Part shown: piece after piece, positions 1 through 64,000 of the stretch
Position numbering within the stretch: position 1 is the stretch's first letter
Layout of the letters: each line of letters opens with the position of its first letter
Origin: Candidatus Bathyarchaeota archaeon
GTDB taxonomy: Archaea > Thermoproteota > Bathyarchaeia > Bathyarchaeales > Bathycorpusculaceae
Assembly (NCBI GenBank): GCA_963827165.1
Contig: CAWGZR010000009.1
Span: 32,001-96,000, forward strand
Reading direction: 5' to 3'
Length of the DNA: 64,000 nt
Program-made: the position numbers and the translations under genes
The notes under the pieces: model-generated
What the model was told of the DNA's origin: nothing
Seen by the model: only the letters and a program-made list of their open reading frames with translations
Databases searched by the model: none

Positions 1-25
1 AATGCGCGTAGTTTTTTTCTCATGG

Positions 26-982
26 TTATCGTCCAAGGGATTTGAACACTTCAGATAGATCGGGTGCGCGAAAACAGAATCCCTCAATGCTGCCGTACTT
101 TGTAAACTCGCGTAGGGTCTCATCAGGGTTCGCGCCTTTGGCCAAGAATAATGAAATGCCGCTCAAAGTTATGTCGGTACGGGTGACCTGTTGGATATTT
201 TCAACGCCCGAAGCGATTTTTTTGGCAGTTTGCTCGTCGCATTCGACGTCAATGCAACTGCCCGTCCGCCTCACTAGTTCGCGAGGTTCAGCAATAGCTA
301 ACATTACGCCCTCGCCTAAAACTGCGACGCGGTCGCATAAGGCTAGTGCTTCGTCGAGATAATTAGTCGCAACAACGACTGTCTTACTCTTTGATCTGAG
401 AAGGCGAAGGTAAGCCCAAAGCGCATGACGTGTATCTGCGTCAACTCCGAGCGTTGGCTCGTCGATGATGAACAATTCAGGGTCATGAAGGAAAGCTCGG
501 GCAATAGCAGTGCGTCTCTTGAGGCCTCCTGAAAGAGTGTTCACGACTTGGTCGCGCCGGTCTGAGAGGCCAAGAATTTCAAGGACTTCAAGAATCCTCT
601 TGCGCGAATTTTGCACATCGTATAGGCTAGCCGAGAATTTCAGGTTTTCAAAGATGGTTAATTCTTCGTAAAGCGCGTTTTCCTGAAGGACAAAACCCAT
701 TTTTCTTCGAAACTCAGCGGTATGTGTTGGCATCTTTTCGCCTAGCACATTGATCTCTCCCGATGTATGGCTCCGCAACCCGGATATGAGGGAAAGAAGC
801 GTCGTCTTTCCGGCTCCGTTTTTTCCAAGGAGACCCATAATTTCTCCGCGACGGACGTTTAGTGTAATTCCTCGAAGAATGTCTTTGCCTGAAATCCTGC
901 AGTCGACGTCTTGAAAATAAATGACACTATCCTTCATATTTTCTTTCACAATATCAGTAGATTCGGTAATGTCAATACTCAT
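26..982 (-). CDS. ABC-2 type exporter ATP-binding protein (DrrA-like)
   Basis: Walker A GKNGAGKT, signature LSGGLKRR, Walker B IIDEPT. An ATG at 23 (-) may start the permease, which runs off the window. Confidence 0.9.
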   Translation of the reverse strand: MSIDITESTDIVKENMKDSVIYFQDVDCRISGKDILRGITLNVRRGEIMGLLGKNGAGKTTLLSLISGLRSHTSGEINVLGEKMPTHTAEFRRKMGFVLQENALYEELTIFENLKFSASLYDVQNSRKRILEVLEILGLSDRRDQVVNTLSGGLKRRTAIARAFLHDPELFIIDEPTLGVDADTRHALWAYLRLLRSKSKTVVVATNYLDEALALCDRVAVLGEGVMLAIAEPRELVRRTGSCIDVECDEQTAKKIASGVENIQQVTRTDITLSGISLFLAKGANPDETLREFTKYGSIEGFCFRAPDLSEVFKSLGR

Positions 983-1349
983 GGATTAGACTGGCAAGTG
1001 CAATAACTATAAGTATTGTGAATTTTCAAACATGAACCATAAACCTTATTCAAGATCATCAAAAAAGTCAGGCAGAATTTCGACCTCAAGCGCCTTGCCA
1101 GGTTCTACGCGTGATTTTCCGAGTTAAAACCCGAGTATAGACCTAGGCCTGGGCACCACTTCATTTCCTGTCAAAAGATACTTGAAATGAGCTCTTTTTG
1201 ACTATTAAAAGCCTTACAAATGGAGCCGGAAACGGGTATACCCTGGGGTTTCTAGACTTCCATCGTCAGAAAGCTAATTTTTGTGTATTTGCACTACTAC
1301 CGCGAACAAAAGCCTTGGGGTACAGCTTTGGACCAAGTCACGCTTTTAG

Positions 1350-2859
1350 TTAACTATGGGCTGGATTTAAATTGATTATTTTCTGAATTTCTTCTGGCGC
1401 TTTTGCCCTGTAAAATTCGCTAAACGGAATCTTTGGACTGCTTCCTAAGTATGCTTCAACTAGGTTAGCTAAAACAAGTTTAACTTGTTCAGCGTTGACT
1501 CCACGTTGAATTAGCTTCCCCAAGGCAGATGCCTCTTTAACAGATCCTTTGAGGTAAATGTTGTATGCTGGAACGTTTCTTCCCTCAATGTTCAATGCGC
1601 AGCCCTGTAACCCGATGTCGGCAATTAGATGCCGAGCACACCCGTTAGGGCAGCCGCTAAAGCTAATTTGCAACTTGATCTTCTTCAAATTATCTCCAAA
1701 GCGTTTCTCAAGGCAATCAATGCTTTCCTTTGCTCGATTCTTGGGGTGGTCAATTGTTTTCCCACAAAAGTTTCCTGCGCAAGCAATGGTTGCCCACCTC
1801 AAATATGGACTCCCTAACTGATACCCAATCTCTTCGAGAGCCTTGGCTGCTTTTTCAATTGATTCATCTGGAACGTTGGCAAGAATTATGTTCTGATAGG
1901 GGGTTAGGCGTAGCTCTCCATTGCCTAATTTCTTGGAGATATTGGCGATTTTTACCATTTTTTCGTTATCTAAGATGCCGCTGGAGACTGGTATGTTGAT
2001 GAATGAGTAACCTTTCTGTTTTTGCGGTTGAACACCTACGTGCTCAGCCTTGAAATTCTCCAAATGAGCGGTGGTATAAGGTTGAAGAGTTTTAGCCATT
2101 TTTGCTTCGATGGTTTTCCTGAGTTTTTCAACGCCCCATGCCTCGACGAGCCAGCGAAAACGAGCCTTTGCTTTAACTTCTCTGCTTCCAAAATCCCTAA
2201 ACACCTCAGCAGCGCACCTTGCGACATCTAGTCATTTCCTTCTGCTGCACCACTACGTTTAATGGCTTAGCGAGTTGAGGCGCCGCGGCAACTGTCCCTC
2301 CAACATAAACTACAAAACCTACGATTCCGGATGGCTGCTTAATCGCCACAAAAGACAGGTCTTGCATTTCATGGTCACCACAGCTCGACATGCAACTGGA
2401 GATTGAAATTTTAAATTTCCTTGGCAAATCAAGGAAGTCTATATTGCCGTTAAAGAAACTATCAAGCTGTTTTACTATTGGCCACGGATCAACCAACTCA
2501 TCCTTAATTAGGCCTGCGGCTGGACAGCTTACTACAGCCCGTACGTCACCACCATGAGCCGTTGGGATCCCCTGCCCACCATGGTCCGTGGAAAACCCTG
2601 TCTTTTCAAGCCTTGAGAAAATGTTTAATGCATTTTGGGAATCTATCCAGTGTAACTGGATATTCTGTCGATCAGTGATTTCAGCATATCCTCTGCCGTA
2701 TTCTTGAGATAGGCTTGCGATTTCTGTAAACTGGTCGGCGGTTAAGCGACCGTTCGGAATTTTTATTCGCAAAAAACATTCGGAACCTTCACACCTATCC
2801 TTCCCCAAAACATATCGATTACGCATGGCTTCAATTTTAGCTGGCAATATTTCGCTCAT
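1350..2859 (-). pseudogene. Ferredoxin-dependent nitrite/sulfite reductase (siroheme-[4Fe-4S]), split by a 1-nt frameshift
   Basis: ORF 2206-2859 has LRIKIPNG, ITDRQNIQLH and LPRKFKIS. ORF 1350-2204 has HVGV, LRLTPYQN, CAGNFC and SGCPNGC. Removing one base at about 2232-2233 gives the continuous KEMLDVARCAAEVFRDFGSRE. Confidence 0.85.
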
Positions 2860-3245
2860 AAACTTGGACTTCCTTCAACGGATCTAACAAAATTTAGTAT
2901 GATGATAGTAATATAGCACATGCCTATGATTGAAGGTTTTTTCTGTTGGAAAGCACAAAAAAGCGGCTTAATAGCATTTGATCGTTTTCTTCGTTTAACG
3001 GTCTAACTAGGCCTTTGTATTTGTTAGTTGCTGGGCAACCGACGCATTTTCAAGAACTGCTCTGAAAAAACACCAAAACCCCTAACATAAACCAGAAGCA
3101 GCTATTTTTTTGCATCTAAAACTGGAAATTTTGCTAAAAAGCGAGCACATTTCTAAAAGAGTATTCTGCATACACTGGAATGCTATTTTTTGGAAGAAAA
3201 GTTTCATAAGGTATCTATATCATAAGGTATTGGGCTGGTCTCAGA

Positions 3246-3704
3246 ATGCTTTCATTGGGCTTAGATGATTTGGACAAGCGCATACTAAAGTTGCTTCAGG
3301 CTAATTGCCGCCTTTCCTTTGCAGAGCTTGGCCGCGAGCTAGATGTAGCTGAAGCCACGGTTAGATTTAGGGTTAATCGACTTGTAAGCAACGGAGTCAT
3401 AACCAGATTTGCTGCTTTGCTTGATCCGGCTAAAGTTGGTTTGAAAGTAACGGGGGCAATATTGCTCAAAATTGATCCAGCATATTTGGAAGAAGCCTGT
3501 AAGCAATTAGTCTCGTTTAGTGAAACGCAATACTTGTTTCAAAGCACCGGAGAATACGACGTAGTTTCGGTGATTGCTGCCCGAGACATGGACCACCTTA
3601 ATAATTTAATCAAAAAGACCAAGATTATCCCGGGTGTAAAAGATGCAAGGGTCTCGGTTACAACGAGGTTCTTGAAATTTGACCCAAGTATCGCCTTGGT
3701 ATGA
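3246..3704 (+). CDS. Lrp/AsnC family transcriptional regulator
   Basis: LDDLDKRILKLLQANCRLSFAELGRELDVAEATVRFRV HTH followed by a RAM domain (TGEYDV). Confidence 0.9.
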   Translation: MLSLGLDDLDKRILKLLQANCRLSFAELGRELDVAEATVRFRVNRLVSNGVITRFAALLDPAKVGLKVTGAILLKIDPAYLEEACKQLVSFSETQYLFQSTGEYDVVSVIAARDMDHLNNLIKKTKIIPGVKDARVSVTTRFLKFDPSIALV

Positions 3705-3885
3705 CATCTTTTCGTAACCCCAATCAGGTTCTTTACGTTGCTGATTCAGCAATAAATTTCTTCAAAATTTAGTTTTCCGTAAGGTTAATACGTAAAGTGA
3801 CGTCAATTATCGAAGGGAAGAGCAAAAATCATAATGGATAAGCAAACGCACTAAAAACAGCTTGACTTTGGTGAAAGGGAACGCA

Positions 3886-4419
3886 ATGCAGAAAAAAAAT
3901 GAGAAATGCAAAAATTCTGAGACAAAACCCAATTCAAGTCCAATAACGTCGCCCTTAAGCCTAGATGAAACGGACAGAATAATGCTGCAGATACTTCAAG
4001 ACGATTTTCCCATTGTTCAGCACCCTTGGCTTGAAATAGGCCGCAAACTCAACATCAGCGAAAGCGAAGTCATAAAACGAATAAAGCGACTCAACGAAGC
4101 GGGTGCCATCGTAAAGATAGGCCCGGTCTTTGAATCTTCAAAAATAGGTTTAAAGTCAGCTACTTTGGTCGCGATGAAGGTGCCAAAAAACAAAGTTGAG
4201 GACATTGCACGGATTATAAACGCTTACGATAATGTTTCGCACAATTATGAACGTGAAGATGAATATAATGTATGGTTCACTCTTTCGGCCTCAAGCAAAA
4301 ACAAATTGACCGCAACGCTGAATGAAGTCAAGCAAAAAACAGGCGTGAAAGATCAGGATGTACTTGACTTGCCTACCGTTCAGCGCTTTAAAATAAACGT
4401 ACATTTCGAACTAACCTAA
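3886..4419 (+). CDS. ahbA: Siroheme decarboxylase alpha subunit
   Basis: LQDDFPIVQHPW, TLVAMKVP, VSHNYER and YNVWFTL motifs; first gene of ahbABCD. ATG 3886 preferred over TTG 3862. Confidence 0.9.
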   Translation: MQKKNEKCKNSETKPNSSPITSPLSLDETDRIMLQILQDDFPIVQHPWLEIGRKLNISESEVIKRIKRLNEAGAIVKIGPVFESSKIGLKSATLVAMKVPKNKVEDIARIINAYDNVSHNYEREDEYNVWFTLSASSKNKLTATLNEVKQKTGVKDQDVLDLPTVQRFKINVHFELT

Positions 4420-4442
4420 ACAAACTTAAAAGTGAATGAAAA

Positions 4443-4976
4443 ATGGATGAAATTGACCGAAAACTTTTAGCAAGCATGGAAAAAGGGATCCCATTGACAA
4501 CGGAACCTTTCAATGAAATTGCTCTCCAGATAGGAATCACACCAAAAGAAGTTATCACTCGCTTATGCAGCCTTAAAGAGAAAGGTGTAGTCAGGCGATT
4601 TGGCGCTTCAATAAAACCTAACAATATCGGTTTCTCGGCAAATGCTCTTGTGGCTTGGAAGGTGCCTGAAAACAGCGTTCAAGAAATCGGAGCGTATATG
4701 TCAAGATATCAAGAAATCTCGCATTGCTATGAGCGCGAAACCGTCAATGGAAGATGGGACTACAATCTTTACACAGTTATACATGGAAGGGAACGAGAGG
4801 TTGTTCAACGTATGGTTAAAGAAATCTCAGATGGAATCGGAATAAGGGAATATAAAATCCTGTACAGCACTAGAGACCTAAAAAGAACTGTACTCCCTGA
4901 CAGCTCCGCCATGATTTCGGCAAAATCTTCCACTGTTTTGCCTTACGGTCTTTCTCGGGAGATGAATGATCCTTGA
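4443..4976 (+). CDS. ahbB: Siroheme decarboxylase beta subunit
   Basis: IPLTTEPF, RRFGA, ANALVAW, SHCYER, WDYNLYTVIHG. Confidence 0.9.
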   Translation: MDEIDRKLLASMEKGIPLTTEPFNEIALQIGITPKEVITRLCSLKEKGVVRRFGASIKPNNIGFSANALVAWKVPENSVQEIGAYMSRYQEISHCYERETVNGRWDYNLYTVIHGREREVVQRMVKEISDGIGIREYKILYSTRDLKRTVLPDSSAMISAKSSTVLPYGLSREMNDP

Positions 4977-6121
4977 TTAACATTACTAAACTTTGGTGTG
5001 GCACTCCAGGTTCGATGGATCATTTACGTTATGGCGCTGCAACTCATCAAAAACCGGTTGTCGTTTGGAACACAACGAGACGTTGCAACCTCAATTGTGT
5101 TCATTGTTACTCGAAGTCCGAGAATAAGATATACCCTAACGAATTAACCACTGAAGAAGCCAAAGCGTTTGTTAAAGACCTAGCAGAGTTTGGTGTTAAT
5201 GTACTGTTGTTTTCTGGCGGAGAACCCCTGCTTAGACACGACCTTTTCGAAGTTGCACGTTTCGCGACCGACCAAGGCTTACGAGCAGTATTATCCACGA
5301 ACGGTACACTAATTACCGAAAGCGTTGCAGTGCAACTAAAAAATGCGGGTTTCTCGTATGTAGGAATTAGTTTAGATGGCATAGGTGAAACTAACAATAA
5401 GTTCAGAGGTAAAAAAGAAGCTTTCGAACTGGCAGTTGAAGGAATTCGAAACTGCCTAAAAGCTAAAGTTAAAACGGGTTTGCGATTTACCGTTACGAAA
5501 TATAATTTCAAGGATCTTCCCGAAATCTTCAACCTCATTGAAGTCGAAGGAATCCCCCGAGTATGCCTCTATCACCTTGCCTACGTTGGAAGGGGAACTA
5601 CCATTACAAATGATGACCTAACACATGAACAAACGAGGGAGTTCATGGATTACATTTTAGAAAAAGCTGAGACTTTCCACAAGAAAAACTTAAACACCGA
5701 AATCTTAACCGTCGATAACCATGCTGATGCTGCCTACTTATATCTTAAGCTGAAGGAAAAGGACCCGAAAAAAGCTGAACAAGCCCTTCGACTTCTGCAG
5801 ATAAATGGCGGAAACAGTTCGGGCACCGGGATAGGTTGCGTTGATTTTAACGGATACGTGCATCCAGATCAATTCTGGCAACATTACTCGCTCGGAAATA
5901 TACGCAATCACAAATTCAGCCGAATCTGGACTGACGACTCAGAACCATTGCTTCGAGCCCTCAGAAACAGAAAAAGTCACCTACACGGAAAATGCATCGA
6001 ATGCAAATTTCTTGACATTTGCAACGGCAACCTCAGAGTTAGAGCGGAAGCAGTTTATGAAGACATATGGGCAACTGACCCCGCCTGCTACTTAACACCT
6101 GAAGAAATAAGGCCTCAGTAA
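4973..6121 (+). CDS. ahbC: Radical SAM/SPASM Fe-coproporphyrin III synthase
   Basis: PVVVWNTTRRCNLNCVHCY, YVGISLDG, TVDNHAD, HPDQFW and SPASM cysteines. Confidence 0.9.
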   Translation: MINITKLWCGTPGSMDHLRYGAATHQKPVVVWNTTRRCNLNCVHCYSKSENKIYPNELTTEEAKAFVKDLAEFGVNVLLFSGGEPLLRHDLFEVARFATDQGLRAVLSTNGTLITESVAVQLKNAGFSYVGISLDGIGETNNKFRGKKEAFELAVEGIRNCLKAKVKTGLRFTVTKYNFKDLPEIFNLIEVEGIPRVCLYHLAYVGRGTTITNDDLTHEQTREFMDYILEKAETFHKKNLNTEILTVDNHADAAYLYLKLKEKDPKKAEQALRLLQINGGNSSGTGIGCVDFNGYVHPDQFWQHYSLGNIRNHKFSRIWTDDSEPLLRALRNRKSHLHGKCIECKFLDICNGNLRVRAEAVYEDIWATDPACYLTPEEIRPQ

Positions 6122-6134
6122 GAAGGTTAATTGC

Positions 6135-7184
6135 ATAAACACAGTCGACCAAACGCATTCGGAAACGGGAGAAGTCGCACCGAGAGTTGTAGCTTGGGAA
6201 TCCACACGTGCATGTAATTTTGCCTGCGTCCATTGCAGAGCTGAAGCCCAAAAAGAACCCGATCCGAAACAACTCACAACCCAACAAGCACTTAATCTGG
6301 TTGATCAAATCGCCAAGTTATGCAAGCCAGTGTTCATTATAAGCGGCGGTGACCCTCTTCAGAGAAAAGACATCTTCGAAATTGCTTCACGCGCCTCCGG
6401 CTTAGGTTTTAGGGTGGTTATGTCACCAAGCGGCAGCAACTTGACCGCGGATACGTTTGAAAAAATGAATGCTTCTGGTGTAAAGATGATTTCACTTAGC
6501 CTTGACGGTTCAAACCCGGAAATTCATGACAATTTCAGGCAGGTGGCAGGCGCCTTCGATTTGGCTATGAAAAACATGTCTCTGGCTCGTCAAAGCGGAT
6601 TTGCTTTTCGCGTTAACACAACTGTGACCCAGCATAACCTTGATGACCTTTTCAATATTCAGAAGGTAGCGGCTGAAATGGGGGCTCGTGAATGGGACGT
6701 TTTTATGTTGGTGCCCACTGGTCGTGGAAAGGTGAAGATGGAAATAACTGCGGACCAATATGAGAAGACTATTCAGTCTATTTATAAAGCAAGCCTCACA
6801 TCGCCCATTCCGATTAAAATGACATGTGCGCCTCAATACATGCGGGTTATTGCTCAGCAACAGAAAGAACCACACCAATCACATGGAGGCGGCAGAGGAT
6901 GCATGGCTGGGAACGGCTTTTGCTTTGTATCTCACATCGGAGAAGTATTCGGCTGCGGTTTCCTCCCAATTTCAGCAGGCAATATTCGGCAACAAAAGTT
7001 TAAGCAAATCTACCAGCAATCGCCCTTGTTCATTCAGTTACGCAATCATGAATCGCTGAAAGGAAAATGCGGCGGATGCGAGTATAAGGCGTTGTGCGGT
7101 GGCTGCCGTGCAAGAGCATTATCCATACACAAGGACTACTTAGCAGAGGAACCATACTGCACTTACAATCCCCCATTAGTCTAA
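6135..7184 (+). CDS. ahbD: Radical SAM/SPASM heme synthase; true start is upstream of the called ORF
   Basis: The frame upstream of GTG 6330 is open and encodes PRVVAWESTRACNFACVHCRAEA. Downstream: FMLVPTGRG, TCAPQY, RGCMAG, CGGCRARA. Start is either ATA 6135 or TTG 6131 with a 1-nt frameshift. Confidence 0.85.
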   Translation: MNTVDQTHSETGEVAPRVVAWESTRACNFACVHCRAEAQKEPDPKQLTTQQALNLVDQIAKLCKPVFIISGGDPLQRKDIFEIASRASGLGFRVVMSPSGSNLTADTFEKMNASGVKMISLSLDGSNPEIHDNFRQVAGAFDLAMKNMSLARQSGFAFRVNTTVTQHNLDDLFNIQKVAAEMGAREWDVFMLVPTGRGKVKMEITADQYEKTIQSIYKASLTSPIPIKMTCAPQYMRVIAQQQKEPHQSHGGGRGCMAGNGFCFVSHIGEVFGCGFLPISAGNIRQQKFKQIYQQSPLFIQLRNHESLKGKCGGCEYKALCGGCRARALSIHKDYLAEEPYCTYNPPLV

Positions 7185-7324
7185 TACATAATAGTTCATA
7201 TTGCTAAACTAAAGATAAAACAAGCAATACTATCTTCTGACCAGAAATAACTCTTCATCTGTTTTTTGCATCTGAAAGATTAAGAACCAACTAGACATGA
7301 TGTCGTACTGCGGTCTAAAAAGAA

Positions 7325-8152
7325 TTACTTGAGCTCTTTTTGCAGTAAACTAAGTGCCTCTTCAAATTTAATCGGAACTTCATCAACTAACCCTAAATTC
7401 TTAAGCTTAGTAAAAAGCCTCGCAATAGATGGCAACTCAAGTCCCGCTGATTCAAGCAAAGCCACATCCTGCAGAACCTTATGCATTTCCCCGCCGCCCA
7501 GCAACGACCCATGGCTGACAACAATCACCCGATCGGCAAGTTCAGGCAACGCCTCCACATCATGGGTAGAAACCACAATTGTAGTTCCCTCAGCGCTAAG
7601 TTCATTTAGCAAATCAATCAGCCCTCGCCGCGACACCAAATCCAGATTCGCCGTAGGCTCATCAAGTATAACCAACTCAGGACGCAACACCAAGGCAGTC
7701 GCCAAAGAGACCTTTTTCTTTTCGCCAAAACTTAATCGGTGGGGAGGACGATTTTTCAAATGGCTTATACCAATGTCTTCAAGGATGTGGTCACATCTTT
7801 CCGCAATAACTTTGTCGGGAAGCCTCAGGTTTTTTGGGCCGTAAGCTATGTCTTCGATGACGCTTTGGTTGAAAAGTTGGTCATCGGGGTCTTGGAATAC
7901 AATGCCGATTTTTTGCCGCAGCTTTTGAAACGATTTTGAGGTTACGTCTTCGCCAAAAACCCTGATTTCTCCCCTCTCAGGAGACAAAAGCCCAGCTATG
8001 AGCAAAATGAGGGTTGATTTACCTGAACCGTTTGGACCCAACAAGGCTACTCGTTCGCCTTTTTGGATTTCAAACGACACATCAGAAATTGCCTTCACTC
8101 CAGCAGGATAGCTGAATTTAACGTTTTTTACTGAAATAATCGGTTCCGACAT
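7325..8152 (-). CDS. cbiO: ECF Ni/Co transporter ATPase (NikO/CbiO)
   Basis: GPNGSGKS, FQDPDDQLF, LSFGEKK, LDEPT. Confidence 0.88.
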   Translation of the reverse strand: MSEPIISVKNVKFSYPAGVKAISDVSFEIQKGERVALLGPNGSGKSTLILLIAGLLSPERGEIRVFGEDVTSKSFQKLRQKIGIVFQDPDDQLFNQSVIEDIAYGPKNLRLPDKVIAERCDHILEDIGISHLKNRPPHRLSFGEKKKVSLATALVLRPELVILDEPTANLDLVSRRGLIDLLNELSAEGTTIVVSTHDVEALPELADRVIVVSHGSLLGGGEMHKVLQDVALLESAGLELPSIARLFTKLKNLGLVDEVPIKFEEALSLLQKELK

Positions 8153-8163
8153 TAGTTGACCTT

Positions 8164-8979
8164 CTATAATATCAGTAAGATTAAACTAAACGCAATTATT
8201 ATTGACGATGCGAAGGCTACATCAAGCCATCTAAAAGAGGGTAACGCCAGTTTATGGTCGTTTTCTATGCTGAAGCCGCGTGACTTCATCGCAAGATAAA
8301 CTCTTTCTGAGCGTTCATAGGTGCGGATGAACAGGGCAGCGAGGATGGCGCCGAAGTCTTTTAGGGCTGGATAATTCATGGTGCTTCTGTGTATGTATGT
8401 TCGGGCTTCTTTAGCTATCAAAAAACTCTGCACTTCATGCACTGACACAAAGAAGTACCGGTAAGTCAAGCTAAACAATTGAACAACAACTGCAGGAATT
8501 CTTAGTGAAGCAAGGAGCTTTAGCAGTTTCTCAAAGCCCAGGGAAACCACAAGAGTAGTCAAGGATGCTACGCAGAACCAAACGCGAATAGTAAACACCA
8601 AAAACCGCGTGATTCCCGTTGAGGTAATGGCTAAAGTAAAAAGTCTAAAGTTGGTAGCGGCAATTGTTTGTCCAGGCGTTATGAAAAGGATGGGTATGGA
8701 GATTAATGCTGCAAATGCTGGAATCCAAATGGTTCTGGAAAGAAGATACTTAAATGGAACACGTGATGCAACGGCAAGAACGATCGGTATTATGCAGATT
8801 AGAAGTAAGTAGGGAAGCGAAAAAATGAAGAGGGAAGTCACTATCATGAAGACAACTACTATGAGGTTGATAAGCGGGTTGATGCTTTGCATCAGACCGC
8901 GCTTATTGCTCAAGTCTTCAACATAGACCAGTGACTCCGAACCATCGACTATATCTCTTAGAGACTGAGGAACTCTCAT
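8164..8979 (-). CDS. cbiQ: ECF Ni/Co transporter T component (NikQ/CbiQ)
   Basis: Multi-TM protein with LTYRY, EAR and RSERVYLAMKSRGF. Confidence 0.88.
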   Translation of the reverse strand: MRVPQSLRDIVDGSESLVYVEDLSNKRGLMQSINPLINLIVVVFMIVTSLFIFSLPYLLLICIIPIVLAVASRVPFKYLLSRTIWIPAFAALISIPILFITPGQTIAATNFRLFTLAITSTGITRFLVFTIRVWFCVASLTTLVVSLGFEKLLKLLASLRIPAVVVQLFSLTYRYFFVSVHEVQSFLIAKEARTYIHRSTMNYPALKDFGAILAALFIRTYERSERVYLAMKSRGFSIENDHKLALPSFRWLDVAFASSIIIAFSLILLIL

Positions 8980-9269
8980 GTTAACTGACTCTTTTTTCTT
9001 TGCACGATTTTAGCAACTACCAGCCCCAGACAGAAGAGCCCCAATGTTCCAAATACGCCGACAATGAGAAGACCCCAAGTATTCTCTAAGCCAGGAATGT
9101 TATAGCCGTCGAACGGTGCTTTGTAAATCGATGTCTCATTGTCATTCATTTTTCCCGCCTGCTTATCCAACGTTTCGAACGAATAAGATAATACGAAGGT
9201 GCCGACTAAGACGAATATCATCGCTATTGCGAGTATGAGTATTATGGTTCGTTTAGTTGTTAATGGCAA
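8976..9269 (-). CDS. NikN-like PDGLE-type small membrane subunit
   Basis: Two TM helices flanking APFDGYNIPG; lies between the M and Q genes. Confidence 0.75.
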   Translation of the reverse strand: MPLTTKRTIILILAIAMIFVLVGTFVLSYSFETLDKQAGKMNDNETSIYKAPFDGYNIPGLENTWGLLIVGVFGTLGLFCLGLVVAKIVQRKKSQLT

Positions 9270-9280
9270 AGTTTTTCACC

Positions 9281-10009
9281 TCACTCCTTAGCCTGCTTCT
9301 TTTGCTCGGTTGCTTGCTTGTTTTCCTCATCTAAATCCTCCTTGTTTTGGAGCTGGGGGATTCGTTTGAGGATGGGGCTTTGCATCAATAAATCTGGCCG
9401 TAGCTTTAGCAGGGTTCCTACCAATATCGCTGTGATTATGCCTTCTCCGACGCCTATGATTGAATGATTCATTGCCATGGCTGGAACTGCAACGTTGAGT
9501 CCGTACTGGAAGACTGGCTGTGAAAGACCTAGTTCTGTGCCTGCTGCGATAGCTGCTAGTACGTCGCCTGCGAACGCCGACACAAAAATTACAGCGTATA
9601 ATTTGTTGCCTTTTACTCCGACTAACTTGTACAGTAGCAGAAAGACCGCGCAGGGAACGAGTACGGCGATTATGCCCATGTTTAGGACGTTTGCTCCAAG
9701 AGTTGTGAGTCCACCGTCACCAAACAGCAGTGCCTGCAAGACTAGGATTACTGTTATGCCGATGCCGCCTGCAAAAGGTCCAAGAATCAAACCCATAGAG
9801 GCGCCGCCGAGCAAGTGAGCTGTGGTTCCACCCACGACAGGCCAGTTCATCATCATGGCTGCAAAGAAAAGCGCACATAGAAGACCCAGTATTGGGACCT
9901 GTTTTTCTGTGAGTTTAACTTTTTTTATGCAGATTGCCCACCAAATAATAGTGATAATAAACGCTGGAACGAAAACATAAGCTGTTAGATATCCGTCAGG
10001 TATGTGCAT
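9281..10009 (-). CDS. nikM: ECF S component, probably nickel-type (NikM)
   Basis: N-terminal MHIPDG metal-binding motif, GGTTAHLLG, QALLFGDGG, LGANVLNM; NikR-type palindrome directly upstream. Confidence 0.8.
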   Translation of the reverse strand: MHIPDGYLTAYVFVPAFIITIIWWAICIKKVKLTEKQVPILGLLCALFFAAMMMNWPVVGGTTAHLLGGASMGLILGPFAGGIGITVILVLQALLFGDGGLTTLGANVLNMGIIAVLVPCAVFLLLYKLVGVKGNKLYAVIFVSAFAGDVLAAIAAGTELGLSQPVFQYGLNVAVPAMAMNHSIIGVGEGIITAILVGTLLKLRPDLLMQSPILKRIPQLQNKEDLDEENKQATEQKKQAKE

Positions 10010-10025
10010 AGATGTCTCCTCCGCG

Positions 10026-10091
10026 GTAACACGTTTTATAGAAAACGTGTTACTTGAATAAAAGTGTTACTAATAATGAAAATCGTGTTAC
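10026..10091. promoter_or_regulatory. NikR-type operator(s) upstream of nikM
   Basis: Perfect 12-4-12 inverted repeat GTAACACGTTTT-atag-AAAACGTGTTAC (10026-10053, 28 bp); further GTGTTAC half-sites at 10064 and 10085. Confidence 0.75.
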
Positions 10092-10415
10092 TCATGCAGG
10101 TGCGCAAAATGAAAGCAGACAACCAGCCCACAGAAAAAAGGACCAGTTCCATCATCAGTTTGTTCCCACTTTCGTGCCCTTGATTCCAAACAGGGGTCCT
10201 GTCGGAACAGTCTGCTTGTGTGCGCTGGATAGGGAGAGCAAGATTGCTCAAATGTTAGCATTATCGCCGCAGCGTTCTTGGCTGCCAGTTTATGGCCGCA
10301 TTTTGGGAGGTGTTCTTACGTGTTTTGCAATTGTCCTTCCGGCAGAATAAACATTAACGTATTTTAGGAGACGAATCAGCGTGCCAATTTAAGGAAGACT
10401 TATATCTGTACCAAC

Positions 10416-10431
10416 ATGTCTATTCCGACAT
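10416..10431. promoter_or_regulatory. PadR-type operator ATGT-N8-ACAT
   Basis: ATGTCtattccGACAT between the TTATAT box (10400-10405) and the padR start. Confidence 0.65.
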
Positions 10432-10445
10432 AACGAGGTCTTCAT

Positions 10446-10895
10446 ATGCTACAGGGGCTTTTGAAAATGTGGATGCTAAAAATAATTTCGAAAAAGGAAG
10501 TTAGTGGTTACGAAATTATCAAGAAAGTAGACGAGTTAACGGGGAAAAAACCCAGCACAGGGTCGGTCTATCCTTTGCTGAAGTCAATGCAGAACGAGGG
10601 TTGGATAATTGGGAAAAACCTTGGCCTAAAAACCATTTACCGGATCACTGATTCAGGCAAGAAAGTTCTGCAAGCACATAAAAACTTGAAAGACGACTAT
10701 GCACAGAAAATCAGCAGGTCTTATTATCTTGCTCAAGATACATTTACAGATTTACATCTTGTTCTCAGTCATGATAGAGATTTGATTAATCCGCTCATAA
10801 CTGAAGTATCTAAGTTGCTTGCAAACGGGATTCAACCCCAAAAAATCGAAGGGATACTTGGAAAGACAATGAATGAGTTGGAAAAACTAGAATAA
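10446..10895 (+). CDS. PadR family regulator
   Basis: SGYEII, PSTGSVYPLL, YRITDSG. Confidence 0.9.
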   Translation: MLQGLLKMWMLKIISKKEVSGYEIIKKVDELTGKKPSTGSVYPLLKSMQNEGWIIGKNLGLKTIYRITDSGKKVLQAHKNLKDDYAQKISRSYYLAQDTFTDLHLVLSHDRDLINPLITEVSKLLANGIQPQKIEGILGKTMNELEKLE

Positions 10896-10906
10896 CGTGA
10901 TAATGC

Positions 10907-11872
10907 ATGGGTGAACCAATAATATCGGTTGAAGGACTCTGCTGCAACTACGGTAAACTCGTTGCTGTGGACGATATCAGCTTCAGCGTAGAAAAGGGAC
11001 AGATATTTTCGTTTCTAGGACCAAACGGCGCTGGAAAAACAACCACAATTAATTTGCTAATTACGTTGATACCGATACAGAAAGGCAAGGTAACAATCGC
11101 AGGGTTTGACGTAACAAAAGACAAGGATAGCGTTCGAAGATCCATAGGCGTTGTTTTTCAGGATCAAAGGCTCGATAGAGACCTCACAGTTTGGGAAACA
11201 CTGGATTTTCATGGAAGACTATACAACCTTCCAAAAACTATCAGAGGCCCTCGAATAGATGAACTCATTGAGCTGGTCGAACTGACGGATAAGAGAAATG
11301 AGTTTGCTAAGAACCTCAGCGGCGGTATGAAACGTCGTCTAGAAATTGCCAGGGGTCTTTTGACCAGACCAAAAATTTTGTTTCTCGACGAACCAACAAT
11401 AGGGTTAGACACCCAAACAAGAAGGCGAATTTGGTCATACATAAAGAAAGTGAAAACTGAAGGCGTCACAATATTCCTCACCACTCATTACATGGATGAA
11501 GCAGACCAAAACAGCGACGCCATTTGCATAATTGATAAAGGAAAGATAATAGCAAACGGTTCATCCGAGAGCCTGAAAAAATCTCTGGGACAAGCTCAAA
11601 TCCATCTTCAAACGGATGATGACGAAAAAGCCACCCGACTAATCAAAGAAGTACTTGACATAAACCAAATTAGAAGCTCGCCTGAAGGCCTAACTCTTCA
11701 GATAAAAGAGAACACACATCTGATACCGAAACTAATTGACATCCTAAGAAGCGGAGGCGTTGAAATAAGAAGCGTCAATCTAATAAAGCCCACTTTGGAC
11801 GACGTTTTTATTCATTTCACGGGTAGGGGATTGGGCGACACTATCCAAGAAGGCCATGGACCAAAACATTAA
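10907..11872 (+). CDS. ABC-2 exporter ATP-binding protein (DrrA-like)
   Basis: GPNGAGKT, LSGGMKRR, LDEPT, TTHYMDEA. Confidence 0.92.
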   Translation: MGEPIISVEGLCCNYGKLVAVDDISFSVEKGQIFSFLGPNGAGKTTTINLLITLIPIQKGKVTIAGFDVTKDKDSVRRSIGVVFQDQRLDRDLTVWETLDFHGRLYNLPKTIRGPRIDELIELVELTDKRNEFAKNLSGGMKRRLEIARGLLTRPKILFLDEPTIGLDTQTRRRIWSYIKKVKTEGVTIFLTTHYMDEADQNSDAICIIDKGKIIANGSSESLKKSLGQAQIHLQTDDDEKATRLIKEVLDINQIRSSPEGLTLQIKENTHLIPKLIDILRSGGVEIRSVNLIKPTLDDVFIHFTGRGLGDTIQEGHGPKH

Positions 11873-11894
11873 CTGTAAAAGAGAAGGGTGCTTC

Positions 11895-12731
11895 ATGGAA
11901 AACGGCTTTGTTGCAATTTATTGGCGAGACATGACTAAATTCTTTCGTTCAAAGGCTCTTCTTTTTTCTGCTCTTATTCAGCCAGTGCTTTGGCTAGTTC
12001 TTTACGGAATCTCGATGTCAAGCAACATCAACCTGTTCTTTCCTAGTGGGTCTAACCCACCGGGCGTAGTTTCTGCGAATTACATGACGTTCATGGCGGC
12101 TGGAGTGGTAGGCATGACTATTCTCTTTACTTGCCTTTATGCGGGGCAGAATGTTCAATTCGACAAACAGTATGGGCTGATGAAGTTAATTGTGGTTTCC
12201 CCTATGCCTCGCTCGCAAATACTTTTAGGGGTGACTTTAGGTGGTATTACAAAAGCATTGATCCAAACAGCTATTGTAATCGCGTTTGGGTATGTTCTCG
12301 GAGTTCATTTCTTCTTGGGCTTGACGATTATAGGTGTCCTAATGGCAATTGCAGGGGTGTTATTGTTTGTGGTGCTGTTTTCGATGGGCTTGATGTTTCT
12401 TTCAACTGCTATCGCCATGAAAGTAAGGGACCATAATGTTAGTCAAGCCGTTATAACTCTTTTAACACTGCCGCTTTTTTTTGCGAGCAATGCTCTTTAT
12501 CCGCTGGATTCGATGCCGACAGCAATAAAAATTGCAAGCGACCTCAACCCTCTTACGCACTTCATTAATGGTATGCGTTATTTTGGAATAGGCTCAGATT
12601 TCTACTCTTTTGGGGTTCACTACTCCACTTCGCCTGAGACGCTTCTTACCTCATTTGCATTTCTCGCGGGATTCACCCTCATCATGTTTTTGGCAGCGGT
12701 AAGGGCGTTTGAGACAACAAAAGAATTCTGA
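11895..12731 (+). CDS. ABC-2 exporter permease
   Basis: Six-TM pattern with QPVLW, SNALYP and NPLTH. ATG 11895 preferred over 11856. Confidence 0.88.
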   Translation: MENGFVAIYWRDMTKFFRSKALLFSALIQPVLWLVLYGISMSSNINLFFPSGSNPPGVVSANYMTFMAAGVVGMTILFTCLYAGQNVQFDKQYGLMKLIVVSPMPRSQILLGVTLGGITKALIQTAIVIAFGYVLGVHFFLGLTIIGVLMAIAGVLLFVVLFSMGLMFLSTAIAMKVRDHNVSQAVITLLTLPLFFASNALYPLDSMPTAIKIASDLNPLTHFINGMRYFGIGSDFYSFGVHYSTSPETLLTSFAFLAGFTLIMFLAAVRAFETTKEF

Positions 12732-12845
12732 GGAAAGCTGACAAAAAAGGATGCGTACGCGCAAAAACTGGAAGAGCATAGTTGAACGAGCAAACATTTA
12801 TTAGAATAATAAGCTAACAACCGTTAAGAAAAGAAGGTAAATTTA

Positions 12846-13514
12846 GTGAAAGTTGTTGCCTCTTGGAGCGGTGGAAAAGACGGTTGTTTTGCAGTTTACA
12901 AAGCGATCAAACAAGGTTTTGACGTTTCAAACTTGTTAACTCTCATGTCAAGCGATGGAAAATCAAATTTTCACATGTTACCCCCAGAAATGTTAGCTGC
13001 TCAATCTGAAGCAGTCGGCATAAAATTGGTTACGTGGAGAACAACCGCAAACACCTACGAAGAAGAATTCAAGAAGGCGTTGCTTCAAATGAAAGCCACA
13101 GGTGCTAAAGGCTTGATTACAGGCGACATTTACGAAGTCGCACAGCACGAAGAGGGTTGGTTAGAACGGATTTGCAAAGAAGTAGGATTAGAACCTGTTA
13201 AGCCACTTTGGCTTTGCGACACAAAAAAACTTCTACGAGAATTTGTAGACATAGGTTTTAACGCTACAGTAGTCAAAGTAAACACCAAAGCATTGAGCGT
13301 AGAGTGGCTGGGAAGAGAACTAAACAACAAGTTCTACGATGACATAACCAAAATAAAAAATGTGGACCCATGCGGAGAAGGCGGCGAATACCACACATGC
13401 ATTACAGATGGTCCGATATTTAGGAAACGCATAAGACTCCTTGAAACAGAAAAGACCACACAAGGTGATTTCAGCTTCCTAAGCATTAAGCAATTCAAAA
13501 CTTTAGCCAAATAG
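12846..13514 (+). CDS. DUF71/COG2102 PP-loop ATPase (diphthine-ammonia ligase family)
   Basis: SWSGGKDG PP-loop, ITGDI, PLW, DPCGEGGEYHT. Confidence 0.88.
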   Translation: MKVVASWSGGKDGCFAVYKAIKQGFDVSNLLTLMSSDGKSNFHMLPPEMLAAQSEAVGIKLVTWRTTANTYEEEFKKALLQMKATGAKGLITGDIYEVAQHEEGWLERICKEVGLEPVKPLWLCDTKKLLREFVDIGFNATVVKVNTKALSVEWLGRELNNKFYDDITKIKNVDPCGEGGEYHTCITDGPIFRKRIRLLETEKTTQGDFSFLSIKQFKTLAK

Positions 13515-13628
13515 ACACAACTTCGGATTTCTAGTTCGCACTTACATTACATTAAACGTTAGAAAAAATTGGAGTATCAAAATTAACTCGAGAAGCCTTG
13601 AAAAATGAAAATGCTCAGGGTATGCTGA

Positions 13629-13757
13629 ATGAACGAAAGAGTTGACGCAAGATTAGTTGCATGTTGTGGAATCGATAAATTTTGCACAACAAAAATTGAA
13701 CAGAGTTTGAACAATTTGCGGAATACGCTAAGCTTCAATGGGTTACAAGCAGGTTAA
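13629..13757 (+). pseudogene. Possible internally deleted DUF3795-like relic (42 aa)
   Basis: MNERVDARLVACCGID...SLNNLRN resembles the two ends of that family; the central Cys motifs are missing. Confidence 0.3.
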
Positions 13758-13815
13758 GCATTAACTCAGCATTTGGGCAACTGCTATTGTAAAATCCGAG
13801 TTTCACGTCAATCAT

Positions 13816-14255
13816 TTAAACAACGAATTTGGCTTGAGGGTTTCCGATTTCGATTTCGTTTCCCAAAGCACCCAACGCCTTTTCCTCAAGTATTTCAGCA
13901 ATCCGATCATCGCAACCTAAAGGTTCACCATAAAAAAGCTCGATACCGCGCGCTCTCAGATGAAGCTCCTGCTCCTTTAAATCAATCAACTCAGGAATAT
14001 CATTCATCGTCTGCACCCCAGCAGCCAAAAAAGCAGGAACCAACACGATCTTTGACACACCCTGACTAGCGAGCGCATATATTGCCTCAGCAACAGTTGG
14101 AATATCCCTAATCATAAACCCAACCTCAACAATCTTAAACTAGATCGTTTGTGCAAAATATTAGCTAACTTTTCCAAGTTCACTCTGTTATAAGGCAGCT
14201 TACTCCCATGACCAACCAGAATCAAACCAACATCATCCAACACAACATTTTTCAA
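13816..14255 (-). pseudogene. cbiX: Second, stand-alone short CbiX chelatase, frameshifted
   Basis: Upstream frame gives VGLILVGHGSKLPYNRVNLEKLANILHKRS. One base is missing at about 14137-14140 before FKIVEVGFMIRD. Collinear with the CbiX domain at 25369, but GVHT has become GVQT. Confidence 0.85.
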
Positions 14256-14381
14256 ACCAGATTCCCCCCCCCCGTTTCTGCAAACAACCATACAGACAAC
14301 TCATTAGCAAATCTCCACTTTTAGCCGACTAAAATATTAGCTTATACAGAGACAGATTAGTTATGTAACGTGTCAACTTAT

Positions 14382-14567
14382 TCAGCGCCTATTTTGTTTT
14401 TCCTTTTTTGTTCTTCTTGTGCCTTCTACTAAGATAATTATGGCAGCTAAAATTAGCAATGCACCTGCTATTATCCATGGAATAGTTCCTGCAGACGCAA
14501 TCTCAAAACCTATGATTCCTATTATGAAGGCGATTGGGAATTCTAATTTTTTGAGAATGTCGTTCAT
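14382..14567 (-). CDS. Small two-TM membrane protein
   Basis: 61 aa with two hydrophobic segments and a basic tail. Confidence 0.6.
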   Translation of the reverse strand: MNDILKKLEFPIAFIIGIIGFEIASAGTIPWIIAGALLILAAIIILVEGTRRTKKEKQNRR

Positions 14568-14629
14568 GGCAAAACTTCAAGTTATGTTAATTGACAAAAA
14601 AAGAGGTGTATTAAGAGGTTTAGTTGAGT

Positions 14630-15493
14630 TCAAGTATGGATTTCGCGCGCGCAATCTTTCTCTTCAAGGAGGCCTACTATGGTTTTTCTGGCTTCACCTA
14701 TGGTAAGAGGGTAACGCTCGTTTGTTATTACATTATTTTCCTTGCTTAGAATTTCGAACAGGTGTGTAATTCGAGGTAGACGTAGATCCATACCTCTGAT
14801 TAAGTCTGCTTGCGAAAAAATCTCGGCAGGTGACCCTTGTAGAACGACTTGACCTTTCTTGAGAATACATATTTTATTGGCAAAAAGTGGAACCAAATCC
14901 AAATCATGAGTTGCAATTATCAAAGTTATCCCCATTTCCTTGTTCAGCTGAAGCAGAAGTTTTAGGACTTTACTAGTCGTTCTAGGGTCTAGATTAGCCA
15001 TAGGTTCATCCAATATTATGATTTCAGGTTTCATCGCAAGCACTCCGGCAATGGCAGCCCGCCTTTTTTGCCCAGTGCTCAAGTTCTGTGTGCCCTTATG
15101 ATCTAACTCTGTGATTTCTGTGGCTTCCAAAGCCCATTTCACGCGTGCTTTAACTTCTTCAATTGGCAAGCCCAAGTTTATGGGTCCAAAAGCAACATCC
15201 TCGCCTACAGTTCGCGCAAATAATTGATCATCTGGATCTTGGAAAACCAAGCCCACTTTTTGCCGTACCCAATCAAGATTGTCGTTAACTACTTCTTTAC
15301 CTAGTACGACAACTTTTCCTGAAGTTGGCATTAGCAACCCGTTGAAATGATGAATCAGAGTAGATTTACCGGCACCATTAGGACCAAGGATAGCCATGTT
15401 TTCCCCTTTTTCCACAGCGAAGTTAAGGCTGTTAAGAGCTTTTGTACCATCATGATATGTGTATTCAAGATTAATTGTTTCAACTGCTTTCAA
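14630..15493 (-). CDS. cbiO: Cobalt ECF transporter ATPase
   Basis: GPNGAGKS, FQDPDDQLF, LSTGQKRR, LDEP. Confidence 0.9.
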   Translation of the reverse strand: MKAVETINLEYTYHDGTKALNSLNFAVEKGENMAILGPNGAGKSTLIHHFNGLLMPTSGKVVVLGKEVVNDNLDWVRQKVGLVFQDPDDQLFARTVGEDVAFGPINLGLPIEEVKARVKWALEATEITELDHKGTQNLSTGQKRRAAIAGVLAMKPEIIILDEPMANLDPRTTSKVLKLLLQLNKEMGITLIIATHDLDLVPLFANKICILKKGQVVLQGSPAEIFSQADLIRGMDLRLPRITHLFEILSKENNVITNERYPLTIGEARKTIVGLLEEKDCAREIHT

Positions 15494-15524
15494 TCTTTAT
15501 CTTTCTCCTAAATGTCTTCCATAA

Positions 15525-16343
15525 CTAAAAAAATATTCCATAATGAACGGTTCGAAGGACAAACATGTCAACAAGAACCATGCCGACGCAAACAGCTATG
15601 ACCAATACGCCAATAAAGGTATCGAGTTTTGGCAGTTTCTTTTTTTCCAAAGTGAACAAATTATATTTTCCCGTGTAACCTCTTGAAATCATTGCGTTTC
15701 CCACTTTTTCCGACCTTTCGAAGGCTCTTACCAGAAGTGAACCGGCAATATTGCCGATGTTAGTCAACTTACTGAAGTAACCCACGGACTTTGAGTGACC
15801 ACACCTTGACGCCTGCGCCCGATACATGCGTAGGCTTTCGTCAGAGAGTACACCGATGTACCTGAACATTATCATCATCGTGTCGATTATTACGCCGGGA
15901 ACACGGAACCACGCAAGTGAATCCATGGTAGAAGAGATTGGTGTAACCAGTATGAGTAAATTTAGGACGGAAACAGCAGAAATGGCCCGCGTGAATACTA
16001 ATACGCCAAAGTAGATTCCTTGAGAATATACTGGAATCGTTAATAGTGGAACTCTGGCTATTATTGTTGTGCCGTAAGTGAAGGGCATAATAATGCCGAT
16101 GAATGCTATCATGGCGAGTGGAATCAATAATCTGTCAATATAAACTTTGATTTTTGCTCTTGAATATACGACTAATCCAAAGCATGCTCCAAAAAAAAGG
16201 AGAGGGACATACCAATGGCTAAGGGCGACGATACAGAAGATTGCAGTTATGGCGCATAGCAATTTTATTCTTGTATCTAATCTATGTAAGGCTGAGTTTC
16301 CTTCAGTGTATTCTTCAAGGTTCAGATGTTCCACTAAAGACAT
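15525..16343 (-). CDS. cbiQ: Cobalt ECF transporter T component
   Basis: LHRLDTRIK, MFRYI, QASR, AMISRGY. Confidence 0.9.
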   Translation of the reverse strand: MSLVEHLNLEEYTEGNSALHRLDTRIKLLCAITAIFCIVALSHWYVPLLFFGACFGLVVYSRAKIKVYIDRLLIPLAMIAFIGIIMPFTYGTTIIARVPLLTIPVYSQGIYFGVLVFTRAISAVSVLNLLILVTPISSTMDSLAWFRVPGVIIDTMMIMFRYIGVLSDESLRMYRAQASRCGHSKSVGYFSKLTNIGNIAGSLLVRAFERSEKVGNAMISRGYTGKYNLFTLEKKKLPKLDTFIGVLVIAVCVGMVLVDMFVLRTVHYGIFF

Positions 16344-16346
16344 TAC

Positions 16347-16481
16347 TTAATTCACCTTTTGTTTCATTTTCCTTAGCTGCATTTTACGGCCTATCATTGT
16401 GAAAATAAAGAAACCCGATATGGTTCCTATTCCATTGATCGGATCTCCCGTAAGAAAAGGCAATATGGCCAAGATAATCAT
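16347..16481 (-). CDS. Uncalled 44-aa membrane peptide inside the cbiMNQO operon
   Basis: MIILAILPFLTGDPINGIGTISGFFIFTMIGRKMQLRKMKQKVN; GGAGG upstream; fills the N-Q gap. Confidence 0.6.
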   Translation of the reverse strand: MIILAILPFLTGDPINGIGTISGFFIFTMIGRKMQLRKMKQKVN

Positions 16482-16490
16482 TTTTAGTCT

Positions 16491-16790
16491 TTACCTCCCT
16501 TCCCGTGTTTTACCGAATATTGTGGGGTAGATATAGCCTCCTATTAAGCCTCCACAGCATCCCACTACAGTGAAGCCAACGTTTTCGCCGGTGTTTCCCC
16601 AATATTCGATGGTGAATGGATTGTAATACACTGTGCCGGTGCTGCCAGCTTTTGCGTTTACAGAGCCATCTGTCGAAGGTAATTGTGATGGTGCGCCGTC
16701 AATGTAATAATAACTTACGTACGCCATTATAACTAGAGCCGTAATGCATGCAATAAGGCAAATTATTGCGATTCTATTGAACTTGTCCAT
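16491..16790 (-). CDS. cbiN: Cobalt ECF accessory subunit (CbiN-like)
   Basis: Two TM helices with a TDG...YNPF...GEN loop and GGYI; directly after cbiM. Confidence 0.7.
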   Translation of the reverse strand: MDKFNRIAIICLIACITALVIMAYVSYYYIDGAPSQLPSTDGSVNAKAGSTGTVYYNPFTIEYWGNTGENVGFTVVGCCGGLIGGYIYPTIFGKTREGR

Positions 16791-17465
16791 TTAGCTCTTC
16801 ACCTCTGTTGTTGGCGGTTTTACCATCCACCATTTTAGTAGTTCAGGTCTATGGTTTGCTATGTACTGGATAGCTGCAGCCGTGAAGCCAAACTCCAAGA
16901 TTGCTAGCGGAATCTGAGTGGGCAAGTAACCAACCATGAATATGCCCCACCATGTAAACAAGTTGTTTGGGTGAAGTCCGATTGCAAGTTCAAAAGCTGC
17001 CGTAACGTATGTCATGAGGTCGCCTACTATGCCGCCGGTGCCTGCTGCGATCCAAAGTGGAGCTTTTAGTTTGTAGAGAAGAATAAAAATGCCGAAGCCT
17101 GTGAATGTTCCTACGATTCCCATGGACATGTCGTTTGCGCCGATGGTTGTTATTCCGCCGTGTCCGACGAATGTTTGGAAGAACAGGGCGATTGCCGATA
17201 TGACGGTTACTGGGAACGGTCCGATTAACATTGCTGCCATTGGTGTTCCGACGGGGTGTGAGCATGAACCTGTGACGGGAACTGGGATGTGCCAAACGGA
17301 TATTACGAAAACTGCTGCGCCCATTAAGCCGACTAAGGACATGTATTTCGGATCAGCTTTGCGTTTTCTAGATATCTGGATAGCTCCTACGGCTACGAAA
17401 ACTGCTGCTAATAAGTACCAAAATATGCACCATTCGGGTGACAATATTCCATCTGCTATATGCAT
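16791..17465 (-). CDS. cbiM: Cobalt ECF S component
   Basis: MHIADG, PVTGSCSHPVG, HGGITTIGAN, PTQIPLAILE. Confidence 0.92.
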   Translation of the reverse strand: MHIADGILSPEWCIFWYLLAAVFVAVGAIQISRKRKADPKYMSLVGLMGAAVFVISVWHIPVPVTGSCSHPVGTPMAAMLIGPFPVTVISAIALFFQTFVGHGGITTIGANDMSMGIVGTFTGFGIFILLYKLKAPLWIAAGTGGIVGDLMTYVTAAFELAIGLHPNNLFTWWGIFMVGYLPTQIPLAILEFGFTAAAIQYIANHRPELLKWWMVKPPTTEVKS

Positions 17466-17484
17466 GTTGTTTTTTCCCTCTCCT

Positions 17485-17504
17485 GTTGGATGGATAATCC
17501 AACC
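17485..17504. promoter_or_regulatory. Candidate operator, copy 1 (cbiM / regulator divergon)
   Basis: GTTGGAT-ggata-ATCCAAC palindrome between the TTTATAAA box (17511-17518) and the cbiM RBS; 17/20 identical to 26699-26718. Confidence 0.7.
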
Positions 17505-17557
17505 TGAAAGTTTATAAATTCTCGCTTAACTTAAGGTTAAGCTCAGGTTGAATTAAA

Positions 17558-18385
17558 TTGCGAAAGTCATCCGTTCCACTTCTCCTTCGGAGCAAAAGCG
17601 AATTCACTAGGTTCGAAATTCTTCTGGCGATCATGCGCGGTCAACCTCACGTTAAACAAAAGGATATAAGCGAAACGCTTGGAGTCACTATTCAAGCTGT
17701 CTCAAAATACTTCAAAAACCTCAAGAAAGAAGGCTACCTTGAAACTGGCTCAGAACGGGCAGATTATAGGCTGACACAGAAAGCGATCTCAGGAATACAG
17801 GCGGATTTGAAGAGCCTAGAGGGGTACATTATCTCAATTAAAGGTGAAATGAAATTTGAACGATCCATGCCGGCCATAGCGACGCGGCAGGTAAAAACAG
17901 GAGACGAAGTTGGCTTAGTTATGAAAGGAGGCGTCATTTATACCGTCGCCCCGGATGGCTCTGAAGCAAAAGGTACTGCAATGGAAGATGCCTCGCCTGG
18001 AGAAGACTTGGAACTAAAAAATTTACAGGGCAAATTGAAAGTTAAAGAAGGAAGAATTCTTATTGTAAAGTTACCAAGCATCAGAAAGGGTGGTTCACGA
18101 GTAGTTGACCTTGATAAAATCAAGGAATTCTACGATGAGTTCAAGCCTGACCGAGTTGGCGTAATGGGAGCAGTTGGAAGAGCCGTTTTAAACAAGCTAG
18201 GTCTTAAGGCAGATATCGAGTTTGGAATTAGCCGTGCTGCAGCAATAGCCGCTTCAAGGGGCTTAAATGTGCTCGTGCTGGTTGTTGGTAGGATGGCTAA
18301 CCGAATGACGGAAGAAATCGAAAATTTAAACATGAAAAGTGCAACCAACATATGCTATGAAATACGTGATGCAAAAAGCATCTAA
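17558..18385 (+). CDS. Archaeal winged-HTH regulator (COG1497-like) with a C-terminal putative sensing domain
   Basis: LRSKSEFTRFEIL...QPHVKQKDISETLGVTIQAVSKY HTH; C-terminal AASRGL motif. Confidence 0.75.
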   Translation: MRKSSVPLLLRSKSEFTRFEILLAIMRGQPHVKQKDISETLGVTIQAVSKYFKNLKKEGYLETGSERADYRLTQKAISGIQADLKSLEGYIISIKGEMKFERSMPAIATRQVKTGDEVGLVMKGGVIYTVAPDGSEAKGTAMEDASPGEDLELKNLQGKLKVKEGRILIVKLPSIRKGGSRVVDLDKIKEFYDEFKPDRVGVMGAVGRAVLNKLGLKADIEFGISRAAAIAASRGLNVLVLVVGRMANRMTEEIENLNMKSATNICYEIRDAKSI

Positions 18386-18578
18386 AACCATTTACACCCG
18401 AAAGCAATGTTTCAACTCACATTATGAGCAAATAGAGCAAAAAAGCAAGAGAGAAGTATTGCACAATTTGATTTCATTTGCCTTTTTGTGCACAACTTGT
18501 TGACGACAAATTTGTGGCTAACATGGAAAATGCAACAAATTCGCAAAAAACAGAGTAATGCGTACTTCTAAAAGGCGA

Positions 18579-19310
18579 CTACTGCTCGAGGTCATAACCT
18601 CGAGGTGTTACCATCTGGCGGTTCACTATTTTTGTGGTCGAATTACCTACGATAATGGTGGTTGCCATGTCTACGTTTTTAAGTATCAACTCTTTGAGCG
18701 AAGTTATGGTTGTCTCTTCACCGTTTCTTCCTGCTTGTTTCACAATCCCCACCGGAGTGCTTGGCTTTCTGTATTCGAGTAGGATTTCGTGAGCTTTAGC
18801 CAATGGTTTTTTGCGGCCTAAACTTTGAGGGTTGTACAGGACAATAACGAAGTCTGCCTCCGCCGCAGCCTTTAACCGTTTTTCAATTAGATCCCATGGC
18901 GTCAGAAGGTCGCTAAGACTAATTACTGCAAAATCTGTCACTAATGGCGCACCCAATTTAGATGCTGCAGCAGTCGCCGCTGTTACCCCTGGAATAATCT
19001 CTATAGGAACATCAGCTTTCTCAAACGCAGCGGTTTCCAATACCACGCCTGCCATACCGTAAACTCCCGGGTCACCACTGCTGACGACCACCACCAATTT
19101 GTCTTCCAAAGCTTTTGCAACGGATGTTTTGGCACGATCCACTTCTCGCCCCATGGTGCCAGAAATGACCTCTACGCCGGGTTTGATTATGTTTTGAATG
19201 AGTTCTATGTAGGTTTTGTAGCCTACGACGACGTCTGCGTCCTCGATGGCTTTTCGGGCTTTAGGCGTCATCTGCTCGACAGCGCCGGGTCCGATTCCGA
19301 CGACGCTTAT
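18579..19310 (-). CDS. cbiH: Cobalt-factor III C17-methyltransferase
   Basis: VVGYKTY, SSGDPGVYGMA, ISLSDLLTPW, LYNP, TPRGY. The SAM motif SVVGIGPG lies upstream of ATG 19271, implying a start at ATA 19310. Confidence 0.92.
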   Translation of the reverse strand: MSVVGIGPGAVEQMTPKARKAIEDADVVVGYKTYIELIQNIIKPGVEVISGTMGREVDRAKTSVAKALEDKLVVVVSSGDPGVYGMAGVVLETAAFEKADVPIEIIPGVTAATAAASKLGAPLVTDFAVISLSDLLTPWDLIEKRLKAAAEADFVIVLYNPQSLGRKKPLAKAHEILLEYRKPSTPVGIVKQAGRNGEETTITSLKELILKNVDMATTIIVGNSTTKIVNRQMVTPRGYDLEQ

Positions 19311-20392
19311 TCGCCTTCTGCTATCGCCACTGTTACGCCGTTCATTTTTTGTTTTTTCAAGATTAGATGTGGGTTTTTTCCTGCTATTATTAGTGCTGCT
19401 CGTTCACATACTCCTCCTACTCCAATTTTGTTTTGAACCATTTCTGAATCTGGAGACAAGTCTTCGTGTTTGAAGGCACGAAGCGTCTCTACGCTTATGA
19501 ATTCAAATTTTAAGTCCAACTTGTCAGCCGCATCCAACATGCCCCGCGAATTTTTCTTAAGATCAACTGTTGCCAAACCATCTATGCGTTCGAAAGTCAA
19601 ATTCGTTCGCTCCAAAGCAGAGCGCACGGCTTCTAAGATTTGGTCTCTTGTGATTTCTTTTCTTGCCCCTATACCCATGATTATTCGTTTTGGCTTCAAG
19701 ATGGTATAGGGTTTAACCGCCTTTTCATCCGTCAATAATTCTTTTGTTACTATTGCAGCTGCATTATACTTGCTCGTAATTTCCATTGCTTGAGCAAGGT
19801 TTTCAGCCTTTTCAACAATGTAACCATTAACCGCATTTGTCTGAATCTTTAGGTCGCCAACTAAAATAAGCGCTAGGTTTTCCCCATTTACCAAAATGGC
19901 GTTGACAGAGACGAGGCTTTCAGGATTCACAATCGACAAATGCATGATTCGGGCGAGTTCATCAACACTCTGCTTTCCCAAAGAATCCGATGCCGTGGTG
20001 ATTACGGCGGTGGCACCTATTCCTTCTGAGATTAGTCTTGTCAACTCGTTGGCGCCACCATAATGCCCCGATAACAAACTTATGACGAATTTTCCGTTGG
20101 CGTCGACGCCTATGATGGCGGGGTCCACCAGCTTCCCTTGTAAGTAAGGTGCAATGGCACGTAAGATTATGCCAGTTGCCATAACCGCGACGATTGCATC
20201 CACAGTGCTGTAGGTTTCTTTAATGAACTCGTCCAGTTTCTGTTCAAGTGGGTTTACATCTTTTAGCATGTACTTTTTGGGCGCGTAAACTTCACACTGC
20301 AATCCAATGCTAATGAGTGCCTTTTTGATTTTGAGTGCGGTTTCAACTCCCCGCTTCGTAATTGAGATAACAACTATTCCGCGGGTGTACAT
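19307..20392 (-). CDS. cbiG: Cobalt-precorrin-5A hydrolase
   Basis: MATGIILR, DPAI, SLLSGHYGGAN, VITTA, GVCERAA. Confidence 0.93.
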   Translation of the reverse strand: MYTRGIVVISITKRGVETALKIKKALISIGLQCEVYAPKKYMLKDVNPLEQKLDEFIKETYSTVDAIVAVMATGIILRAIAPYLQGKLVDPAIIGVDANGKFVISLLSGHYGGANELTRLISEGIGATAVITTASDSLGKQSVDELARIMHLSIVNPESLVSVNAILVNGENLALILVGDLKIQTNAVNGYIVEKAENLAQAMEITSKYNAAAIVTKELLTDEKAVKPYTILKPKRIIMGIGARKEITRDQILEAVRSALERTNLTFERIDGLATVDLKKNSRGMLDAADKLDLKFEFISVETLRAFKHEDLSPDSEMVQNKIGVGGVCERAALIIAGKNPHLILKKQKMNGVTVAIAEGE

Positions 20393-21156
20393 TATTCTGC
20401 GCCTTTGCGGAAGCCCGTAGTGAAAGTAGGGTCATAAAGCTTTGAAAGATCATATGATTTGGGATCCAAAACTTTACCAACGAAAATCAGCGCTGTTTCA
20501 GTTATGCCTGCAGCCTTCACTTTCTCGGCTATGTCACTCAAATTGCCTTTGACAATTTTCTGTTCGGGCCAAGTTGCCTTGTAAACCACTTGAGCGGGCG
20601 TATCTTTTGGATATCCACCTTTGAGGAGATTCTGGACAACCCGCGCGATATGTGGGGTGCCGAGAAATATGACCATTGTTGCTTGGTGTTTCGCAAGTTC
20701 GATGAGGCTTTCAGATTTAGGCACTGGTGTTCTGCCTTCGGGTCGCGTGATGATAACCGTTTGAGAAATATTTGGCAGGGTTAGTTCACGGTTAAGAGCG
20801 CCGGCTCCCCCTTGCAAGCAGCTGACTCCGGGGATTCGGAAGTACTCAATTTTCATTTCGTCAAGAAAGCTCATTTGTTCCTGTATGGCACCATAGAAGC
20901 TTGGGTCGCCGTCGTGGACTCGAGCAACGAGTTTGCCTTCTTTCAAAGCTTGAGCCATTACTTCCAGAACTTCTGGTAGGCTCATTTTAGCGCTATCATG
21001 CAGCGCTGCATCACTCTTGCAATACTTGAGGTATTCAGGATTCAGAAGTGAACCCGCGTAGATAACGACATCTGCTTTTTCGAGCCATTTTTTGCCTTTG
21101 AGAGTGATTAGCTCAGGGTCACCCGGACCTGCACCGATAAAAACAACTTTGCTCAT
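20392..21156 (-). CDS. cbiF: Cobalt-precorrin-4 C11-methyltransferase
   Basis: GAGPGDPELIT, YAGSL, GDPSFYGAIQEQ, SQTVIITR, KATWP. Confidence 0.95.
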   Translation of the reverse strand: MSKVVFIGAGPGDPELITLKGKKWLEKADVVIYAGSLLNPEYLKYCKSDAALHDSAKMSLPEVLEVMAQALKEGKLVARVHDGDPSFYGAIQEQMSFLDEMKIEYFRIPGVSCLQGGAGALNRELTLPNISQTVIITRPEGRTPVPKSESLIELAKHQATMVIFLGTPHIARVVQNLLKGGYPKDTPAQVVYKATWPEQKIVKGNLSDIAEKVKAAGITETALIFVGKVLDPKSYDLSKLYDPTFTTGFRKGAE

Positions 21157-21917
21157 GGTTTTTCAACCTGTTTCCAGTGAATGGGAACTTGGCTTCTTTT
21201 GACAATTGCTACAGAGAAGTAATCCTCTGTTATGTCCCAGCCTTGCACATCGCCGAGTTTTCCCACTAAGACCTTCTCCTCGGGCAAAGTACACCTTTTT
21301 ACTAAGGCTATCGTTGAGTTTTCCCCGAAACCGGCTCGCTGCAGAACATGAATTAATTCTTTTACGCGATATGCGCACTTCATGAACACGACGTTATCTG
21401 CGGATCTTGCAGTCTCCTCAATAAGGGCTGGATCTATGTCTGAAGGTATTATCGACACTGATTCCTCCCTTTCAGCCAAAGGCAATTTGGCGCTTGCGGC
21501 AGCAGCAGTAACCGAAGTTACACCTGGAATTATTTCCAGCTCAACCTCAGGGTAGGTTTCTTTCACGAATTCATAAAGATAAAGAAACGTGCTGTAAAGC
21601 ATGGGGTCGCCCAACGTGATGAATGCGATAAGCTTGCCTGCTTTGGCCATGGATGAGACAATAGTGGCGTCTTTGACCCAAAGCTTTCTGTTGTTCATCT
21701 CATCTTTGGTCATGGGGAAGACGAGTTCGATAATTTCCGGTGGTTTCGCTCGTTCTTGAAGAATTTGTTGGACCATCCCGAGGGCTATGCTAGGCTTTTT
21801 TGCATGCGACTTTGGAACGCAAAGAACGTCAGCTAATTTCAGGGCTTTCACTGCCTTTAGAGTTAATAGTTCTGGATCTCCCGGACCGACACCAATTCCT
21901 ATGAATTTTCCAGTCAA
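21153..21917 (-). CDS. cbiL: Cobalt-factor II C20-methyltransferase
   Basis: GVGPGDPELLTLKA, FPMTKD, TLGDPMLYST. Confidence 0.93.
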   Translation of the reverse strand: MTGKFIGIGVGPGDPELLTLKAVKALKLADVLCVPKSHAKKPSIALGMVQQILQERAKPPEIIELVFPMTKDEMNNRKLWVKDATIVSSMAKAGKLIAFITLGDPMLYSTFLYLYEFVKETYPEVELEIIPGVTSVTAAAASAKLPLAEREESVSIIPSDIDPALIEETARSADNVVFMKCAYRVKELIHVLQRAGFGENSTIALVKRCTLPEEKVLVGKLGDVQGWDITEDYFSVAIVKRSQVPIHWKQVEKP

Positions 21918-21927
21918 ACTTTTCCAC

Positions 21928-22530
21928 CTATTCGTTAGTAGCCGATATTATGGTGATTGGATTCCTTGCCAACATCATTGTTCCCGCACCAGCCGTTTTC
22001 CCTTTAGCTGCAAAAATCTCAACAACGTCGACTTCTTTGAAACCTGATTTTTTGATTTCTTCCAAAGCGGCAGTTGCTGTTTCCAGCAGTATGGCATTTA
22101 TGACTATTCTTCCATTTGGCTTCAACTTCCTGTGGGCTATTCGTATCACCGACCTAAGCGAGTGACTTCCGCCTATAATGAAGGCATCAACTGCAGGGAG
22201 ATTAGCCAGAGCCTCAGGTGCAGCTCCGTGAGTAACTTGAACAATGCTCTGCAAACCAAACTTCGCAACGTTGCCCGAGGTTAGTCGCACGGCTTCTTCG
22301 TCCTCATCTATAGAGTAGACTTTTCCTTTTGAACCAACCTGCAGAGCTGCTTCAACTGTCAAGCCGCCGGTGCCGCAGCCGACATCCGCCACTACGGACC
22401 CTTCACAGAGACGAGCCTTCGAAATCGTAATCACTCGAATTTCTTCTTTAGTTGGCCCTGGAACATTATCACTTTGAGTAAACATTTCGTCAGGTACGCC
22501 AGGAGTTTTGTAATTCCACATATCAACCAT
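21928..22530 (-). CDS. cbiT: Cobalt-precorrin-6B C15-methyltransferase (decarboxylating)
   Basis: PGVPD, TKEEIR, DVGCGTG, GRIVINA, ARNPI. Confidence 0.93.
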   Translation of the reverse strand: MVDMWNYKTPGVPDEMFTQSDNVPGPTKEEIRVITISKARLCEGSVVADVGCGTGGLTVEAALQVGSKGKVYSIDEDEEAVRLTSGNVAKFGLQSIVQVTHGAAPEALANLPAVDAFIIGGSHSLRSVIRIAHRKLKPNGRIVINAILLETATAALEEIKKSGFKEVDVVEIFAAKGKTAGAGTMMLARNPITIISATNE

Positions 22531-22531
22531 C

Positions 22532-23203
22532 TCACATTTCGGTTTTTGAATTTCTATTTATCATCATTACACATAGCGGGGAAAAACTCAATTTTGGAAC
22601 TCCCATTAAGGTGGTCTCGAGTACGCTTTCGTTGTTTAGAGTCAAATTCTCGCAGATAGAAACAGGAGTCTCCTTGTCTATACCCGCTAAGAGAAGGTAT
22701 TTTGCGACTTCACGCGGAGGAAAAGTCTTAGGCTCAGGAAGCAACATGACAGTTTTTCCAGTCTTAACCGCTTCGGCAAGCGCTCGTTTCTTTTCAACAT
22801 CTACCCCGTCATGGAAAGCGAAAATAACTGCATCGTCCCAGCCTATGCAGAGCCGAGCCGCACATGCCTGCATGGAACTTACGCCAGGAATAACTTTAAT
22901 ATCGACATCTTTGTCCATTGACCTTCTCAAGAGTGCCCCTAACAGCCCCGAAAAACCCGGATCACCTGTCGACAAAAGCGCTACTACTTTTCCATTATGG
23001 GCTGAAACGACTAAATGTTTTAGTCCTTCCTCCATGTTCTTGGCAGTCAACGCCAAGGTTTCTCCTTTAATGTCCTCTCGAAATAGGTTTAAGCTGCGTT
23101 CAGCACCGATTATCACCTGCGAAGCTTGAACTGCTTTTCTTGCGGCTGGAGTTACATAGTCGGGTGAGCCTGGACCCGTTCCGACTATGTAGACTTTAGT
23201 CAC
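22532..23203 (-). CDS. cbiE: Cobalt-precorrin-7 C5-methyltransferase
   Basis: VGTGPGS, STGDPGFSG, IPGVSS, CENL. Confidence 0.9.
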   Translation of the reverse strand: MTKVYIVGTGPGSPDYVTPAARKAVQASQVIIGAERSLNLFREDIKGETLALTAKNMEEGLKHLVVSAHNGKVVALLSTGDPGFSGLLGALLRRSMDKDVDIKVIPGVSSMQACAARLCIGWDDAVIFAFHDGVDVEKKRALAEAVKTGKTVMLLPEPKTFPPREVAKYLLLAGIDKETPVSICENLTLNNESVLETTLMGVPKLSFSPLCVMMINRNSKTEM

Positions 23204-24282
23204 GGTTCTAAACCTCTTGCGTTTTCGTCGACTCCGAGTATTTTTCCTTCCATGGAGACGATTATGATGCTAAATTTGATTTTGTTCTTTGTCCGATCCG
23301 TAACTCGCGCGTGGATCTTTTGGGCTATTCTATCGTATGTAGCCCTTACCAGGTTAATTTTACTGAGGAGTTGGGTGGCTTCTTCCGTGGTGTTCGACTG
23401 CAGTACCGCGTTTATGGTTTCTGTGTCTGCACCTACGGAGGCAGCGTAAGCCGCAATGACCTCGTTTCTGGCATCACCCATTTTGTAATGAGTGTTGAAG
23501 ATTCCTGCTGCCAACTTCACCATCTTGCCCGAGTGACCCAGAAACACAATTTCCTTAACTCCCTTCTCAGCTGCCTTTTCCAGCATGTAACCCACGAAGT
23601 CCCCCGTCTGCACTACCTGGTCAGCTGGAACATTAAACAGCTGCTTAGCTATCCTTTCGCCAATGTTTCCTGGAACAAAGAAAACCCGCTCGTAGCCGTG
23701 GGCTATAGCTACGTCAATCTGAGGAACCAACGAGCGCCTGCACGCTTCCAGCGACAGAGGCTTTACCACGCCTGTCGTGCCAAGGACGCTTAAGCCACCG
23801 ACTATGCCCAGTTTTGCATTGAGCGTTTTTTCTGCTATTTTTTCGCCATCTGGAATAGATATTGTGACTTCAGCGCCCTTGCCCTCAGGCAATGCCTCTC
23901 TGACGGCGTCTGTTATCATTTTTCTTGGAACAGGGTTAATCGCCGATTCACCCACTGGAACTTGGATGCCTGGCTTGGTCACTTTGCCTATGCCCCCACC
24001 GTTTTTTATGGTGATTTTGCCGTCGTCAGTTAGCTTTACAGTTGCGGTTATGTCCATGCCGTTGGTGACGTCAATATCTTCCCCTGCGTCTTTCACGACC
24101 GTAGCTACTGCGGAATCGCCTAGTTTCTTGCAGTTCTTGACGGGTATTTCAAAGCGGATGCCAATGGGCGTAGGAATAACAACTTTGTCAACGCAGTTGC
24201 TGGTTAGCGTGATTAATGCGGCTTTGGCTGCGGCCGCTGCGCACGAACCGGTAGTGATTCCATACTTCAGAAACTTTGACAT
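23200..24282 (-). CDS. cbiD: Cobalt-precorrin-5B C1-methyltransferase
   Basis: GITTGSCAAAA, KDAGEDIDVT, AINPVP, GGLSVLGTTG. ATG 24282 (MSKFLK) preferred. Confidence 0.95.
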   Translation of the reverse strand: MSKFLKYGITTGSCAAAAAKAALITLTSNCVDKVVIPTPIGIRFEIPVKNCKKLGDSAVATVVKDAGEDIDVTNGMDITATVKLTDDGKITIKNGGGIGKVTKPGIQVPVGESAINPVPRKMITDAVREALPEGKGAEVTISIPDGEKIAEKTLNAKLGIVGGLSVLGTTGVVKPLSLEACRRSLVPQIDVAIAHGYERVFFVPGNIGERIAKQLFNVPADQVVQTGDFVGYMLEKAAEKGVKEIVFLGHSGKMVKLAAGIFNTHYKMGDARNEVIAAYAASVGADTETINAVLQSNTTEEATQLLSKINLVRATYDRIAQKIHARVTDRTKNKIKFSIIIVSMEGKILGVDENARGLEP

Positions 24283-24283
24283 T

Positions 24284-25369
24284 TCAATCCTCTTTTTTAG
24301 TCTCTGCCATCGACAGCAACGCGTTGAAAATGGCCACGGCAATTGTGCTTCCGCCTTTGCGTCCTTTAATAATTATATATGGAATAGGCAATTTAGAAAT
24401 GACTTCTTTGGATGCTGCAGCACCCACGTAACCCACCTCAGTGGCTACAATCAGGGCAGGCTTTGCCGTTCCAGCCTCAACGGCTCGGGCCAATTCAAAT
24501 GCGGCTGTTGGCGCGTTTCCAATGAGGAATATTGAGCCATTTACGCCGTCTTCTACAGCTAAACGCATAGCCGCAGTTGACCGTGTGATTGACTCGTCAT
24601 CTGCCATTTTGGTGGCGCGTTGGTCGTCGATGTAGGTGAGAATTTTTCCACCGAACTTTTCCACTCTAGCTTCTTTTATCCCAGCTTTAATCATTTTAAC
24701 ATCTGTGACTATTTTTGAGCCCGCTTTTATGGCGGCGACTCCCGCGTCGACTGCTTTGTCACTGATTACCAACAGCTTGGCAAATTCAGGGTCGGCGGTT
24801 GTGTGAACTACACGTTCGATTATTGCTGCATGCTTCTTGGGGGCTTTCGTTAAAATCTCTTGAATTTCAGGTCGGATGAGTTTCATGCTATCTTCGAATA
24901 TCTGCTTAGAAGCAGCAGGCGCATTTGTGTTTTTATTTTCATTTGCACTTGAACTAAAAGGGACATGATTATGTTCGCGGACTTCTTGACCAAGTGCTTT
25001 TAATGCTTTTTCTTCCAAGATTACGGCAATACATTCGTCCGCACCAATAGGTTCCCCATAAACCAATTGAATTCCACTTGCAGAGAGTTGAGATTCCTTG
25101 TCTTTTACGCCTATGAGTTCTGGGATCTCCTGCGTGGTGTGCACTCCAGGCGCCAAGAAAGCAGGGATCAAGACGATTTTTTTGACGCCTTTTTTGGCGA
25201 TGGCATCTATCGCTTCGGGGATGGTAGGCGTGTTCCTCATCATAAAGGAAATTTCGACTACCTTAAAGCTGGAGCGTTTACGCATAATGTCTGCTATTTT
25301 CTCGAGGTTTTCTCGGTTGTGTGGAAGCTTGCTTCCATGTCCAATTAGTACTAATCCAACGTTTTCCAT
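24284..25369 (-). CDS. cbiC: Fusion of short CbiX chelatase (N-terminal) and cobalt-precorrin-8 methylmutase CbiC (C-terminal)
   Basis: GHGS and PGVH chelatase histidines; a linker; then RVVHTTAD, TDVKM, IGNAPTA, VGYVGA and GRKGGS. Confidence 0.92.
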   Translation of the reverse strand: MENVGLVLIGHGSKLPHNRENLEKIADIMRKRSSFKVVEISFMMRNTPTIPEAIDAIAKKGVKKIVLIPAFLAPGVHTTQEIPELIGVKDKESQLSASGIQLVYGEPIGADECIAVILEEKALKALGQEVREHNHVPFSSSANENKNTNAPAASKQIFEDSMKLIRPEIQEILTKAPKKHAAIIERVVHTTADPEFAKLLVISDKAVDAGVAAIKAGSKIVTDVKMIKAGIKEARVEKFGGKILTYIDDQRATKMADDESITRSTAAMRLAVEDGVNGSIFLIGNAPTAAFELARAVEAGTAKPALIVATEVGYVGAAASKEVISKLPIPYIIIKGRKGGSTIAVAIFNALLSMAETKKED

Positions 25370-25384
25370 TTCAAAATCTCCTTT

Positions 25385-26677
25385 TTATTCAAGCTGATCT
25401 GTTTTTACCCCAATCAACTTTAAAGCAACCTCGATCAGTTCCGAGTCATCCTTTGCAGCGGCTTGCCGCAAGTTTTCGACTAAAGGCAGAAAAGTCTGTT
25501 TCAGCAAAATGCTGGTTAAATTATCAACAATTTTCTTTTCACGTTCATCCAAGTCGCTCATCATGTTAAGAGCTTTTAAAAGCTCTCTTTGACGGATTTC
25601 TTCTGTTTGAGACAACAATTCGGAAATAATTTTGCTAACATTCTCAGTTTTGAGAGCACGTTCAATTGTGATTAGTTCTTCTTCTATTATTCTTGAAGCA
25701 TCTTTCACGCTTTTTACTCGCTCCATTTTGTTCTTTTCAGCGATTAGGTGGAGGTCATCGATGTTGTACAGTTTTACGTTTGGGAGCTCATCGGTTCCTT
25801 TTTCTACGTTTCGGGGATTGGAAAGGTCAATTACAAGCAAGGTGTCTTTGTTCTGACGAGATACCAGGAATTTTGATACGTTCTCTTTTGTTAGGAGGTA
25901 GTGTGGTGCAGATGTGCAACAGAAAACAACATCGGAATCAACGAGAACTTCTCCAAGCTTGTCAAATTTTACTGCTTGGCCGTGAAGTTCCTCAGCCAGT
26001 CTCTGGGCACGCTCATGAGTTCTGTTAGCGATGAATATTGGGCTGAGGCAGCGCCTAGCCATGGCTTTAGCGACAAGAGTGCCTGTTTCTCCGGCGCCCA
26101 TTACTAGAATTTTCTTTTCATTTAAGCTGCCCAGCAGATTTTCTGCAAGCTCAACTGCCGCTGAACCTACTGAGACTGCGCCTTTGTTAATTCCTGTTTC
26201 TTTTCTTACTCGCCTGCCAACGTTAACTGACCTATTAAACAATTGCTTGAGGACGGGCCCTGCTCCATTAGTTTTCTCGGCTTCAAGGTAAGAGTCCCAA
26301 ACTTGGTTGATAACTTGGTCCTCACCAATCACCATTGATTCTAATCCTGATGTGACTCGTAAAAGGTGATTCAAAGCTTCTTTATTTATCGAATATTCGA
26401 TTGCTTTTGAAGCGGCTTCAATCTGAATCGGGGTCCTTTGGGCGAGATATTCAAAAGCGGCCTTCGCGGTTTCTTCTCCTTTTTGGCTGACCAGGTATAA
26501 TTCTACTCGATTGCACGTTTGAAGAAGAAGACACTCTTCAACGCCTGCGATGGCAGAAACCTCTTTGTACGCAGTTTCCTTGTCTTTGAACGCGACCGCT
26601 TCTAAGAGTGGAACGTGCGCTGTTTTATGAGTAATTCTAACGTTAACGATGTTAACGTTTCTGGCAGATGCCTGCAT
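25385..26677 (-). CDS. hemA: Glutamyl-tRNA reductase
   Basis: QTCNRVE, SGLESMVIGEDQ, GAGETG, ANRT, DLSNPR. Confidence 0.96.
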   Translation of the reverse strand: MQASARNVNIVNVRITHKTAHVPLLEAVAFKDKETAYKEVSAIAGVEECLLLQTCNRVELYLVSQKGEETAKAAFEYLAQRTPIQIEAASKAIEYSINKEALNHLLRVTSGLESMVIGEDQVINQVWDSYLEAEKTNGAGPVLKQLFNRSVNVGRRVRKETGINKGAVSVGSAAVELAENLLGSLNEKKILVMGAGETGTLVAKAMARRCLSPIFIANRTHERAQRLAEELHGQAVKFDKLGEVLVDSDVVFCCTSAPHYLLTKENVSKFLVSRQNKDTLLVIDLSNPRNVEKGTDELPNVKLYNIDDLHLIAEKNKMERVKSVKDASRIIEEELITIERALKTENVSKIISELLSQTEEIRQRELLKALNMMSDLDEREKKIVDNLTSILLKQTFLPLVENLRQAAAKDDSELIEVALKLIGVKTDQLE

Positions 26678-26698
26678 CGACCGCTAAACCCCTCCATC

Positions 26699-26718
26699 AT
26701 TGGATGGATAAACCGACC
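26699..26718. promoter_or_regulatory. Candidate operator, copy 2 (hemA-cbi / amidase-hem divergon)
   Basis: ATTGGATGGATAAACCGACC, placed between an AT-rich TATA-like box and the RBS as copy 1 is. Confidence 0.7.
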
Positions 26719-26787
26719 AGCTTAAATAAAAGCTTTGCTTAATTACCCAAAAGAGGGGTTAAAGGCATAACAAAACTTATTCACAGA

Positions 26788-28344
26788 GTGGGGTTGGCAT
26801 ATTTGCCCGGGTCTTTGCCCTGCTTCGAAACGTTTGGGAACCTACCAACTGATCTCGTTCGCGAAGACGGACTTGTGGAGGGAAAAACAGCCTCAGATGT
26901 GCTTGACATGATAATTATTCCAGGGGGAAGCCTCGTCGAGTCAAACACCCTCAAAGAAGATCTTGCAAGAGAGATTTGCAAAATGGCTGACTGCAGTAAA
27001 TTTGTTTTAGGAATTTGCTCGGGCTTTCAGATTCTTTCGAATGGAACTGATATCGGACGCTTGTCGGCTTATCCAATCATGCGTAAAGGGCTTGGTTTGA
27101 TTGATGCAGAGTTCACGCCTCTGATTTGCACGGATCAAGTTAAAGCCACAGTTATCGGAACTAGTTGCCTCACAGATGCAGTGGGTTCTGAAGTATCCGG
27201 TTTCCATTGCCACACTTACGGTAACGTTGTCACCCACAAAAAAGCAAAACCCATCCTAGTTTCCCACACTAAGCGACTAAATTATCATGAGAACGCAAAA
27301 GATCTTGTTTCCGGAATCTCGAACGATGAGGGCAACGTTGTGGGCGTAATGATACATGGTTTGCTAGACAGAAACCCACTCATTATAGAAGGCATCCAAA
27401 AGTCACTAGACATAAGCAACGAGGAGCTTCGGGGAATCAGAGCGGCGAACGGAAAATTGCTGCATCAGATTAAGGCTGAAATTGGAATTTCAACCAATGT
27501 TTACGAATGTGAAGCTGTTAAAAAACAAAGTACGCATAGGGCTTTGTTGGTAACTGCGTTAGGAAGTGGTTCTGGCAAAACCTTCATAGTTACTGGGTTG
27601 GCAGGCACGCTCAAAAAGAAAGGTTTCAAGGTGGGAGCCGTCAAAGTTGGCGGCGACATCCGAGACGTTGTCCCCGCACTTTACCTGATCAAGGAGCCCA
27701 TAAGAGATTATTCTTCAATTAGAGTTGGGCAAAGCGGATGGATGATAGGCAACGAATCAGTCAAGCAGGCAGAAAAAGAATACGACTTCCTCATCATCGA
27801 GGGAGCCATGAACGCCTTTACGGGGCTATTGAATGAAAAAGTCATGCGCCCTTCTTCCACCGCGGAAATAGCCGCAGCACTTGGAGTTTCCACTGTAGTA
27901 GTAGTTACCTGCGATATGGAAGGGATCGAAGGCGCTTTAGTCAACGTTCTGAACTATGTTAATCTTCTGAAGAATCTCGGAGTAAAAACAGAAGGCGTAA
28001 TCCTCAACAAGGTGCATACAAGCTACTTAACAGAAAACGTTAGGCGATTCATAGAACAAACCTTAACCAATGCGGGGGTTGAGTTGCTGGGCATTGTTCC
28101 CCGAGTCGATGTTGAAGGACGAGGTGCAATTCCGGAGATAGAAATCAAATATGAAGAGTTCGGCGCCAAAGCCATAGAAGTCATAGAAAACTCATTGAAC
28201 ATAGACAAGATCATCCATATAGCCGAACCAACCCGGATAACTCAACTGGACTATAATGCTTTAACGGAAAAATTTAGAAACACACTGTTAGGTAATATTT
28301 CCTCAGAGGCTTCAAAAAGTGGGAAAACTGAAAAATGCTCATAG
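26788..28344 (+). CDS. Domain-permuted CbiA/CobB-like amidase: N-terminal class I glutaminase, C-terminal P-loop synthetase
   Basis: IPGGS, GICSGFQ, GFHCH, IHG; then GSGSGKT, KVGGD, IEGAM, STAEIA, GVILNK. Possible ATA start at 26767. Confidence 0.8.
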   Translation: MGLAYLPGSLPCFETFGNLPTDLVREDGLVEGKTASDVLDMIIIPGGSLVESNTLKEDLAREICKMADCSKFVLGICSGFQILSNGTDIGRLSAYPIMRKGLGLIDAEFTPLICTDQVKATVIGTSCLTDAVGSEVSGFHCHTYGNVVTHKKAKPILVSHTKRLNYHENAKDLVSGISNDEGNVVGVMIHGLLDRNPLIIEGIQKSLDISNEELRGIRAANGKLLHQIKAEIGISTNVYECEAVKKQSTHRALLVTALGSGSGKTFIVTGLAGTLKKKGFKVGAVKVGGDIRDVVPALYLIKEPIRDYSSIRVGQSGWMIGNESVKQAEKEYDFLIIEGAMNAFTGLLNEKVMRPSSTAEIAAALGVSTVVVVTCDMEGIEGALVNVLNYVNLLKNLGVKTEGVILNKVHTSYLTENVRRFIEQTLTNAGVELLGIVPRVDVEGRGAIPEIEIKYEEFGAKAIEVIENSLNIDKIIHIAEPTRITQLDYNALTEKFRNTLLGNISSEASKSGKTEKCS

Positions 28345-28979
28345 ACCTAAACCTTGAAGGAAAACGCGTCGTAGTAGTGGGTGGAGGTTCAGAAGGGTAC
28401 AGAAAAACAGTTGACTTCTTAGACGCAGGAGCCAAAATTTTGGTTGTAAGCCAATCCTTTTCGAGCAACATGACAAAGCTGTATAGCGAAAAAAAGATCT
28501 CAATTCTAAAAGAAAAAATTGAAAACGCAGAATCTTTCATGGACAGTTTTGACCCTAAGCCAGACATAGTTGTCGCAGTCACAAGTAACAGCGAATTCAA
28601 CTCCAGCCTAATTGACTGCGCGAAATCGTCGGGATGCATGGTTTACGCTCCGGACAATCCTTTGGTTAGCGATTTTGCTCTTCCCGCGACGGCAAGTGTT
28701 GGGGACGTAAGAATTGCAGTTTCAACAGGCGGGAAAAGCCCTGCAATGGCAAGCGTCCTGAGAAAACGGATTGAGAAAATGATTACTGCCGAGGATCTGC
28801 TTCAAATAAAACTCCAGGAGTATTTGCGGGATCTTTTGAAAAGGCAGGGGGGCGACCAAAAAGTTCGTAAAGAACTCCTCTACAAAGTGATCGAGGACTT
28901 GGATATTCAAAGGCTTCTCAAGGAGAATAAGTTTGAAGAAGCCAAGGAAAAAGCGGCAGATATTGTTCAAAAGACTTAA
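28335..28979 (+). CDS. sirC: Precorrin-2 dehydrogenase (SirC/Met8-like, CysG N-terminal part)
   Basis: VVVVGGG, DFALPA, AVSTGGKSPAMA. Confidence 0.9.
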   Translation: MLIDLNLEGKRVVVVGGGSEGYRKTVDFLDAGAKILVVSQSFSSNMTKLYSEKKISILKEKIENAESFMDSFDPKPDIVVAVTSNSEFNSSLIDCAKSSGCMVYAPDNPLVSDFALPATASVGDVRIAVSTGGKSPAMASVLRKRIEKMITAEDLLQIKLQEYLRDLLKRQGGDQKVRKELLYKVIEDLDIQRLLKENKFEEAKEKAADIVQKT

Positions 28980-29043
28980 TTAAAAAAATCAAAGTAACAA
29001 TTTCACAATAACGTTAAGTTAAAAAGATTTAGGAGATAACAGC

Positions 29044-30024
29044 ATGAGTTTCCCACAAGTTAGAATGCGAAGGCTCAGAAGAACAGCTGCGTTGAGAAAT
29101 ATGATAAACAACGTTAAGCTTCAGCCAAGTGACATAATTTATCCTCTTTTTGTTGATGAAAACGCCAAAAAACCAATTCCTATAAAGAGCATGCCGGGAG
29201 TTTATCGGCTCCCCCTCAACGACGTAGTGAATGATGTTCGACATGCGATGGAGCAGGATGTTAAATCGGTTATTCTTTTTGGAATACCCTCCAAGAAGGA
29301 TGAAACGGGGTCGGGTGCATTCGCGACCGATGGAATTGTTCAGAAGGCGATTAAGAAACTGAAAGATGAGTTTAGTGAAGAATTAGTTGTCATAGCCGAC
29401 ATTTGCCTCTGCGAATACACGAGTCATGGACACTGCGGCATCCTAAAGGATGAGCAAGTTCAAAATGATCAAACGCTTGCAATCCTACAGAAAGTAGCAG
29501 TCAGCCAAGCACAGGCTGGAGTTGACATTGCAGCACCTTCCGCCATGATGGATGGACAAGTTGAATCTATAAGAGAAGCTCTGGATGATTCGGGTTTTGA
29601 CCAAACCGCAATAATGGCTTACTCATCAAAGTACGCCTCCAGCTTCTACGGTCCATTCAGAGACGCAGCCGACTCAACACCTAAGTTTGGCAACCGAAAA
29701 AGTTACCAGATGAGTTGGGGAAATCAGAAGGAAGCTCTCAGAGAAATCGAGTTAGACGTTAACGAAGGTGCAGACATTGTCATGGTGAAGCCGGCGTTAG
29801 CCTACATGGACATAATAAGCTTAGCTAAAAAGAAATTTGACGTGCCAGTCGCAGCCTACAACGTAAGCGGGGAATATGCCATGATAAAAGCTGCCGCACA
29901 AAATGGGTGGATTGACGAGAAAACGGCTGCTCTTGAAGTTCTAACAGGAATTAAGCGTGCTGGCGCAGACACGATTATAACCTACTTTGCAAAAGACGTG
30001 AAAGAATGGCTGAATCAAACTTAG
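29044..30024 (+). CDS. hemB: Porphobilinogen synthase
   Basis: RMRRLR, CLCEYTSHGHCG, FYGPFRDAA, MVKPAL. Confidence 0.97.
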   Translation: MSFPQVRMRRLRRTAALRNMINNVKLQPSDIIYPLFVDENAKKPIPIKSMPGVYRLPLNDVVNDVRHAMEQDVKSVILFGIPSKKDETGSGAFATDGIVQKAIKKLKDEFSEELVVIADICLCEYTSHGHCGILKDEQVQNDQTLAILQKVAVSQAQAGVDIAAPSAMMDGQVESIREALDDSGFDQTAIMAYSSKYASSFYGPFRDAADSTPKFGNRKSYQMSWGNQKEALREIELDVNEGADIVMVKPALAYMDIISLAKKKFDVPVAAYNVSGEYAMIKAAAQNGWIDEKTAALEVLTGIKRAGADTIITYFAKDVKEWLNQT

Positions 30025-31325
30025 AAGACACAAAGTCAAAAGCGTTGTTCGAAAGGGCAAAGAGGGTTCTTCCGGGCGGCGTGAACAGTCCCGTCAGGGC
30101 TTTCGAACCCAACCCTTTCTTCGTGACACGAGCGAAAGGCTCAAAAATTTACGGTGCCGACGGCGAAACATACATTGATTTTTGTATGGCCTACGGCGCC
30201 CTTTTACTTGGTCACGCCGACAGAGAAGTCATGAAGGCGGTGACCGCCCAGCTTCGAAAAGGTTCACTTTATGGTGCGCCAACTGAATTGGAAGTAGAAT
30301 TCGCCGAATTCATACGGAAACTGGTTCCAAGTCTGGAAATGCTGCGGCTGGTTAACACGGGAACAGAAGCCACAATGCACGCCGTAAGGGCTGCAAGAGG
30401 GTACACTAGGAGAAAAAAACTTGTTAAGTTTGAAGGATGCTTCCATGGATCTCACGATAGCGTACTCGTGAAGGCGGGTTCGGGCGCGGCGACATTCGGA
30501 GTTCCTAATTCAGCTGGAATTCCTGAAGAGACAACAAAGAACACGATTGTCTTGCCTTACAACAGCCTTGACACCTTAGAAACGGTTTTCAAGCAGCAGG
30601 GAAACGAAATTGCCGCGGTCATTGCGGAGCCAGTTATCGGCAACGCCGGTCTCATCTTGCCCAAGACCAACTATCTGAACGAGTTGAGAAAGATCACCCG
30701 AGAATATGGATCCATTTTAATTTTCGACGAAATAATTACGGGTTTCCGACTCGACATAGGAGGCGCGCAAAAACACTTCAATATCAAGCCTGACATTACC
30801 ACATTGGGCAAAGTGCTCGGCGGCGGCTTCCCAATTGCGGTGTTTGGCGGAAGAAAAGAGATTATGCAAAACATGTCGCCCATAGGAAGTGTTTACCAAG
30901 CGGGAACTTTCAGCGGGAATCCCGTTTCAGTGGCAGCGGGCTACACTGCCCTAAAAATCCTCAACCTTAATGAATCAGAGATATATCCGAATCTTGAAAA
31001 GAACTGTTCTGAACTAAGCAAAGCCCTTGTAGACTTAGCTGCGGACTATCATTTAGATGCACAAGTTTACAACCTTGCTTCAATGTACCAAATATTCTTC
31101 TCGTCACAGCCGATTTGCGACATGGCAACCGCTAAATCCGCAGATACTCAAATGTTCCAAACATACTTCCATGAACTCCTAAAGCAAGGAGTTTTCATTC
31201 CGCCTTCCCAGTTTGAGACTTGTTTCTTATCTTCAGCACACACAGAAAAAGATCTGAAAGCTGCAGTGAACGCATTTGACAAAGCTCTGAGGGTTGCATC
31301 AAAAACAAAGAGTAGGTTTGCTTAA
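30006..31325 (+). CDS. hemL: Glutamate-1-semialdehyde aminomutase
   Basis: PGGVNSPVRAF, NTGTEATM, FDEIITGFR, GKVLGGG, GTFSGNP. Confidence 0.97.
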   Translation: MAESNLEDTKSKALFERAKRVLPGGVNSPVRAFEPNPFFVTRAKGSKIYGADGETYIDFCMAYGALLLGHADREVMKAVTAQLRKGSLYGAPTELEVEFAEFIRKLVPSLEMLRLVNTGTEATMHAVRAARGYTRRKKLVKFEGCFHGSHDSVLVKAGSGAATFGVPNSAGIPEETTKNTIVLPYNSLDTLETVFKQQGNEIAAVIAEPVIGNAGLILPKTNYLNELRKITREYGSILIFDEIITGFRLDIGGAQKHFNIKPDITTLGKVLGGGFPIAVFGGRKEIMQNMSPIGSVYQAGTFSGNPVSVAAGYTALKILNLNESEIYPNLEKNCSELSKALVDLAADYHLDAQVYNLASMYQIFFSSQPICDMATAKSADTQMFQTYFHELLKQGVFIPPSQFETCFLSSAHTEKDLKAAVNAFDKALRVASKTKSRFA

Positions 31326-31326
31326 A

Positions 31327-32259
31327 ATGAAGTTGATTGTTGGCACCAGAGGAAGCAGGCTTTCCAGAATGCAGACCGCAAAGTTCCTTGAAGATCTTAA
31401 GCAAGCACACCCGGAAGCAGAGTTTAAGCTTAAGATTATAAAGACATTGGGCGATGCGGAAAAGCTAAAACCACTTTTCACGATTGATAGCCAAGGCATT
31501 TTCGAAAAAGAAATCGATCAGGCACTTATGAAAGGAGAAGTAGACTTCGCAGTCGCCAGCCTCAAAGATGTCCCCACCGCAGAAGTAACTGACACCGTTG
31601 TTGCCGCTATACCTAGGCGGGCTTCACCTTGTGATGTGCTTATTTCTAAAGACAAGACCGCTTTGAAAGAGCTGCGAAAAGGCGCAGTTATCGGAACGGG
31701 CAGTTTGAGAAGACTTGCGCAGGTTAAACATTTACGTCCTGACCTTGATGTTCAGCCTATTCGAGGCAACGTCGATACCCGGATCCAGAAAGTAAGAAGA
31801 GGCGAAGTAGACGGCATAATAGTCGCCGAGGCGGGTTTGGAACGAATGGGGTTAGCCGACCAGGTTACAGAGAGGTTCTCGCTAGAGTTGTTTCCTTCAG
31901 CGCCTGGGCAAGGTGCCTTAGCTGTCGTGACCAGAAAAAGCGATTGTAAGACAATGAAGTTTTTAAGTGTAATGGAGCATGCGCCGACTCGTTCCGAAGT
32001 TACGGCGGAAAGAAGCCTTATGCTTCAGCTTGGTGGCGGCTGTCGAGTGCCCATCGGGGCAGTTGGGAAAGCAAATAGTCATGCATTAACTCTTCAGGGT
32101 GTAATGTTTACTCTTGATGGGAAAAGTAAAATCGAAGGTTTTGAGCATGGTGACGTTAACGATGCGGAAGCTCTCGGCAAGAAAGTTGCTCAAAGACTTT
32201 TGGAGCAGGGAGCCAAAGAAATCGAGCTAAAATGGAGAGAAAAATATGGTCCATGGTAA
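31327..32259 (+). CDS. hemC: Porphobilinogen deaminase
   Basis: GTRGSRL, GIFEKEI, SLKDVP, GTGSLRR, RGNVDTR, GGGCRVP. Confidence 0.96.
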   Translation: MKLIVGTRGSRLSRMQTAKFLEDLKQAHPEAEFKLKIIKTLGDAEKLKPLFTIDSQGIFEKEIDQALMKGEVDFAVASLKDVPTAEVTDTVVAAIPRRASPCDVLISKDKTALKELRKGAVIGTGSLRRLAQVKHLRPDLDVQPIRGNVDTRIQKVRRGEVDGIIVAEAGLERMGLADQVTERFSLELFPSAPGQGALAVVTRKSDCKTMKFLSVMEHAPTRSEVTAERSLMLQLGGGCRVPIGAVGKANSHALTLQGVMFTLDGKSKIEGFEHGDVNDAEALGKKVAQRLLEQGAKEIELKWREKYGPW

Positions 32260-33001
32260 AGTTTTTTTAGTGGGCGCGGGACCGGGCGACCCCAAACTGC
32301 TTACGGTGAAAGCTGAGGCGCTTTTGAAGACGGCAGAGGTGGTAGTCTATGATCGCTTGGTTGGCGAAGAAATCCTTAAATTGGTTCCTGAAACTGCCGA
32401 GAAAATATATGTTGGGAAACGAACGGGCAAGCATGTTGTTCCCCAAGAAAAAATCACTGAACTGCTCGTCGAAAAAGCACTCGCTTGCAAGAACGTGGTC
32501 AGGCTGAAGGGTGGGGACCCATTTATTTTTGGCAGAGGCGGCGAAGAAGCTGAAGCATTAGCCGACAACAAAATTGAGTTTGAAGTGGTGCCAGGTGTTT
32601 CTTCATCCGTTGCAGCACCGATGTACGCTGGAATTCCCTTGACGCATAGAAACTTCGCTTCATCCGTGGCAATAGTAACAGGTCACCGAGCAGGAGAAGG
32701 AGAAAGAACCGTTGATTGGGCCAAGATTGCAGGCGCAGTCGACACTATTGTGGTTCTCATGGGCGTTGAGTCTTTAGATGCAATCACGAAGAAGCTGTTG
32801 GAAGGCGGGTTAAACCCAGCAACACCCGTGGCCGTAATCGAAAAAGGAACTTCGGCGGAGCAGAGAACGGTAACTGGTACCATCAACAATATATTCAAAG
32901 TTGCAGAGGCAGCAAAAATAATGCCTCCAGCCGTTATAATCATAGGCGAAGTTGTCTCCTTGGGCAGGAAACTTTCATGGTTCAAAACCAATCCGCGTTG
33001 A
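32246..33001 (+). CDS. cobA: Uroporphyrinogen-III C-methyltransferase
   Basis: VGAGPGDP, YDRLV, RLKGGDPFIFGRGGEE, GIPLTHR. Confidence 0.95.
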   Translation: MVHGKVFLVGAGPGDPKLLTVKAEALLKTAEVVVYDRLVGEEILKLVPETAEKIYVGKRTGKHVVPQEKITELLVEKALACKNVVRLKGGDPFIFGRGGEEAEALADNKIEFEVVPGVSSSVAAPMYAGIPLTHRNFASSVAIVTGHRAGEGERTVDWAKIAGAVDTIVVLMGVESLDAITKKLLEGGLNPATPVAVIEKGTSAEQRTVTGTINNIFKVAEAAKIMPPAVIIIGEVVSLGRKLSWFKTNPR

Positions 33002-33819
33002 AAGGCAAAACCATAGCCGTGACCCGCCCATGCGGTCAAGCTGACGAAGAAGCAGAAATTATAATGAAAAACGGCGGCAGCCCATATTTGATCCCGACCA
33101 TAGAGATCAAGACTCTGAACGACTTGTCGCCCATAAAAAAGTTTATTGAGGAACTTACACTGGGAAAATTTGACTATGCCGTTTTCATGAGTGTAAACGG
33201 AGTAAAACACCTTTTAGCAGCCGCTGAAAACCTTAATCTCTCAAAAGAATTATTGGGTGGTTTAGAAAAAACTGTCATTGTGGCGGTAGGACCCAGAACC
33301 GCAGAGGAACTTAGAACCCACCACATTGACGTGAATCTTGTTCCCTTAAAGTACACCTCAGAAGGAATTGCAGAATGCATGCAGCCCTTAGGCGTCTTCA
33401 AAAAGAAAATAGCAATTCCCAGAACATCCTCAGCAAACCCAACTCTAAAAGAAAAACTAACAGAGATGGGCGGCATAGTTAAAGAAATCTTTGTTTACGA
33501 GTCGGGACTTCCTGCTGAAAGCGAATTGACAAAAAAGTTTTTACATGATTTGTCATCGGGAAGGATTCACGCCATCGTTTTTGGAAGCGGGTTATGCGCG
33601 AAGAATCTTTTTGAAATGCTCAAAGACATAGTCTCGCCGGATGAACTTGCGTCACTTTTGGGCTGCAAAGCAACAGTTGTCGCTATCGGACCGGTGACTG
33701 CAAGGACTTTGATCGAAATAGGTGTTAAAGTTAACGTGAAGCCAGAGTCACATACGTTTAAAGACGCAATAAGTGCGTTAGTCCGATTCTGGCAGGCGGA
33801 TTCACGAATTAGCTATTAG
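32977..33819 (+). CDS. hemD: Uroporphyrinogen-III synthase
   Basis: AVTRP, FMSVNGV, AVGPRTA, VYES, AIGPVTA. Confidence 0.92.
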   Translation: MVQNQSALKGKTIAVTRPCGQADEEAEIIMKNGGSPYLIPTIEIKTLNDLSPIKKFIEELTLGKFDYAVFMSVNGVKHLLAAAENLNLSKELLGGLEKTVIVAVGPRTAEELRTHHIDVNLVPLKYTSEGIAECMQPLGVFKKKIAIPRTSSANPTLKEKLTEMGGIVKEIFVYESGLPAESELTKKFLHDLSSGRIHAIVFGSGLCAKNLFEMLKDIVSPDELASLLGCKATVVAIGPVTARTLIEIGVKVNVKPESHTFKDAISALVRFWQADSRISY

Positions 33820-33930
33820 GTTTAAGCGCCACGTCATCTTTTCTTCAGGATTTTTAATACGAAGATCGCGTCAAGATTTGAGGTTCATAATTGATAAATC
33901 AAACATTCACTAAACCAATGAAGGATAGTA

Positions 33931-34128
33931 ATGGAAACCAATCAAGAAACACAGATACCCTGTGCCAAATGCCAATCGTATAATGCAGAAAGAAGAAAAT
34001 TCTCCTGCAAACCTCACATCTGCAAAGAACTCTCAGCATGGCTTCTAAAACATGTTCCCCAACTCGCGCCGAACCCAAACAAGATTGAATGGCATCTTCA
34101 GGAAACTATAATCCCGTACGTGGTTTAA
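33931..34128 (+). CDS. Small putative Zn-binding protein
   Basis: 65 aa, CAKC...CKPHIC; purine-rich RBS upstream. Confidence 0.55.
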   Translation: METNQETQIPCAKCQSYNAERRKFSCKPHICKELSAWLLKHVPQLAPNPNKIEWHLQETIIPYVV

Positions 34129-34174
34129 GCCACGCGCATTACTTTCTGAGCAGCAGTTTAATCTCCTAAAACTG

Positions 34175-34813
34175 TTGTTGCGACTCAACAGTCACAAAAC
34201 TATACAACAGCAAGAAGCCTACTTTTATGGTGTGAAATTCAAATCTCTACATGAAAAATCAAGGCTCCTTGACAGTTCAATAGATGAATATCTCAAGGCA
34301 AATGGAAGTTTTGTTCCAATGCGCCAGCTGCAGGAAAAAGTCCAAGCTGTTTTTCCCGATGCTGTTATGGTTAATTTTGGGTTGCATAAACTTGTTTTTC
34401 ACCTGCGGCATAAGAGCCATGAGTTGGTTCTTAAAGTTGGGAAGGCACAGGCGGTGGAGCGTGACCACAGAGTCTACAAGCAGATGCCGCCAAACTTGAG
34501 GCATGTGTATCTTGCAAGGATTTTTTGGCACACCCAATATTCGATTCTACAGGAGTACGGCGTTGAAGCTGACGTTTCATCGGAGAGCCTTGCACAGCTC
34601 AAAGAGATAGCGGAGCAGTACGGCTTATTGGACATAACATGCGACAACGTCAGGAGCGTAGACGGAAAATTGAAAATCATAGATGCAAACATCGCGCCAA
34701 CGGGGCTATTTCCACTCTGGAAAACGGCTGATACCATCAGGGACATCTTACCGCCGCCAATCAGAAAAGCAATAAGGAAGACCCGACTGCTCATCAGCGT
34801 TAAGGAAAAATAG
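34175..34813 (+). CDS. Minimal protein-kinase-like fold protein (alternative start GTG 34232)
   Basis: FGLHKLVF, VLKV, LQEY, DITCDNV and KIID occur in kinase subdomain order. Confidence 0.55.
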   Translation: MLRLNSHKTIQQQEAYFYGVKFKSLHEKSRLLDSSIDEYLKANGSFVPMRQLQEKVQAVFPDAVMVNFGLHKLVFHLRHKSHELVLKVGKAQAVERDHRVYKQMPPNLRHVYLARIFWHTQYSILQEYGVEADVSSESLAQLKEIAEQYGLLDITCDNVRSVDGKLKIIDANIAPTGLFPLWKTADTIRDILPPPIRKAIRKTRLLISVKEK

Positions 34814-34892
34814 GTACAGTTTTGATTGTTTTCTTTCTTTTGTTTTTTCGGAAAAACATATCAAGCCGATGCATTCATCATGAAAGTGTAAC

Positions 34893-36227
34893 ATGACAGT
34901 CACTTCGCCTCTGCAAAACGTCCATGGTTCAGACAACTGGCTAAAAGACATTTTGAACGCGGCGAAACTGGCAAGCACCGACCAACTGTTTACACGGACC
35001 TCAGAGGACAGCCTCTGCGTTTTATGCAAAGGCGCAAGGTTTCTCTGTGGCAAAACCCGTTGCCCAATCATGCTTAAAGTAAACTACTTCCTAAAAAGCG
35101 TCCCCTTGATGAGCGAAGACATCGCCGGCATGTCGCCCCCAAGCGTTTTCATTGGGCGAATTGGATACCCAAACGTCTATGCAGGACCCCTTGTCCCACC
35201 TATTCATGAAGACACGGCAATTTACGATTTGCCTGAACGATGGTTCGGTAAATCCATGGATGAAATCGTCGGTTTCCGCAGTCTCCTTGTAAGGGGAAAG
35301 CACAGGGTTAATGTAAGAAACTTCAATAGCGCTGGGAAGATCCTGGATCAAACCCGCGAGCTAGCCCTTGCCGACAGCAGCGTAGACATCGAATTGAACC
35401 TCACCAAAAAACCTCACAGCTCCCTCTTTCTTGACGACAATGTGCAACCGTTCGGTCCCTCCGCGCCCATTCGGGACTTACATGTCGGCAATGCACGCTA
35501 TGACGACAAAATAGAGAAGGCATACTACGACTCGGATCTTCGTGCTCAACCCGCGGTGCTTGAACTCTACGGAAAGGGAGTTATGGTTAGTAAGATCCAA
35601 AAGGCATTCAGTGTGGGTGCATTCGGAGTGGAAAAAAACAGGCGTTTAGTTCCGACGCGCTGGAGCATAACTGCCGTCGACGACATGATCTCTAAGAATT
35701 TGATGACGAAAGTAAGAACCTACCCTGAAATCAACGAGTTCCGCGTTTACGAATCAATCTATTTGGATAACGTTTTTGAAATCTTGATGATTCCGCAACA
35801 GTGGAGTTACGAATCCATGGAAGCTTGGTACCCCGGCACCGTTTGGAACCCAACGGGCAACAGCATTGCAATCTATTCGGATTGGGAAGGCAACAGTGGG
35901 CGAACAACTTACGCTGCAATAGGCGGCTGCTATTACTCCGCCCGGCTGGCAACGTGTGAGCAGCTTGAGAGAGAACGACGGCAAGCCACAGTTGTAGTGT
36001 TACGGGAAGCACGACCTGGGTACATAATGCCAATCGGCGTCTGGCAAGTCCGTGAAAACGTCAGAAACGCCATGAAGCAGAAACCCTTCGTTTTCAAAAG
36101 TTTGGCAGAGTCGCTGCAGTTCATCGGCGGCAGATTTGAGATTCCTATGCAACGTTGGATATTGCAAAGTGAACTATTGAAGAAGGCGTTGTTCCAAAAG
36201 AAAATATCCGACTTCTTCAAAGCTTAA
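34893..36227 (+). CDS. nreA: Archaeal DNA repair protein Nre
   Basis: CVLCKG...LCG..RCP, SPPSVFIG, RRLVPTRWSITAVD, GCYYSAR; C-terminal PIP box QKKISDFF. Confidence 0.92.
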   Translation: MTVTSPLQNVHGSDNWLKDILNAAKLASTDQLFTRTSEDSLCVLCKGARFLCGKTRCPIMLKVNYFLKSVPLMSEDIAGMSPPSVFIGRIGYPNVYAGPLVPPIHEDTAIYDLPERWFGKSMDEIVGFRSLLVRGKHRVNVRNFNSAGKILDQTRELALADSSVDIELNLTKKPHSSLFLDDNVQPFGPSAPIRDLHVGNARYDDKIEKAYYDSDLRAQPAVLELYGKGVMVSKIQKAFSVGAFGVEKNRRLVPTRWSITAVDDMISKNLMTKVRTYPEINEFRVYESIYLDNVFEILMIPQQWSYESMEAWYPGTVWNPTGNSIAIYSDWEGNSGRTTYAAIGGCYYSARLATCEQLERERRQATVVVLREARPGYIMPIGVWQVRENVRNAMKQKPFVFKSLAESLQFIGGRFEIPMQRWILQSELLKKALFQKKISDFFKA

Positions 36228-36265
36228 TCGCGGACCATCCTGTCGAAATTGAAGTTTTCAGTTGG

Positions 36266-37939
36266 GTGACAACAAATTTTAAAAAAGAAGCATCATTATA
36301 CTCTGAACTGAATCCTATGTTAAACCCTGCCTTGAGAAAGTTCCTTTTGCCCTTTGCACCACAAAAAAGCAAGGAGCCTTTCAACGCGGAACTTGAAGAA
36401 GCCACCGTTTACGCGTTCGCGGAGCTTGAAAGAGTTAAGGGCGGCGGATTAATTTTGAAGCAGCCTGAGGAGAAGCTCGTGTTTTTAGCCAAAATCGGCT
36501 ATCCACTTTGGTTGCTTCCCAATGGCGAAACAACCTACATTTTCGATGATTTAAAAAACACAAAGTACGTTATGACCTATTTTGAATTGCCTTCTACAAA
36601 AGCCTTCACAGATGGTCTAGAAACCAACTCCAAGACTATAGAGAACTTCATGACTTTCTTATCCGATCACAGTAACTATTTTTTGCAGCCGAAAAAGGAG
36701 AAGGAGCTTTCGGTTGACAATTTGATCGTCGACTCGGATTTCAAACGGGAATTTGCCATTTACCGCCGCGAAGCCGTTGAAGTTACGGCTCAAACGACAA
36801 ACGCTTTGCTCCCACCTGTTCAGCAAGAAACTGCAGTTTCATCGCTCTTGACGGAAATTGTGTATCTGCAGGCTGGTGCGAGGGAAGACGCAAACAAGCT
36901 TGCTGAATGCCTAAGATCCGTCAAAAGAACAACAGGCGAATACGTCGCGGACCTTGATTACGCTGCGAAAGCCGTCGAGGACGAGGCAAACGCCAAAATT
37001 AAAGCTCAACAAGAATTCATAAACCCCAAAATCATGAACCTGAACAACCTTTACAAGAAGCGAATAGCAGACGTCACCAGAAGCTTTGACCGAGAACTTG
37101 AAATCTGGGTGAAAATAAAGTCGAAGAACGAAAAACACACGGAGAATGACCAGGAAAAAATTAGAACCTACATGCGAGAAGCCGAAGCTCAAGCATCAAA
37201 AAACCATGCTATTTACGAGAAGCGATGGAAAGAAAAAATTGCACAAACAAAAAAAGAAATCAACGGAATAAAGAAAGAACTAAAACGCGCTGAAAAAAAC
37301 ATTAAAAACCTCACAAAACAGAAAAAATCGCAGACAACCAAGTTCCAGTTTGAATTGGAAACGGAAATTAAGCGGCTCCGCCAGCCCCTATACGACTTGG
37401 AGGTCGCCCGCGACGCCAAAATGCTTGTTTTTAAACGGGAAACAGAGAAGCTGCTTAAACTCGAAAAACCCTTAGTCGACGGGCTTAACGACGCGATTAA
37501 ACTGGGAGAAACCGTGAACGCGAAGTTCGCAGTGCTTGGCAATGTAGATCAACAACTGAAGAGCCCAGCTCTATTCTACATTCCTTTCTACGCTGCATAC
37601 TACCAATCGGGATCAAGCAGACGCTTCATTTTTCTTTCCCCGTCCACAGCAAGCGACGAAGGTTTCAGCTCCAAAATTAAAGGCGCATTGGGCAGGTCAA
37701 AGATTAAGCAGCTTGTGATTCCACGTTTCAAAGCCATTTCGAGTTTGATCGACAACATACAAGTCCTTGTTAAACAGGACAGCTCCTTAGACAGTCAAAT
37801 CCGAAGTTTAGGAGAAAAAAACAACATTTTGAACAGCCCTTTAATGCGCGGCAAAATTGCCGATGGATCGCTTCGCCTCAGAAGTGAAGGTTGGCTTTCA
37901 GACAAGGAATACGAGGAAGTAAACGACAGTTTGGCATGA
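36266..37939 (+). CDS. Hypothetical protein with a long central coiled coil
   Basis: 557 aa; K/E-rich heptad region flanked by YPLW and YIPFY globular segments. Confidence 0.8.
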   Translation: MTTNFKKEASLYSELNPMLNPALRKFLLPFAPQKSKEPFNAELEEATVYAFAELERVKGGGLILKQPEEKLVFLAKIGYPLWLLPNGETTYIFDDLKNTKYVMTYFELPSTKAFTDGLETNSKTIENFMTFLSDHSNYFLQPKKEKELSVDNLIVDSDFKREFAIYRREAVEVTAQTTNALLPPVQQETAVSSLLTEIVYLQAGAREDANKLAECLRSVKRTTGEYVADLDYAAKAVEDEANAKIKAQQEFINPKIMNLNNLYKKRIADVTRSFDRELEIWVKIKSKNEKHTENDQEKIRTYMREAEAQASKNHAIYEKRWKEKIAQTKKEINGIKKELKRAEKNIKNLTKQKKSQTTKFQFELETEIKRLRQPLYDLEVARDAKMLVFKRETEKLLKLEKPLVDGLNDAIKLGETVNAKFAVLGNVDQQLKSPALFYIPFYAAYYQSGSSRRFIFLSPSTASDEGFSSKIKGALGRSKIKQLVIPRFKAISSLIDNIQVLVKQDSSLDSQIRSLGEKNNILNSPLMRGKIADGSLRLRSEGWLSDKEYEEVNDSLA

Positions 37940-38015
37940 CTCTTGGAATAAAGTTTCTAGCCATTTTAGAAGAAGACTTATAGGTTGCCACTGTTAACCT
38001 GTGGTGGTTTCTAAA

Positions 38016-38099
38016 ATGGTAAACCTATTTGTCAAAGAAGAAGAAAACGAAGAAGATTGCGACGACTGCGACTGCGAAGATTGCGAAGACGAAGAATAA
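38016..38099 (+). CDS. Uncalled 27-aa acidic Cys-rich peptide
   Basis: MVNLFVKEEENEEDCDDCDCEDCEDEE with its own GAAGAC-TTATA box, GGTGG RBS and downstream T-tract. Confidence 0.7.
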   Translation: MVNLFVKEEENEEDCDDCDCEDCEDEE

Positions 38100-38111
38100 A
38101 GCAACTCATCA

Positions 38112-38126
38112 CTTCTTTTTTTCTTT
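38112..38126 (+). terminator. Archaeal oligo-T terminator
   Basis: T-rich tract about 12 nt after the peptide stop codon. Confidence 0.5.
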
Positions 38127-38205
38127 AAAACCACTTAATTTAAATGTGTTCCTCGAAAAACTTAATGCGCTCTTTCGCCTTCAATAAACCTAAGGCGATT
38201 TTGAA

Positions 38206-38628
38206 ATGAAAAAGTTTACGGGAAAAACCTCAACTGCGATAATCCCATTTCCCAAGGATAAGATTTTGCTTGTCAAAAGGGACACGGTGCCTTTCAAAGG
38301 CTACTGGGCGCTGCCCGGAGGCAGAATGGACCTAGGCGAAACCGTCGAGCAAACAATTGTTCGCGAGTGTAGGGAAGAAACGGGGCTTCAGGTAGAAATA
38401 ACCGGTAAAATAGGGGAGTATGTGGAGAAGGGAGTTAAGGATGATGTGGATTATGAGTATTACCCAACGTGCTTTTTAGTCAAGGTGGTCGGGGGAGAAA
38501 TAAGGCGGCAAGAAAGCGAAATCCAGGAAATACGGATTTTCAGTCTAAAGCGTCTGCCTAAGGTTTTGGCGTTTGAGCACTATAAAATGATTGAGGATTA
38601 CTTGAAAGCTGCGAAAGATTTTCTTTAG
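38206..38628 (+). CDS. Nudix hydrolase
   Basis: PGGRMDLGETVEQTIVRECREETG Nudix box; LAFEH. Confidence 0.93.
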   Translation: MKKFTGKTSTAIIPFPKDKILLVKRDTVPFKGYWALPGGRMDLGETVEQTIVRECREETGLQVEITGKIGEYVEKGVKDDVDYEYYPTCFLVKVVGGEIRRQESEIQEIRIFSLKRLPKVLAFEHYKMIEDYLKAAKDFL

Positions 38629-38715
38629 ATAAAGAATAATTGGATATTCTCATAGGCGTGTGCGAGTGAAATCATTTGATTTAGGTGGTTATTCTCCGGT
38701 GTCTCTTGCCTTGGT

Positions 38716-39195
38716 TTATTTGGAAGATCTAAACCTTCTTGGTTTCAGGTAGTTCCATGGTGCGTAGTGAAGGCCATAGAAGAAAACGAGTACGCCGAAA
38801 GCGATTATCGTAACTCCGACAACAATCGCTATGACAGCCAGAAATGCATCAGCTGCGATTATCCCGCTAGATGAAGCCTCTAGTGGCACTCCAAAAGTCA
38901 AAAATACGCCAAGGGCAAGTGCAGATGTGCCTAGAATTGCGAGACCTACGTCACTCTTTTTGACTCCATTAATCTTTCCGTAAACTGTTACAAAAGTAAG
39001 GAATGCAATTCCTGCTGCAAAAAGTGCAATGATCTCAACCCAATATACAGGCATAATGTGTACTGTAGGGTTCCCTTCGGCGTCATATATTGTTACGTTC
39101 TTAGTGAATTCAAAGAGGTAACTTGCTAACCCCCAAAGAACCACCCCAAGCGCAACGAAGCTGATTCTAATTTTTTGTAGGCTAATATTACTCAT
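38716..39195 (-). CDS. Four-TM hypothetical membrane protein
   Basis: Four hydrophobic segments; 4-nt overlap with the flavodoxin gene. Confidence 0.7.
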   Translation of the reverse strand: MSNISLQKIRISFVALGVVLWGLASYLFEFTKNVTIYDAEGNPTVHIMPVYWVEIIALFAAGIAFLTFVTVYGKINGVKKSDVGLAILGTSALALGVFLTFGVPLEASSSGIIAADAFLAVIAIVVGVTIIAFGVLVFFYGLHYAPWNYLKPRRFRSSK

Positions 39196-39614
39196 AGCTG
39201 CTTTTCCAATGCCTTCCTTATTTCACCAAGAACCTCTGAGAAATCTGCATCTTTATCAGGTTTCATCCCCTTTTTGGATACTTTCGCTACTGTCTTGTAG
39301 CCTTTGTTTTCCAGCTGCTTTTCGATTTTTTTCATTGCTCGCTCGTTTCCGAAGGCGCGGTAAGTGCAAAACAAGATGACCTTCTTTCCCTCTGCCATAG
39401 GCATGTTTTCAACAAAGGCTGTTGCTTCTTTCGCAGGGCTGGCGCCTTCAACAGGGTTACCGATAATTAAGACATCAAATTCTGCGAGTGCTGACGGCTG
39501 CGTTGATCCCATGTCGAAAATCGGCGCTTTGAACGCATCGGCTATTGCTTGGGCTAAACGTTTTGTGTTTCCCGTTCTTGAAAAGTAGACAATACACGGC
39601 TTCATAATTTCCAT
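39192..39614 (-). CDS. Flavodoxin family protein
   Basis: YFSRTGNTKRLA FMN-binding loop, GNPV, FCT. Confidence 0.88.
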   Translation of the reverse strand: MEIMKPCIVYFSRTGNTKRLAQAIADAFKAPIFDMGSTQPSALAEFDVLIIGNPVEGASPAKEATAFVENMPMAEGKKVILFCTYRAFGNERAMKKIEKQLENKGYKTVAKVSKKGMKPDKDADFSEVLGEIRKALEKQL

Positions 39615-39711
39615 TAGCGTTTAGTCGGTTAATATAACCTTCTATATAGTCCTCCAAGCATCGACGGTGTTAATTTTAATAGTTCAGCAATAATAGTTGG
39701 TTTGACCGAAA

Positions 39712-41487
39712 ATGATGGATTACGCGGTTATTGCCGAAGCTTACGAGAAAATTGAAGCAACCTCAAAACGGCTTGAAATGACCGATTTGCTAGTTGACCT
39801 ACTCAAGAGAACACCAAAAGACGTCATTGCAAAAGTCGTATATTTAACTCAAGGCAAACTGTACCCAGATTTCCTGGGCGTCGAAATGGGCGTCGCTGAA
39901 AAACTAGCCATCAGAGCATTAGCTCGTGCTGCTGGGCAAAGCGAAAGCCTAATCGAGTCGGAACTGCAGAAAAGCGGGGACATCGGCGAAACATCCCAGA
40001 AGCTCCTGTCAAAAAGGAAACAGTCAACCTTTTTCAACGTTAAGCTGACAGTGGAGCGGGTTTATGAGACCTTGGATAAGTTGGCTAAAACTTCAGGTTC
40101 TGGCGCAGTCGACACGAAAATGGCGATGCTATGCGGATTGTTAACTGATGCATCGCCAAATGAGGCGAAGTGGATTATTAGAACGGTAACTGGTAACCTG
40201 CGGCTTGGAATCGCGGACATGACCGTTCTTGATGCCTTAGCAATCGCGTACGCAGGGGGAAAAGAATCTCGGGAAATAGTTGAGCGAGCGTATAGTATTT
40301 CATCTGACCTTGGTAGAGTTGCAAACGTTGTGGTTGAACAAGGTCTAGAGGGAATTAGAAAATTCACAGTTATGGTTTTCGAGCCTATAAGGCCCATGCT
40401 GGCTGAAAGGTTAGCGTCACCTGAAGAAATCCTCGACAAGTTAGGAGGTAAATGCGCAGCCGAGTACAAGTACGATGGCGAACGTATCCAAGCTCATAAG
40501 AAAGGGGATAAAGTGATATTGTTTTCGCGACGTTTAGAAAATATTTCCAGCCAATACCCTGACGCGGTGGATTTAATCAAAGAAAAGATCTCTGCTAAAG
40601 AAGCCATTTTGGAAGCGGAATGCGTCGCAATGGATTTGGATACTGGCGACATGCGTCCTTTTCAGGAGCTTATGCACCGGAGGCGCAAATACGGCGTCGA
40701 AGAAGCCATTTCTCAATACCCGATTTCCCTTTTTCCCTTTGACTTGCTCTACGTGGACGGGGAAGACTTAACCCAAAAACCCCTCAGGGAAAGACGAAAA
40801 AAACTCCAATCCACCATTAAGGAAACTGACCGCGTTAAACCAGCTATCCAAAAAATCGTAAAGAATCCCAAGGAGCTTGAAGATTTCTTTGAAGAAGCAA
40901 TAGAGAAGGGCTGCGAAGGATTAATGTGCAAATCCATTGCGGATAACTCGCCTTACCAAGCAGGAAGCAGAGGTTGGCTATGGATAAAGTATAAACGCGA
41001 CTACAAAAGCGAAATGACAGATACCGTGGACTTGGTGGTTGTCGGCGCATTTCACGGTAGAGGAAAACGTGTGGGAACCTACGGCGCCCTGCTGTTGGCC
41101 ACATACAACAAAAAAGCGGACACTTTTGAAACCGTAACTAAATGCGGAACAGGATTCACCGACAAAGACCTCATAACACTTCGTGATACCCTAGCGAAAC
41201 ATCTGATTCCCCGCAAAAACACCCGCGTCCAATCCACATTGCAGGCTGACGTCTGGTTTGAACCTAGCTTGGTGCTTGACATTTTAGGCGCAGAAATCAC
41301 TCTTAGCCCAATCCACACATGCGCAATGAACTCAATTCGTAAAGGCAGCGGCTTAGCAATCCGTTTTCCGCGGTTCACAGGAAAATACCGAAACGACAAA
41401 GCCCCGGAAGACGCAACATCTTCAAAGGAAATCGTTGAAATGTATCGAGCGCAACTTAAGAAAATCAGCGAAACTCCTAACCCGTAA
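39712..41487 (+). CDS. lig: ATP-dependent DNA ligase, archaeal type
   Basis: EYKYDGER, EGLMCK, WIKYK, RFPRF. Confidence 0.97.
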   Translation: MMDYAVIAEAYEKIEATSKRLEMTDLLVDLLKRTPKDVIAKVVYLTQGKLYPDFLGVEMGVAEKLAIRALARAAGQSESLIESELQKSGDIGETSQKLLSKRKQSTFFNVKLTVERVYETLDKLAKTSGSGAVDTKMAMLCGLLTDASPNEAKWIIRTVTGNLRLGIADMTVLDALAIAYAGGKESREIVERAYSISSDLGRVANVVVEQGLEGIRKFTVMVFEPIRPMLAERLASPEEILDKLGGKCAAEYKYDGERIQAHKKGDKVILFSRRLENISSQYPDAVDLIKEKISAKEAILEAECVAMDLDTGDMRPFQELMHRRRKYGVEEAISQYPISLFPFDLLYVDGEDLTQKPLRERRKKLQSTIKETDRVKPAIQKIVKNPKELEDFFEEAIEKGCEGLMCKSIADNSPYQAGSRGWLWIKYKRDYKSEMTDTVDLVVVGAFHGRGKRVGTYGALLLATYNKKADTFETVTKCGTGFTDKDLITLRDTLAKHLIPRKNTRVQSTLQADVWFEPSLVLDILGAEITLSPIHTCAMNSIRKGSGLAIRFPRFTGKYRNDKAPEDATSSKEIVEMYRAQLKKISETPNP

Positions 41488-41558
41488 AATGCTCCTGGGA
41501 AAAAGCTATGCTAAGACTGATAAGCATCTACTGACAAAATAAGTGGCGTGGGATTGGT

Positions 41559-42221
41559 TTGTCGCAAGATCCAGAGAAAATGAAGTCGCTTATCGCTTTC
41601 AAGAAGAGGCTTGAAGACCAACTTGAAAAATTGGCCGCTGAATCCAAAGAAGTTCAGGATTCGTTGGACGCGGTTAACGAGATTTTGCTTGATAAGGGGT
41701 TTAGACGCCTAGACCTCAAAGATGCCGCTGCAACGTCGACGCCTCCGCCTAGTCCTAAAGAAGTTGTCTTGCCCAAATCAGGGCCTGAAGCACCAAAAGT
41801 TGTGATTCAACGACCGCCGGAGCAGGTAAAAACCGCTGAACCCCAGCAATCCCTGGAAAGGGAGCCCGTTATCCCCCTCAAAACCATGGCTGAAGAACCC
41901 TTAGCGCTGATAATCTTTGACAAGCAGGGAATGCATGTGTTGCCTGACGAAACCAAAAACTTCAGCGTCAACACCCTGCCCTTCAACAATTTCTTAGTTG
42001 AGAAAGTTTTCGCTAAAATGCAGGAGAAAGATGCTGAGTTAGTGAAGACCAAGCAGTTAACGCCGGATAAAGCGTTTTCCTTCAATGTTGTGCGTGAGGG
42101 CGATTTGATTAGGGAAATAGTGATTCGAAACGTCGACGAAGAAAGGCTCAAGGAGCTTAAGTCTAGCATCCGCTGGACTTTCGAGAAAATGCATGAAAAA
42201 ATGAAAAGTGCCCAAAGCTAA
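41559..42221 (+). CDS. Hypothetical protein (coiled-coil N-terminus, Pro-rich linker, globular C-terminus)
   Basis: Clean 220-aa ORF downstream of lig. Confidence 0.75.
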   Translation: MSQDPEKMKSLIAFKKRLEDQLEKLAAESKEVQDSLDAVNEILLDKGFRRLDLKDAAATSTPPPSPKEVVLPKSGPEAPKVVIQRPPEQVKTAEPQQSLEREPVIPLKTMAEEPLALIIFDKQGMHVLPDETKNFSVNTLPFNNFLVEKVFAKMQEKDAELVKTKQLTPDKAFSFNVVREGDLIREIVIRNVDEERLKELKSSIRWTFEKMHEKMKSAQS

Positions 42222-42544
42222 ACTAAATGTTTCTGAAAGGTCTCAGTTATTCTGTTTTTGGGGCACAAGCCAACTAGCCGTTCAGCTTCCTTGCCATCTT
42301 TGAATAGGATCATTGTTGGTATGCTGAAGACTTGGAAGCGTTCAGCCGTAGCTGAGTTCTCGTCGACATCAAGCTTGCCAACCAAAACCTTACCGCTAAA
42401 CTCCTTCGCTAACTCCACAATTGTCGGCGCTAAGGCTCGGCAGGGTCCACACCAATTCGCCCAAAAATCAACCAAAACAACCTTGTTTTTCTGTATTGTT
42501 TCTTCAAAATTTGCGTCTGTAACATGAAAAGGTTCAACACTCAT
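42218..42544 (-). CDS. trxA: Thioredoxin
   Basis: VDFWANWCGPC, SIPT; start ATG 42544 (MSVEPF). Confidence 0.95.
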   Translation of the reverse strand: MSVEPFHVTDANFEETIQKNKVVLVDFWANWCGPCRALAPTIVELAKEFSGKVLVGKLDVDENSATAERFQVFSIPTMILFKDGKEAERLVGLCPKNRITETFQKHLV

Positions 42545-42715
42545 AGTTAACAACACCTTATGACAATAATAATTTCCGGCACGTTTCATATAAACCGTTC
42601 GCGACGCGTTTTGAGCTTGTTCTCCCGCAAATCCTTCGCGGGGATTTTTTGGGTTTTGACTGCAACGCTTAAATGAGTTCGGTCTCCCTAAATTCATGTT
42701 AGAAGGCAGTTTTTT

Positions 42716-43222
42716 TTGAGCGTCAACTCCAATGAAACAGGGCGTTTCGCACACAGTTTGGATGCGGCTAAGAATTACGGTGAAGTCTGGCAGATCGTTA
42801 AGGAAACGGTGCAGTATGCTTTGGGCACAAGAAGAGATAGCATGATGCTGTTTTTGGATGATTTGCCCCTGCAGTTGGGAGCTTACTACCCCGTGGGAAC
42901 CAACAACATCGTTTTGAATAGGGCGCTGGTTGAAATTGTCGAGGCATCCGTAAGCTCCAAGCCAACGGTCAACGCCCTGGTTTACAACCTCCTTTTGCAC
43001 GAGTACCTGCATGCGCTAGGCGACTACACAGAAACTGGAGTCAGACGAGGAGTTGTCGACGTCGCAACGAAATGCTTCGGCCAAGAGCATATCGCGACAG
43101 TTGTTGCCCGCAAAAGTCCATGGGTGCTTCTAAAAGACATCCCGCTTGGGCCACGCACAGGACCTAAACGCGTCATGCAAATCGTTAAAGACTTCGAGAA
43201 AACAAGCAAATACATAGTATAA
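42716..43222 (+). CDS. Zincin-like metallopeptidase
   Basis: LLHEYLHALG (HExxH) with a downstream Glu. Confidence 0.75.
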   Translation: MSVNSNETGRFAHSLDAAKNYGEVWQIVKETVQYALGTRRDSMMLFLDDLPLQLGAYYPVGTNNIVLNRALVEIVEASVSSKPTVNALVYNLLLHEYLHALGDYTETGVRRGVVDVATKCFGQEHIATVVARKSPWVLLKDIPLGPRTGPKRVMQIVKDFEKTSKYIV

Positions 43223-43308
43223 GTCGGTGATGGCAGATTTCTGCGGAAATTTTTGTTTGTGTTTTGGGTTGCTTTTTTGCGGAAAAGCTTAAATCATCTG
43301 CAGGTTGC

Positions 43309-43398
43309 GTCAACTATAGTCTACTAAAGTCAACAAAAGTCTACTAAAGTCAATAGAAGTCAGCGAAAGTCTACTAACGTCAACTAAAGTCAACAGAC
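43309..43398. repeat. Tandem array of nine degenerate 10-bp units (GTCWACTAAA)
   Basis: gtcaactata gtctactaaa gtcaacaaaa gtctactaaa gtcaatagaa gtcagcgaaa gtctactaac gtcaactaaa gtcaacagac. Confidence 0.95.
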
Positions 43399-43868
43399 GC
43401 ATTTCCCTTCTGTCAGCTAAATTTTTCCGCCAACCCAACGTCGTACCCAGTTATGCGCATTAATTATTTTTAAGCAAATCTATGATGCTCGACGTCTTTG
43501 GATGGTACAACTATCAGTTTCCACATTGATTAGCGCTTGCGGGAAAGTTTCGTTTTCTTCATTGTATCTTTCAGGATGTCTGCGCTTATCACTTACCCAA
43601 GTTACTCTGTTTTCCATTATGTTTCACCCAAAGAGTACAGCATCCCATTAACTATAAGGAGATTGCAGCGTCCCAGGTAAGACAAACATTAACTCAAACA
43701 TCACTTCTGATCTTTCCATCAACAATCAGACCGTTCGATTTCGGTTTCTTGAAGTTCAATTTTTCCATCTTTAACGATTATCGCGTTAACTTTGCCGAAA
43801 AACTCAGTATATCCTATTACCTTATTTTCGGTCATGTATCTTCTATCACTTTTTATCAATTGCAGTAC

Positions 43869-45065
43869 TTAGCCTTTGCCACCTCTGTTCGTTTCTTTAC
43901 GGTATGGAGGGTTTAAGATTTTTCCGCGCTTTGAAGGAGCGGTCATTTTCTTTCTTGCAAACACAATAGATACTAGGATCAATACTGAAACAAGTAACAG
44001 AATTATCCAAAATGAAAACTCCGGAGTAGCAGTTTGCGAAATCAAGCTAAAATATTTGCTTAATGCAGGTTTGGGATTTGAATAAAAATCATATAGACCA
44101 AATGAGGTCGTATTGTAATCGTACAAATTATTGGCGACATTATTATCATTAAGTTCATACCAGAAGTATGCTTTTACGTGCTGAGATTTCAAAAGTGCGT
44201 AACTTGAACTGAGATAATCTGATTGTTCTTGTGGACTGTACGCGATGTCATCATATGGTTCCGAGTATTGTCCGGTTTCTGTAATCCAAACATCTTTTCC
44301 AGTAATCTCAGTAAATTTTCGAAGGGAACTTACATAGGAATCCCCAGCGTATTTTGCAGCATATTTTCCATATGGATAAGCGTGTAAAGCTACAGCATCG
44401 CAGTAGTTCATCCCGCCTAAATTGACGACGGTCTGGGCGAAGTTTTCCGAGTAATCAACCCACGTGTAACCAGATGGATATTGAACCAACGTCGTATTAG
44501 AGGGCCCATCTGTGCTTGTATAAAGGGGTAATCCGCCTAACCCCAGTACGGTAGCGTTTGGATAAACTGATTTAATTATGGGATAAGCGGTGCTCATTAA
44601 TTCTACATACTGTGCTGCAGTTCCATTGAATACGCCAAAGTAATTGGAACTGAAACATGGTTCATTCCATATTTCCCAAGCGGATATTCCGCTTCCATAC
44701 GTAGATATGGCTTCTGTAACTGCGTTTTCCCAATCAATTATTGAGAACGTGTGGTTGAAATTCATCGTCCATTGATCTAAGATTCCTAGAACCTGCAAAT
44801 GATTTTGCTGAGCTAAAGTATAAACAGTATTCCAATTACTCGCGCTTTGATTGAAATCTATATCGTCGCTGACCCAATTAACTCCATTTTCTGCTAATGT
44901 TGCTGCTTGTTCCGCGTTTAATTCATGGCACATTACGCCATTTATCATTGTAGGTGCTTTTTCTTGAGTGGAATTGGATTGGGCTATTAAGGTTGGCTGC
45001 AAAATCGGCATGCCTATCAGGAATAACGTTACAAAACCAATTAGCCCCAGTACACTTCTACGCAT
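43869..45065 (-). CDS. Surface-anchored clan GH-A glycoside hydrolase with a PEF-CTERM-like tail
   Basis: Signal peptide; WEIWNEP acid/base; HAYP; WITETG nucleophile; TPEF + TM + basic tail. Confidence 0.82.
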   Translation of the reverse strand: MRRSVLGLIGFVTLFLIGMPILQPTLIAQSNSTQEKAPTMINGVMCHELNAEQAATLAENGVNWVSDDIDFNQSASNWNTVYTLAQQNHLQVLGILDQWTMNFNHTFSIIDWENAVTEAISTYGSGISAWEIWNEPCFSSNYFGVFNGTAAQYVELMSTAYPIIKSVYPNATVLGLGGLPLYTSTDGPSNTTLVQYPSGYTWVDYSENFAQTVVNLGGMNYCDAVALHAYPYGKYAAKYAGDSYVSSLRKFTEITGKDVWITETGQYSEPYDDIAYSPQEQSDYLSSSYALLKSQHVKAYFWYELNDNNVANNLYDYNTTSFGLYDFYSNPKPALSKYFSLISQTATPEFSFWIILLLVSVLILVSIVFARKKMTAPSKRGKILNPPYRKETNRGGKG

Positions 45066-45311
45066 AAAGCTTTAGGCTTGTAAATAACTACTTAATCCTT
45101 CTCTTATTTCATCTCATCCCTGTGTTCAGAAACCTAAACAGGCTCTAAACTTGCTAAAATAAATTTCAGCTAACAAATACACCGATAATACTGCAAATAG
45201 CACGTATTTCAGAGCTTAGTCACGAAATCTGAACGAAAAAATAAGCGCTTAGTCAACAAACCTATACGAAAATCCTTTTATCGCTTTATCGGTTTTAGCA
45301 AATGGAAACGA

Positions 45312-46796
45312 ATGAAAAAGAAAAGAAACGTGGGTACATTAGCATTTGCATTTATTGCTATCTTGTGCCTATCGTTGTTCCCAGCATTTATGCCGAAGGT
45401 GAATGCTAAACAATCTTCCGGCGTTGGAGGTCCAACAGTCACTCAACTGTGGAAATTCACACCGATTTCGAGTGAAGTCTATACGCCTGTTGTAAAAGAT
45501 GGCTTCGTTTACGTGACCTCTCAGGACTATGGAGGTCTTCCTACAGGCATCATCTGCATTGGCGCTTCTACAGGCAATCAAATATGGAACCAAACTGGTC
45601 TATTCGACATGTTCACGGTTTCAAACGGCTACATTTACGTTGGCGATCAAAGTGTTGTTTCCTGCTTAAACGCTTACAACGGTGTCCGATTATGGAATTA
45701 TACTACCGGCAACGCAGTTTCTTCATCGCCTGTTGTTGTTGGAAGCACGGTCTTCGTTGATGGCTACAACCTTAACGGCAGAGGCGGCTTAGTTTATGCT
45801 TTTAACTCATCAACAGGAAAAGAAATATGGAGCTACTCAAGCCCAGCAGGCACACGTTTCGGTCCAATAAGTTTTACTCAAAACGGTAATGTTCTCGAAA
45901 CTTCTCTTGTAGTTTCGAGCGGATATGTATATGCAGTTAGCAGCGGTACTGTTTTCGCATTAAATGCTTCCACAGGCGAAGAAATATGGAACTACACAAC
46001 TTCAGGTCAGTTGAGTTCTCTTATTGCGGAGGGAAACAAAGTCTTTGTCAACTGCAACTACGCCAATGCCACCACTAATACGGAAGGAGACCTGCTTGCT
46101 CTTGAAGCTCAAAACGGCTTATTAATATGGAACCACACAAGCTCATATTCTGTTGGCTCATCCATATTTGCAAACGAGACTGTTTACGTTGTCTCGAGCA
46201 GCGATTTTGTGTATGCTCTTAATGCTTTAAATGGCGCAGTCATCTGGAATTATACAACCGACTCGAGCCTTGGTTCTGCCTTAATTGCCAACGATTATCT
46301 CTATGTCGCCTCTTCTGCAGGCGTGATCTGCTTTGATGCATCAAATGGTACAGTAATTTGGAACTTTGAAGCCCCTGACTTCGCTGATTCTTATGCTACT
46401 AATCCAACGTATGTTGACGGCGTAGTTTATGTGGGTTGGAATGGTCCAATGTTTTTTTCGCCTGTCACTCAGCATAATTTTTATGCACTTGATGGGTTGA
46501 GCGGCAAGAAGCTTTGGAACTACACAATTGGATCCACTGTCGCCTCTACTCCTGTGGTCGTCGGTGGCACCGTTTATATAGCCTCCAATTTCCTAACCGC
46601 CCAAAGCCCTGATTTGGTAGGAGCAGGTGCTGTTTTAGCTCTAAAACCGGAAATGAGATCTTCGCCATTTTCAACAACCGATGCCGCAATAATCGTGATA
46701 GTCATAGCCCTGATTCTAATTTCAACAGCCGTTTTCATGCATCGAAAAAAATTGAAAACTAAGCCTCACTGCCCAATGTCTCAACTACAAGGCTGA
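45312..46796 (+). CDS. Secreted PQQ-type beta-propeller repeat protein with a C-terminal TM anchor
   Basis: Repeated VY/ALNAxTG.xIWNY motifs; signal peptide. Confidence 0.88.
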   Translation: MKKKRNVGTLAFAFIAILCLSLFPAFMPKVNAKQSSGVGGPTVTQLWKFTPISSEVYTPVVKDGFVYVTSQDYGGLPTGIICIGASTGNQIWNQTGLFDMFTVSNGYIYVGDQSVVSCLNAYNGVRLWNYTTGNAVSSSPVVVGSTVFVDGYNLNGRGGLVYAFNSSTGKEIWSYSSPAGTRFGPISFTQNGNVLETSLVVSSGYVYAVSSGTVFALNASTGEEIWNYTTSGQLSSLIAEGNKVFVNCNYANATTNTEGDLLALEAQNGLLIWNHTSSYSVGSSIFANETVYVVSSSDFVYALNALNGAVIWNYTTDSSLGSALIANDYLYVASSAGVICFDASNGTVIWNFEAPDFADSYATNPTYVDGVVYVGWNGPMFFSPVTQHNFYALDGLSGKKLWNYTIGSTVASTPVVVGGTVYIASNFLTAQSPDLVGAGAVLALKPEMRSSPFSTTDAAIIVIVIALILISTAVFMHRKKLKTKPHCPMSQLQG

Positions 46797-46916
46797 TTAA
46801 CAATGAAAATGGAATCTATGGATTTGGAGGATTGGCAGGTTGAGTCAAAAAATCGACAGAACCCCATCAAATCCAGAAAAATGCGTACACAAAGCGTATC
46901 AAGGTTTCAAAAGTTA

Positions 46917-47333
46917 TCAGGTTTCTTTTTCGTTGATCGCCATAATTGAAAACTTTATCTGCTTTACAGGTTTGTTTGCTTTCAACCCGTCAATTAAGCC
47001 TCTAAGCCTCTCTGAGGAGCCCTTGACAACCATGACTTCAAGGCAACTTGTCTCCGACAGATGCGCATGCAAATATGCGGTAATCATATCGTCAAACTCA
47101 TGCTGAAGCTTGAAAAGCTCCTTGTTTTGCTCCGCCTTATCGTAGAGAACCGTGATTGTCGCTATGACGTTTCCCCGGATTTTCTCCAGTTCACTGTACT
47201 GCGTGAGATACATTCGGACTGCTTGTCGGACAACTTCGGATCGATTTGCGCTTCGGTCTTCGCCCAAAACCGTGTCCAGCTCTTCAAGCAGCTCACTTGG
47301 TAATGAAAGACTGATAATGCTCACATAATTCAC
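46917..47333 (-). CDS. nikR: NikR-family ribbon-helix-helix regulator
   Basis: ISLSLP, NRSEVVRQA, LQHEF, HAHL, CLEV (His/His/His/Cys metal site). Confidence 0.82.
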   Translation of the reverse strand: MNYVSIISLSLPSELLEELDTVLGEDRSANRSEVVRQAVRMYLTQYSELEKIRGNVIATITVLYDKAEQNKELFKLQHEFDDMITAYLHAHLSETSCLEVMVVKGSSERLRGLIDGLKANKPVKQIKFSIMAINEKET

Positions 47334-47559
47334 CCTAAGCTTAATTTCTTCTTTCTATTGGGTTTGCTTGACTTAAATATTGCCATTTTAATTTGTAAGA
47401 ATCAGGCGTTTCCCACGCAGGCAAGAAAATTGCCTAAAATTGCTTTATCGTTTTAAGTAAGTGATTTTGACTTGTTTCTTAAAAAAGACTGATTTTTTCG
47501 TTATTAAAAAAAACACAAAACTTAATAAAGTCTCTGAGAGTTCAAATATGTGGAAATAA

Positions 47560-48492
47560 ATGAAAAAAACTACCTATATAATAGTCGCAGTTTTGGTCAT
47601 AGTAATTGTACTTGCAGCCTTCATAGGCTTTTACCTCTCAGGCAACCCTAATGCAAACTCAAATTCAACGTCCAACGTCATAAAAGTAGTTGCCGCCGAA
47701 AATTTTTGGGGCAGCTTGGTAACTCAACTTGGCGGAACGCGCGTTAGTGTAACGAGTATCGTTTCAGACCCAAATACTGATCCTCATGAATACGAAAGCA
47801 ATGCAGCCAACGCCGTGGCAATTGCAAATGCCCAATTTGTTATAGTCAACGGAGCCGGATATGACACCTGGGCGCTACAACTTATAGCTGCAAGCAATAC
47901 TCCACATCAAGTAGTTTTAAACGTACAAGAGCTCATTGGCCAACCAGTTGGTGCCAATCCTCACTTCTGGTACAGCCCTACATATGTGAATGAAACAGTG
48001 GCAGCTATGTATAACAACCTTGTATCCATGGATCCCTCTCACACATCATATTATACCCAGCAGTATGCTGCATTAAATGCATCTCTTGGAGTATACATGG
48101 CACGCGAGGCTGAGATAAAGCAACAGTTCGGAGGCGTAAAAGTGGCGTCAACAGAGAGCATTTTTGAATATATGGCAACCCCTTGCGGTCTCGATTTAGT
48201 TTCTCCTCCAGCTTTCATGGAAGCAGTAGCTGAAGGAAACGATCCCCCAGCGCAGAGTATCGTGCAGTTCCAGAACCTGATTACAAACGGAACTGTTACA
48301 GTGTTGGTCTACAATGAGCAGACAGTTACGCCGCTTACGCAGAGCATCAAGGCACTAGCTGCCCAACAAGGGATTCCAATCGTCGGCGTAACAGAGACCA
48401 TACAACCACCCGATGTCGCGTTCCAAGTCTGGATGGAGTCAGAGTTAATCACTCTTCAAAACGCACTAAACGCAAACGCTCTGGGGCAATAG
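47560..48492 (+). CDS. Zn/Mn ABC transporter substrate-binding protein (ZnuA/TroA family)
   Basis: DPHEYE, NGAGYD, NPHFWY, YNEQT, VTET. Confidence 0.88.
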   Translation: MKKTTYIIVAVLVIVIVLAAFIGFYLSGNPNANSNSTSNVIKVVAAENFWGSLVTQLGGTRVSVTSIVSDPNTDPHEYESNAANAVAIANAQFVIVNGAGYDTWALQLIAASNTPHQVVLNVQELIGQPVGANPHFWYSPTYVNETVAAMYNNLVSMDPSHTSYYTQQYAALNASLGVYMAREAEIKQQFGGVKVASTESIFEYMATPCGLDLVSPPAFMEAVAEGNDPPAQSIVQFQNLITNGTVTVLVYNEQTVTPLTQSIKALAAQQGIPIVGVTETIQPPDVAFQVWMESELITLQNALNANALGQ

Positions 48493-48495
48493 ACA

Positions 48496-49293
48496 ATGAC
48501 CACTCAATACGGGATTATCACCGCCGCGCATCTGGTTGCCGGCTACCCTGGCAACATAGTTTGGAAGGACGCAAGCTTCACCATTAATCGCGGCGAGTTC
48601 GTAGCGGTTATCGGCCCAAACGGAGCAGGCAAAACAACTATGTTTCGTTTACTCCTCGGGTTGCAAAAACCCATCAGCGGCACCCTCAAGATATTCGATG
48701 AAGCCCCTAAACGCGGCAATCCCCAGATTGGTTACGTACCCCAGCGACACATATTTGACGGTGAAACAAGTGTTGAAGCTTTTGAACTTGTGCGACTGGG
48801 AGCCTCCGGCACACAGTGGGGCCTAGGTCTGTTATCCAAAAAAGACCATAAAGCTGCTTTAAACGCGCTGGAAGCTGTTGACGCGACAGGTTTGGCTCAT
48901 CGTTCCCTCAGCGTGTTGTCAGGCGGAGAACTGCAGAAAATATTTCTAGCCGAGGCACTTGTAAGCAACCCCTCTATCCTATTGCTTGACGAACCTCTGT
49001 CGAATCTTGACATGCGACGCGAGAGAGAACTGCTGCAGCTTATCCACAAAGTAGTTCAATCACGCAACGTAACTGCAATGCTAATAGCACATAACATCAA
49101 CCCTCTTTTACCATACCTCGATAAAGTGGTCTACATCGCTAACGGTAAAGTGGCGACTGGAATGCCACAAGAAGTCCTTACCTCAGAATGTCTCTCGGAT
49201 TTGTTCGGAGTACACGTCGAAGTTCTCAAAGATTCGAGAGGTAACATCGCAATCGTAGGAATAGAAGACTGCCACGGGTGCCAAACAGAATGA
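48496..49293 (+). CDS. Zn/Mn ABC transporter ATPase
   Basis: GPNGAGKT, GYVPQ, LSGGELQK, LDEP. Confidence 0.9.
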   Translation: MTTQYGIITAAHLVAGYPGNIVWKDASFTINRGEFVAVIGPNGAGKTTMFRLLLGLQKPISGTLKIFDEAPKRGNPQIGYVPQRHIFDGETSVEAFELVRLGASGTQWGLGLLSKKDHKAALNALEAVDATGLAHRSLSVLSGGELQKIFLAEALVSNPSILLLDEPLSNLDMRRERELLQLIHKVVQSRNVTAMLIAHNINPLLPYLDKVVYIANGKVATGMPQEVLTSECLSDLFGVHVEVLKDSRGNIAIVGIEDCHGCQTE

Positions 49294-50186
49294 GCTTAAC
49301 AGCATTGTCTACTTTATCGTCAACCTTCAGTTTCAATCCAATTGTCGATCTGCAACGGATTTTTCAATTTGCCTTCATGCAGCACGCCTATGAGGCAGGA
49401 ACAGTCGTCGCAATTATCGCGGGCATTGTCGGCTATTTCATTGTGATTCGGCGTTCCTCATTCGCAGCGCATGCACTTTCCCACGTTGGTTTCAGTGGGG
49501 GGGCGTTTGCCGTATTAATCGGAGTTAGTCCCATTTATGGTCTTCTCGTGTTCACAAGTATTGGCGGACTTGCGATGGCTGCGCTTGGTAGGCGTGCTGC
49601 CTCGCGTGACGTTCAGATTGGAACAGTTCTCGCATTCATGCTCGGTCTAGGAGTGTTGTTCCTCAGCCTCTATACTGGTTATGCAACTGAAGCGTACTCG
49701 ATCTTGTTTGGAGAAATATTAGGCGTTAGTTATAGCGCTGTTCTTTTAACCCTCATTGCCGGTGCGGCAATTCTGGTTGTCACCGCGGTGGTATATCGAC
49801 CGCTCCTTTTTTCATCGCTTGATGAAGATGTGGCTGAAGCAAAAGGAATGCCAGTACTTTGGCTCGGCGTAATTTTCATGCTTCTGGTAGCAGTAGTAAC
49901 GTCATTTGCTGTTCAGGTCGTTGGCGTCTTGCTCATTTTCGCATTGATGGTCACGCCAGCTGCGACTGCTCAGATGTTGGCAAAACGACCGCGGCAAGTC
50001 ATAATTATTTCTGTAGTCATTGCTCTTCTGGCGACATGGCTGGGGCTTTTTATCGCGTTTTATACACCCTACCCGGTTAGCTTCTTCATATGTGCTAACG
50101 TTTTTATTTTGTATTTGCTTGTCCGATTCGTTTACCCCAAACTAAAGTCCTCGAAAAACACCCAGATTGACAAACCTCAGATTTAG
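49290..50186 (+). CDS. Zn/Mn ABC transporter permease
   Basis: AHALSH, ILFGEI, DEDVAEAKG, VGVLLI, TPAA. Confidence 0.9.
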   Translation: MSLTALSTLSSTFSFNPIVDLQRIFQFAFMQHAYEAGTVVAIIAGIVGYFIVIRRSSFAAHALSHVGFSGGAFAVLIGVSPIYGLLVFTSIGGLAMAALGRRAASRDVQIGTVLAFMLGLGVLFLSLYTGYATEAYSILFGEILGVSYSAVLLTLIAGAAILVVTAVVYRPLLFSSLDEDVAEAKGMPVLWLGVIFMLLVAVVTSFAVQVVGVLLIFALMVTPAATAQMLAKRPRQVIIISVVIALLATWLGLFIAFYTPYPVSFFICANVFILYLLVRFVYPKLKSSKNTQIDKPQI

Positions 50187-50241
50187 ACCGACAACCAATA
50201 GAAAAGCACCTGCAAACTTTGAGTAAAAAAAATGAAGGGGT

Positions 50242-50814
50242 TTAGTAGTTTTCAACCCAAGCTTCAAAATAGGCTTTCGGATGTGCGCATACGGGGCATT
50301 TTTCTGGCACAGTTTTGCCCTCGAAGACGAAGCCGCAGTTTCTGCATTTCCATTTGATCGGCTGATCTTTACTGAAGACTTTGCCCTGCTGCAGGGTTTC
50401 AAGCAGTTTGTTGTATCTCCGTTCATGGTAAGATTCGACTTTTGCGACCATGCGGAAGGTTGTGCAAACATCTTTGAAGCCTTCACGTTCCGCAACGTCG
50501 GCGAAGTCGGGGTAAAGTTTACCCCACTCAAGTTTCTCCCCCTCTGCTGCCGCCTTAAGGTTTTCAGCGGTTGATCCAGTCATTCCTGCCGGATAGGTGG
50601 CTTTGATTTCAACCATTCCGCCTTTAAGATGATTAAAGAATAGTTGCGCATGCTCTTTCTCGTTGTCTGAGGTTTCTTGGAAGATAGCGGATATCTGCTC
50701 GTATCCTTCTTTTCTCGCTTGGCTAGAGAAAAATGTGTATCTGGTTCTTGCTTGTGATTCGCCTGCGAAAGCTGCTAAGAGGTTCTTTTCAGTTTGGCTA
50801 CCCACAAAATCCAT
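50242..50814 (-). CDS. rbr: Rubrerythrin
   Basis: AFAGESQA, EKEHA, ESYHE and C-terminal CRNC...CPVC; start ATG 50814. Confidence 0.95.
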   Translation of the reverse strand: MDFVGSQTEKNLLAAFAGESQARTRYTFFSSQARKEGYEQISAIFQETSDNEKEHAQLFFNHLKGGMVEIKATYPAGMTGSTAENLKAAAEGEKLEWGKLYPDFADVAEREGFKDVCTTFRMVAKVESYHERRYNKLLETLQQGKVFSKDQPIKWKCRNCGFVFEGKTVPEKCPVCAHPKAYFEAWVENY

Positions 50815-51424
50815 AGTTACAAAACTCCTTAACTCACTTACGGTGCAGTCGAAAAATAAAAGGGTTCCCCGTGGCCTGACGGAAGTCAAAGTATAGGCTT
50901 TTATTTGGGTTGAACTAGATATGTGGTTGCCGAATGATGAGAAGGCATTAGCTTGACATTTATTTGGATGAAAGTTCAGAGTTACTCAGACGGCGACGTC
51001 TGGGAAACTTTATTCAGCGGTTAGCGATAAGGTTTCCCAGGCGAAAACATTACAATTATTTGAAGTTGACTAACTGAAAATGGAAAAGAGAAGTAAAAAG
51101 GTTGTTTGGACCCCAAGAATAGTCCTTTGATACTTTTGGTTGCACACCCCCATGGCATGAGTGGGGACAGTTTACAGTCCGATCCTGCGAGAAGCAATAT
51201 GAATATCAGAATTTGAAATAGGAAAATTTGATCGCTCATATTAATTAATAAAGATTCGCTTGCAATTTTAACGTAAGAAATCGCTTCAATTTAGGAATCG
51301 AATTGTTCAGATTCCGAATATAGAAGTTTCAGTGTTCATAACTCTTTTTTAATACTTACCATCAATCCTGTCCTATGTCACCCAACCGAAGATGGGTTGT
51401 AAAATAGTTTAATTTGAACGCGAA

Positions 51425-51820
51425 ATGGAAAGGAAAAAAATGTTAGAAACAACAAGTGTCATCAAGAACAAAGTAATAATTGAAAACAATTTAATGGCCG
51501 AAGATCAAACAGCAGAAAGAAACGTTAAGACCTTTCTGGATATCGTAATAATGTCATTGCTGAATGGCAAAGCAACATATGGCTACAAAATCATTGCGAT
51601 AGTACACAAAGAGTTTGGCATTTTGCTCAGTCCAGCCACGCTTTACCCATTGCTTCACACATTAGAAGATGAGCAGTTAGTAGAATCCGATTCGGCCGAT
51701 GGGAAAACCTTCTACACATTAACTTTGAAAGGAAAGGCAACGTTTAGGAAGAAATTCATAGCTTATAATTTGTCTACACAAATAATGTGCTCCTTTGTAA
51801 AGAAATGTGGCTCGATCTGA
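51425..51820 (+). CDS. PadR/GvpE-like winged-helix regulator
   Basis: YGYKII, FGILLSPATLYPLLHTLE, YTLTLKG; convergent with the end of the gvp operon. Confidence 0.82.
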   Translation: MERKKMLETTSVIKNKVIIENNLMAEDQTAERNVKTFLDIVIMSLLNGKATYGYKIIAIVHKEFGILLSPATLYPLLHTLEDEQLVESDSADGKTFYTLTLKGKATFRKKFIAYNLSTQIMCSFVKKCGSI

Positions 51821-51841
51821 ACGCAACCAACGAGGATCAAT

Positions 51842-52459
51842 TCAGATTGCGGGCATCAAAACCTCCTCTGATTGCCCAAGCTCTCTTACCACTTCTTCAA
51901 TTTTGCTCTTTAGAGCATCTATTTTCACGGCGCGAATTAATGCTATCTCAGTAACTAATTGATCTTTTATTAAAACCTGAAGTACGCCGCTTCCATCTTC
52001 TACGGTTTCTTCCGTAATAGTTGACAGACCTTTTATTTTGCATATAGATGTTTCAAACAATAGTTCGGTTGGCTTTTTTCTGAATAGAAAAAATCTTTTG
52101 TTCGTTACATAAAGATATCCTGGTCTCCATGTTCCAGAGACTGATTTTTTTTGGCAAAAATAAGAGGCAAACGTCTTTAGAATAATTTTTTCATTTTCAA
52201 ACAATGGAGCTTCTTCTGAACTTTCCGCCAAAACGGTTCTTCTGATCTGTTCATCCCAAGTTCCCATCATCCCGTAATCTATCATTGTAGTCAACCCCGC
52301 GATTGCAGCTTTTAAGTTGATGCCAATTAATGGAACGCCTGAAACTGAAATTATGATATCTGCATTAAGAATTATACCTTTAACCAAGATTCTGTCAATG
52401 AGGTCAACTAGAGCGCCATCCCTTGAGGGTTGCAAGTTAATCTTCTCCGTAATCAGCAT
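51842..52459 (-). CDS. GvpJ/GvpM-like protein fused to a GRAM/PH-like domain
   Basis: LVDLIDRILVKGIILNADIIISVSGVPLIGI; then EKII...GYLYVTNKRFFLF. Confidence 0.78.
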   Translation of the reverse strand: MLITEKINLQPSRDGALVDLIDRILVKGIILNADIIISVSGVPLIGINLKAAIAGLTTMIDYGMMGTWDEQIRRTVLAESSEEAPLFENEKIILKTFASYFCQKKSVSGTWRPGYLYVTNKRFFLFRKKPTELLFETSICKIKGLSTITEETVEDGSGVLQVLIKDQLVTEIALIRAVKIDALKSKIEEVVRELGQSEEVLMPAI

Positions 52460-54362
52460 CTAACAAAATCAACATTTCCCTCAAATTAAGGAACTCCAAG
52501 TTCACGTGGTCATGCGATGCTTGTTCAATTCGTTTTACGGAGGCTTCTAGTTCTTCCTTTTTCTCCTTTGGCAGCTTTTTGCCCAATCGACCTTCCGCGG
52601 CGGAAAGCAGCATTCGGCTCTGGTTTACTCTTTTTATCTTCGTCCTTGTACCTTCCATTAACTTGAGAAGTTGAACGGTCGAAATTTCGATCGTTGTGAG
52701 ATCCTTGTTATTCACATTCTTATTTAAATTGCGTAACGCCAAGTCCAGTTTTCTTTTATCTTTACAAGGGATTCTGCCAGCTTCCTCTTGAAGAAATTTT
52801 TTCACAGCCTGGATAGTTCCCGTTACACAATTTTGGGTTTCGATAAACCCCTTTACTTTCTCATCTGACTCGCTGAACCTAGTCGCTTCGATAATTCTCT
52901 TCATAATTTCATCTTCTGAAAGATTCTTTGTTTCCGCAATCTTGATAGCTTCTATTTTTCCTGTTTCTAAAATTTCTGCGGAGACAGTCAGGATACCGTT
53001 AGAATCTATTTTAAAGGCAACATCCACTTCTTGTTCGTGTTTAGCTCCTTGGGGGATACCTTCAAGCTTGAACATGCCTACAGTGGTGTTATCTTTGGCC
53101 ATTTCGCGTTCTCCTTGCAAGACATGAATTATCATCGACGTCTGGAAATCCTCTTCCGTTGCAAAAGTCATGTTTTCCTCTGTTGGAATTGCACTGTTTC
53201 TTTTAATTAGTCGGGTAAACAGCCCACCAGTTGTCTCCACACCTAAAGATAACGGAGTCACATCTAACAATAACAATTCTTTTATTTCGCCATTTAAGAC
53301 ACAGGCTTCAACACTCGCTCCAGTAGCGACTATTCCCATCGGGTCTATACCTAATTCAGGTTGCGTTTCAAAGTAACTGCCAAAATATTTTCTGACGATA
53401 GGTATTCTAGTTGGTCCTCCGACTAAAATTAGCTTATCAATATCCTCACGGTTTAAGCCTGAATCACTCAAAGATTGCTCTATTGGACCTTGCAGCCTAT
53501 CGAGCTGAGGTTTGATAAGTTCTTCAAGCTTATCACGTGTCAAAGCTATTCTCAGATTTGCGCCAGAGCACTTTGCCTTTACGCCGGTATCTATTGATGT
53601 TGAGACTTCTGTTGAAAGGTGAATCTTCGCCATTTCACCTGCATCTCTAAGTTTGCTTAGTCTCCTCTTATCATTCTCCAAGCAAATTCCGTACTTCTCT
53701 TCAATTTCTTCAACAAGATAGTCTAAAATTTCGTCATCCATGTCCTTACCGCCCAAATGAACATCGCCGCTGGTAGAAAGAACATGGAATAGCCCGTTGT
53801 TTATGTCCAGAATGGTAACGTCAAAGGTTCCGGCGCCCAAATCAAGCACTGCGATCTTAAGATTTTTTCCTAATTTGGCCATACCATAAGCTAACGAAGC
53901 TGCTGTGGGTTCGCTGACTATCCTCAAGACTTCAAAACCGGCTATTTCCCCGGCTTCTTTTGTTGCATTTCGTTGATTGTTGTTGAAGTAAGCGGGCGCC
54001 GAAATTACTGCTTTATCTATTTTCTCGCCCAAATAGGTTTCAGCGTCTTTTTTTATCTTCTTCAATATAAAAGCTGATATTTGTTGAGGGTTATATGACT
54101 GACCATTTATGTTCTCACAATGATCTGTACCGATTTTTCTTTTAATCCACTTGACAGTTCGATCAGGATAATCGTAAGAATATCTCTTTGCATCTTTTCC
54201 CACTAGAACTTCACCGTCATCTTTGAAAGCAACAATTGAAGGTACCATTTTCCCGTAAGCGGTTGGACCTTCTGCGGCTGGAACTATCCTTATTTTTCCT
54301 TCTTTCATCACAGCACCTGCAGAGTTGGAGGTCCCAAGATCGATTCCAATCGTTCGTCTCAT
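52437..54362 (-). CDS. dnaK: DnaK/Hsp70 paralogue inside the gas vesicle operon
   Basis: IGIDLGTSNS, PAYF, EPTAA, DLGAGTFD, LVGGPTRIP, LLLDVTPLSLG; start ATG 54362. Confidence 0.93.
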   Translation of the reverse strand: MRRTIGIDLGTSNSAGAVMKEGKIRIVPAAEGPTAYGKMVPSIVAFKDDGEVLVGKDAKRYSYDYPDRTVKWIKRKIGTDHCENINGQSYNPQQISAFILKKIKKDAETYLGEKIDKAVISAPAYFNNNQRNATKEAGEIAGFEVLRIVSEPTAASLAYGMAKLGKNLKIAVLDLGAGTFDVTILDINNGLFHVLSTSGDVHLGGKDMDDEILDYLVEEIEEKYGICLENDKRRLSKLRDAGEMAKIHLSTEVSTSIDTGVKAKCSGANLRIALTRDKLEELIKPQLDRLQGPIEQSLSDSGLNREDIDKLILVGGPTRIPIVRKYFGSYFETQPELGIDPMGIVATGASVEACVLNGEIKELLLLDVTPLSLGVETTGGLFTRLIKRNSAIPTEENMTFATEEDFQTSMIIHVLQGEREMAKDNTTVGMFKLEGIPQGAKHEQEVDVAFKIDSNGILTVSAEILETGKIEAIKIAETKNLSEDEIMKRIIEATRFSESDEKVKGFIETQNCVTGTIQAVKKFLQEEAGRIPCKDKRKLDLALRNLNKNVNNKDLTTIEISTVQLLKLMEGTRTKIKRVNQSRMLLSAAEGRLGKKLPKEKKEELEASVKRIEQASHDHVNLEFLNLREMLILLDADYGED

Positions 54363-54381
54363 CGAAATTCCCCCAAGATTG

Positions 54382-55362
54382 TTAGTTAATTCTTTCCTCG
54401 ATGAGAAAATTCTGTTTAACTTGGCTTTCCTCAAGTGAACAAAGATAGTGTTCACAGTATCTCGTTAGGAGAGATTGGGCTTCTCTAATTTTCTTGAACT
54501 TATTTTCACAAGATGGTTTATTTCGATGAAGGTCAGGATGATATTTTCGTACCAGAATGTTATATGCTGAATTAATCTCGGATATGCTTACTTCTTGACC
54601 TAATCCTAGGGTTTTTCTTGCATCGTCTAACTCGTCAAAGTTCATTTTTTTTACGCAGATTTTGGTAAAATTGTAAGCTGGCAAGTGACCTACTGAGAGA
54701 AACTCAAGCCTGCCGGCGTATTTTTCTTCCAACTTGTTTAATCTTTCGTTAAAATCTTGCTCGCGGTTTTTATCAATTAGAAAAGACATATTCGTTAGTG
54801 TATCTTGATCTTCGTTTTTGTTCTCTTCAGAATCCAACAAAACGGTTCCAAGTGAATGTTCTATGTCGGTTATGTATTCAAGTTTCTTTTCATCAAGGGC
54901 TTCCTTCACTTTTTTGCCTAGCTCAACTCTGAGGGTTTGATCATTATTTTTCTTAGATGCTTCGACCAGTTCTTTGATATGTTTGTTTTCGTTCAGGACG
55001 TATGCAAGGATGGTTTTGTTCCATGATATTTTAACGTTAATTTGTAATTTGTTGTCAACTTTTTCTAAAGTTTTCTTAAATTGCATTTTGCCTCGTTTTA
55101 GAATATTCTTTATTTCTTTTTCGTTTTTAGCCACTAATCCGAAACCCATTGGAATTAACGAGTATGGATCCATGATTTTACATAATACCTTTTCATGTGT
55201 TTTCGCTTCTTCGATGCCAATTCTGCAGTTGTCAAAAACGTCACTAACTACAGCACCCAGCTCTCCAAATTGGACAATGTATGTTTCGCCATTTCCAACT
55301 CCGATGTTTCCGAACGTTTTCTTGTTTTCAGAATCTATAATTCCGTAAATGTATTTTGCCAA
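54382..55362 (-). CDS. GvpF/GvpL-family protein with a C-terminal DnaJ J-domain
   Basis: YIYGII, HEKVL, IPMGFG, AYNF; then ARKTLGL...AYNILVRKYHPD...FKKI. Confidence 0.88.
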   Translation of the reverse strand: MAKYIYGIIDSENKKTFGNIGVGNGETYIVQFGELGAVVSDVFDNCRIGIEEAKTHEKVLCKIMDPYSLIPMGFGLVAKNEKEIKNILKRGKMQFKKTLEKVDNKLQINVKISWNKTILAYVLNENKHIKELVEASKKNNDQTLRVELGKKVKEALDEKKLEYITDIEHSLGTVLLDSEENKNEDQDTLTNMSFLIDKNREQDFNERLNKLEEKYAGRLEFLSVGHLPAYNFTKICVKKMNFDELDDARKTLGLGQEVSISEINSAYNILVRKYHPDLHRNKPSCENKFKKIREAQSLLTRYCEHYLCSLEESQVKQNFLIEERIN

Positions 55363-55367
55363 ATTTT

Positions 55368-56174
55368 TCAGTTCTCCTTAATTTTTGACTCGTTCATTTG
55401 TCCTGAGAAAGAATATGGCGGCCAAGGTCCAGTGAATCTAACGTCGAAGCCGTCATTCACAAACTTGGCTAATATGTTTCCTAATTCCTCAATTTTTCCC
55501 GTGTAAGCAAGACAGCTCATGTTAAGAATCATTTGTTTGTCTTTCCACTTTTCGGGAACTTCTTTGTTTGTTGAAGAAAGCTTTACCTCATCGACCAGAT
55601 TCTCGATTTGAACGCAAATATTTTTTGTGAATTTGTTTATGACAAGTTGTTTTTCAACCTGTATTTTTTGGTCTAGCTTTTTCCCCAGAAGGTAGGCTGC
55701 GCCGCCGCATGATTTTTTCAATTTCTCTTTTAAAGACTGTATTTCTTGATTTTCATTTAGTAAATCATCAAGATTTTGGTTCTTAAGGAAGATCTGAATT
55801 CCATATTCGGCTTTTCCTTCCAATCTGGCGAACAACTTTTTGAGCTGAAAGTACTGCTCAGATAACCACTTTCCGAGAGTTTCGTCGTTGCCTTTGAAGA
55901 TTGTGTCGAATGTCAACGGAATAACCGTTCCATATTCCTCTGTTGCCAAGTCAATTACATATTGATGCGCCAAAATCCACTCACCCGCTTTTTCTTTCGA
56001 TTTAGTTTCGTACGGTTTTGCTTTACACGAGTGAATGACCAGCCCCACGTCTTGAAAAGCTACAACTCTTACTTCATTGTCTTCAACGCCTATTGGCCGA
56101 AAATCATTTGCGTTTCCATTATTGATAATACAATAGACGTATTTTCCTTCTTCGAAACTATTTTCTTGAATCAT
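55368..56174 (-). CDS. gvpL: Gas vesicle protein, GvpL/GvpF family
   Basis: YVYCII, HQYVID, IPLTFDTI, GAAYLL, RFTGPWPPYSF. Confidence 0.85.
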   Translation of the reverse strand: MIQENSFEEGKYVYCIINNGNANDFRPIGVEDNEVRVVAFQDVGLVIHSCKAKPYETKSKEKAGEWILAHQYVIDLATEEYGTVIPLTFDTIFKGNDETLGKWLSEQYFQLKKLFARLEGKAEYGIQIFLKNQNLDDLLNENQEIQSLKEKLKKSCGGAAYLLGKKLDQKIQVEKQLVINKFTKNICVQIENLVDEVKLSSTNKEVPEKWKDKQMILNMSCLAYTGKIEELGNILAKFVNDGFDVRFTGPWPPYSFSGQMNESKIKEN

Positions 56175-56488
56175 TGGGTAACACCTTTATTGTCTATGTT
56201 TTCAGGATCAGTCATTATATTGATGGTATCTTCCACCATTCGGTCGAGGTCAGTCCTCAAACATTTAACAACAGATTGAAGACTGTTTTCTTCCTTGATG
56301 TGCTCAAGCGCATGATCAAGTTCCATCAACCCATTGCCCAATCTTTCAACTTCGTACTCGTCTAATCTGCCTGACTCCATTCTTCTCACAGCTTCTTTTT
56401 CAAGAACTTCCTGGATAACTTCAACTAAAGTGACAATAACTCCGAGAAGACCGGTTTTCAGGTCTTGTTCATTAATTTCTATTGGCAT
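56171..56488 (-). CDS. gvpK: Gas vesicle protein GvpK
   Basis: GLLGVIVTLVEVI, EAVRRMESG, VERLG. Confidence 0.9.
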   Translation of the reverse strand: MPIEINEQDLKTGLLGVIVTLVEVIQEVLEKEAVRRMESGRLDEYEVERLGNGLMELDHALEHIKEENSLQSVVKCLRTDLDRMVEDTINIMTDPENIDNKGVTQ

Positions 56489-57014
56489 GTGATTCCTCCT
56501 TCGTGCTTAGTTTTACCTCCAAGACACTGTTGTGAAGGTTTTTTTCAATTTTGCCAATGACTGAGCAGGGCAAATGAACTTCTTTGTAATATTCTTTCCC
56601 AGATATTATTAGACAAGACTCAGTCAATCTCAATTGTACAAATTTCTCCGTCGAAGGGAGCGCGGCAATGACCCTTACTAGATTTTCCTCTTCTATTACA
56701 TCTATAAGCTCCTCTGCACGAACTTTGCTGGCGAAATCTTCATCTACCCACCAGCTGAACATGATTTTTTGACCAGTTAACCGATCTATCTTCGACTGCT
56801 GGAAAGAAAGGATTGGTTTACCAATGATCTCTTTGGCAGTTGGGTTGATGATTTCTCTTATGATCAGAAGAACTTCCATATCTGAGGATGCGCACAGCAG
56901 ATTCGATAAATCTCTTAGCTCTGCATGACTCTCGTTTAATAGGAACATTGTCATCTTTCTGCTTTTCTCGTCCAAAACATTAAGGAGCAAATCAAGTTTG
57001 GTCAAAGCGCTCAA
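56472..57014 (-). CDS. GvpH-like protein (C-terminal Hsp20/alpha-crystallin-like domain)
   Basis: IDVIEEE...VIAALP...KEVHLP...NSVLEVKL; N-terminal HTH-like segment. Confidence 0.6.
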   Translation of the reverse strand: MSALTKLDLLLNVLDEKSRKMTMFLLNESHAELRDLSNLLCASSDMEVLLIIREIINPTAKEIIGKPILSFQQSKIDRLTGQKIMFSWWVDEDFASKVRAEELIDVIEEENLVRVIAALPSTEKFVQLRLTESCLIISGKEYYKEVHLPCSVIGKIEKNLHNSVLEVKLSTKEESHANRN

Positions 57015-57397
57015 TTCTGTACCCCCAATTTAACTCCAACTTTCATAGCTTTTTCTTTCTGCGATCTGGCACTTTCCCATCCGCACCAAGGACATGCAAA
57101 GTTCAATAATTCGTTTCTGTTAACGTCTTTTCCACATTGAGGGCAATCTTCTTTTTCGATACTAACGTCTTTCCAAGCGATTGTTTCCAGATTGGTTCCC
57201 GATGGAAATTCTAGCCCATATTTTGCTGCGGTCTCAAATGAAGCGAGTGCAGCTCTGATTTTTATTCCCAGCAGTTCCACTCCAGCAACGCTGATTGCAA
57301 TATCTGCGTTAATTACCAATCCCTTATCCAAGATTCTATCGATTGCTTCGGCTAAACCCGAATTCTCTTTTTCTGGTCTTAATGCTAAATTCGTCAT
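57011..57397 (-). CDS. gvpJ: GvpJ with a C-terminal Zn ribbon
   Basis: LAEAIDRILDKGLVINADIAISVAGVELLGI, ASFETAAKYGLEFP, CPQC...CPWC. Confidence 0.88.
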   Translation of the reverse strand: MTNLALRPEKENSGLAEAIDRILDKGLVINADIAISVAGVELLGIKIRAALASFETAAKYGLEFPSGTNLETIAWKDVSIEKEDCPQCGKDVNRNELLNFACPWCGWESARSQKEKAMKVGVKLGVQN

Positions 57398-57415
57398 ATT
57401 CTTAATCTCCTGATT

Positions 57416-57760
57416 TTAGTATTGAATTCCGCCACACCAAGGACACTCTCTTTCATGTTCTTCCCCAGTGGATTTTCTACCGCACTTTCGACAGATCTGC
57501 AACATTGACATGGCTTGCCATGCTTGCGCCTCTAGATTAGTATTTGCGGGAAATTTCAAACCCAGCTTTTTTGCTGTCTCAAAGGAAGAAAGAATTATGC
57601 GCGACTTAGTGTCTAAAAGACTGATGTCACTAATTCGAATCTTCGCAGCCGCGTCTATTATGACACCTTTGTCCATTATCACATCTAATAGACTGTTCAA
57701 GGTGGCCTCTCGTGATTTACTGAATACCAAAAAAGACCCCCCTTGCACGTTGATAGACAT
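57416..57760 (-). CDS. Divergent GvpJ paralogue with a Zn ribbon
   Basis: LLDVIMDKGVII, SSFETAKKLGLKFP, CRKC...CPWC. Confidence 0.8.
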   Translation of the reverse strand: MSINVQGGSFLVFSKSREATLNSLLDVIMDKGVIIDAAAKIRISDISLLDTKSRIILSSFETAKKLGLKFPANTNLEAQAWQAMSMLQICRKCGRKSTGEEHERECPWCGGIQY

Positions 57761-57881
57761 GTTCTTTTCTTTGAAAAACGGTCAACTCCGATCCGATGTT
57801 TCCGTTACCAAATAGGTTTTCGAAACTATTCCATCTGCCTGATTTTTGTACTTCTTTCAATACATTCGCTTCCTACAATAT

Positions 57882-58172
57882 TTAGCCTAAAATGTTAATT
57901 CTTTGACTTGGACGAACTATGTTTAACCTTTTATTTGTCATCCGTTGGTGACAAAGTGCATTGTTGCGTTCTTCATATTCTTCCTGAGTTTTCTCGCCAA
58001 GTTCATAGAGGAGTCTATTTTCTCTAAGTTCATTGTTAATTCTTTGCTGATTTTCATTAACTCTACCTTCATCGGCATAATCCATTATAGTCTCCATTAG
58101 CCAAACCATGTCAAATGGTGGCACAGAAAGACCCAACATTTCCAGGAAAAGATCATCTATAAAAAAGGGCAT
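57882..58172 (-). CDS. gvpG: Gas vesicle protein GvpG
   Basis: FFIDDL, ENRLLYELGE.TQEEY. Confidence 0.82.
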   Translation of the reverse strand: MPFFIDDLFLEMLGLSVPPFDMVWLMETIMDYADEGRVNENQQRINNELRENRLLYELGEKTQEEYEERNNALCHQRMTNKRLNIVRPSQRINILG

Positions 58173-58176
58173 TCGA

Positions 58177-58836
58177 CTACACCCGTTTCTTCTTTACTTC
58201 TACACCTTCTGCACCTATCTTTATGTACACAAAGTTATGTGGTGCCCAGGGTCCACTATATAGAAACTTTAGCGTTGAATATTTGGTCTGAAGTCTTTCA
58301 ACTTCCTCTGAGAATGAACCTATCAATTCTTTCCCGACCAAAAAAGACGCGTTTAAAACAAGTCTTTCGCTGAACAAGCCACATGCGACTGCTTCCTTGG
58401 ACTTAGATTTCAGAGATTCTAATATTTCTGAAACCATTGTTTCTTTCTGTTCTGCATCTACAAAAGCAGTTTTGTCGGTTCTAACAATCTTTACCCCGAG
58501 TTCAACCATATTTTCGACTACTTTTAGAGATTCTAAAGCAGGGCTATAGGCCTTCTTAATCAAGCGTTTCAAGATTATGTCATTTTTTATTGTTGTTCCA
58601 AATTCAGTCGGGACAACTGAGTATTCATTCATTATTTCTTGAACAACTTTCTCATGTTTCTTTGTATTATTTTCGGTCAACTCGTAGTCTGTCATCGGAG
58701 AATCGCTGACAACTGCCGCAATGCCGCCGCAGGGAATGGTAAAAACTTCCTTGTCATTCAAGCCTATCTTGCCGAAGTTTCTTTCTTCAGAGCATTTTAT
58801 TACGCAGTAAAAATATTTTCCTTGTTCCTTATCCAT
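58177..58836 (-). CDS. gvpF: Gas vesicle protein GvpF
   Basis: YFYCVI, AVVSD, HEKVV, VELGVK, LNASFLV, YSGPWAPHNFV. Confidence 0.88.
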   Translation of the reverse strand: MDKEQGKYFYCVIKCSEERNFGKIGLNDKEVFTIPCGGIAAVVSDSPMTDYELTENNTKKHEKVVQEIMNEYSVVPTEFGTTIKNDIILKRLIKKAYSPALESLKVVENMVELGVKIVRTDKTAFVDAEQKETMVSEILESLKSKSKEAVACGLFSERLVLNASFLVGKELIGSFSEEVERLQTKYSTLKFLYSGPWAPHNFVYIKIGAEGVEVKKKRV

Positions 58837-58847
58837 TTGACAAACCT

Positions 58848-59669
58848 CTAGATTTCAAGTTCTTGTTTCAGGTAATGGTTCAGAACAGAATGAGCTTGAA
58901 TATGTTCATGAACCAAGTTTCTTATTCTTGGTTTGGCATCTTCAACCGGGCCATAAACTATTTCTTTGCCTGATTTTTTGAATGCCAGTAACCCTTTTTG
59001 CTCCAGCGAATGAAGCAACGGATATATTGTTCCTGGACTAAGTAGCACGTTAAACTTCAAATGTATGGTTCCTATTATTTCAGTTCCACACATCATGTCC
59101 TTCTGAAGAATGGCTAAGATTACATTTTCTAAGTTATCCTTTACTATTTTTTCAACAGACTTGCCCGACAATTCAGATTCATTGAAGAAGTCTCCAGACA
59201 ATATTGTCAAATCACTTGTCGTCAAACGAAGCTCATTATGATACGTAGCTAACTGCTTGATTTTTTCAAAGTTGAATTTTGTAAGGTCATAAGTACATAA
59301 GCAGTTTAAGTTGCTGCCCCGGCATAATTCGTTTAGATAACCCTCTCTTTTTTCAATTTCAGCACATTTTTCGTTAGCTAATGACCCCGCGTCAATTATA
59401 AGCTGCAAATCATTGTCTTCGCTGTTGAGTTCGTAAAGTTCGCTTGAATTAATAATCTTCAACTGAATGCTTAAATGATTGAACTCTTCCGTTAGCAATG
59501 AGCTGTCGTCTCCAGTAACATAAATTATTCTTTGGTTTGCTCTGGAAGGAATCAAGAATGCGTTTTGGATCGAATACTTATCTACATTTGGAGCATAAAG
59601 ATGCAGGGCATGTTTTGAATTAGTTCCGCAGATTTTCAGGGATTCCATAGGCAGATTTTTTGTGTACAT
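58848..59669 (-). CDS. MEDS-like sensor domain fused to a GvpE/PadR-like DNA-binding domain
   Basis: HALHLY, E..LN, CLCTYD and ATYH (MEDS-like); IVKDNLE...CG.EII...LLSPGTIYPLLH (GvpE-like). Confidence 0.75.
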   Translation of the reverse strand: MYTKNLPMESLKICGTNSKHALHLYAPNVDKYSIQNAFLIPSRANQRIIYVTGDDSSLLTEEFNHLSIQLKIINSSELYELNSEDNDLQLIIDAGSLANEKCAEIEKREGYLNELCRGSNLNCLCTYDLTKFNFEKIKQLATYHNELRLTTSDLTILSGDFFNESELSGKSVEKIVKDNLENVILAILQKDMMCGTEIIGTIHLKFNVLLSPGTIYPLLHSLEQKGLLAFKKSGKEIVYGPVEDAKPRIRNLVHEHIQAHSVLNHYLKQELEI

Positions 59670-59689
59670 TCAGTTTCCTTCCTTACCTC

Positions 59690-59971
59690 TTACTCCTCTA
59701 TCTCAGACGCAATTCGATCACTGCGTTTTCTGACCATTTTCTGTGTCCAGCCAATTACTTTCCCTTCTTCATCTAGTCTTATTACATATCTTGCGAGAAG
59801 ATCTTGTGTGTCCGGTATGGATTTTCTCTGCAATACTTCGACGGTGACTGCCCATTCGCCATTTTTCTCTTTGATATCTACAATGGTTTCAGGGTTTTTG
59901 GAGAGAAACCTTTTTGCCGCGTCAAGAGCAACTTCTGTAATCTTAAAAAGCGAAAGCTTATTTTGCGTCAT
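59690..59971 (-). CDS. gvpO: Gas vesicle protein GvpO
   Basis: WAVTVEVLQRKSIPDTQDLLARY.I.LD. Confidence 0.9.
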   Translation of the reverse strand: MTQNKLSLFKITEVALDAAKRFLSKNPETIVDIKEKNGEWAVTVEVLQRKSIPDTQDLLARYVIRLDEEGKVIGWTQKMVRKRSDRIASEIEE

Positions 59972-59998
59972 TTTCGTTTGCTCTCCTCTTCAAAACCC

Positions 59999-61060
59999 CT
60001 ACGGTTGGCAAACGCCGATTTCTGGAACTATAAAATCGGGGCTGTTTTTCTGTATGTTAACGTGGGCATCGCACAGTATTTCTCTAATGAAATCAATTTT
60101 GTCAGGGATCTCCACTGGATTACCTATTTTTGTTGCGAGCACATCTAAGCAAATTTGTTCAAAGTCTTCTTTGGAATAATTACCCATTGCTTTGAGTCCT
60201 TTAGAAATCATGATTTCTGCACGTGTACCAGGCTTGTGAGGATCAGGCAATTCTTTTCTTAGGGAACGAACGATTTTGACAATATTTTTTGCCTCGACCA
60301 CTGATATGTGGGAATGTGCTCTGACTATTTTCACTTCGGTGTCAAAGTCGTAATAGTCCATGTGAAGATCGATCATTCTGTCCAACAGGGCGTCTTGTGG
60401 TCTATGAACTCCCGCGTATTCAACAGAGTTACTTGTGAATATTACCTTAAAGTCTGGATGAACTTTTACGTATCTTTCGTCTCCGAACATCGTTGGAAGT
60501 TCTAAAACGTGTTCCTCTAATACTGATAGAAGAACATTGTTGGCTTCGGGCTTTGATCTTGAAAACTCGTTGTAAACTAAAGTGTAGCCGTATTTGCATG
60601 CGAGCGTAAGCGGATTGTCAACCCACCTATATTTTGTCTTATCCTTAGTCACCCTGACGTTATGGATATATTTGTCCACTAGACTTTCGGCTTCCATTTC
60701 TGAGTATCCACCGATTAAGTCGGTTGTTGTAATCTGATCGTCGCCGTTTATCCAAACTGTCGGTCGGCCCAATTCTTTTGCCACTTGCATGGCCATCGTT
60801 GTCTTTCCGCAACCAGTAGGTCCTACGATATGAGGGTGACATGAAGCTTTAACCCATAATCTGATTCTGTCTTTTAATTGTCTAACTTGATCGGTTTCAA
60901 TAAAACTTTCAATCTTGGGAGTTAAGAACTCTGTCTCCACTCGATCTATGGAGAGTTCCGCTTGTTTCGTTTCATCAGAAATCTTGGATTGTCTTTCTTC
61001 CAAAGTTTCATGAACCCGTTTTCCACGGACAACTCTTTGATGAGTCGGCATATATTTCAA
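59999..61060 (-). CDS. gvpN: Gas vesicle AAA+ ATPase GvpN
   Basis: GPTGCGKT, WVDNPLTLAC, YNEFSRS, TSN.VEYAGVH, QDALLDR. Confidence 0.95.
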   Translation of the reverse strand: MKYMPTHQRVVRGKRVHETLEERQSKISDETKQAELSIDRVETEFLTPKIESFIETDQVRQLKDRIRLWVKASCHPHIVGPTGCGKTTMAMQVAKELGRPTVWINGDDQITTTDLIGGYSEMEAESLVDKYIHNVRVTKDKTKYRWVDNPLTLACKYGYTLVYNEFSRSKPEANNVLLSVLEEHVLELPTMFGDERYVKVHPDFKVIFTSNSVEYAGVHRPQDALLDRMIDLHMDYYDFDTEVKIVRAHSHISVVEAKNIVKIVRSLRKELPDPHKPGTRAEIMISKGLKAMGNYSKEDFEQICLDVLATKIGNPVEIPDKIDFIREILCDAHVNIQKNSPDFIVPEIGVCQP

Positions 61061-61111
61061 TTCTAAATTCCTCGGTTTTTTCTTGTAAGAACGTGTATCT
61101 CGACAATTCCT

Positions 61112-61159
61112 TTTAAGGAATATTCAGATATTCGTTACGAAAACTGTATCGAAAAGCGA
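61112..61159 (-). promoter_or_regulatory. gvpN promoter element shared with the gvpA promoter
   Basis: + strand TTTAAGgAATATTCAGA-N17-GTATCGA....CGA. Confidence 0.65.
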
Positions 61160-61261
61160 AAACTATCTAGAAGGTTTCTCTATCTGGGTCAAAACAAGAT
61201 CTTGGTGAAAACGCTTAATCAAACCTTGATTTGGAGGTCTCGATGAAAGAAAAAAAAGGGC

Positions 61262-61432
61262 TCAATTTTTCAAGGCTTTTTCTTTTTTGAGATCATTTAC
61301 CCATAGCATACGTACTCGCTGTGGACGAGGCACGACTGAACAGTATTGTACCATTTCTCTGTGTTTTCTTAACCACTGTATTTTCTTATCCCTTTCTTGT
61401 GCATTAACAGCACTTTTCGGCATTTTTGACAA
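61262..61432 (-). CDS. Uncalled 56-aa basic protein (possibly GvpI-like)
   Basis: MSKMPKSAVNAQERDKKIQWLRKHREMVQYCSVVPRPQRVRMLWVNDLKKEKALKN; GAGGTGA RBS; T-tract after the stop. Confidence 0.65.
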   Translation of the reverse strand: MSKMPKSAVNAQERDKKIQWLRKHREMVQYCSVVPRPQRVRMLWVNDLKKEKALKN

Positions 61433-61536
61433 ACTACTTCACCTCTTAATTAATCAGTTTCTTGAATGTTAATTTTGATTATATTAATAGGAAAATATGG
61501 AGAAGAGGAACAGCTTATTCTAAGGATGAGTGGAGC

Positions 61537-61911
61537 TCATCCATAGAACTGTTTCGTGTATTCGCGTTGTTCTTTCACTTGTTTGGCTATGCTAGCTTGC
61601 ATGGCAGCAATACCGGATACCATTTCAGCGACGCCTGAACTAAGGTTGTTGGAACCTTCTGCATGCATTTTGATTGCGGCCTTTTGGAAATTGGCGCTGG
61701 TTTTTTGAATGCTTTTTTGCATGTCGCGAACGCCTGAATTAAGGTTGCTGATACCTGATGCAAGCATCTCGTTGGCGGCTTCTTGGAAATTGACGGCGGT
61801 TTGCTTGTAAAGCGTTCTTTTGCCATTTACGCTATTCGGGTTTGGTTTTGTTTCTGTTTTCGTTGGTTCAGCTGTTGTCACTGTTTGTTTTTTCGGTTTT
61901 TGTTTAGACAT
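61537..61911 (-). CDS. GvpC-like helical repeat protein
   Basis: Two 33-aa repeats (KQTAVNFQEAA.../QKTSANFQKAA...), ends FYG, located between gvpA and gvpN. Confidence 0.65.
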   Translation of the reverse strand: MSKQKPKKQTVTTAEPTKTETKPNPNSVNGKRTLYKQTAVNFQEAANEMLASGISNLNSGVRDMQKSIQKTSANFQKAAIKMHAEGSNNLSSGVAEMVSGIAAMQASIAKQVKEQREYTKQFYG

Positions 61912-61949
61912 TTATTATTCAACTCAACTTTGTTCGTTTTTTTGCAGAT

Positions 61950-62177
61950 TTAGGAGGCTGGAACAGGAGCGGCTATTGCTGCTTGTTCGACCTTTGTGAT
62001 CTCTTCCGCGTAGTGTAGGAATGTATCTACTGAAGCGACTACCACTCTAGCTTCGATGGTGAGAATTTCAATTCCAACCAGTGAAGCTCTTGCCCAAGCA
62101 TCGACGACTATTCCTTTATCCATTATGCGATCAATTACTTCTGCCAAACTACCTGAATCTGGACTTTGTTGCACCAT
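61950..62177 (-). CDS. gvpA: Major gas vesicle shell protein, copy 2
   Basis: [48 protein letters not shown]. Confidence 0.97.
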
Positions 62178-62256
62178 TTTTAATTCACCTCACGATTTTT
62201 CGGTTTTTGTTTAGACATTTATTATTCAACTCAACTTTGTTCGTTTTTTTGCAGAT

Positions 62257-62484
62257 TTAGGAGGCTGGAACAGGAGCGGCTATTGCTGCTTGTTCGACCT
62301 TTGTGATCTCTTCCGCGTAGTGTAGGAATGTATCTACTGAAGCGACTACCACTCTAGCTTCGATGGTGAGAATTTCAATTCCAACCAGTGAAGCTCTTGC
62401 CCAAGCATCGACGACTATTCCTTTATCCATTATGCGATCAATTACTTCTGCCAAACTACCTGAATCTGGACTTTGTTGCACCAT
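62257..62484 (-). CDS. gvpA: Major gas vesicle shell protein, copy 1
   Basis: Identical to copy 2; GAGGTGA RBS. Confidence 0.97.
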
Positions 62485-62544
62485 TTTTAATTCACCTCTT
62501 TATGCATGCGATTGTTTCTGCATCTCGAGTATGATATATTGTTA

Positions 62545-62592
62545 TTTAAGCAATATTCAGACTGTAAGAACGGGTTTCGTATCGAGATTCGA
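62545..62592 (-). promoter_or_regulatory. gvpA promoter element shared with the gvpN promoter
   Basis: + strand TTTAAGcAATATTCAGA-N17-GTATCGA....CGA. Confidence 0.65.
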
Positions 62593-62763
62593 TATGTGAC
62601 GTGTTCATTTCTTCAACTATTCCCATTTCGGAGTAAAGCCTAAACTACCTTCATGACAGTTAAACGGTTAAGAACTGGATCAAGATTATATGAAATTGAG
62701 TGCTTTCGGGTTTCCAAAACAATATTACGTCTGTTTGATGATGTAACGAAAGGAAAGGGTTAG

Positions 62764-63351
62764 TTGATGTGGCTGATCTGTCGAATGACTTTCAGAAAAG
62801 GCATAACCAAATTACTGGTCCGAGGCATAGACGGTGCTGGATGGGTTTTTTGCCCGATGATAAAAAGCATAAAGAACGACAAAGTATCTCTACAATGCTG
62901 CAACAAATGTACCCAATTTATTCGTTTCGAACACAACTCCTTTCACCAGATAGCCGCCACTGGAAGACCAAGATTTATTCCGAATCATGTGGGTCGATCT
63001 CATTTCAGCAGGCCTACATCAAAACGAAAATGTTTCCCAATTTCCACAGTGCCGAGGCAGTATCCATCGTCAATTAGTTTTAGAGGAGAAAAGCAGCCAA
63101 TTGTAGACGTCTTTGAAGAGGAAGATAGCGTAATAATTTTAGCGGAATTACCCGGGATTGAAGAGAAAGACATAGACCTGCAAATAGAGGAAAACTTTGT
63201 AACAATTATTGCAGAAAACGCAACTAAGAAATATTTAGAAAAGAGAAAACTTCCAACACGAATCACTGGAGATCCGGTGAAATTCATTTACAGAAACAAT
63301 ATATTGCAAGCAAAACTGAAAAAATCTGTAAAAAATTCGCCAAATGCCTGA
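62764..63351 (+). CDS. Hsp20/alpha-crystallin domain protein with a Cys-rich N-terminus
   Basis: PIVDVFEE, AELPGIEEKDI, YRNNILQAKL; N-terminal FCP...CCNKC. Confidence 0.75.
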   Translation: MMWLICRMTFRKGITKLLVRGIDGAGWVFCPMIKSIKNDKVSLQCCNKCTQFIRFEHNSFHQIAATGRPRFIPNHVGRSHFSRPTSKRKCFPISTVPRQYPSSISFRGEKQPIVDVFEEEDSVIILAELPGIEEKDIDLQIEENFVTIIAENATKKYLEKRKLPTRITGDPVKFIYRNNILQAKLKKSVKNSPNA

Positions 63352-63412
63352 ATCAAAAAAAGCTTGTATCACTACCAATCCAAAGCCGTGATTTTAATAC
63401 TGGTCATGGCCC

Positions 63413-64000
63413 TTAAGTTCTAGCGTCGAATCCAATTGAGATTTTATCTATTGTTTCCATGAGTTTACGCAGACCTGATTCAATATCACCTTTTGACATA
63501 TGCAATATTATTTGTGAAGTCCCCTTTTTCAATCCAGCCACTTGATGGCAGGTTTCACAACTCCATTTTCCTTTTTCAAAGCTCTTGCAAGCCAAAAGTA
63601 TTTCAGCAGCGTTCATCAGTTCGCGTGCTTTTGATGCTTTTTCTGTCAAGTTTTGTGCATGATTTATTTGGTTAGTAAGCTGTTTAATTGCCTGATCCAT
63701 TTTTGTGAAATTCGCACAGCTTGTTAGGTCAGGTTGTTTTTTTACTTTGAAGCCTGATGAATTTATAGCGACTTCGATACCCACAGAGTGGCAGATTTTA
63801 TAGTATTTTCGTGCCGCGCCCAAAGGACTATCTTGGCGAAAGCTTTCGATCAGACCAGCTTGTTCGAGGATGCTTAAGTGTTTGAGAATCGCCGGTTGTG
63901 TAATCTCCAATTCCTTTGCAATTTCAGATATGTAGTGTGGTTCTTGAGAAAGGAGAGTGAGTATTTTTCGCCTCGTTTCGTTTCCGACTATTTGTAGAAA
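63413..64000 (-). CDS. ArsR-type HTH regulator (Phr/COG1777-like), 5'-truncated by the window edge
   Basis: Frame is open to the window end: GNETRRKILTLL..PHYISEIAKELEITQPAILKHL..LE.AGLI...ARKYY. Confidence 0.8.
   Translation of the reverse strand, partial: FLQIVGNETRRKILTLLSQEPHYISEIAKELEITQPAILKHLSILEQAGLIESFRQDSPLGAARKYYKICHSVGIEVAINSSGFKVKKQPDLTSCANFTKMDQAIKQLTNQINHAQNLTEKASKARELMNAAEILLACKSFEKGKWSCETCHQVAGLKKGTSQIILHMSKGDIESGLRKLMETIDKISIGFDART

Follow-up and report, generated by a model that had tools for sequence, protein, structure and literature searches.

A palindromic candidate operator of a cobalamin regulon in Bathyarchaeia and the winged-helix DUF7839 gene beside it

The bathyarchaeal DNA analysed here (64,000 nucleotides, the whole of which we call the window) carries a cobalt ECF-type transporter operon, a hemA-cbi operon and, between them on the opposite strand, a regulator gene that we refer to as REG (Table 1). 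The 99-aa gene in the cbiN position matched no family, including those of Pfam. Divergent to hemA runs a plus-strand operon that was absent from the original prediction for this locus and that box copy 2, described below, also faces; it encodes a cbiA-type a,c-diamide synthase, a sirC-like precorrin-2 dehydrogenase, hemB, hemL, hemC, the uroporphyrinogen methyltransferase cobA and hemD, in that order.

Table 1 Features around the two palindromes in the window
Feature	Positions	Strand	Remarks
Cobalt ECF-type transporter operon	14630–17465	minus	Pfam CbiM, CbiQ, ABC_tran
cbiO	14630–15493	minus	Pfam ABC_tran
cbiQ	15525–16343	minus	Pfam CbiQ
Small 99-aa gene in cbiN position	16491–16790	minus	
cbiM	16791–17465	minus	Pfam CbiM
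B12 box copy 1, GGATGGATAATCCAACC	17488–17504		1 mismatch to GGTTGGAT-N-ATCCAACC; between shared TATA and cbiM ATG
Palindromic TATA-like box, TTTATAAA	17511–17518		Common to divergent cbiM and REG; read from sequence
Palindrome 2, GCTTAAC-TTAAG-GTTAAGC	17524–17542		Between TATA and REG start; candidate REG (auto)operator
REG, wHTH + beta-barrel + DUF7839 regulator	17558–18385	plus	275 aa, TTG start; Pfam
hemA-cbi operon	18579–26677	minus	Pfam and ORF map
Second TP_methylase	18579–19271	minus	Pfam
cbiG	19307–20392	minus	Pfam
TP_methylase	20392–21156	minus	Pfam
Five ORFs	21153–24342	minus	ORF map; D/E/T/L names are those of the original prediction
cbiX-cbiC fusion	24284–25369	minus	
hemA	25385–26677	minus	
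B12 box copy 2, GGATGGATAAACCGACC	26702–26718		In hemA/cbiA divergent intergenic region
TATA-like box, CTTAAATAAAAG	26721–26732		2–3 nt from box copy 2; read from sequence
cbiA-hem operon, divergent to hemA	26788–33819	plus	NCBIfam, Pfam, ORF maps

Two 20-mers, GTTGGATGGATAATCCAACC (17485–17504) and ATTGGATGGATAAACCGACC (26699–26718), had been singled out as copies of one operator. Both were found in place, with 17 of 20 letters identical and a 7-5-7 palindromic shape in the first, and the ORF map agrees that the winged-helix gene is divergent from copy 1. A TATA-like box adjoins each copy, as predicted, whereas the distance to the gene start, given as 20–22 nt, measures 19 or 21 nt from the ATGs of the minus-strand genes cbiM (17465) and hemA (26677). 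What is conserved is a 17-bp core, the 8-1-8 palindrome GGTTGGAT-N-ATCCAACC, rather than the full 20-mer, and we call this core the B12 box. The TATA-like box between cbiM and REG is kept as TTATAAA/CATATAAA across 12 orthologous intergenic regions. The RNA-library contigs found stop short of covering the promoter. Within the window, two matches to the box occur at up to 3 mismatches against 0.29 expected, and 2 of 100 shuffles reached two; the weight of significance is carried by the whole-genome and cross-genome scans.

For these, we used a PWM derived from 40 distinct sites, all in relatives, and applied it to the present 3.13-Mb genome (G000), where it returned five sites scoring 23.7 to 29.5, with the next best at 16.9. 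Copy 1 has the highest score in the genome (29.5) and its position is also occupied in relatives, while copy 2 ranks fifth (23.7) and has an orthologous hemA box in G007, G014 and G015 and also in G006, G008, G017 and G018. The five boxes occupy four intergenic regions, next to cbiMNQO, hemA-cbi/cbiA-hem, btuFCD, a PQQ propeller gene and the cobT-cobS-cobY operon; the uptake neighbours comprise a btuF-type binding protein with FecCD and an ABC ATPase, and the PQQ propeller, and the cobT-operon neighbours are PF01902 with DBI_PRT, CobS and NTP_transf_3. All five lie 2–6 nt downstream of a TATA-like sequence, in four of the five the ATG comes 15–24 nt further on, and both orientations relative to the regulated gene are found. 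The motif scan proposed with the original prediction thus places the top five PWM sites at B12 promoters instead of scattering them over unrelated ones. At up to 2 mismatches, the palindrome occurs four times in 3.13 Mb, each time at a B12 promoter; such counts are partly circular because the scan consensus came from the genome's own sites, a circularity that the relatives-only PWM lessens without removing.

Orthologous promoters, a second proposed scan, tell the same story: the box recurs at 108 sites in 41 genomes, compared to 16 for a reversed control. By our reading, 25 of 30 fetched loci have a B12-type gene near the box. In 20 of these, blastx matched PF01902-cobT, btuF, PQQ, hemA/cbiA or CbiO-like ATPase genes, and the rest of the 25 comprise one weak PF01902-like match and four beside an ECF S-component or cobD-cbiB. 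At the sequence level, the box is conserved across the sampled Bathyarchaeia order. With an inverted-repeat operator candidate at several B12 promoters, in the form of five sites kept in relatives, we consider the box very probably the operator of a B12 regulon.

No Rfam family reached its gathering score in the whole 64-kb window and none matched at E ≤ 1 over positions 14000–30000; in neither search did the covariance model of the cobalamin riboswitch (RF00174) match, in agreement with the original prediction, which had recognised no such riboswitch. Its further proposal, a common protein-type operator that replaces the riboswitch across a B12/cobalt regulon, is upheld by five sites that all lie at B12 promoters just past the TATA and are kept in relatives. 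In this genome, the putative operator apparently does the job of the bacterial B12 riboswitch.

Two readings deny the palindrome this role. It could work as RNA, either through a 5′-UTR hairpin to which a protein or small RNA binds or by being a riboswitch that escaped recognition, given that it is a perfect or near-perfect inverted repeat near the start codon and perhaps partly transcribed. However, the box begins directly past the TATA, and a transcription start at the usual archaeal distance from the TATA box would land inside it, leaving the distal half alone in the RNA; the 1-nt spacer makes a full hairpin impossible, the box occurs in both orientations, TATA-like boxes in G011 and G040 are oriented such that it lies upstream of the flanking gene (cobD-cbiB and REG, respectively), and the Rfam searches gave no match. 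We therefore regard an RNA element as highly improbable. The likeness could also be due to chance or to a generic promoter feature with no B12 link, as 19 genome sites appear at 3 mismatches (14 of them inside long ORFs), where roughly 12 are estimated for random sequence, and two near matches to the 20-mers are intragenic. Against this stand the B12 promoters at 4 of 4 sites with up to 2 mismatches and at 5 of 5 top PWM sites, the surplus over controls in 41 genomes and the same gene families boxed repeatedly, which make coincidence the least probable reading of all.

REG, the box reader of the original prediction, has an N-terminal wHTH (MarR_2, 33 bits; HTH_24, 32.4 bits; both above cut-off) with structural matches to MarR and PadR wHTH domains (Z 10–11.4), and its residues 162–259 score 72 bits for PF25211 (DUF7839; cut-off 27, E 5e-20). 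Its AF2 model has a pLDDT of 95.3. Fold prediction for the C-terminal domain, another of the proposed checks, revealed that it resembles tetrapyrrole methylases in their N-terminal half: all of the 17 best structural matches to the model are halves of this kind (CbiL, SUMT, CysG, CobJ, CbiE, CobF, CbiF, diphthine synthase and others), with 95–103 residues aligned at an rmsd of 2.5–3.6 Å and Z of 7.0–9.1, where values near 9 are just modestly over the typical background of the structure search. The likeness is at the level of the fold (Foldseek E ≥ 0.013), as REG has no PF00590 match and comparison by hhalign with five methylases encoded in the window gives a probability of 0.5%. Assignment of REG to the class III tetrapyrrole methylases (PF00590) was rejected on the lack of profile homology and on size, its roughly 110 residues corresponding to one half. 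With that half only and no sequence relationship to the enzyme detectable, catalytic activity is unlikely.

A DtxR/MntR-type metal sensor was likewise rejected, with Fe_dep_repress at 21.1 bits, below its cut-off of 26, and no His or Cys, invariant or nearly invariant, in the conserved columns of 58 homologues. The latter also disfavours the Co2+ sensing that had been considered for this protein. Together with the methylase-like fold of the model, it suggests that the ligand of REG would be a tetrapyrrole or other organic molecule rather than Co2+; that it is specifically a tetrapyrrole or corrinoid is a tentative reading, which we place somewhat below an even chance. Literature term searches returned nothing on DUF7839 or on COG1497, to which the original prediction had likened REG, in keeping with the earlier remark that the family has no assigned regulon.

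PF25211 is found above cut-off in 13 of the 41 genomes, namely the ones that have de novo synthesis or cbiM, and co-occurs with CbiC in 12 of the 13, a count that overstates the support because kin genomes are not independent. In 15 of 16 genomes from other families of the order, no REG was found. At 52 or more of 80 loci, REG and cbiM diverge from each other; in G005 and G040, REG adjoins genes for CobN and for ChlI-type chelatases, and homologues in other lineages lie beside the PQQ propeller gene (32 of 61 loci) or btuFCD (1). As genes of these two types are boxed in G000, the REG family is tied to the same regulon and REG could still be the box reader. The neighbourhood analysis suggested at the outset thus supports a link to cobalt and B12 genes.

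Between the TATA and the REG start lies a different inverted repeat, palindrome 2, whose pattern (TTAAY-N4-6-KTTAA) occurs in 58 of 80 REG loci compared to 1.1% of shuffles. Fewer REG loci have a box at PWM ≥ 15 (30 of 80), although one with up to 4 mismatches lies 62–101 nt upstream of REG in 41, and 37 carry palindrome 2 with no good box. Under a stricter pattern, the genome has eight matches, with only the one in Table 1 at a B12 locus, and the palindrome found with lineage-B homologues of REG is quite unlike it. Palindrome 2 may be part of the promoter rather than an operator; that REG binds it is a close call, falling just short of an even chance.

Extended to the present set of sites and genomes, the model of the original prediction would make REG a B12/corrinoid-responsive repressor acting on all five boxes, with genomes that lack it using an unrelated factor or retaining relic boxes. 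REG is indeed divergent from a boxed promoter, its homologues elsewhere adjoin box-type genes, and its sensor domain resembles half of a corrin-pathway enzyme; in G040, where palindrome 2 is absent, a strong box lies 66 nt upstream of REG and directly upstream of its TATA, and G005, with two REG copies, has the most boxes (14). However, box and REG part in both directions. At least nine same-genus genomes in which no intact REG was found (G001, G002, G003, G010, G012, G013, G019, G022 and G023) keep the box at btuF, PQQ, cobT-operon or cobD promoters, including the closed, one-contig G003, with 4 boxes, 0 controls and a REG pseudogene remnant only; the remnants in G003 and G019 (about 50 codons) are still 66–72% identical to REG, so loss may be recent and the boxes in those two could be relics. 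The box is also kept in other families of the order, whereas the clade of G006, G008, G017, G018 and G024 has an intact REG with cbiM and cobT-operon boxes degenerate or gone. Together with the REG loci that have palindrome 2 and no good box, and with the lineage-B palindrome, these observations make the original model unlikely, and the adjacent REG gene is probably not the box-reading protein. We hold it likely that another factor reads the box, either in place of REG or alongside it, and a factor common to all box-bearing genomes is a more likely putative reader than REG.

One candidate is a DUF4443 winged-helix protein (G000:C5:679270-679560, about 211 aa), near-universal in the order, extra copies of which would have been recruited to B12 loci. 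A PF14544 match turned up in 36 of the 41 genomes. Of the REG-less genomes that carry the box, all but G010 and G021 have one, and G006 and G024, the two same-genus genomes that score zero boxes, gave none. In G030, a copy and a boxed ECF S-component gene diverge from each other; other copies lie one gene from a strong box (PWM 30.8) in G007, beside the REG remnant and PQQ cluster in G019 and directly after REG in G040. But 29 of 30 loci of the main copy, conserved beside what we take from its N-terminal sequence to be a GPN-type GTPase gene, have no nearby box at up to 3 mismatches; G006, where none was found, keeps a hemA box (PWM 21.9), and G010, likewise, has 4 boxes; G027, G033 and G038 have the protein with the box absent; and a near-universal gene carries little phyletic signal. 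As box reader it is somewhat less probable still than REG.

Our preferred explanation, an order-wide cobamide regulon box with a reader other than REG and with REG acting locally at palindrome 2, is as a whole moderately probable. A dimeric DNA-binding protein at the box would cover the transcription start and block recruitment of RNA polymerase. The functions turned off in this way would be cobalt uptake (cbiMNQO), corrin synthesis de novo (from the hemA-cbi and cbiA-hem operons), uptake of corrinoids (btuFCD and the PQQ propeller gene) and nucleotide-loop assembly (PF01902-cobT-cobS-cobY). REG would regulate locally, at the step of cobalt acquisition, through palindrome 2; this repeat lies across the same TATA and overlaps the region where REG starts as well as the cbiM promoter on its BRE side. 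The methylase-like domain of REG would respond to an organic ligand, which may be a tetrapyrrole. A more specific version is doubtful, about as improbable as REG reading all five boxes: the bidirectional cbiM/REG promoter, built on one palindromic TATA, would take two inputs, with a corrinoid-responsive repressor on the box at the cbiM side and REG on palindrome 2, its sensor being what is left of a corrin methyltransferase's N-terminal half and binding either a corrinoid or a tetrapyrrole still awaiting its cobalt. REG would repress its own gene and, as palindrome 2 is upstream of the cbiM TATA/BRE, would also tune or activate cobalt import (and chelatase genes in relatives), matching pathway flux. 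If true, this would define a new family of enzyme-derived tetrapyrrole-sensing archaeal transcription factors.

For a group of archaea that is widespread but uncultured, the box defines a sharp candidate operator and regulon, with five clean sites and the same gene families boxed across 41 genomes, and bears on the question of how archaea sense B12. It also points to candidate B12-related roles for the PQQ propeller, the PF01902 ATPase-like gene and ECF S-components, narrows the regulator to two concrete candidates, both open to expression and to assay with a 90-bp fragment, and corrects an attractive but probably wrong assignment of REG to the box before it enters annotation.

Compared to the bacterial RF00174 regulon, target functions are alike (cbiMNQO cobalt transport, corrin synthesis, btuFCD-type uptake and nucleotide-loop assembly) and each operon has its own copy of the control element, but the element in G000 is a DNA palindrome at the promoter whereas RF00174 is a structured leader RNA. 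To our knowledge, archaea are large makers and users of cobamides without a B12 riboswitch, and we know of no B12-responsive archaeal transcription factor identified so far. By comparative genomics, Rodionov et al. (J Biol Chem, 2003) reportedly put forward a 'CBL-box' in archaea as the signal of a hypothetical B12 regulator, a term for which our literature search gave no match; no Bathyarchaeia genomes existed in 2003. The concept is alike, a DNA signal upstream of cobalamin genes in riboswitch-less archaea with the regulator unassigned. ThiR is an archaeal vitamin regulator in which a wHTH is joined to an enzyme-derived domain. The same design, with the domain derived from a pathway enzyme, is described for the vitamin regulator RbkR. 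REG likewise joins a wHTH to a domain with the fold of half a pathway enzyme (tetrapyrrole methylase), next to pathway genes and with the riboswitch missing, but its domain shows no detectable kinship with the enzyme in sequence and covers the N-terminal half only. Archaeal repressors such as NrpR bind just downstream of the TATA box. Inverted-repeat operators of NrpR are described at nif and glnA (PMC3087415). The B12 box is similarly palindromic, directly after the TATA, over the expected start and with copies at several operons, and differs in sequence and regulon. TrmB is reported to control cobalamin genes in Halobacterium salinarum (PMC2710871, PMC3794607). It shares with the B12 box the theme of archaeal transcription-factor control that takes in cobalamin biosynthesis genes, but TrmB is a global sugar-responsive regulator of another family, whereas the candidate B12 box regulon is confined to B12 genes at all five of its top sites.

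Bathyarchaeia have what sequence comparison and predicted structure, on which all conclusions here rest, delineate as a clearly defined B12 operator and regulon spanning the order. Its two copies in the window lie in a pair of 20-mers that are identical at 17 of 20 positions, the first of them the 7-5-7 palindrome of the original prediction, and a TATA-like box flanks each on the side away from the minus-strand gene; the distance to the start codon is 19 nt for copy 1 (cbiM) and 21 nt for copy 2 (hemA). Searches with Pfam and NCBIfam confirmed the following gene calls in both minus-strand operons and the winged helix–turn–helix (wHTH) gene divergent from copy 1, which we call REG. The cobalt transport operon matches CbiM, CbiQ and an ABC ATPase, and neither collection has a match for its 99-aa gene at the place of cbiN. 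The hemA operon matches GlutR (hemA), a CbiX–CbiC fusion, CbiG and two TP_methylases, the names cbiD, cbiE, cbiT and cbiL being those of the original prediction, and divergent from it run genes for a cbiA-type amidase, precorrin-2 dehydrogenase, hemB, hemL, hemC, uroporphyrinogen methyltransferase and hemD. Two peat metatranscriptome runs, with small word shares (0.10 and 0.06), yield contigs over two segments of the REG region, which indicate presence in the RNA libraries and neither a start site nor regulation.

Features of the window, of other source-genome contigs (C) and of fetched loci (L); unprefixed positions are those of the window
Feature	Position (strand)	Description
Box, copy 1	17488-17504	before cbiM; REG divergent
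Box, copy 2	26702-26718	before hemA; cbiA divergent
Box		before a btuF-type binding protein gene, then FecCD permease and ABC ATPase
Box		before the PQQ beta-propeller gene, divergent from btuF
Box		before an operon of PF01902 protein, archaeal-type cobT (DBI_PRT), cobS and cobY-like nucleotidyltransferase
TATA-like box TTTATAAA	17511-17518	flanks copy 1; sequence reading
TATA-like box CTTAAATAAAAG	26721-26732	flanks copy 2; sequence reading
Palindrome 2	17524-17542	GCTTAAC-TTAAG-GTTAAGC
AGGTTGA	17545-17551	ahead of REG start
cbiM ATG	17465	
hemA ATG	26677	
REG	17558-18385 (+)	wHTH-DUF7839 gene
REG model, wHTH with long helix	residues 1-97	
REG model, small beta-barrel	residues ~104-172	
REG model, alpha/beta domain	residues ~166-271	
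RNA-library contigs	18139-18288; 18319-18579	REG 3' part and adjoining region
PF01902 paralogue	12846-13514 (+)	beside cbiO
PF01902 paralogue	L003 4238-4924 (+)	gene 1 of the boxed cobT-cobS-cobY operon
ORFs named cbiD, cbiE, cbiT, cbiL	21153-24342	hemA operon
CbiX-CbiC fusion	24284-25369 (-)	361 aa
a,c-diamide synthase	26788-28344 (+)	518 aa; glutamine-amidotransferase domain N-terminal to CbiA domain (NF004921 type)
Archaeal Nre gene (Nre_N/Nre_C)	34893-36227 (+)	directly downstream of the cbiA-hemD operon
PQQ beta-propeller gene	C4 (L001 2716-4056, -)	446 aa
Three CTTAAC-N3-GTTAAA palindromes	C10:121031-121090	21-bp spacing
REG remnant, G003	L139 7300-7449	last ~50 codons, stop codons upstream
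REG remnant, G019	L142 2054-2203	last ~50 codons, stop codons upstream

Scanning the whole assembly (3.13 Mb, 14 contigs) for near-copies of both 20-mers gave three more sites, two in a single intergenic region of contig 4 and one on contig 5; two near matches, C9:274323 and C6:35648, fall within genes and look like chance. The sites have 17 of the 20 positions in common, with an 8-1-8 palindrome, GGTTGGAT-N-ATCCAACC, as the core (the box), of which C4:233863 is a perfect copy. At up to two mismatches the genome has four copies of the palindrome, and at exactly three it has 19, a level that is mostly noise since 14 of the 19 lie within long ORFs. With a position weight matrix (PWM) built from 40 distinct sites of relatives only, the source genome holds five sites scoring 29.5, 28.1, 28.0, 25.3 and 23.7, followed by one at 16.9; 20 sites score at least 12, including, among four intergenic three-mismatch sites, only C5:352265 (12.7). 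All the strong sites lie at cobamide promoters.

Several further features deserve mention in their own right. The PQQ beta-propeller gene, boxed in the source genome and in four relatives (L116, L122, L132 and L133) and often trailed by a HemN-like radical SAM gene, may encode an unrecognised corrinoid-related surface protein. Two PF01902 (Diphthami_syn_2) paralogues stand at B12 loci, one of them in an operon whose order recurs in at least seven relatives; we know of no cobamide role for this family. The three-palindrome array on contig 10 looks like a tandem operator for some other factor.

The motif is also conserved in relatives. Across 41 genomes (the source, 24 congeneric ones and 16 that represent 11 further families of the order), the palindrome occurs 108 times at up to two mismatches, against 16 times for the reversed control pattern; the named close homologues of REG come from Bathyarchaeota or Bathyarchaeia metagenome-assembled genomes. 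Using blastx with the B12 proteins of the source genome, we found a relative adjoining the site in 20 of 30 fetched loci (PF01902–cobT in seven, btuF in six, the PQQ propeller in four, a CbiO-like ABC ATPase in two and hemA/cbiA in one). The others comprise one weak PF01902-like match, one ATPase match spanning the site and eight loci without a match, among which three have ECF-transporter S-components, one a cobD-type aminotransferase with cbiB, and four are unexplained. A subclade of four genomes (G006, G008, G017 and G018) retains the hemA box (PWM 15.9-21.9) and lacks that of the cobT operon. G005 (L146, L147) carries 14 boxes, two REG copies, CobN and a ChlI-like chelatase, with CbiC not found; boxes also precede genes for a cohesin-domain protein and a prenyltransferase-like alpha/alpha-toroid protein there, so the regulon is extended in this genome. 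A 680-nt block conserved beside boxes in G005, G007 and G040 was considered as a possible RNA and rejected: it has no Rfam match, and from its translation we take it to be a ChlI-type AAA+ chelatase gene on the opposite strand.

How the box acts can be approached from promoter layout. At all five sites the TATA-like box ends 2-6 nt ahead of the palindrome, which lies 15-24 nt from the start codon at four of them and about 226 nt at the cobT operon. Because archaeal start sites usually lie at a set, short distance beyond the TATA box, transcription would begin within the palindrome, a layout that would match archaeal repressors blocking polymerase recruitment. The box is also found in both orientations relative to the gene, as expected for a dimer site. 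Spacing, orientation and expected start position thus favour a DNA operator over a box acting as a leader-RNA hairpin. As in the original prediction, no riboswitch is recognisable, Rfam giving no match at the gathering score across the window or at E ≤ 1 across 14000-30000. In the four subclade genomes (L241-L244) the hemA box, right after the TATA box, abuts the start codon (..TTTATCCAACCATG), which suggests that hemA mRNA is leaderless there, with its start in the operator.

The original prediction had joined a B12 operator and regulon, which stand, to a reader, the divergent REG protein, which fared less well. REG (a full-length orthologue or PF25211 above cut-off) occurs in 13 of the 41 genomes and CbiC also in 13, 12 of them common to both sets, although related genomes are non-independent samples for such counts; the exceptions are G005, with REG and without CbiC, and G004 (71% complete), with the reverse. 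The distribution of REG thus follows de novo synthesis and cbiM; the latter gene is divergent from REG in at least 52 of 80 REG loci (by a crude N-terminal motif) gathered from the genome collection with a 4-sequence alignment. The wider REG family has links to cobamide and cobalt genes in more than one lineage, which keeps the prediction alive. A profile of distant members, about 30-40% identical to REG, gave 61 metagenome loci (L181-L221 among them), in 32 of which a PQQ beta-propeller gene adjoins the homologue, mostly divergently (Pfam was run for one), and in one of which btuF-btuC-btuD lies directly upstream; in G005 the second REG copy is near a btuF-like gene and CobN, and G040 has REG in divergent orientation to a gene whose translation we read as ChlI-type. 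Against REG as reader stands the operator, which differs across this family: the conserved palindrome in the shared intergenic region of the distant homologues is TCAAGT...ACTTGA, with arms about 22 nt apart just ahead of a TATATAAG box, and the region has twenty distinct versions among 31 loci. Nine genomes in which intact REG was not found (G001, G002, G003, G010, G012, G013, G019, G022 and G023) retain boxes before btuF, the PQQ propeller, the cobT operon or cobD-cbiB; G003, a single contig, has four, all at B12-type promoters, and none in the reversed control. G003 and G019, where CbiC was not found either, keep REG pseudogene remnants 66-72% identical to REG, so these losses may be recent. 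REG was not found in 15 of the 16 genomes from other families of the order, in three of which families boxes precede ECF S-component genes. We therefore consider it rather unlikely that REG reads the box; since boxes persist without it, a factor shared by all box-bearing genomes would be the more economical reader.

The DUF4443 wHTH protein (about 211 aa in the source genome, encoded on contig C5) is a lead for such a factor, and an improbable one. The family was found in 36 of the 41 genomes. In G030 its gene is transcribed divergently from an ECF S-component gene that carries a box, and in G019 it lies close to the PQQ cluster; G007 has an additional copy one gene away from a strong box, and G040 has one immediately following REG. 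The main copy, however, beside a GTPase gene that from its sequence we take to be GPN-type, has no box nearby in 29 of 30 loci, and G006 retains the hemA box with no DUF4443 found. Compared by hhalign, REG and DUF4443 have the wHTH alone in common (probability 76%). We also dropped a 155-aa protein whose wHTH match is weak, next to a 95-aa ORF that we read as Alba-like, because its sequence looks like that of an Lrp/AsnC-type regulator.

A second inverted repeat, palindrome 2, accompanies REG. In 11 of 12 orthologous upstream regions the elements run from the cbiM ATG through a purine-rich ribosome-binding stretch, the box, the TATA box, palindrome 2 (GTTTAAC-N4/5-GTTAAAC) and GGTTGA to the REG start; the twelfth, from G040, has neither palindrome 2 nor a recognisable cbiM alongside. 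A loose palindrome 2 pattern is present in 58 of the 80 REG loci (1.1% of shuffled controls) and a box in 30 at PWM ≥ 15 or 43 at ≥ 10 (0.03%), with 37 loci having palindrome 2 without a good box and nine the reverse. A stricter pattern has eight matches in the source genome, the REG copy being the sole one at a B12 locus. Seen from REG, palindrome 2 comes directly downstream of the TATA box; seen from cbiM, it is on the BRE side. A protein that occupies it could mediate autoregulation of REG and influence cbiM as well. AGGTTGA, conserved 7-20 nt ahead of the REG start in all 12 relatives, contains an in-frame TGA and so is not the start codon; it may serve in ribosome binding, in setting the start site or within the operator.

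The REG protein contains a winged helix (MarR_2, HTH_24) and has DUF7839 (PF25211, 5e-20) as its C-terminal domain; its AlphaFold2 model, built with 58 diverse homologues, has a pLDDT of 95.3. Structure searches with the whole model returned wHTH proteins only, bar one CbiL match (Z 9.6). We folded the C-terminal 176 residues alone (pLDDT 85.3) and compared them with 48,161 chains. N-terminal halves of tetrapyrrole-methylase-family proteins fill all of the first 17 places (CbiL in three of them, then SUMT, CysG, CobJ, CbiE, CobF, CbiF, diphthine synthases and RsmI-like proteins), at Z 7.0-9.1, rmsd 2.5-3.6 Å and 95-103 aligned residues, with unrelated folds from Z ≤ 6.7. Foldseek against the PDB found nothing at E ≤ 0.001 with either model; with the C-terminal one the best E value is 0.013 and CysG is listed at probability 0.99, and hhalign of REG against the five window methylases gave a probability of 0.5%. 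The predicted C-terminal domain is thus tetrapyrrole-methylase-like in fold, a resemblance and not a demonstrated homology. From the alignment ranges, a conserved loop (LPSIRKGGSR) after strand 1 appears to correspond in position to the methylases' glycine-rich loop. Neither His nor Cys is among the invariant or nearly invariant columns of the 58 homologues, which argues against direct Co2+ sensing, one of the options that had been proposed.

Literature searches found no paper naming COG1497 or DUF7839, in agreement with the claim that the family has no assigned regulon, and had no match for an archaeal B12 operator or 'CBL-box'. A 2003 comparative study by Rodionov reportedly put forward a 'CBL-box' as the signal of a hypothetical B12 regulator of certain archaea. 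What the order-wide regulon adds is two testable candidate regulators, REG and the DUF4443 protein. RbkR is an example of the known archaeal vitamin regulators that join a wHTH to an enzyme-like domain (PMC8305020). The enzyme-like part of REG would be of methylase-like fold. The box regulon would have the same function as the bacterial B12 riboswitch regulon, but realised here as a promoter operator.

Follow-up and report, generated by a model that had tools for sequence, protein, structure and literature searches.

J-proteins are divided into classes A, B and C. In the isc operon, a specialised Hsp70 (HscA, or Hsc66) and a class-C J-protein (HscB, or Hsc20) are encoded beside the genes of their client IscU and apart from DnaK, DnaJ and GrpE, and HscA works without GrpE. 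Auxilin and GAK carry a J-domain on a coat-binding module and bring Hsc70 to clathrin for uncoating. Concerning gas vesicles, GvpF of Halobacterium binds monomeric GvpA and GvpL binds GvpJ and GvpM (PMC9501494). In work on the Bacillus/E. coli system, a chaperone function towards GvpA2 has been proposed for GvpF (PMC11445434). The gvp cluster of Methanosarcina barkeri is ordered gvpAAA-NOFG-JHKLM (Table 1 of PMC9501494). In the literature that we searched, no description of a gvp cluster with an Hsp70 and a GvpF-J fusion, a GvpF-like protein ending in a J-domain, was found. In the searched text of the Pfeifer 2022 review (PMC9501494), DnaK and DnaJ do not occur; its cluster table lists neither, and no J-domain fusion of GvpF or GvpL is recorded in either place. 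This fits the claim of an earlier interpretation, made from the DNA alone (the sequence-only reading), that no Hsp70 of their own has been described for the studied gvp clusters.

The DNA analysed here is a stretch of 64,000 nucleotides (the window). Its source organism is an uncultured soil archaeon of the class Bathyarchaeia. Pfam and NCBIfam searches revealed a cluster of 16 genes at positions 51842-62484, all on the minus strand, in which gvpA is accompanied by gvpN, F, G, J, K, L and M-type genes in the order A-A-x-N-O-(regulator)-F-G-J-J-H(Hsp20-like)-K-L-GvpF-J-Hsp70-M (see the table below). The predicted product is gas vesicles, the gas-filled organelles that serve flotation; in Bathyarchaeia they are predicted from genes. 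The order is collinear with that of M. barkeri, but the cluster differs from euryarchaeal gvp clusters, including the haloarchaeal gvpACNO/FGHIJKLM, in that the GvpF-J fusion and the Hsp70 are inserted between gvpL and the GvpM-like gene, the GvpM-like protein bears a PH/GRAM-like domain, and a PadR-type gene lies between gvpO and gvpF.

Table. Features of the gvp cluster, its flanks and the housekeeping operon (window positions unless marked otherwise)
Feature	Position	Strand	Evidence
ArsR/Phr-like HTH regulator, flanking the cluster	63413..63910	-	Pfam HTH_5 E 2.6e-5; NCBIfam Phr heat-shock regulator E 1.1e-9, far below cut-off
Hsp20-fold protein, 195 aa, divergent, beside gvpA	62764..63351	+	NCBIfam archaeal Hsp20 E 2.7e-22 and Pfam HSP20 E 0.0023, the former below its curated cut-off, the latter below cut-off
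gvpA copy 1, major shell protein, 75 aa	62257..62484	-	Pfam Gas_vesicle E 6.5e-14
gvpA copy 2, 75 aa	61950..62177	-	Pfam Gas_vesicle E 6.5e-14, same score as copy 1
124-aa protein	61537..61911	-	no Pfam or NCBIfam match above cut-off
gvpN, AAA+ (MoxR-type) ATPase	59999..61060	-	Pfam AAA_5 E 5e-20
gvpO	59690..59971	-	Pfam GvpO E 7.1e-18
Putative cluster regulator, 273 aa	58848..59669	-	C-terminal PadR-type winged helix, Pfam PadR E 3.5e-6; weak MEDS-like N-terminal part, MEDS E 0.0013
GvpF/L paralogue in gvpF position, upstream of gvpG, 219 aa	58177..58836	-	Pfam GvpL_GvpF E 4.2e-40
gvpG	57882..58172	-	Pfam GvpG E 2e-7, 31.5 bits (cut-off 30.6)
GvpJ-like, 114 aa, zinc-ribbon-like tail	57416..57760	-	Pfam Gas_vesicle E 2.7e-6; NCBIfam halo GvpJ E 4.3e-13; rubrerythrin-like zinc ribbon E 3.7e-4
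GvpJ-like, 128 aa, zinc-ribbon-like tail	57011..57397	-	Pfam Gas_vesicle E 2.3e-16; NCBIfam halo GvpJ E 1.1e-29
Hsp20-fold protein in gvpH position, 180 aa	56472..57014	-	NCBIfam archaeal Hsp20 NF041800 E 4.4e-11 (residues 100-176), below curated cut-off; no Pfam match
gvpK	56171..56488	-	Pfam GvpK E 5.9e-19
gvpL, 268 aa	55368..56174	-	NCBIfam gas_vesic_GvpL equivalog 217.6 bits (cut-off 200); Pfam GvpL_GvpF E 1.6e-56
GvpF-J fusion, 326 aa: GvpF-like domain (residues 1 to ~240), J-domain (~245-303), conserved 'YCEHYLC' tail	54382..55362	-	Pfam GvpL_GvpF E 1.5e-49; DnaJ 44.9 bits (cut-off 27.8)
Cluster Hsp70, 641 aa from ATG 54362: nucleotide-binding domain, linker, substrate-binding domain, divergent helical lid	52437..54362	-	Pfam HSP70 E 4.8e-172
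GvpM-like, core residues 10-73, C-terminal PH/GRAM-like domain	51842..52459	-	NCBIfam halo GvpM E 4e-25; Pfam Gas_vesicle E 1.1e-12; bPH_3 E 0.0095
PadR-family regulator, convergent with the cluster end	51425..51820	+	Pfam PadR E 3e-12
Housekeeping grpE-dnaK-dnaJ	contig positions 242102-244893 (gvp cluster at about 83800-94500 of the contig)		

Using the window's cluster proteins as tblastn queries, we obtained 17 other loci, in which the gvp gene order is kept. GvpA (copy 1) is 77-99% and GvpN 55-93% identical across these loci, the 273-aa PadR-type gene lies between gvpO and gvpF in all 17, and the convergent PadR gene occupies the same place in most. The 124-aa protein recurs after gvpA in several of them; its position corresponds to the GvpC slot of other clusters, and it may have a GvpC-like role. 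The GvpM-like protein is 41% identical to its partner ORF on a metagenome contig (L055). As for the GvpF/GvpL family, the cluster retains ordinary genes in the gvpF position, whose product the NCBIfam models do not separate into GvpF or GvpL, and for GvpL; it differs from the known systems in a third paralogue, in which a J-domain is followed by a conserved Cys/His tail.

The primary structure of this third paralogue was compared with GvpF and J-domain proteins. Its N-terminal 240 residues resemble GvpF/GvpL of Microcystis, Anabaena and Halobacterium: they span the GvpF/L model PF06386 almost completely (169.7 bits, model positions 2-244 of 245), and over positions 3-238 a profile of the fusion matched the GvpF crystal structures from Anabaena (6L5D, E 6.4e-29) and Microcystis (4QSG, E 1.9e-24). 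According to NCBIfam, the domain is closer to GvpF (E 2e-20) than to GvpL (E 4e-10). Positions 252-303 of the same profile matched the J-domains of E. coli DnaJ (E about 1e-12), and helix II, the HPD loop and helix III of the J-domain family PF00226 are all present, with His275, Pro276 and Asp277 in the context 'KYHPDL'. The HPD is unchanged throughout two alignments, one of 15 and one of 45 sequences, and is found in 120 of the 120 homologues listed, all of which contain both Pfam domains. A class A or B DnaJ, in which an N-terminal J-domain precedes a G/F-rich region and a zinc finger and/or C-terminal domains that bind the client, was considered and rejected. Because the J-domain is C-terminal, followed by about 25 residues, and DnaJ models are matched only at their positions 4-54, the fusion is a class-C J-protein.

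The cluster Hsp70 belongs to PF00012 by both motifs and domain set, the latter comprising an actin-like nucleotide-binding domain, a hydrophobic interdomain linker, a beta-sandwich substrate-binding domain and a helical lid, and in both respects resembles the Gram-positive/archaeal short type of housekeeping DnaK. Its best match among solved structures is DnaK of Geobacillus kaustophilus (2V7Y; residues 1-511, E 3e-141), including the linker 'LLLLDVTPLSLGVET'. The canonical Hsp70 motifs 'GIDLGTxNS', 'DLGaGTFD', 'EPTAA', 'LVGGPTR', 'LLLDVTPLSLGVET' and 'HVLQGER' are kept across 17 cluster Hsp70s, and judging from this conservation the protein looks functional. The lid, comprising the last ~130 residues, is poorly conserved. 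At L040, one of the related loci, the Hsp70 match falls into two pieces in different frames, due either to a sequencing error or to decay of the gene. The longest Hsp70 ORF of the window opens at GTG 54455, but as the homologues begin with M-x-R-T-I-G-I-D-L-G, we assigned the start to ATG 54362. Since the fusion ends at 54382, the gap between the two genes is 19 nt. At its other end, where the stop codon lies at 52437-52439, the Hsp70 gene shares 23 nt with the GvpM-like gene, which starts at 52459. The sequence-only reading had proposed precisely this arrangement, with a full-length DnaK paralogue inside the gvp cluster, overlapping a GvpJ/M-like gene and 19 nt from a GvpF/L gene that ends in a J-domain with an intact HPD, and the Pfam matches bear it out in each respect.

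The same genome harbours a separate grpE-dnaK-dnaJ operon ~156 kb from the cluster. Its DnaK passes both housekeeping equivalog cut-offs (850.4 and 845.6 bits), whereas the cluster Hsp70 falls below them (630.4 bits against 648 for NF001413 and 625.8 against 822.55 for TIGR02350). Identification as HscA was likewise rejected (TIGR01991, 466.4 bits against 708.55). A housekeeping operon context does not apply to the cluster copy: neither grpE nor a canonical dnaJ is adjacent to the cluster, as had been noted from the DNA, and neither grpE nor a full-length dnaJ lies beside the cluster Hsp70 in the 17 related loci, which were found with the window's cluster proteins as the only queries. In a tree of 66 rows with SH-aLRT support, 16 cluster Hsp70s formed one clade (support 90; 100 when two further representatives are included) and five housekeeping DnaKs another (99), with both the cluster and the housekeeping copy inside one well-supported group of 31 rows. 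We found 23 fixed, type-specific differences between the two clades. The expectation that the cluster copy is separate from housekeeping dnaK thus holds, and the objection that it might be the only dnaK of its genome falls away with the second, housekeeping copy. The cluster Hsp70 differs from housekeeping DnaK in its scores, clade, divergent lid and gene neighbourhood.

In all 17 other loci the Hsp70 gene directly follows the fusion gene, at identities of 31-67% for the fusion and 47-72% for the Hsp70, which indicates that the pairing is not a chance juxtaposition. In a sample of 401 genomes of the class, PF00741 (gvpA) and the fusion occurred in the same seven genomes, and the linkage of fusion, Hsp70 and gvp genes was present in each of these, so the linkage that the sequence-only reading had anticipated is conserved. 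On a metagenome contig with another cluster layout, the genes for GvpM-PH, ArsA, GvpF-J and Hsp70 were present and overlapping. In the genome of one relative (G008; 100% complete with 1% contamination by its figures), the cluster pair supplies the sole Hsp70 and the sole J-domain, and GrpE could not be found there. The fusion and the Hsp70 were absent from 5 of 5 gvp clusters of other classes of the same phylum, and the pair can therefore be regarded as accessory rather than a core requirement. According to the cluster table of PMC9501494, gas vesicles of all model systems form without such a pair.

That the cluster has its own Hsp70 and a J-domain fusion suggests that gas vesicle building includes a chaperone step not described so far. 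We consider it probable that the two proteins are an Hsp70/J-protein pair dedicated to gas vesicle biogenesis and largely self-sufficient, comparable to HscA/HscB and acting on GvpA/J/M-type proteins. The sequence-only reading, by which the fusion recruits a private Hsp70 to the GvpA shell for assembly or disassembly, is partly supported. The GvpF-like domain would bind a hydrophobic shell-family protein, either GvpA or the nucleators GvpJ and GvpM, for which GvpF and GvpL of the studied systems provide precedent. The J-domain would dock through its HPD on the adjacent Hsp70 and trigger ATP hydrolysis, and the Hsp70 would clamp the client, keeping it soluble or remodelling it until handover to the growing vesicle. 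Where a genome has a housekeeping DnaK, the J-domain could also act on it. The resemblance to HscA/HscB lies in a specialised Hsp70 and a class-C J-protein encoded beside client genes and, in G008, in the presence of the pair without GrpE. The client-binding part is, however, a GvpF fold rather than the helical domain of HscB, and in place of a cofactor scaffold the client would be a structural shell protein. As an analogy only, auxilin/GAK-Hsc70 also uses a J-domain and a shell-binding module to bring Hsp70 to a self-assembling shell, but that system is eukaryotic, has unrelated coat and binding domains and works in disassembly. More tentatively, and with slightly less than even confidence, we suggest that Bathyarchaeia gas vesicles are built by an Hsp70 machine of two parts that is sufficient by itself, requiring neither GrpE nor other J-proteins. 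It would travel as a GvpF-J/Hsp70/GvpM-PH/GRAM-like unit of three genes, inserted between gvpL and gvpM in a cluster that is otherwise of euryarchaeal type, and, where no other Hsp70 exists, would be kept solely for one organelle. If so, it would be the first Hsp70 system of archaea that is specific to an organelle, and gas vesicle assembly would include a chaperone step, driven by ATP, that is missing from current models.

The pair might instead act, together with the two Hsp20-fold proteins, in clean-up, extracting, disaggregating or recycling GvpA-family protein of collapsed or misassembled vesicles in the manner of sHsp-Hsp70 disaggregation or of the uncoating of clathrin by auxilin-Hsc70. 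The two Hsp20-fold genes accompanying the cluster and the fusion of the J-domain to a binder of shell proteins agree with such a role, and a 2026 bioRxiv preprint on cell responses to vesicle collapse mentions DnaK. On the other hand, the pair sits amid the early assembly genes gvpK, L and M and is translationally coupled to the gene of the GvpM-like nucleator, and no ClpB-type AAA+ disaggregase was seen in the cluster with Pfam. Although the sequence itself holds nothing that separates clean-up from assembly, we regard clean-up as unlikely.

Taking into account that five of the six gvp-bearing genomes checked, out of seven, possess a housekeeping DnaK, the fusion could mainly recruit that protein, the neighbouring Hsp70 being a redundant stress paralogue carried along as a hitch-hiker by a mobile gvp island. 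The cluster occurs sporadically, in 2 of the 41 genomes of the genus (the window's own included), and its GC content of 0.37-0.41 lies below the 0.42-0.49 of its surroundings. Hitch-hiking is difficult to reconcile with an adjacency that persists in every related locus while the fusion diverges to 31% identity, or with the long, conserved set of differences that distinguishes the cluster Hsp70 clade, and G008 lacks any further Hsp70 or J-domain as well as GrpE. We consider this reading improbable. DnaK controls sigma-32 in E. coli, and three HTH regulators are conserved in or around the cluster; by this model the pair would determine how active or how stable a cluster regulator is, be it the 273-aa PadR-type protein or the flanking PadR or Phr-like proteins. 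We give this very little credence: the J-domain sits on a GvpF-like domain, the known partners of which are, according to PMC9501494, shell-family proteins, and Pfam revealed no regulator domain fused to, or overlapping with, the pair.

The two Hsp20-fold genes of the sequence-only reading are both real, although they score below curated cut-offs; the second lies beside gvpA on the plus strand, outside the interval that had been given for the cluster. The two proteins match one another (BLASTP E 2e-7), and this second gene is found beside the cluster in several of the related loci.

We listed six-frame ORFs over 48-64 kb of the window and scanned 20 of them with Pfam and 12 with NCBIfam. A gvp cluster was identified that occupies 62484-51842 of the minus strand, with intergenic gaps of no more than 121 nt from gvpN onward and four overlapping gene pairs. 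The sequence-only reading had placed a gene for an Hsp70 in this cluster, 19 nt from a gene for a GvpF-like protein with a J-domain, and the ORFs, the Pfam matches and the starts of homologues confirmed this arrangement. As homologues of the Hsp70 begin with M-x-R-T-I-G-I-D-L-G, its start was assigned to the ATG at 54362, and the spacer between the two genes is therefore 19 nt. The stop of the Hsp70 gene overlaps the start of the GvpM-like gene by 23 nt. The window order is collinear with gvpAAA-NOFG-JHKLM of Methanosarcina barkeri (Table 1 in the available text of Pfeifer 2022, PMC9501494), but the window adds the fusion and the Hsp70 between L and M.

Genes of the gvp cluster and its flank, in cluster order from gvpA, with positions in the window
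Feature	Position	Strand	Remarks
gvpA, two copies	first genes of cluster	minus	
124-aa protein	61537-61911	minus	no family match; directly after the two gvpA
gvpN	after 124-aa protein	minus	AAA_5
gvpO	after gvpN	minus	
273-aa protein	58848-59669	minus	PadR-type winged helix and weak MEDS-like N-terminal part
GvpF/L paralogue	after 273-aa protein	minus	
gvpG	after GvpF/L paralogue	minus	
two GvpJ-like proteins	after gvpG	minus	zinc-ribbon-like tails
180-aa Hsp20-fold protein	after GvpJ-like genes	minus	NF041800, E 4.4e-11
gvpK	after 180-aa Hsp20-fold gene	minus	
gvpL	after gvpK	minus	NCBIfam equivalog, 217.6 bits, cut-off 200
GvpF-like protein with terminal J-domain, 326 aa	after gvpL	minus	
Hsp70	after fusion	minus	start ATG 54362
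GvpM-like protein with C-terminal PH/GRAM-like domain	51842-52459	minus	last gene of cluster
second Hsp20-fold protein	62764-63351	plus	NF041800, E 2.7e-22; Cys-rich N-terminal part

Concerning the fusion, a PDB profile search matched its positions 3-238 to the GvpF crystal structures 6L5D (E 6.4e-29) and 4QSG (E 1.9e-24), and positions 252-303 to the J-domain of E. coli DnaJ, including 5NRO chain B (E about 1e-12). The His-Pro-Asp motif was invariant in fusion alignments of 15 and 45 sequences. In a protein search in which 196 sequences passed E 0.001, it was present in 120/120 of the fusion homologues among the matches listed, all of which also carried both PF06386 and PF00226. Neither a G/F region nor a zinc-finger domain was found in the fusion, which we therefore take to be a class-C J-protein. 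The J-domain is followed by a near-invariant 'YCEHYxC' stretch (Y302, C303, E304, H305, Y306 and C308; residues 302-309, window 54382-54460, minus strand), which might bind a metal or act in redox chemistry.

The cluster Hsp70 aligned end to end with Geobacillus DnaK (2V7Y, residues 1-511, E 3e-141). Among the 17 cluster copies compared, ATP-binding motifs, the hydrophobic linker and the substrate-binding domain were kept in all, and the final ~130 residues were weakly conserved. A protein-atlas search returned matches to generic DnaK clusters only. The cluster protein scored below both DnaK equivalog cut-offs of NCBIfam, and the other Hsp70 of the genome passed both. As the latter is encoded in a grpE-dnaK-dnaJ operon about 156 kb away on the same contig (the genome is 94.5% complete), the cluster gene is not the only dnaK of its genome. 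At the phosphate-binding motif the cluster Hsp70 has the usual 'DLGaGTFD', whereas the housekeeping DnaKs of this genome and its relatives have 'FSFGGGThD'; it is the housekeeping copy that deviates.

A maximum likelihood tree (IQ-TREE quick search, LG+G4) was calculated from 66 rows, consisting of 16 cluster Hsp70s, five housekeeping DnaKs encoded in those genomes and 45 sequences that represent the nearest clusters at 50% identity. One contig-truncated copy (locus L048), one frame-split copy (locus L040) and five duplicate loci were omitted. The 16 cluster Hsp70s formed one clade with an SH-aLRT support of 90, rising to 100 with the two protein representatives P0126 and P0127, and the five housekeeping DnaKs formed another with a support of 99, in agreement with the predicted separation of the two. 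Both clades fell within a well-supported 31-row group, inside which the order of branching was not settled by the tree. We considered whether the cluster Hsp70 arose by recent duplication of the host dnaK. The separate clades, together with the outside relatives of the cluster clade, rule this out. On score, clade and context, the cluster Hsp70 fails as a member of the housekeeping DnaK family.

We then turn to distribution. The fusion was found in 7 of 401 genomes of the class Bathyarchaeia, that of the window included, and PF00741 (GvpA) occurred in exactly the same seven. In the six others, tblastn with the cluster proteins of the window over 16-20 kb around each hit revealed the same gene order, with an Hsp70 directly after the fusion in 6/6. 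An alignment-based scan with one genome per species gave 16 loci (a single-sequence fusion query gave none), a count confined to the fusion family of the window since the two search patterns are specific to it and distant or bacterial fusions are beyond their reach. Fifteen of these loci bear the title Candidatus Bathyarchaeia or Bathyarchaeota, and the remaining one is titled Micrarchaeota, perhaps through binning; an Hsp70 directly followed the fusion in 16/16. Five of the 16 coincide with loci already found in the class, which leaves 17 distinct loci in addition to that of the window. All 17 contain the pair, as expected from the proposed co-occurrence of the fusion with an in-cluster Hsp70. 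Identities to the window proteins in related loci were 31-67% for the fusion and 47-72% for the Hsp70. The Hsp70 match is cut by the contig end in L045 and L048, and in L040 (11001-12924) it is split over two frames at about 11647, through either an error in sequencing or decay of the gene. Among 401 sampled genomes of the phylum, five further gvp-bearing genomes of other classes each had one GvpF/L gene, and no J-domain or Hsp70 was found near the gvp genes in any of the five; their Hsp70, where found, adjoins a full dnaJ elsewhere. The module therefore characterizes the cluster type of Bathyarchaeia and is not general to gvp clusters.

Within its genus, the cluster was present in only 2/41 sampled genomes. 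A rubrerythrin gene (50242-50889, minus strand) adjoins it and is found, 80% identical, in the same place in G187, a genome of the same genus; the cluster therefore occupies the same chromosomal position in these two genomes. The DNA sequencing runs holding large shares were labelled soil metagenome, and no RNA run was among those listed. From the cluster, gas vesicles and hence control of buoyancy are predicted for uncultured Bathyarchaeia of soil and sediment.

One genome bears directly on the partner of the fusion. In G008 (100% complete with 1% contamination by its own figures), there is no Hsp70 and no J-domain other than those of the cluster pair, and GrpE was not found. The absence of another Hsp70 there is plausible: an Hsp70 was found in only 295/401 genomes of the class (154/220 of the high-quality ones). 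In addition, the window's own genome and four others checked have exactly two J-domains each, those of dnaJ and the fusion. This gene content argues for the neighbouring Hsp70 as the partner of the fusion, and for an ability of the pair to work without a nucleotide-exchange factor. HscA works without such a factor. HscA/HscB is the best analogy for the pair, although the window's Hsp70, at 466 bits, falls short of the HscA cut-off of 708.55 and is not itself an HscA. We rate the two proteins as a putative dedicated Hsp70/J pair, and the locus as a gvp cluster that carries a new accessory module.

In the full-text literature, subscription journals and preprint supplements aside, we found no description of an Hsp70 or J-domain in a gvp cluster, and no paper on gas vesicles in Bathyarchaeia. 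The claim that the studied clusters are not described with an Hsp70 holds for the available text of PMC9501494, where DnaK, DnaJ and Hsp20 have 0 occurrences each. The genome of Psychromonas ingrahamii has both a gvp cluster (1248-1262) and DnaK-like genes (1232 and 1233), between which the available part of the genome paper draws no connection (PMC2405808). PMC9501494, in the text at hand, gives monomeric GvpA as the binding partner of GvpF, and GvpJ and GvpM as those of GvpL. In the accessible portion of a 2024 EMBO J interaction study (PMC11445434), GvpF is proposed to be a transient chaperone of GvpA2, its role being that of a passive chaperone in current models, and GvpL is proposed to act with GvpS, K and J. 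Given these binding partners, a J-domain on a GvpF-like body would most simply hand an A/J/M-family client to the Hsp70. In a predicted complex of the GvpF-like domain (residues 1-240, fusion-family alignment A1) with GvpA (alignment A2), the best score was 0.30 against a mark of 0.32, in a calculation without controls, which weighs neither for nor against binding. As to the suggestion that the fusion recruits a private Hsp70 to GvpA for assembly or disassembly, all of its computational predictions were borne out; the client and the direction stand as a proposal.

How the very hydrophobic GvpA-family proteins are kept soluble, and how they enter a gas-filled shell as it grows, has yet to be explained. 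A GvpF-like protein that is fused to a J-domain and invariably neighboured by an Hsp70 of its own opens this question to direct tests. Because heterologous vesicle expression has been reported to lead to proteotoxic stress (available text of PMC12848028), a natural cluster-encoded Hsp70 pair could also interest engineers of acoustic reporter genes.

The pair also occurs in a different layout. A metagenome scan with P0127 as the query gave two loci, one of which, L056, was a 33% partial match. The other, L055, is a 6.5-kb contig encoding an Hsp70 61% identical to P0127, and its layout differs from that of the window: overlapping genes encode, in order, a contig-cut PH/GRAM-like protein, a two-domain ArsA ATPase, a GvpF-J fusion of 332 aa and an Hsp70 of 566 aa. 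This fusion is 43% identical to that of the window, 'YCEHYxC' tail included, and the first ORF (1-834, plus strand) shares 41% identity with the PH-like half of the GvpM-like protein in the window. From this neighbour and match, the GvpM-PH protein appears to travel with the pair, and the PH/GRAM-like domain may belong to the module as its third component. The GvpM-like tblastn match reached past the GvpM core in 15/17 related loci and covered the core only in L053 and L054; alignment lengths were used in place of a strict regular expression for the PH-like motif, which missed most loci. The domain bears the motif 'TWRPGYLYVTNKR' in the window's protein, and it occurs twice in the L055 ORF beside the ArsA, GvpF-J and Hsp70 genes, on a contig unrelated to the window.

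Several other genes of the cluster and its flank recur. Two Hsp20-fold genes had been noted in the cluster; both are present, with scores below curated cut-offs (NCBIfam NF041800), and the second lies outside the stated interval of 51842-62484. Together with a minus-strand gene for an ArsR/Phr-like HTH protein, the latter gene flanks gvpA (62764-63910), and the two recur in several relatives. The weak Phr match of the HTH protein hints at a heat-shock-type control. The 124-aa protein holds the position of gvpC in other clusters and is kept in several related loci. The 273-aa PadR-type gene lies between gvpO and gvpF in 17/17 related loci, and its product is a candidate regulator of the cluster that differs from both GvpD and GvpE of haloarchaea.
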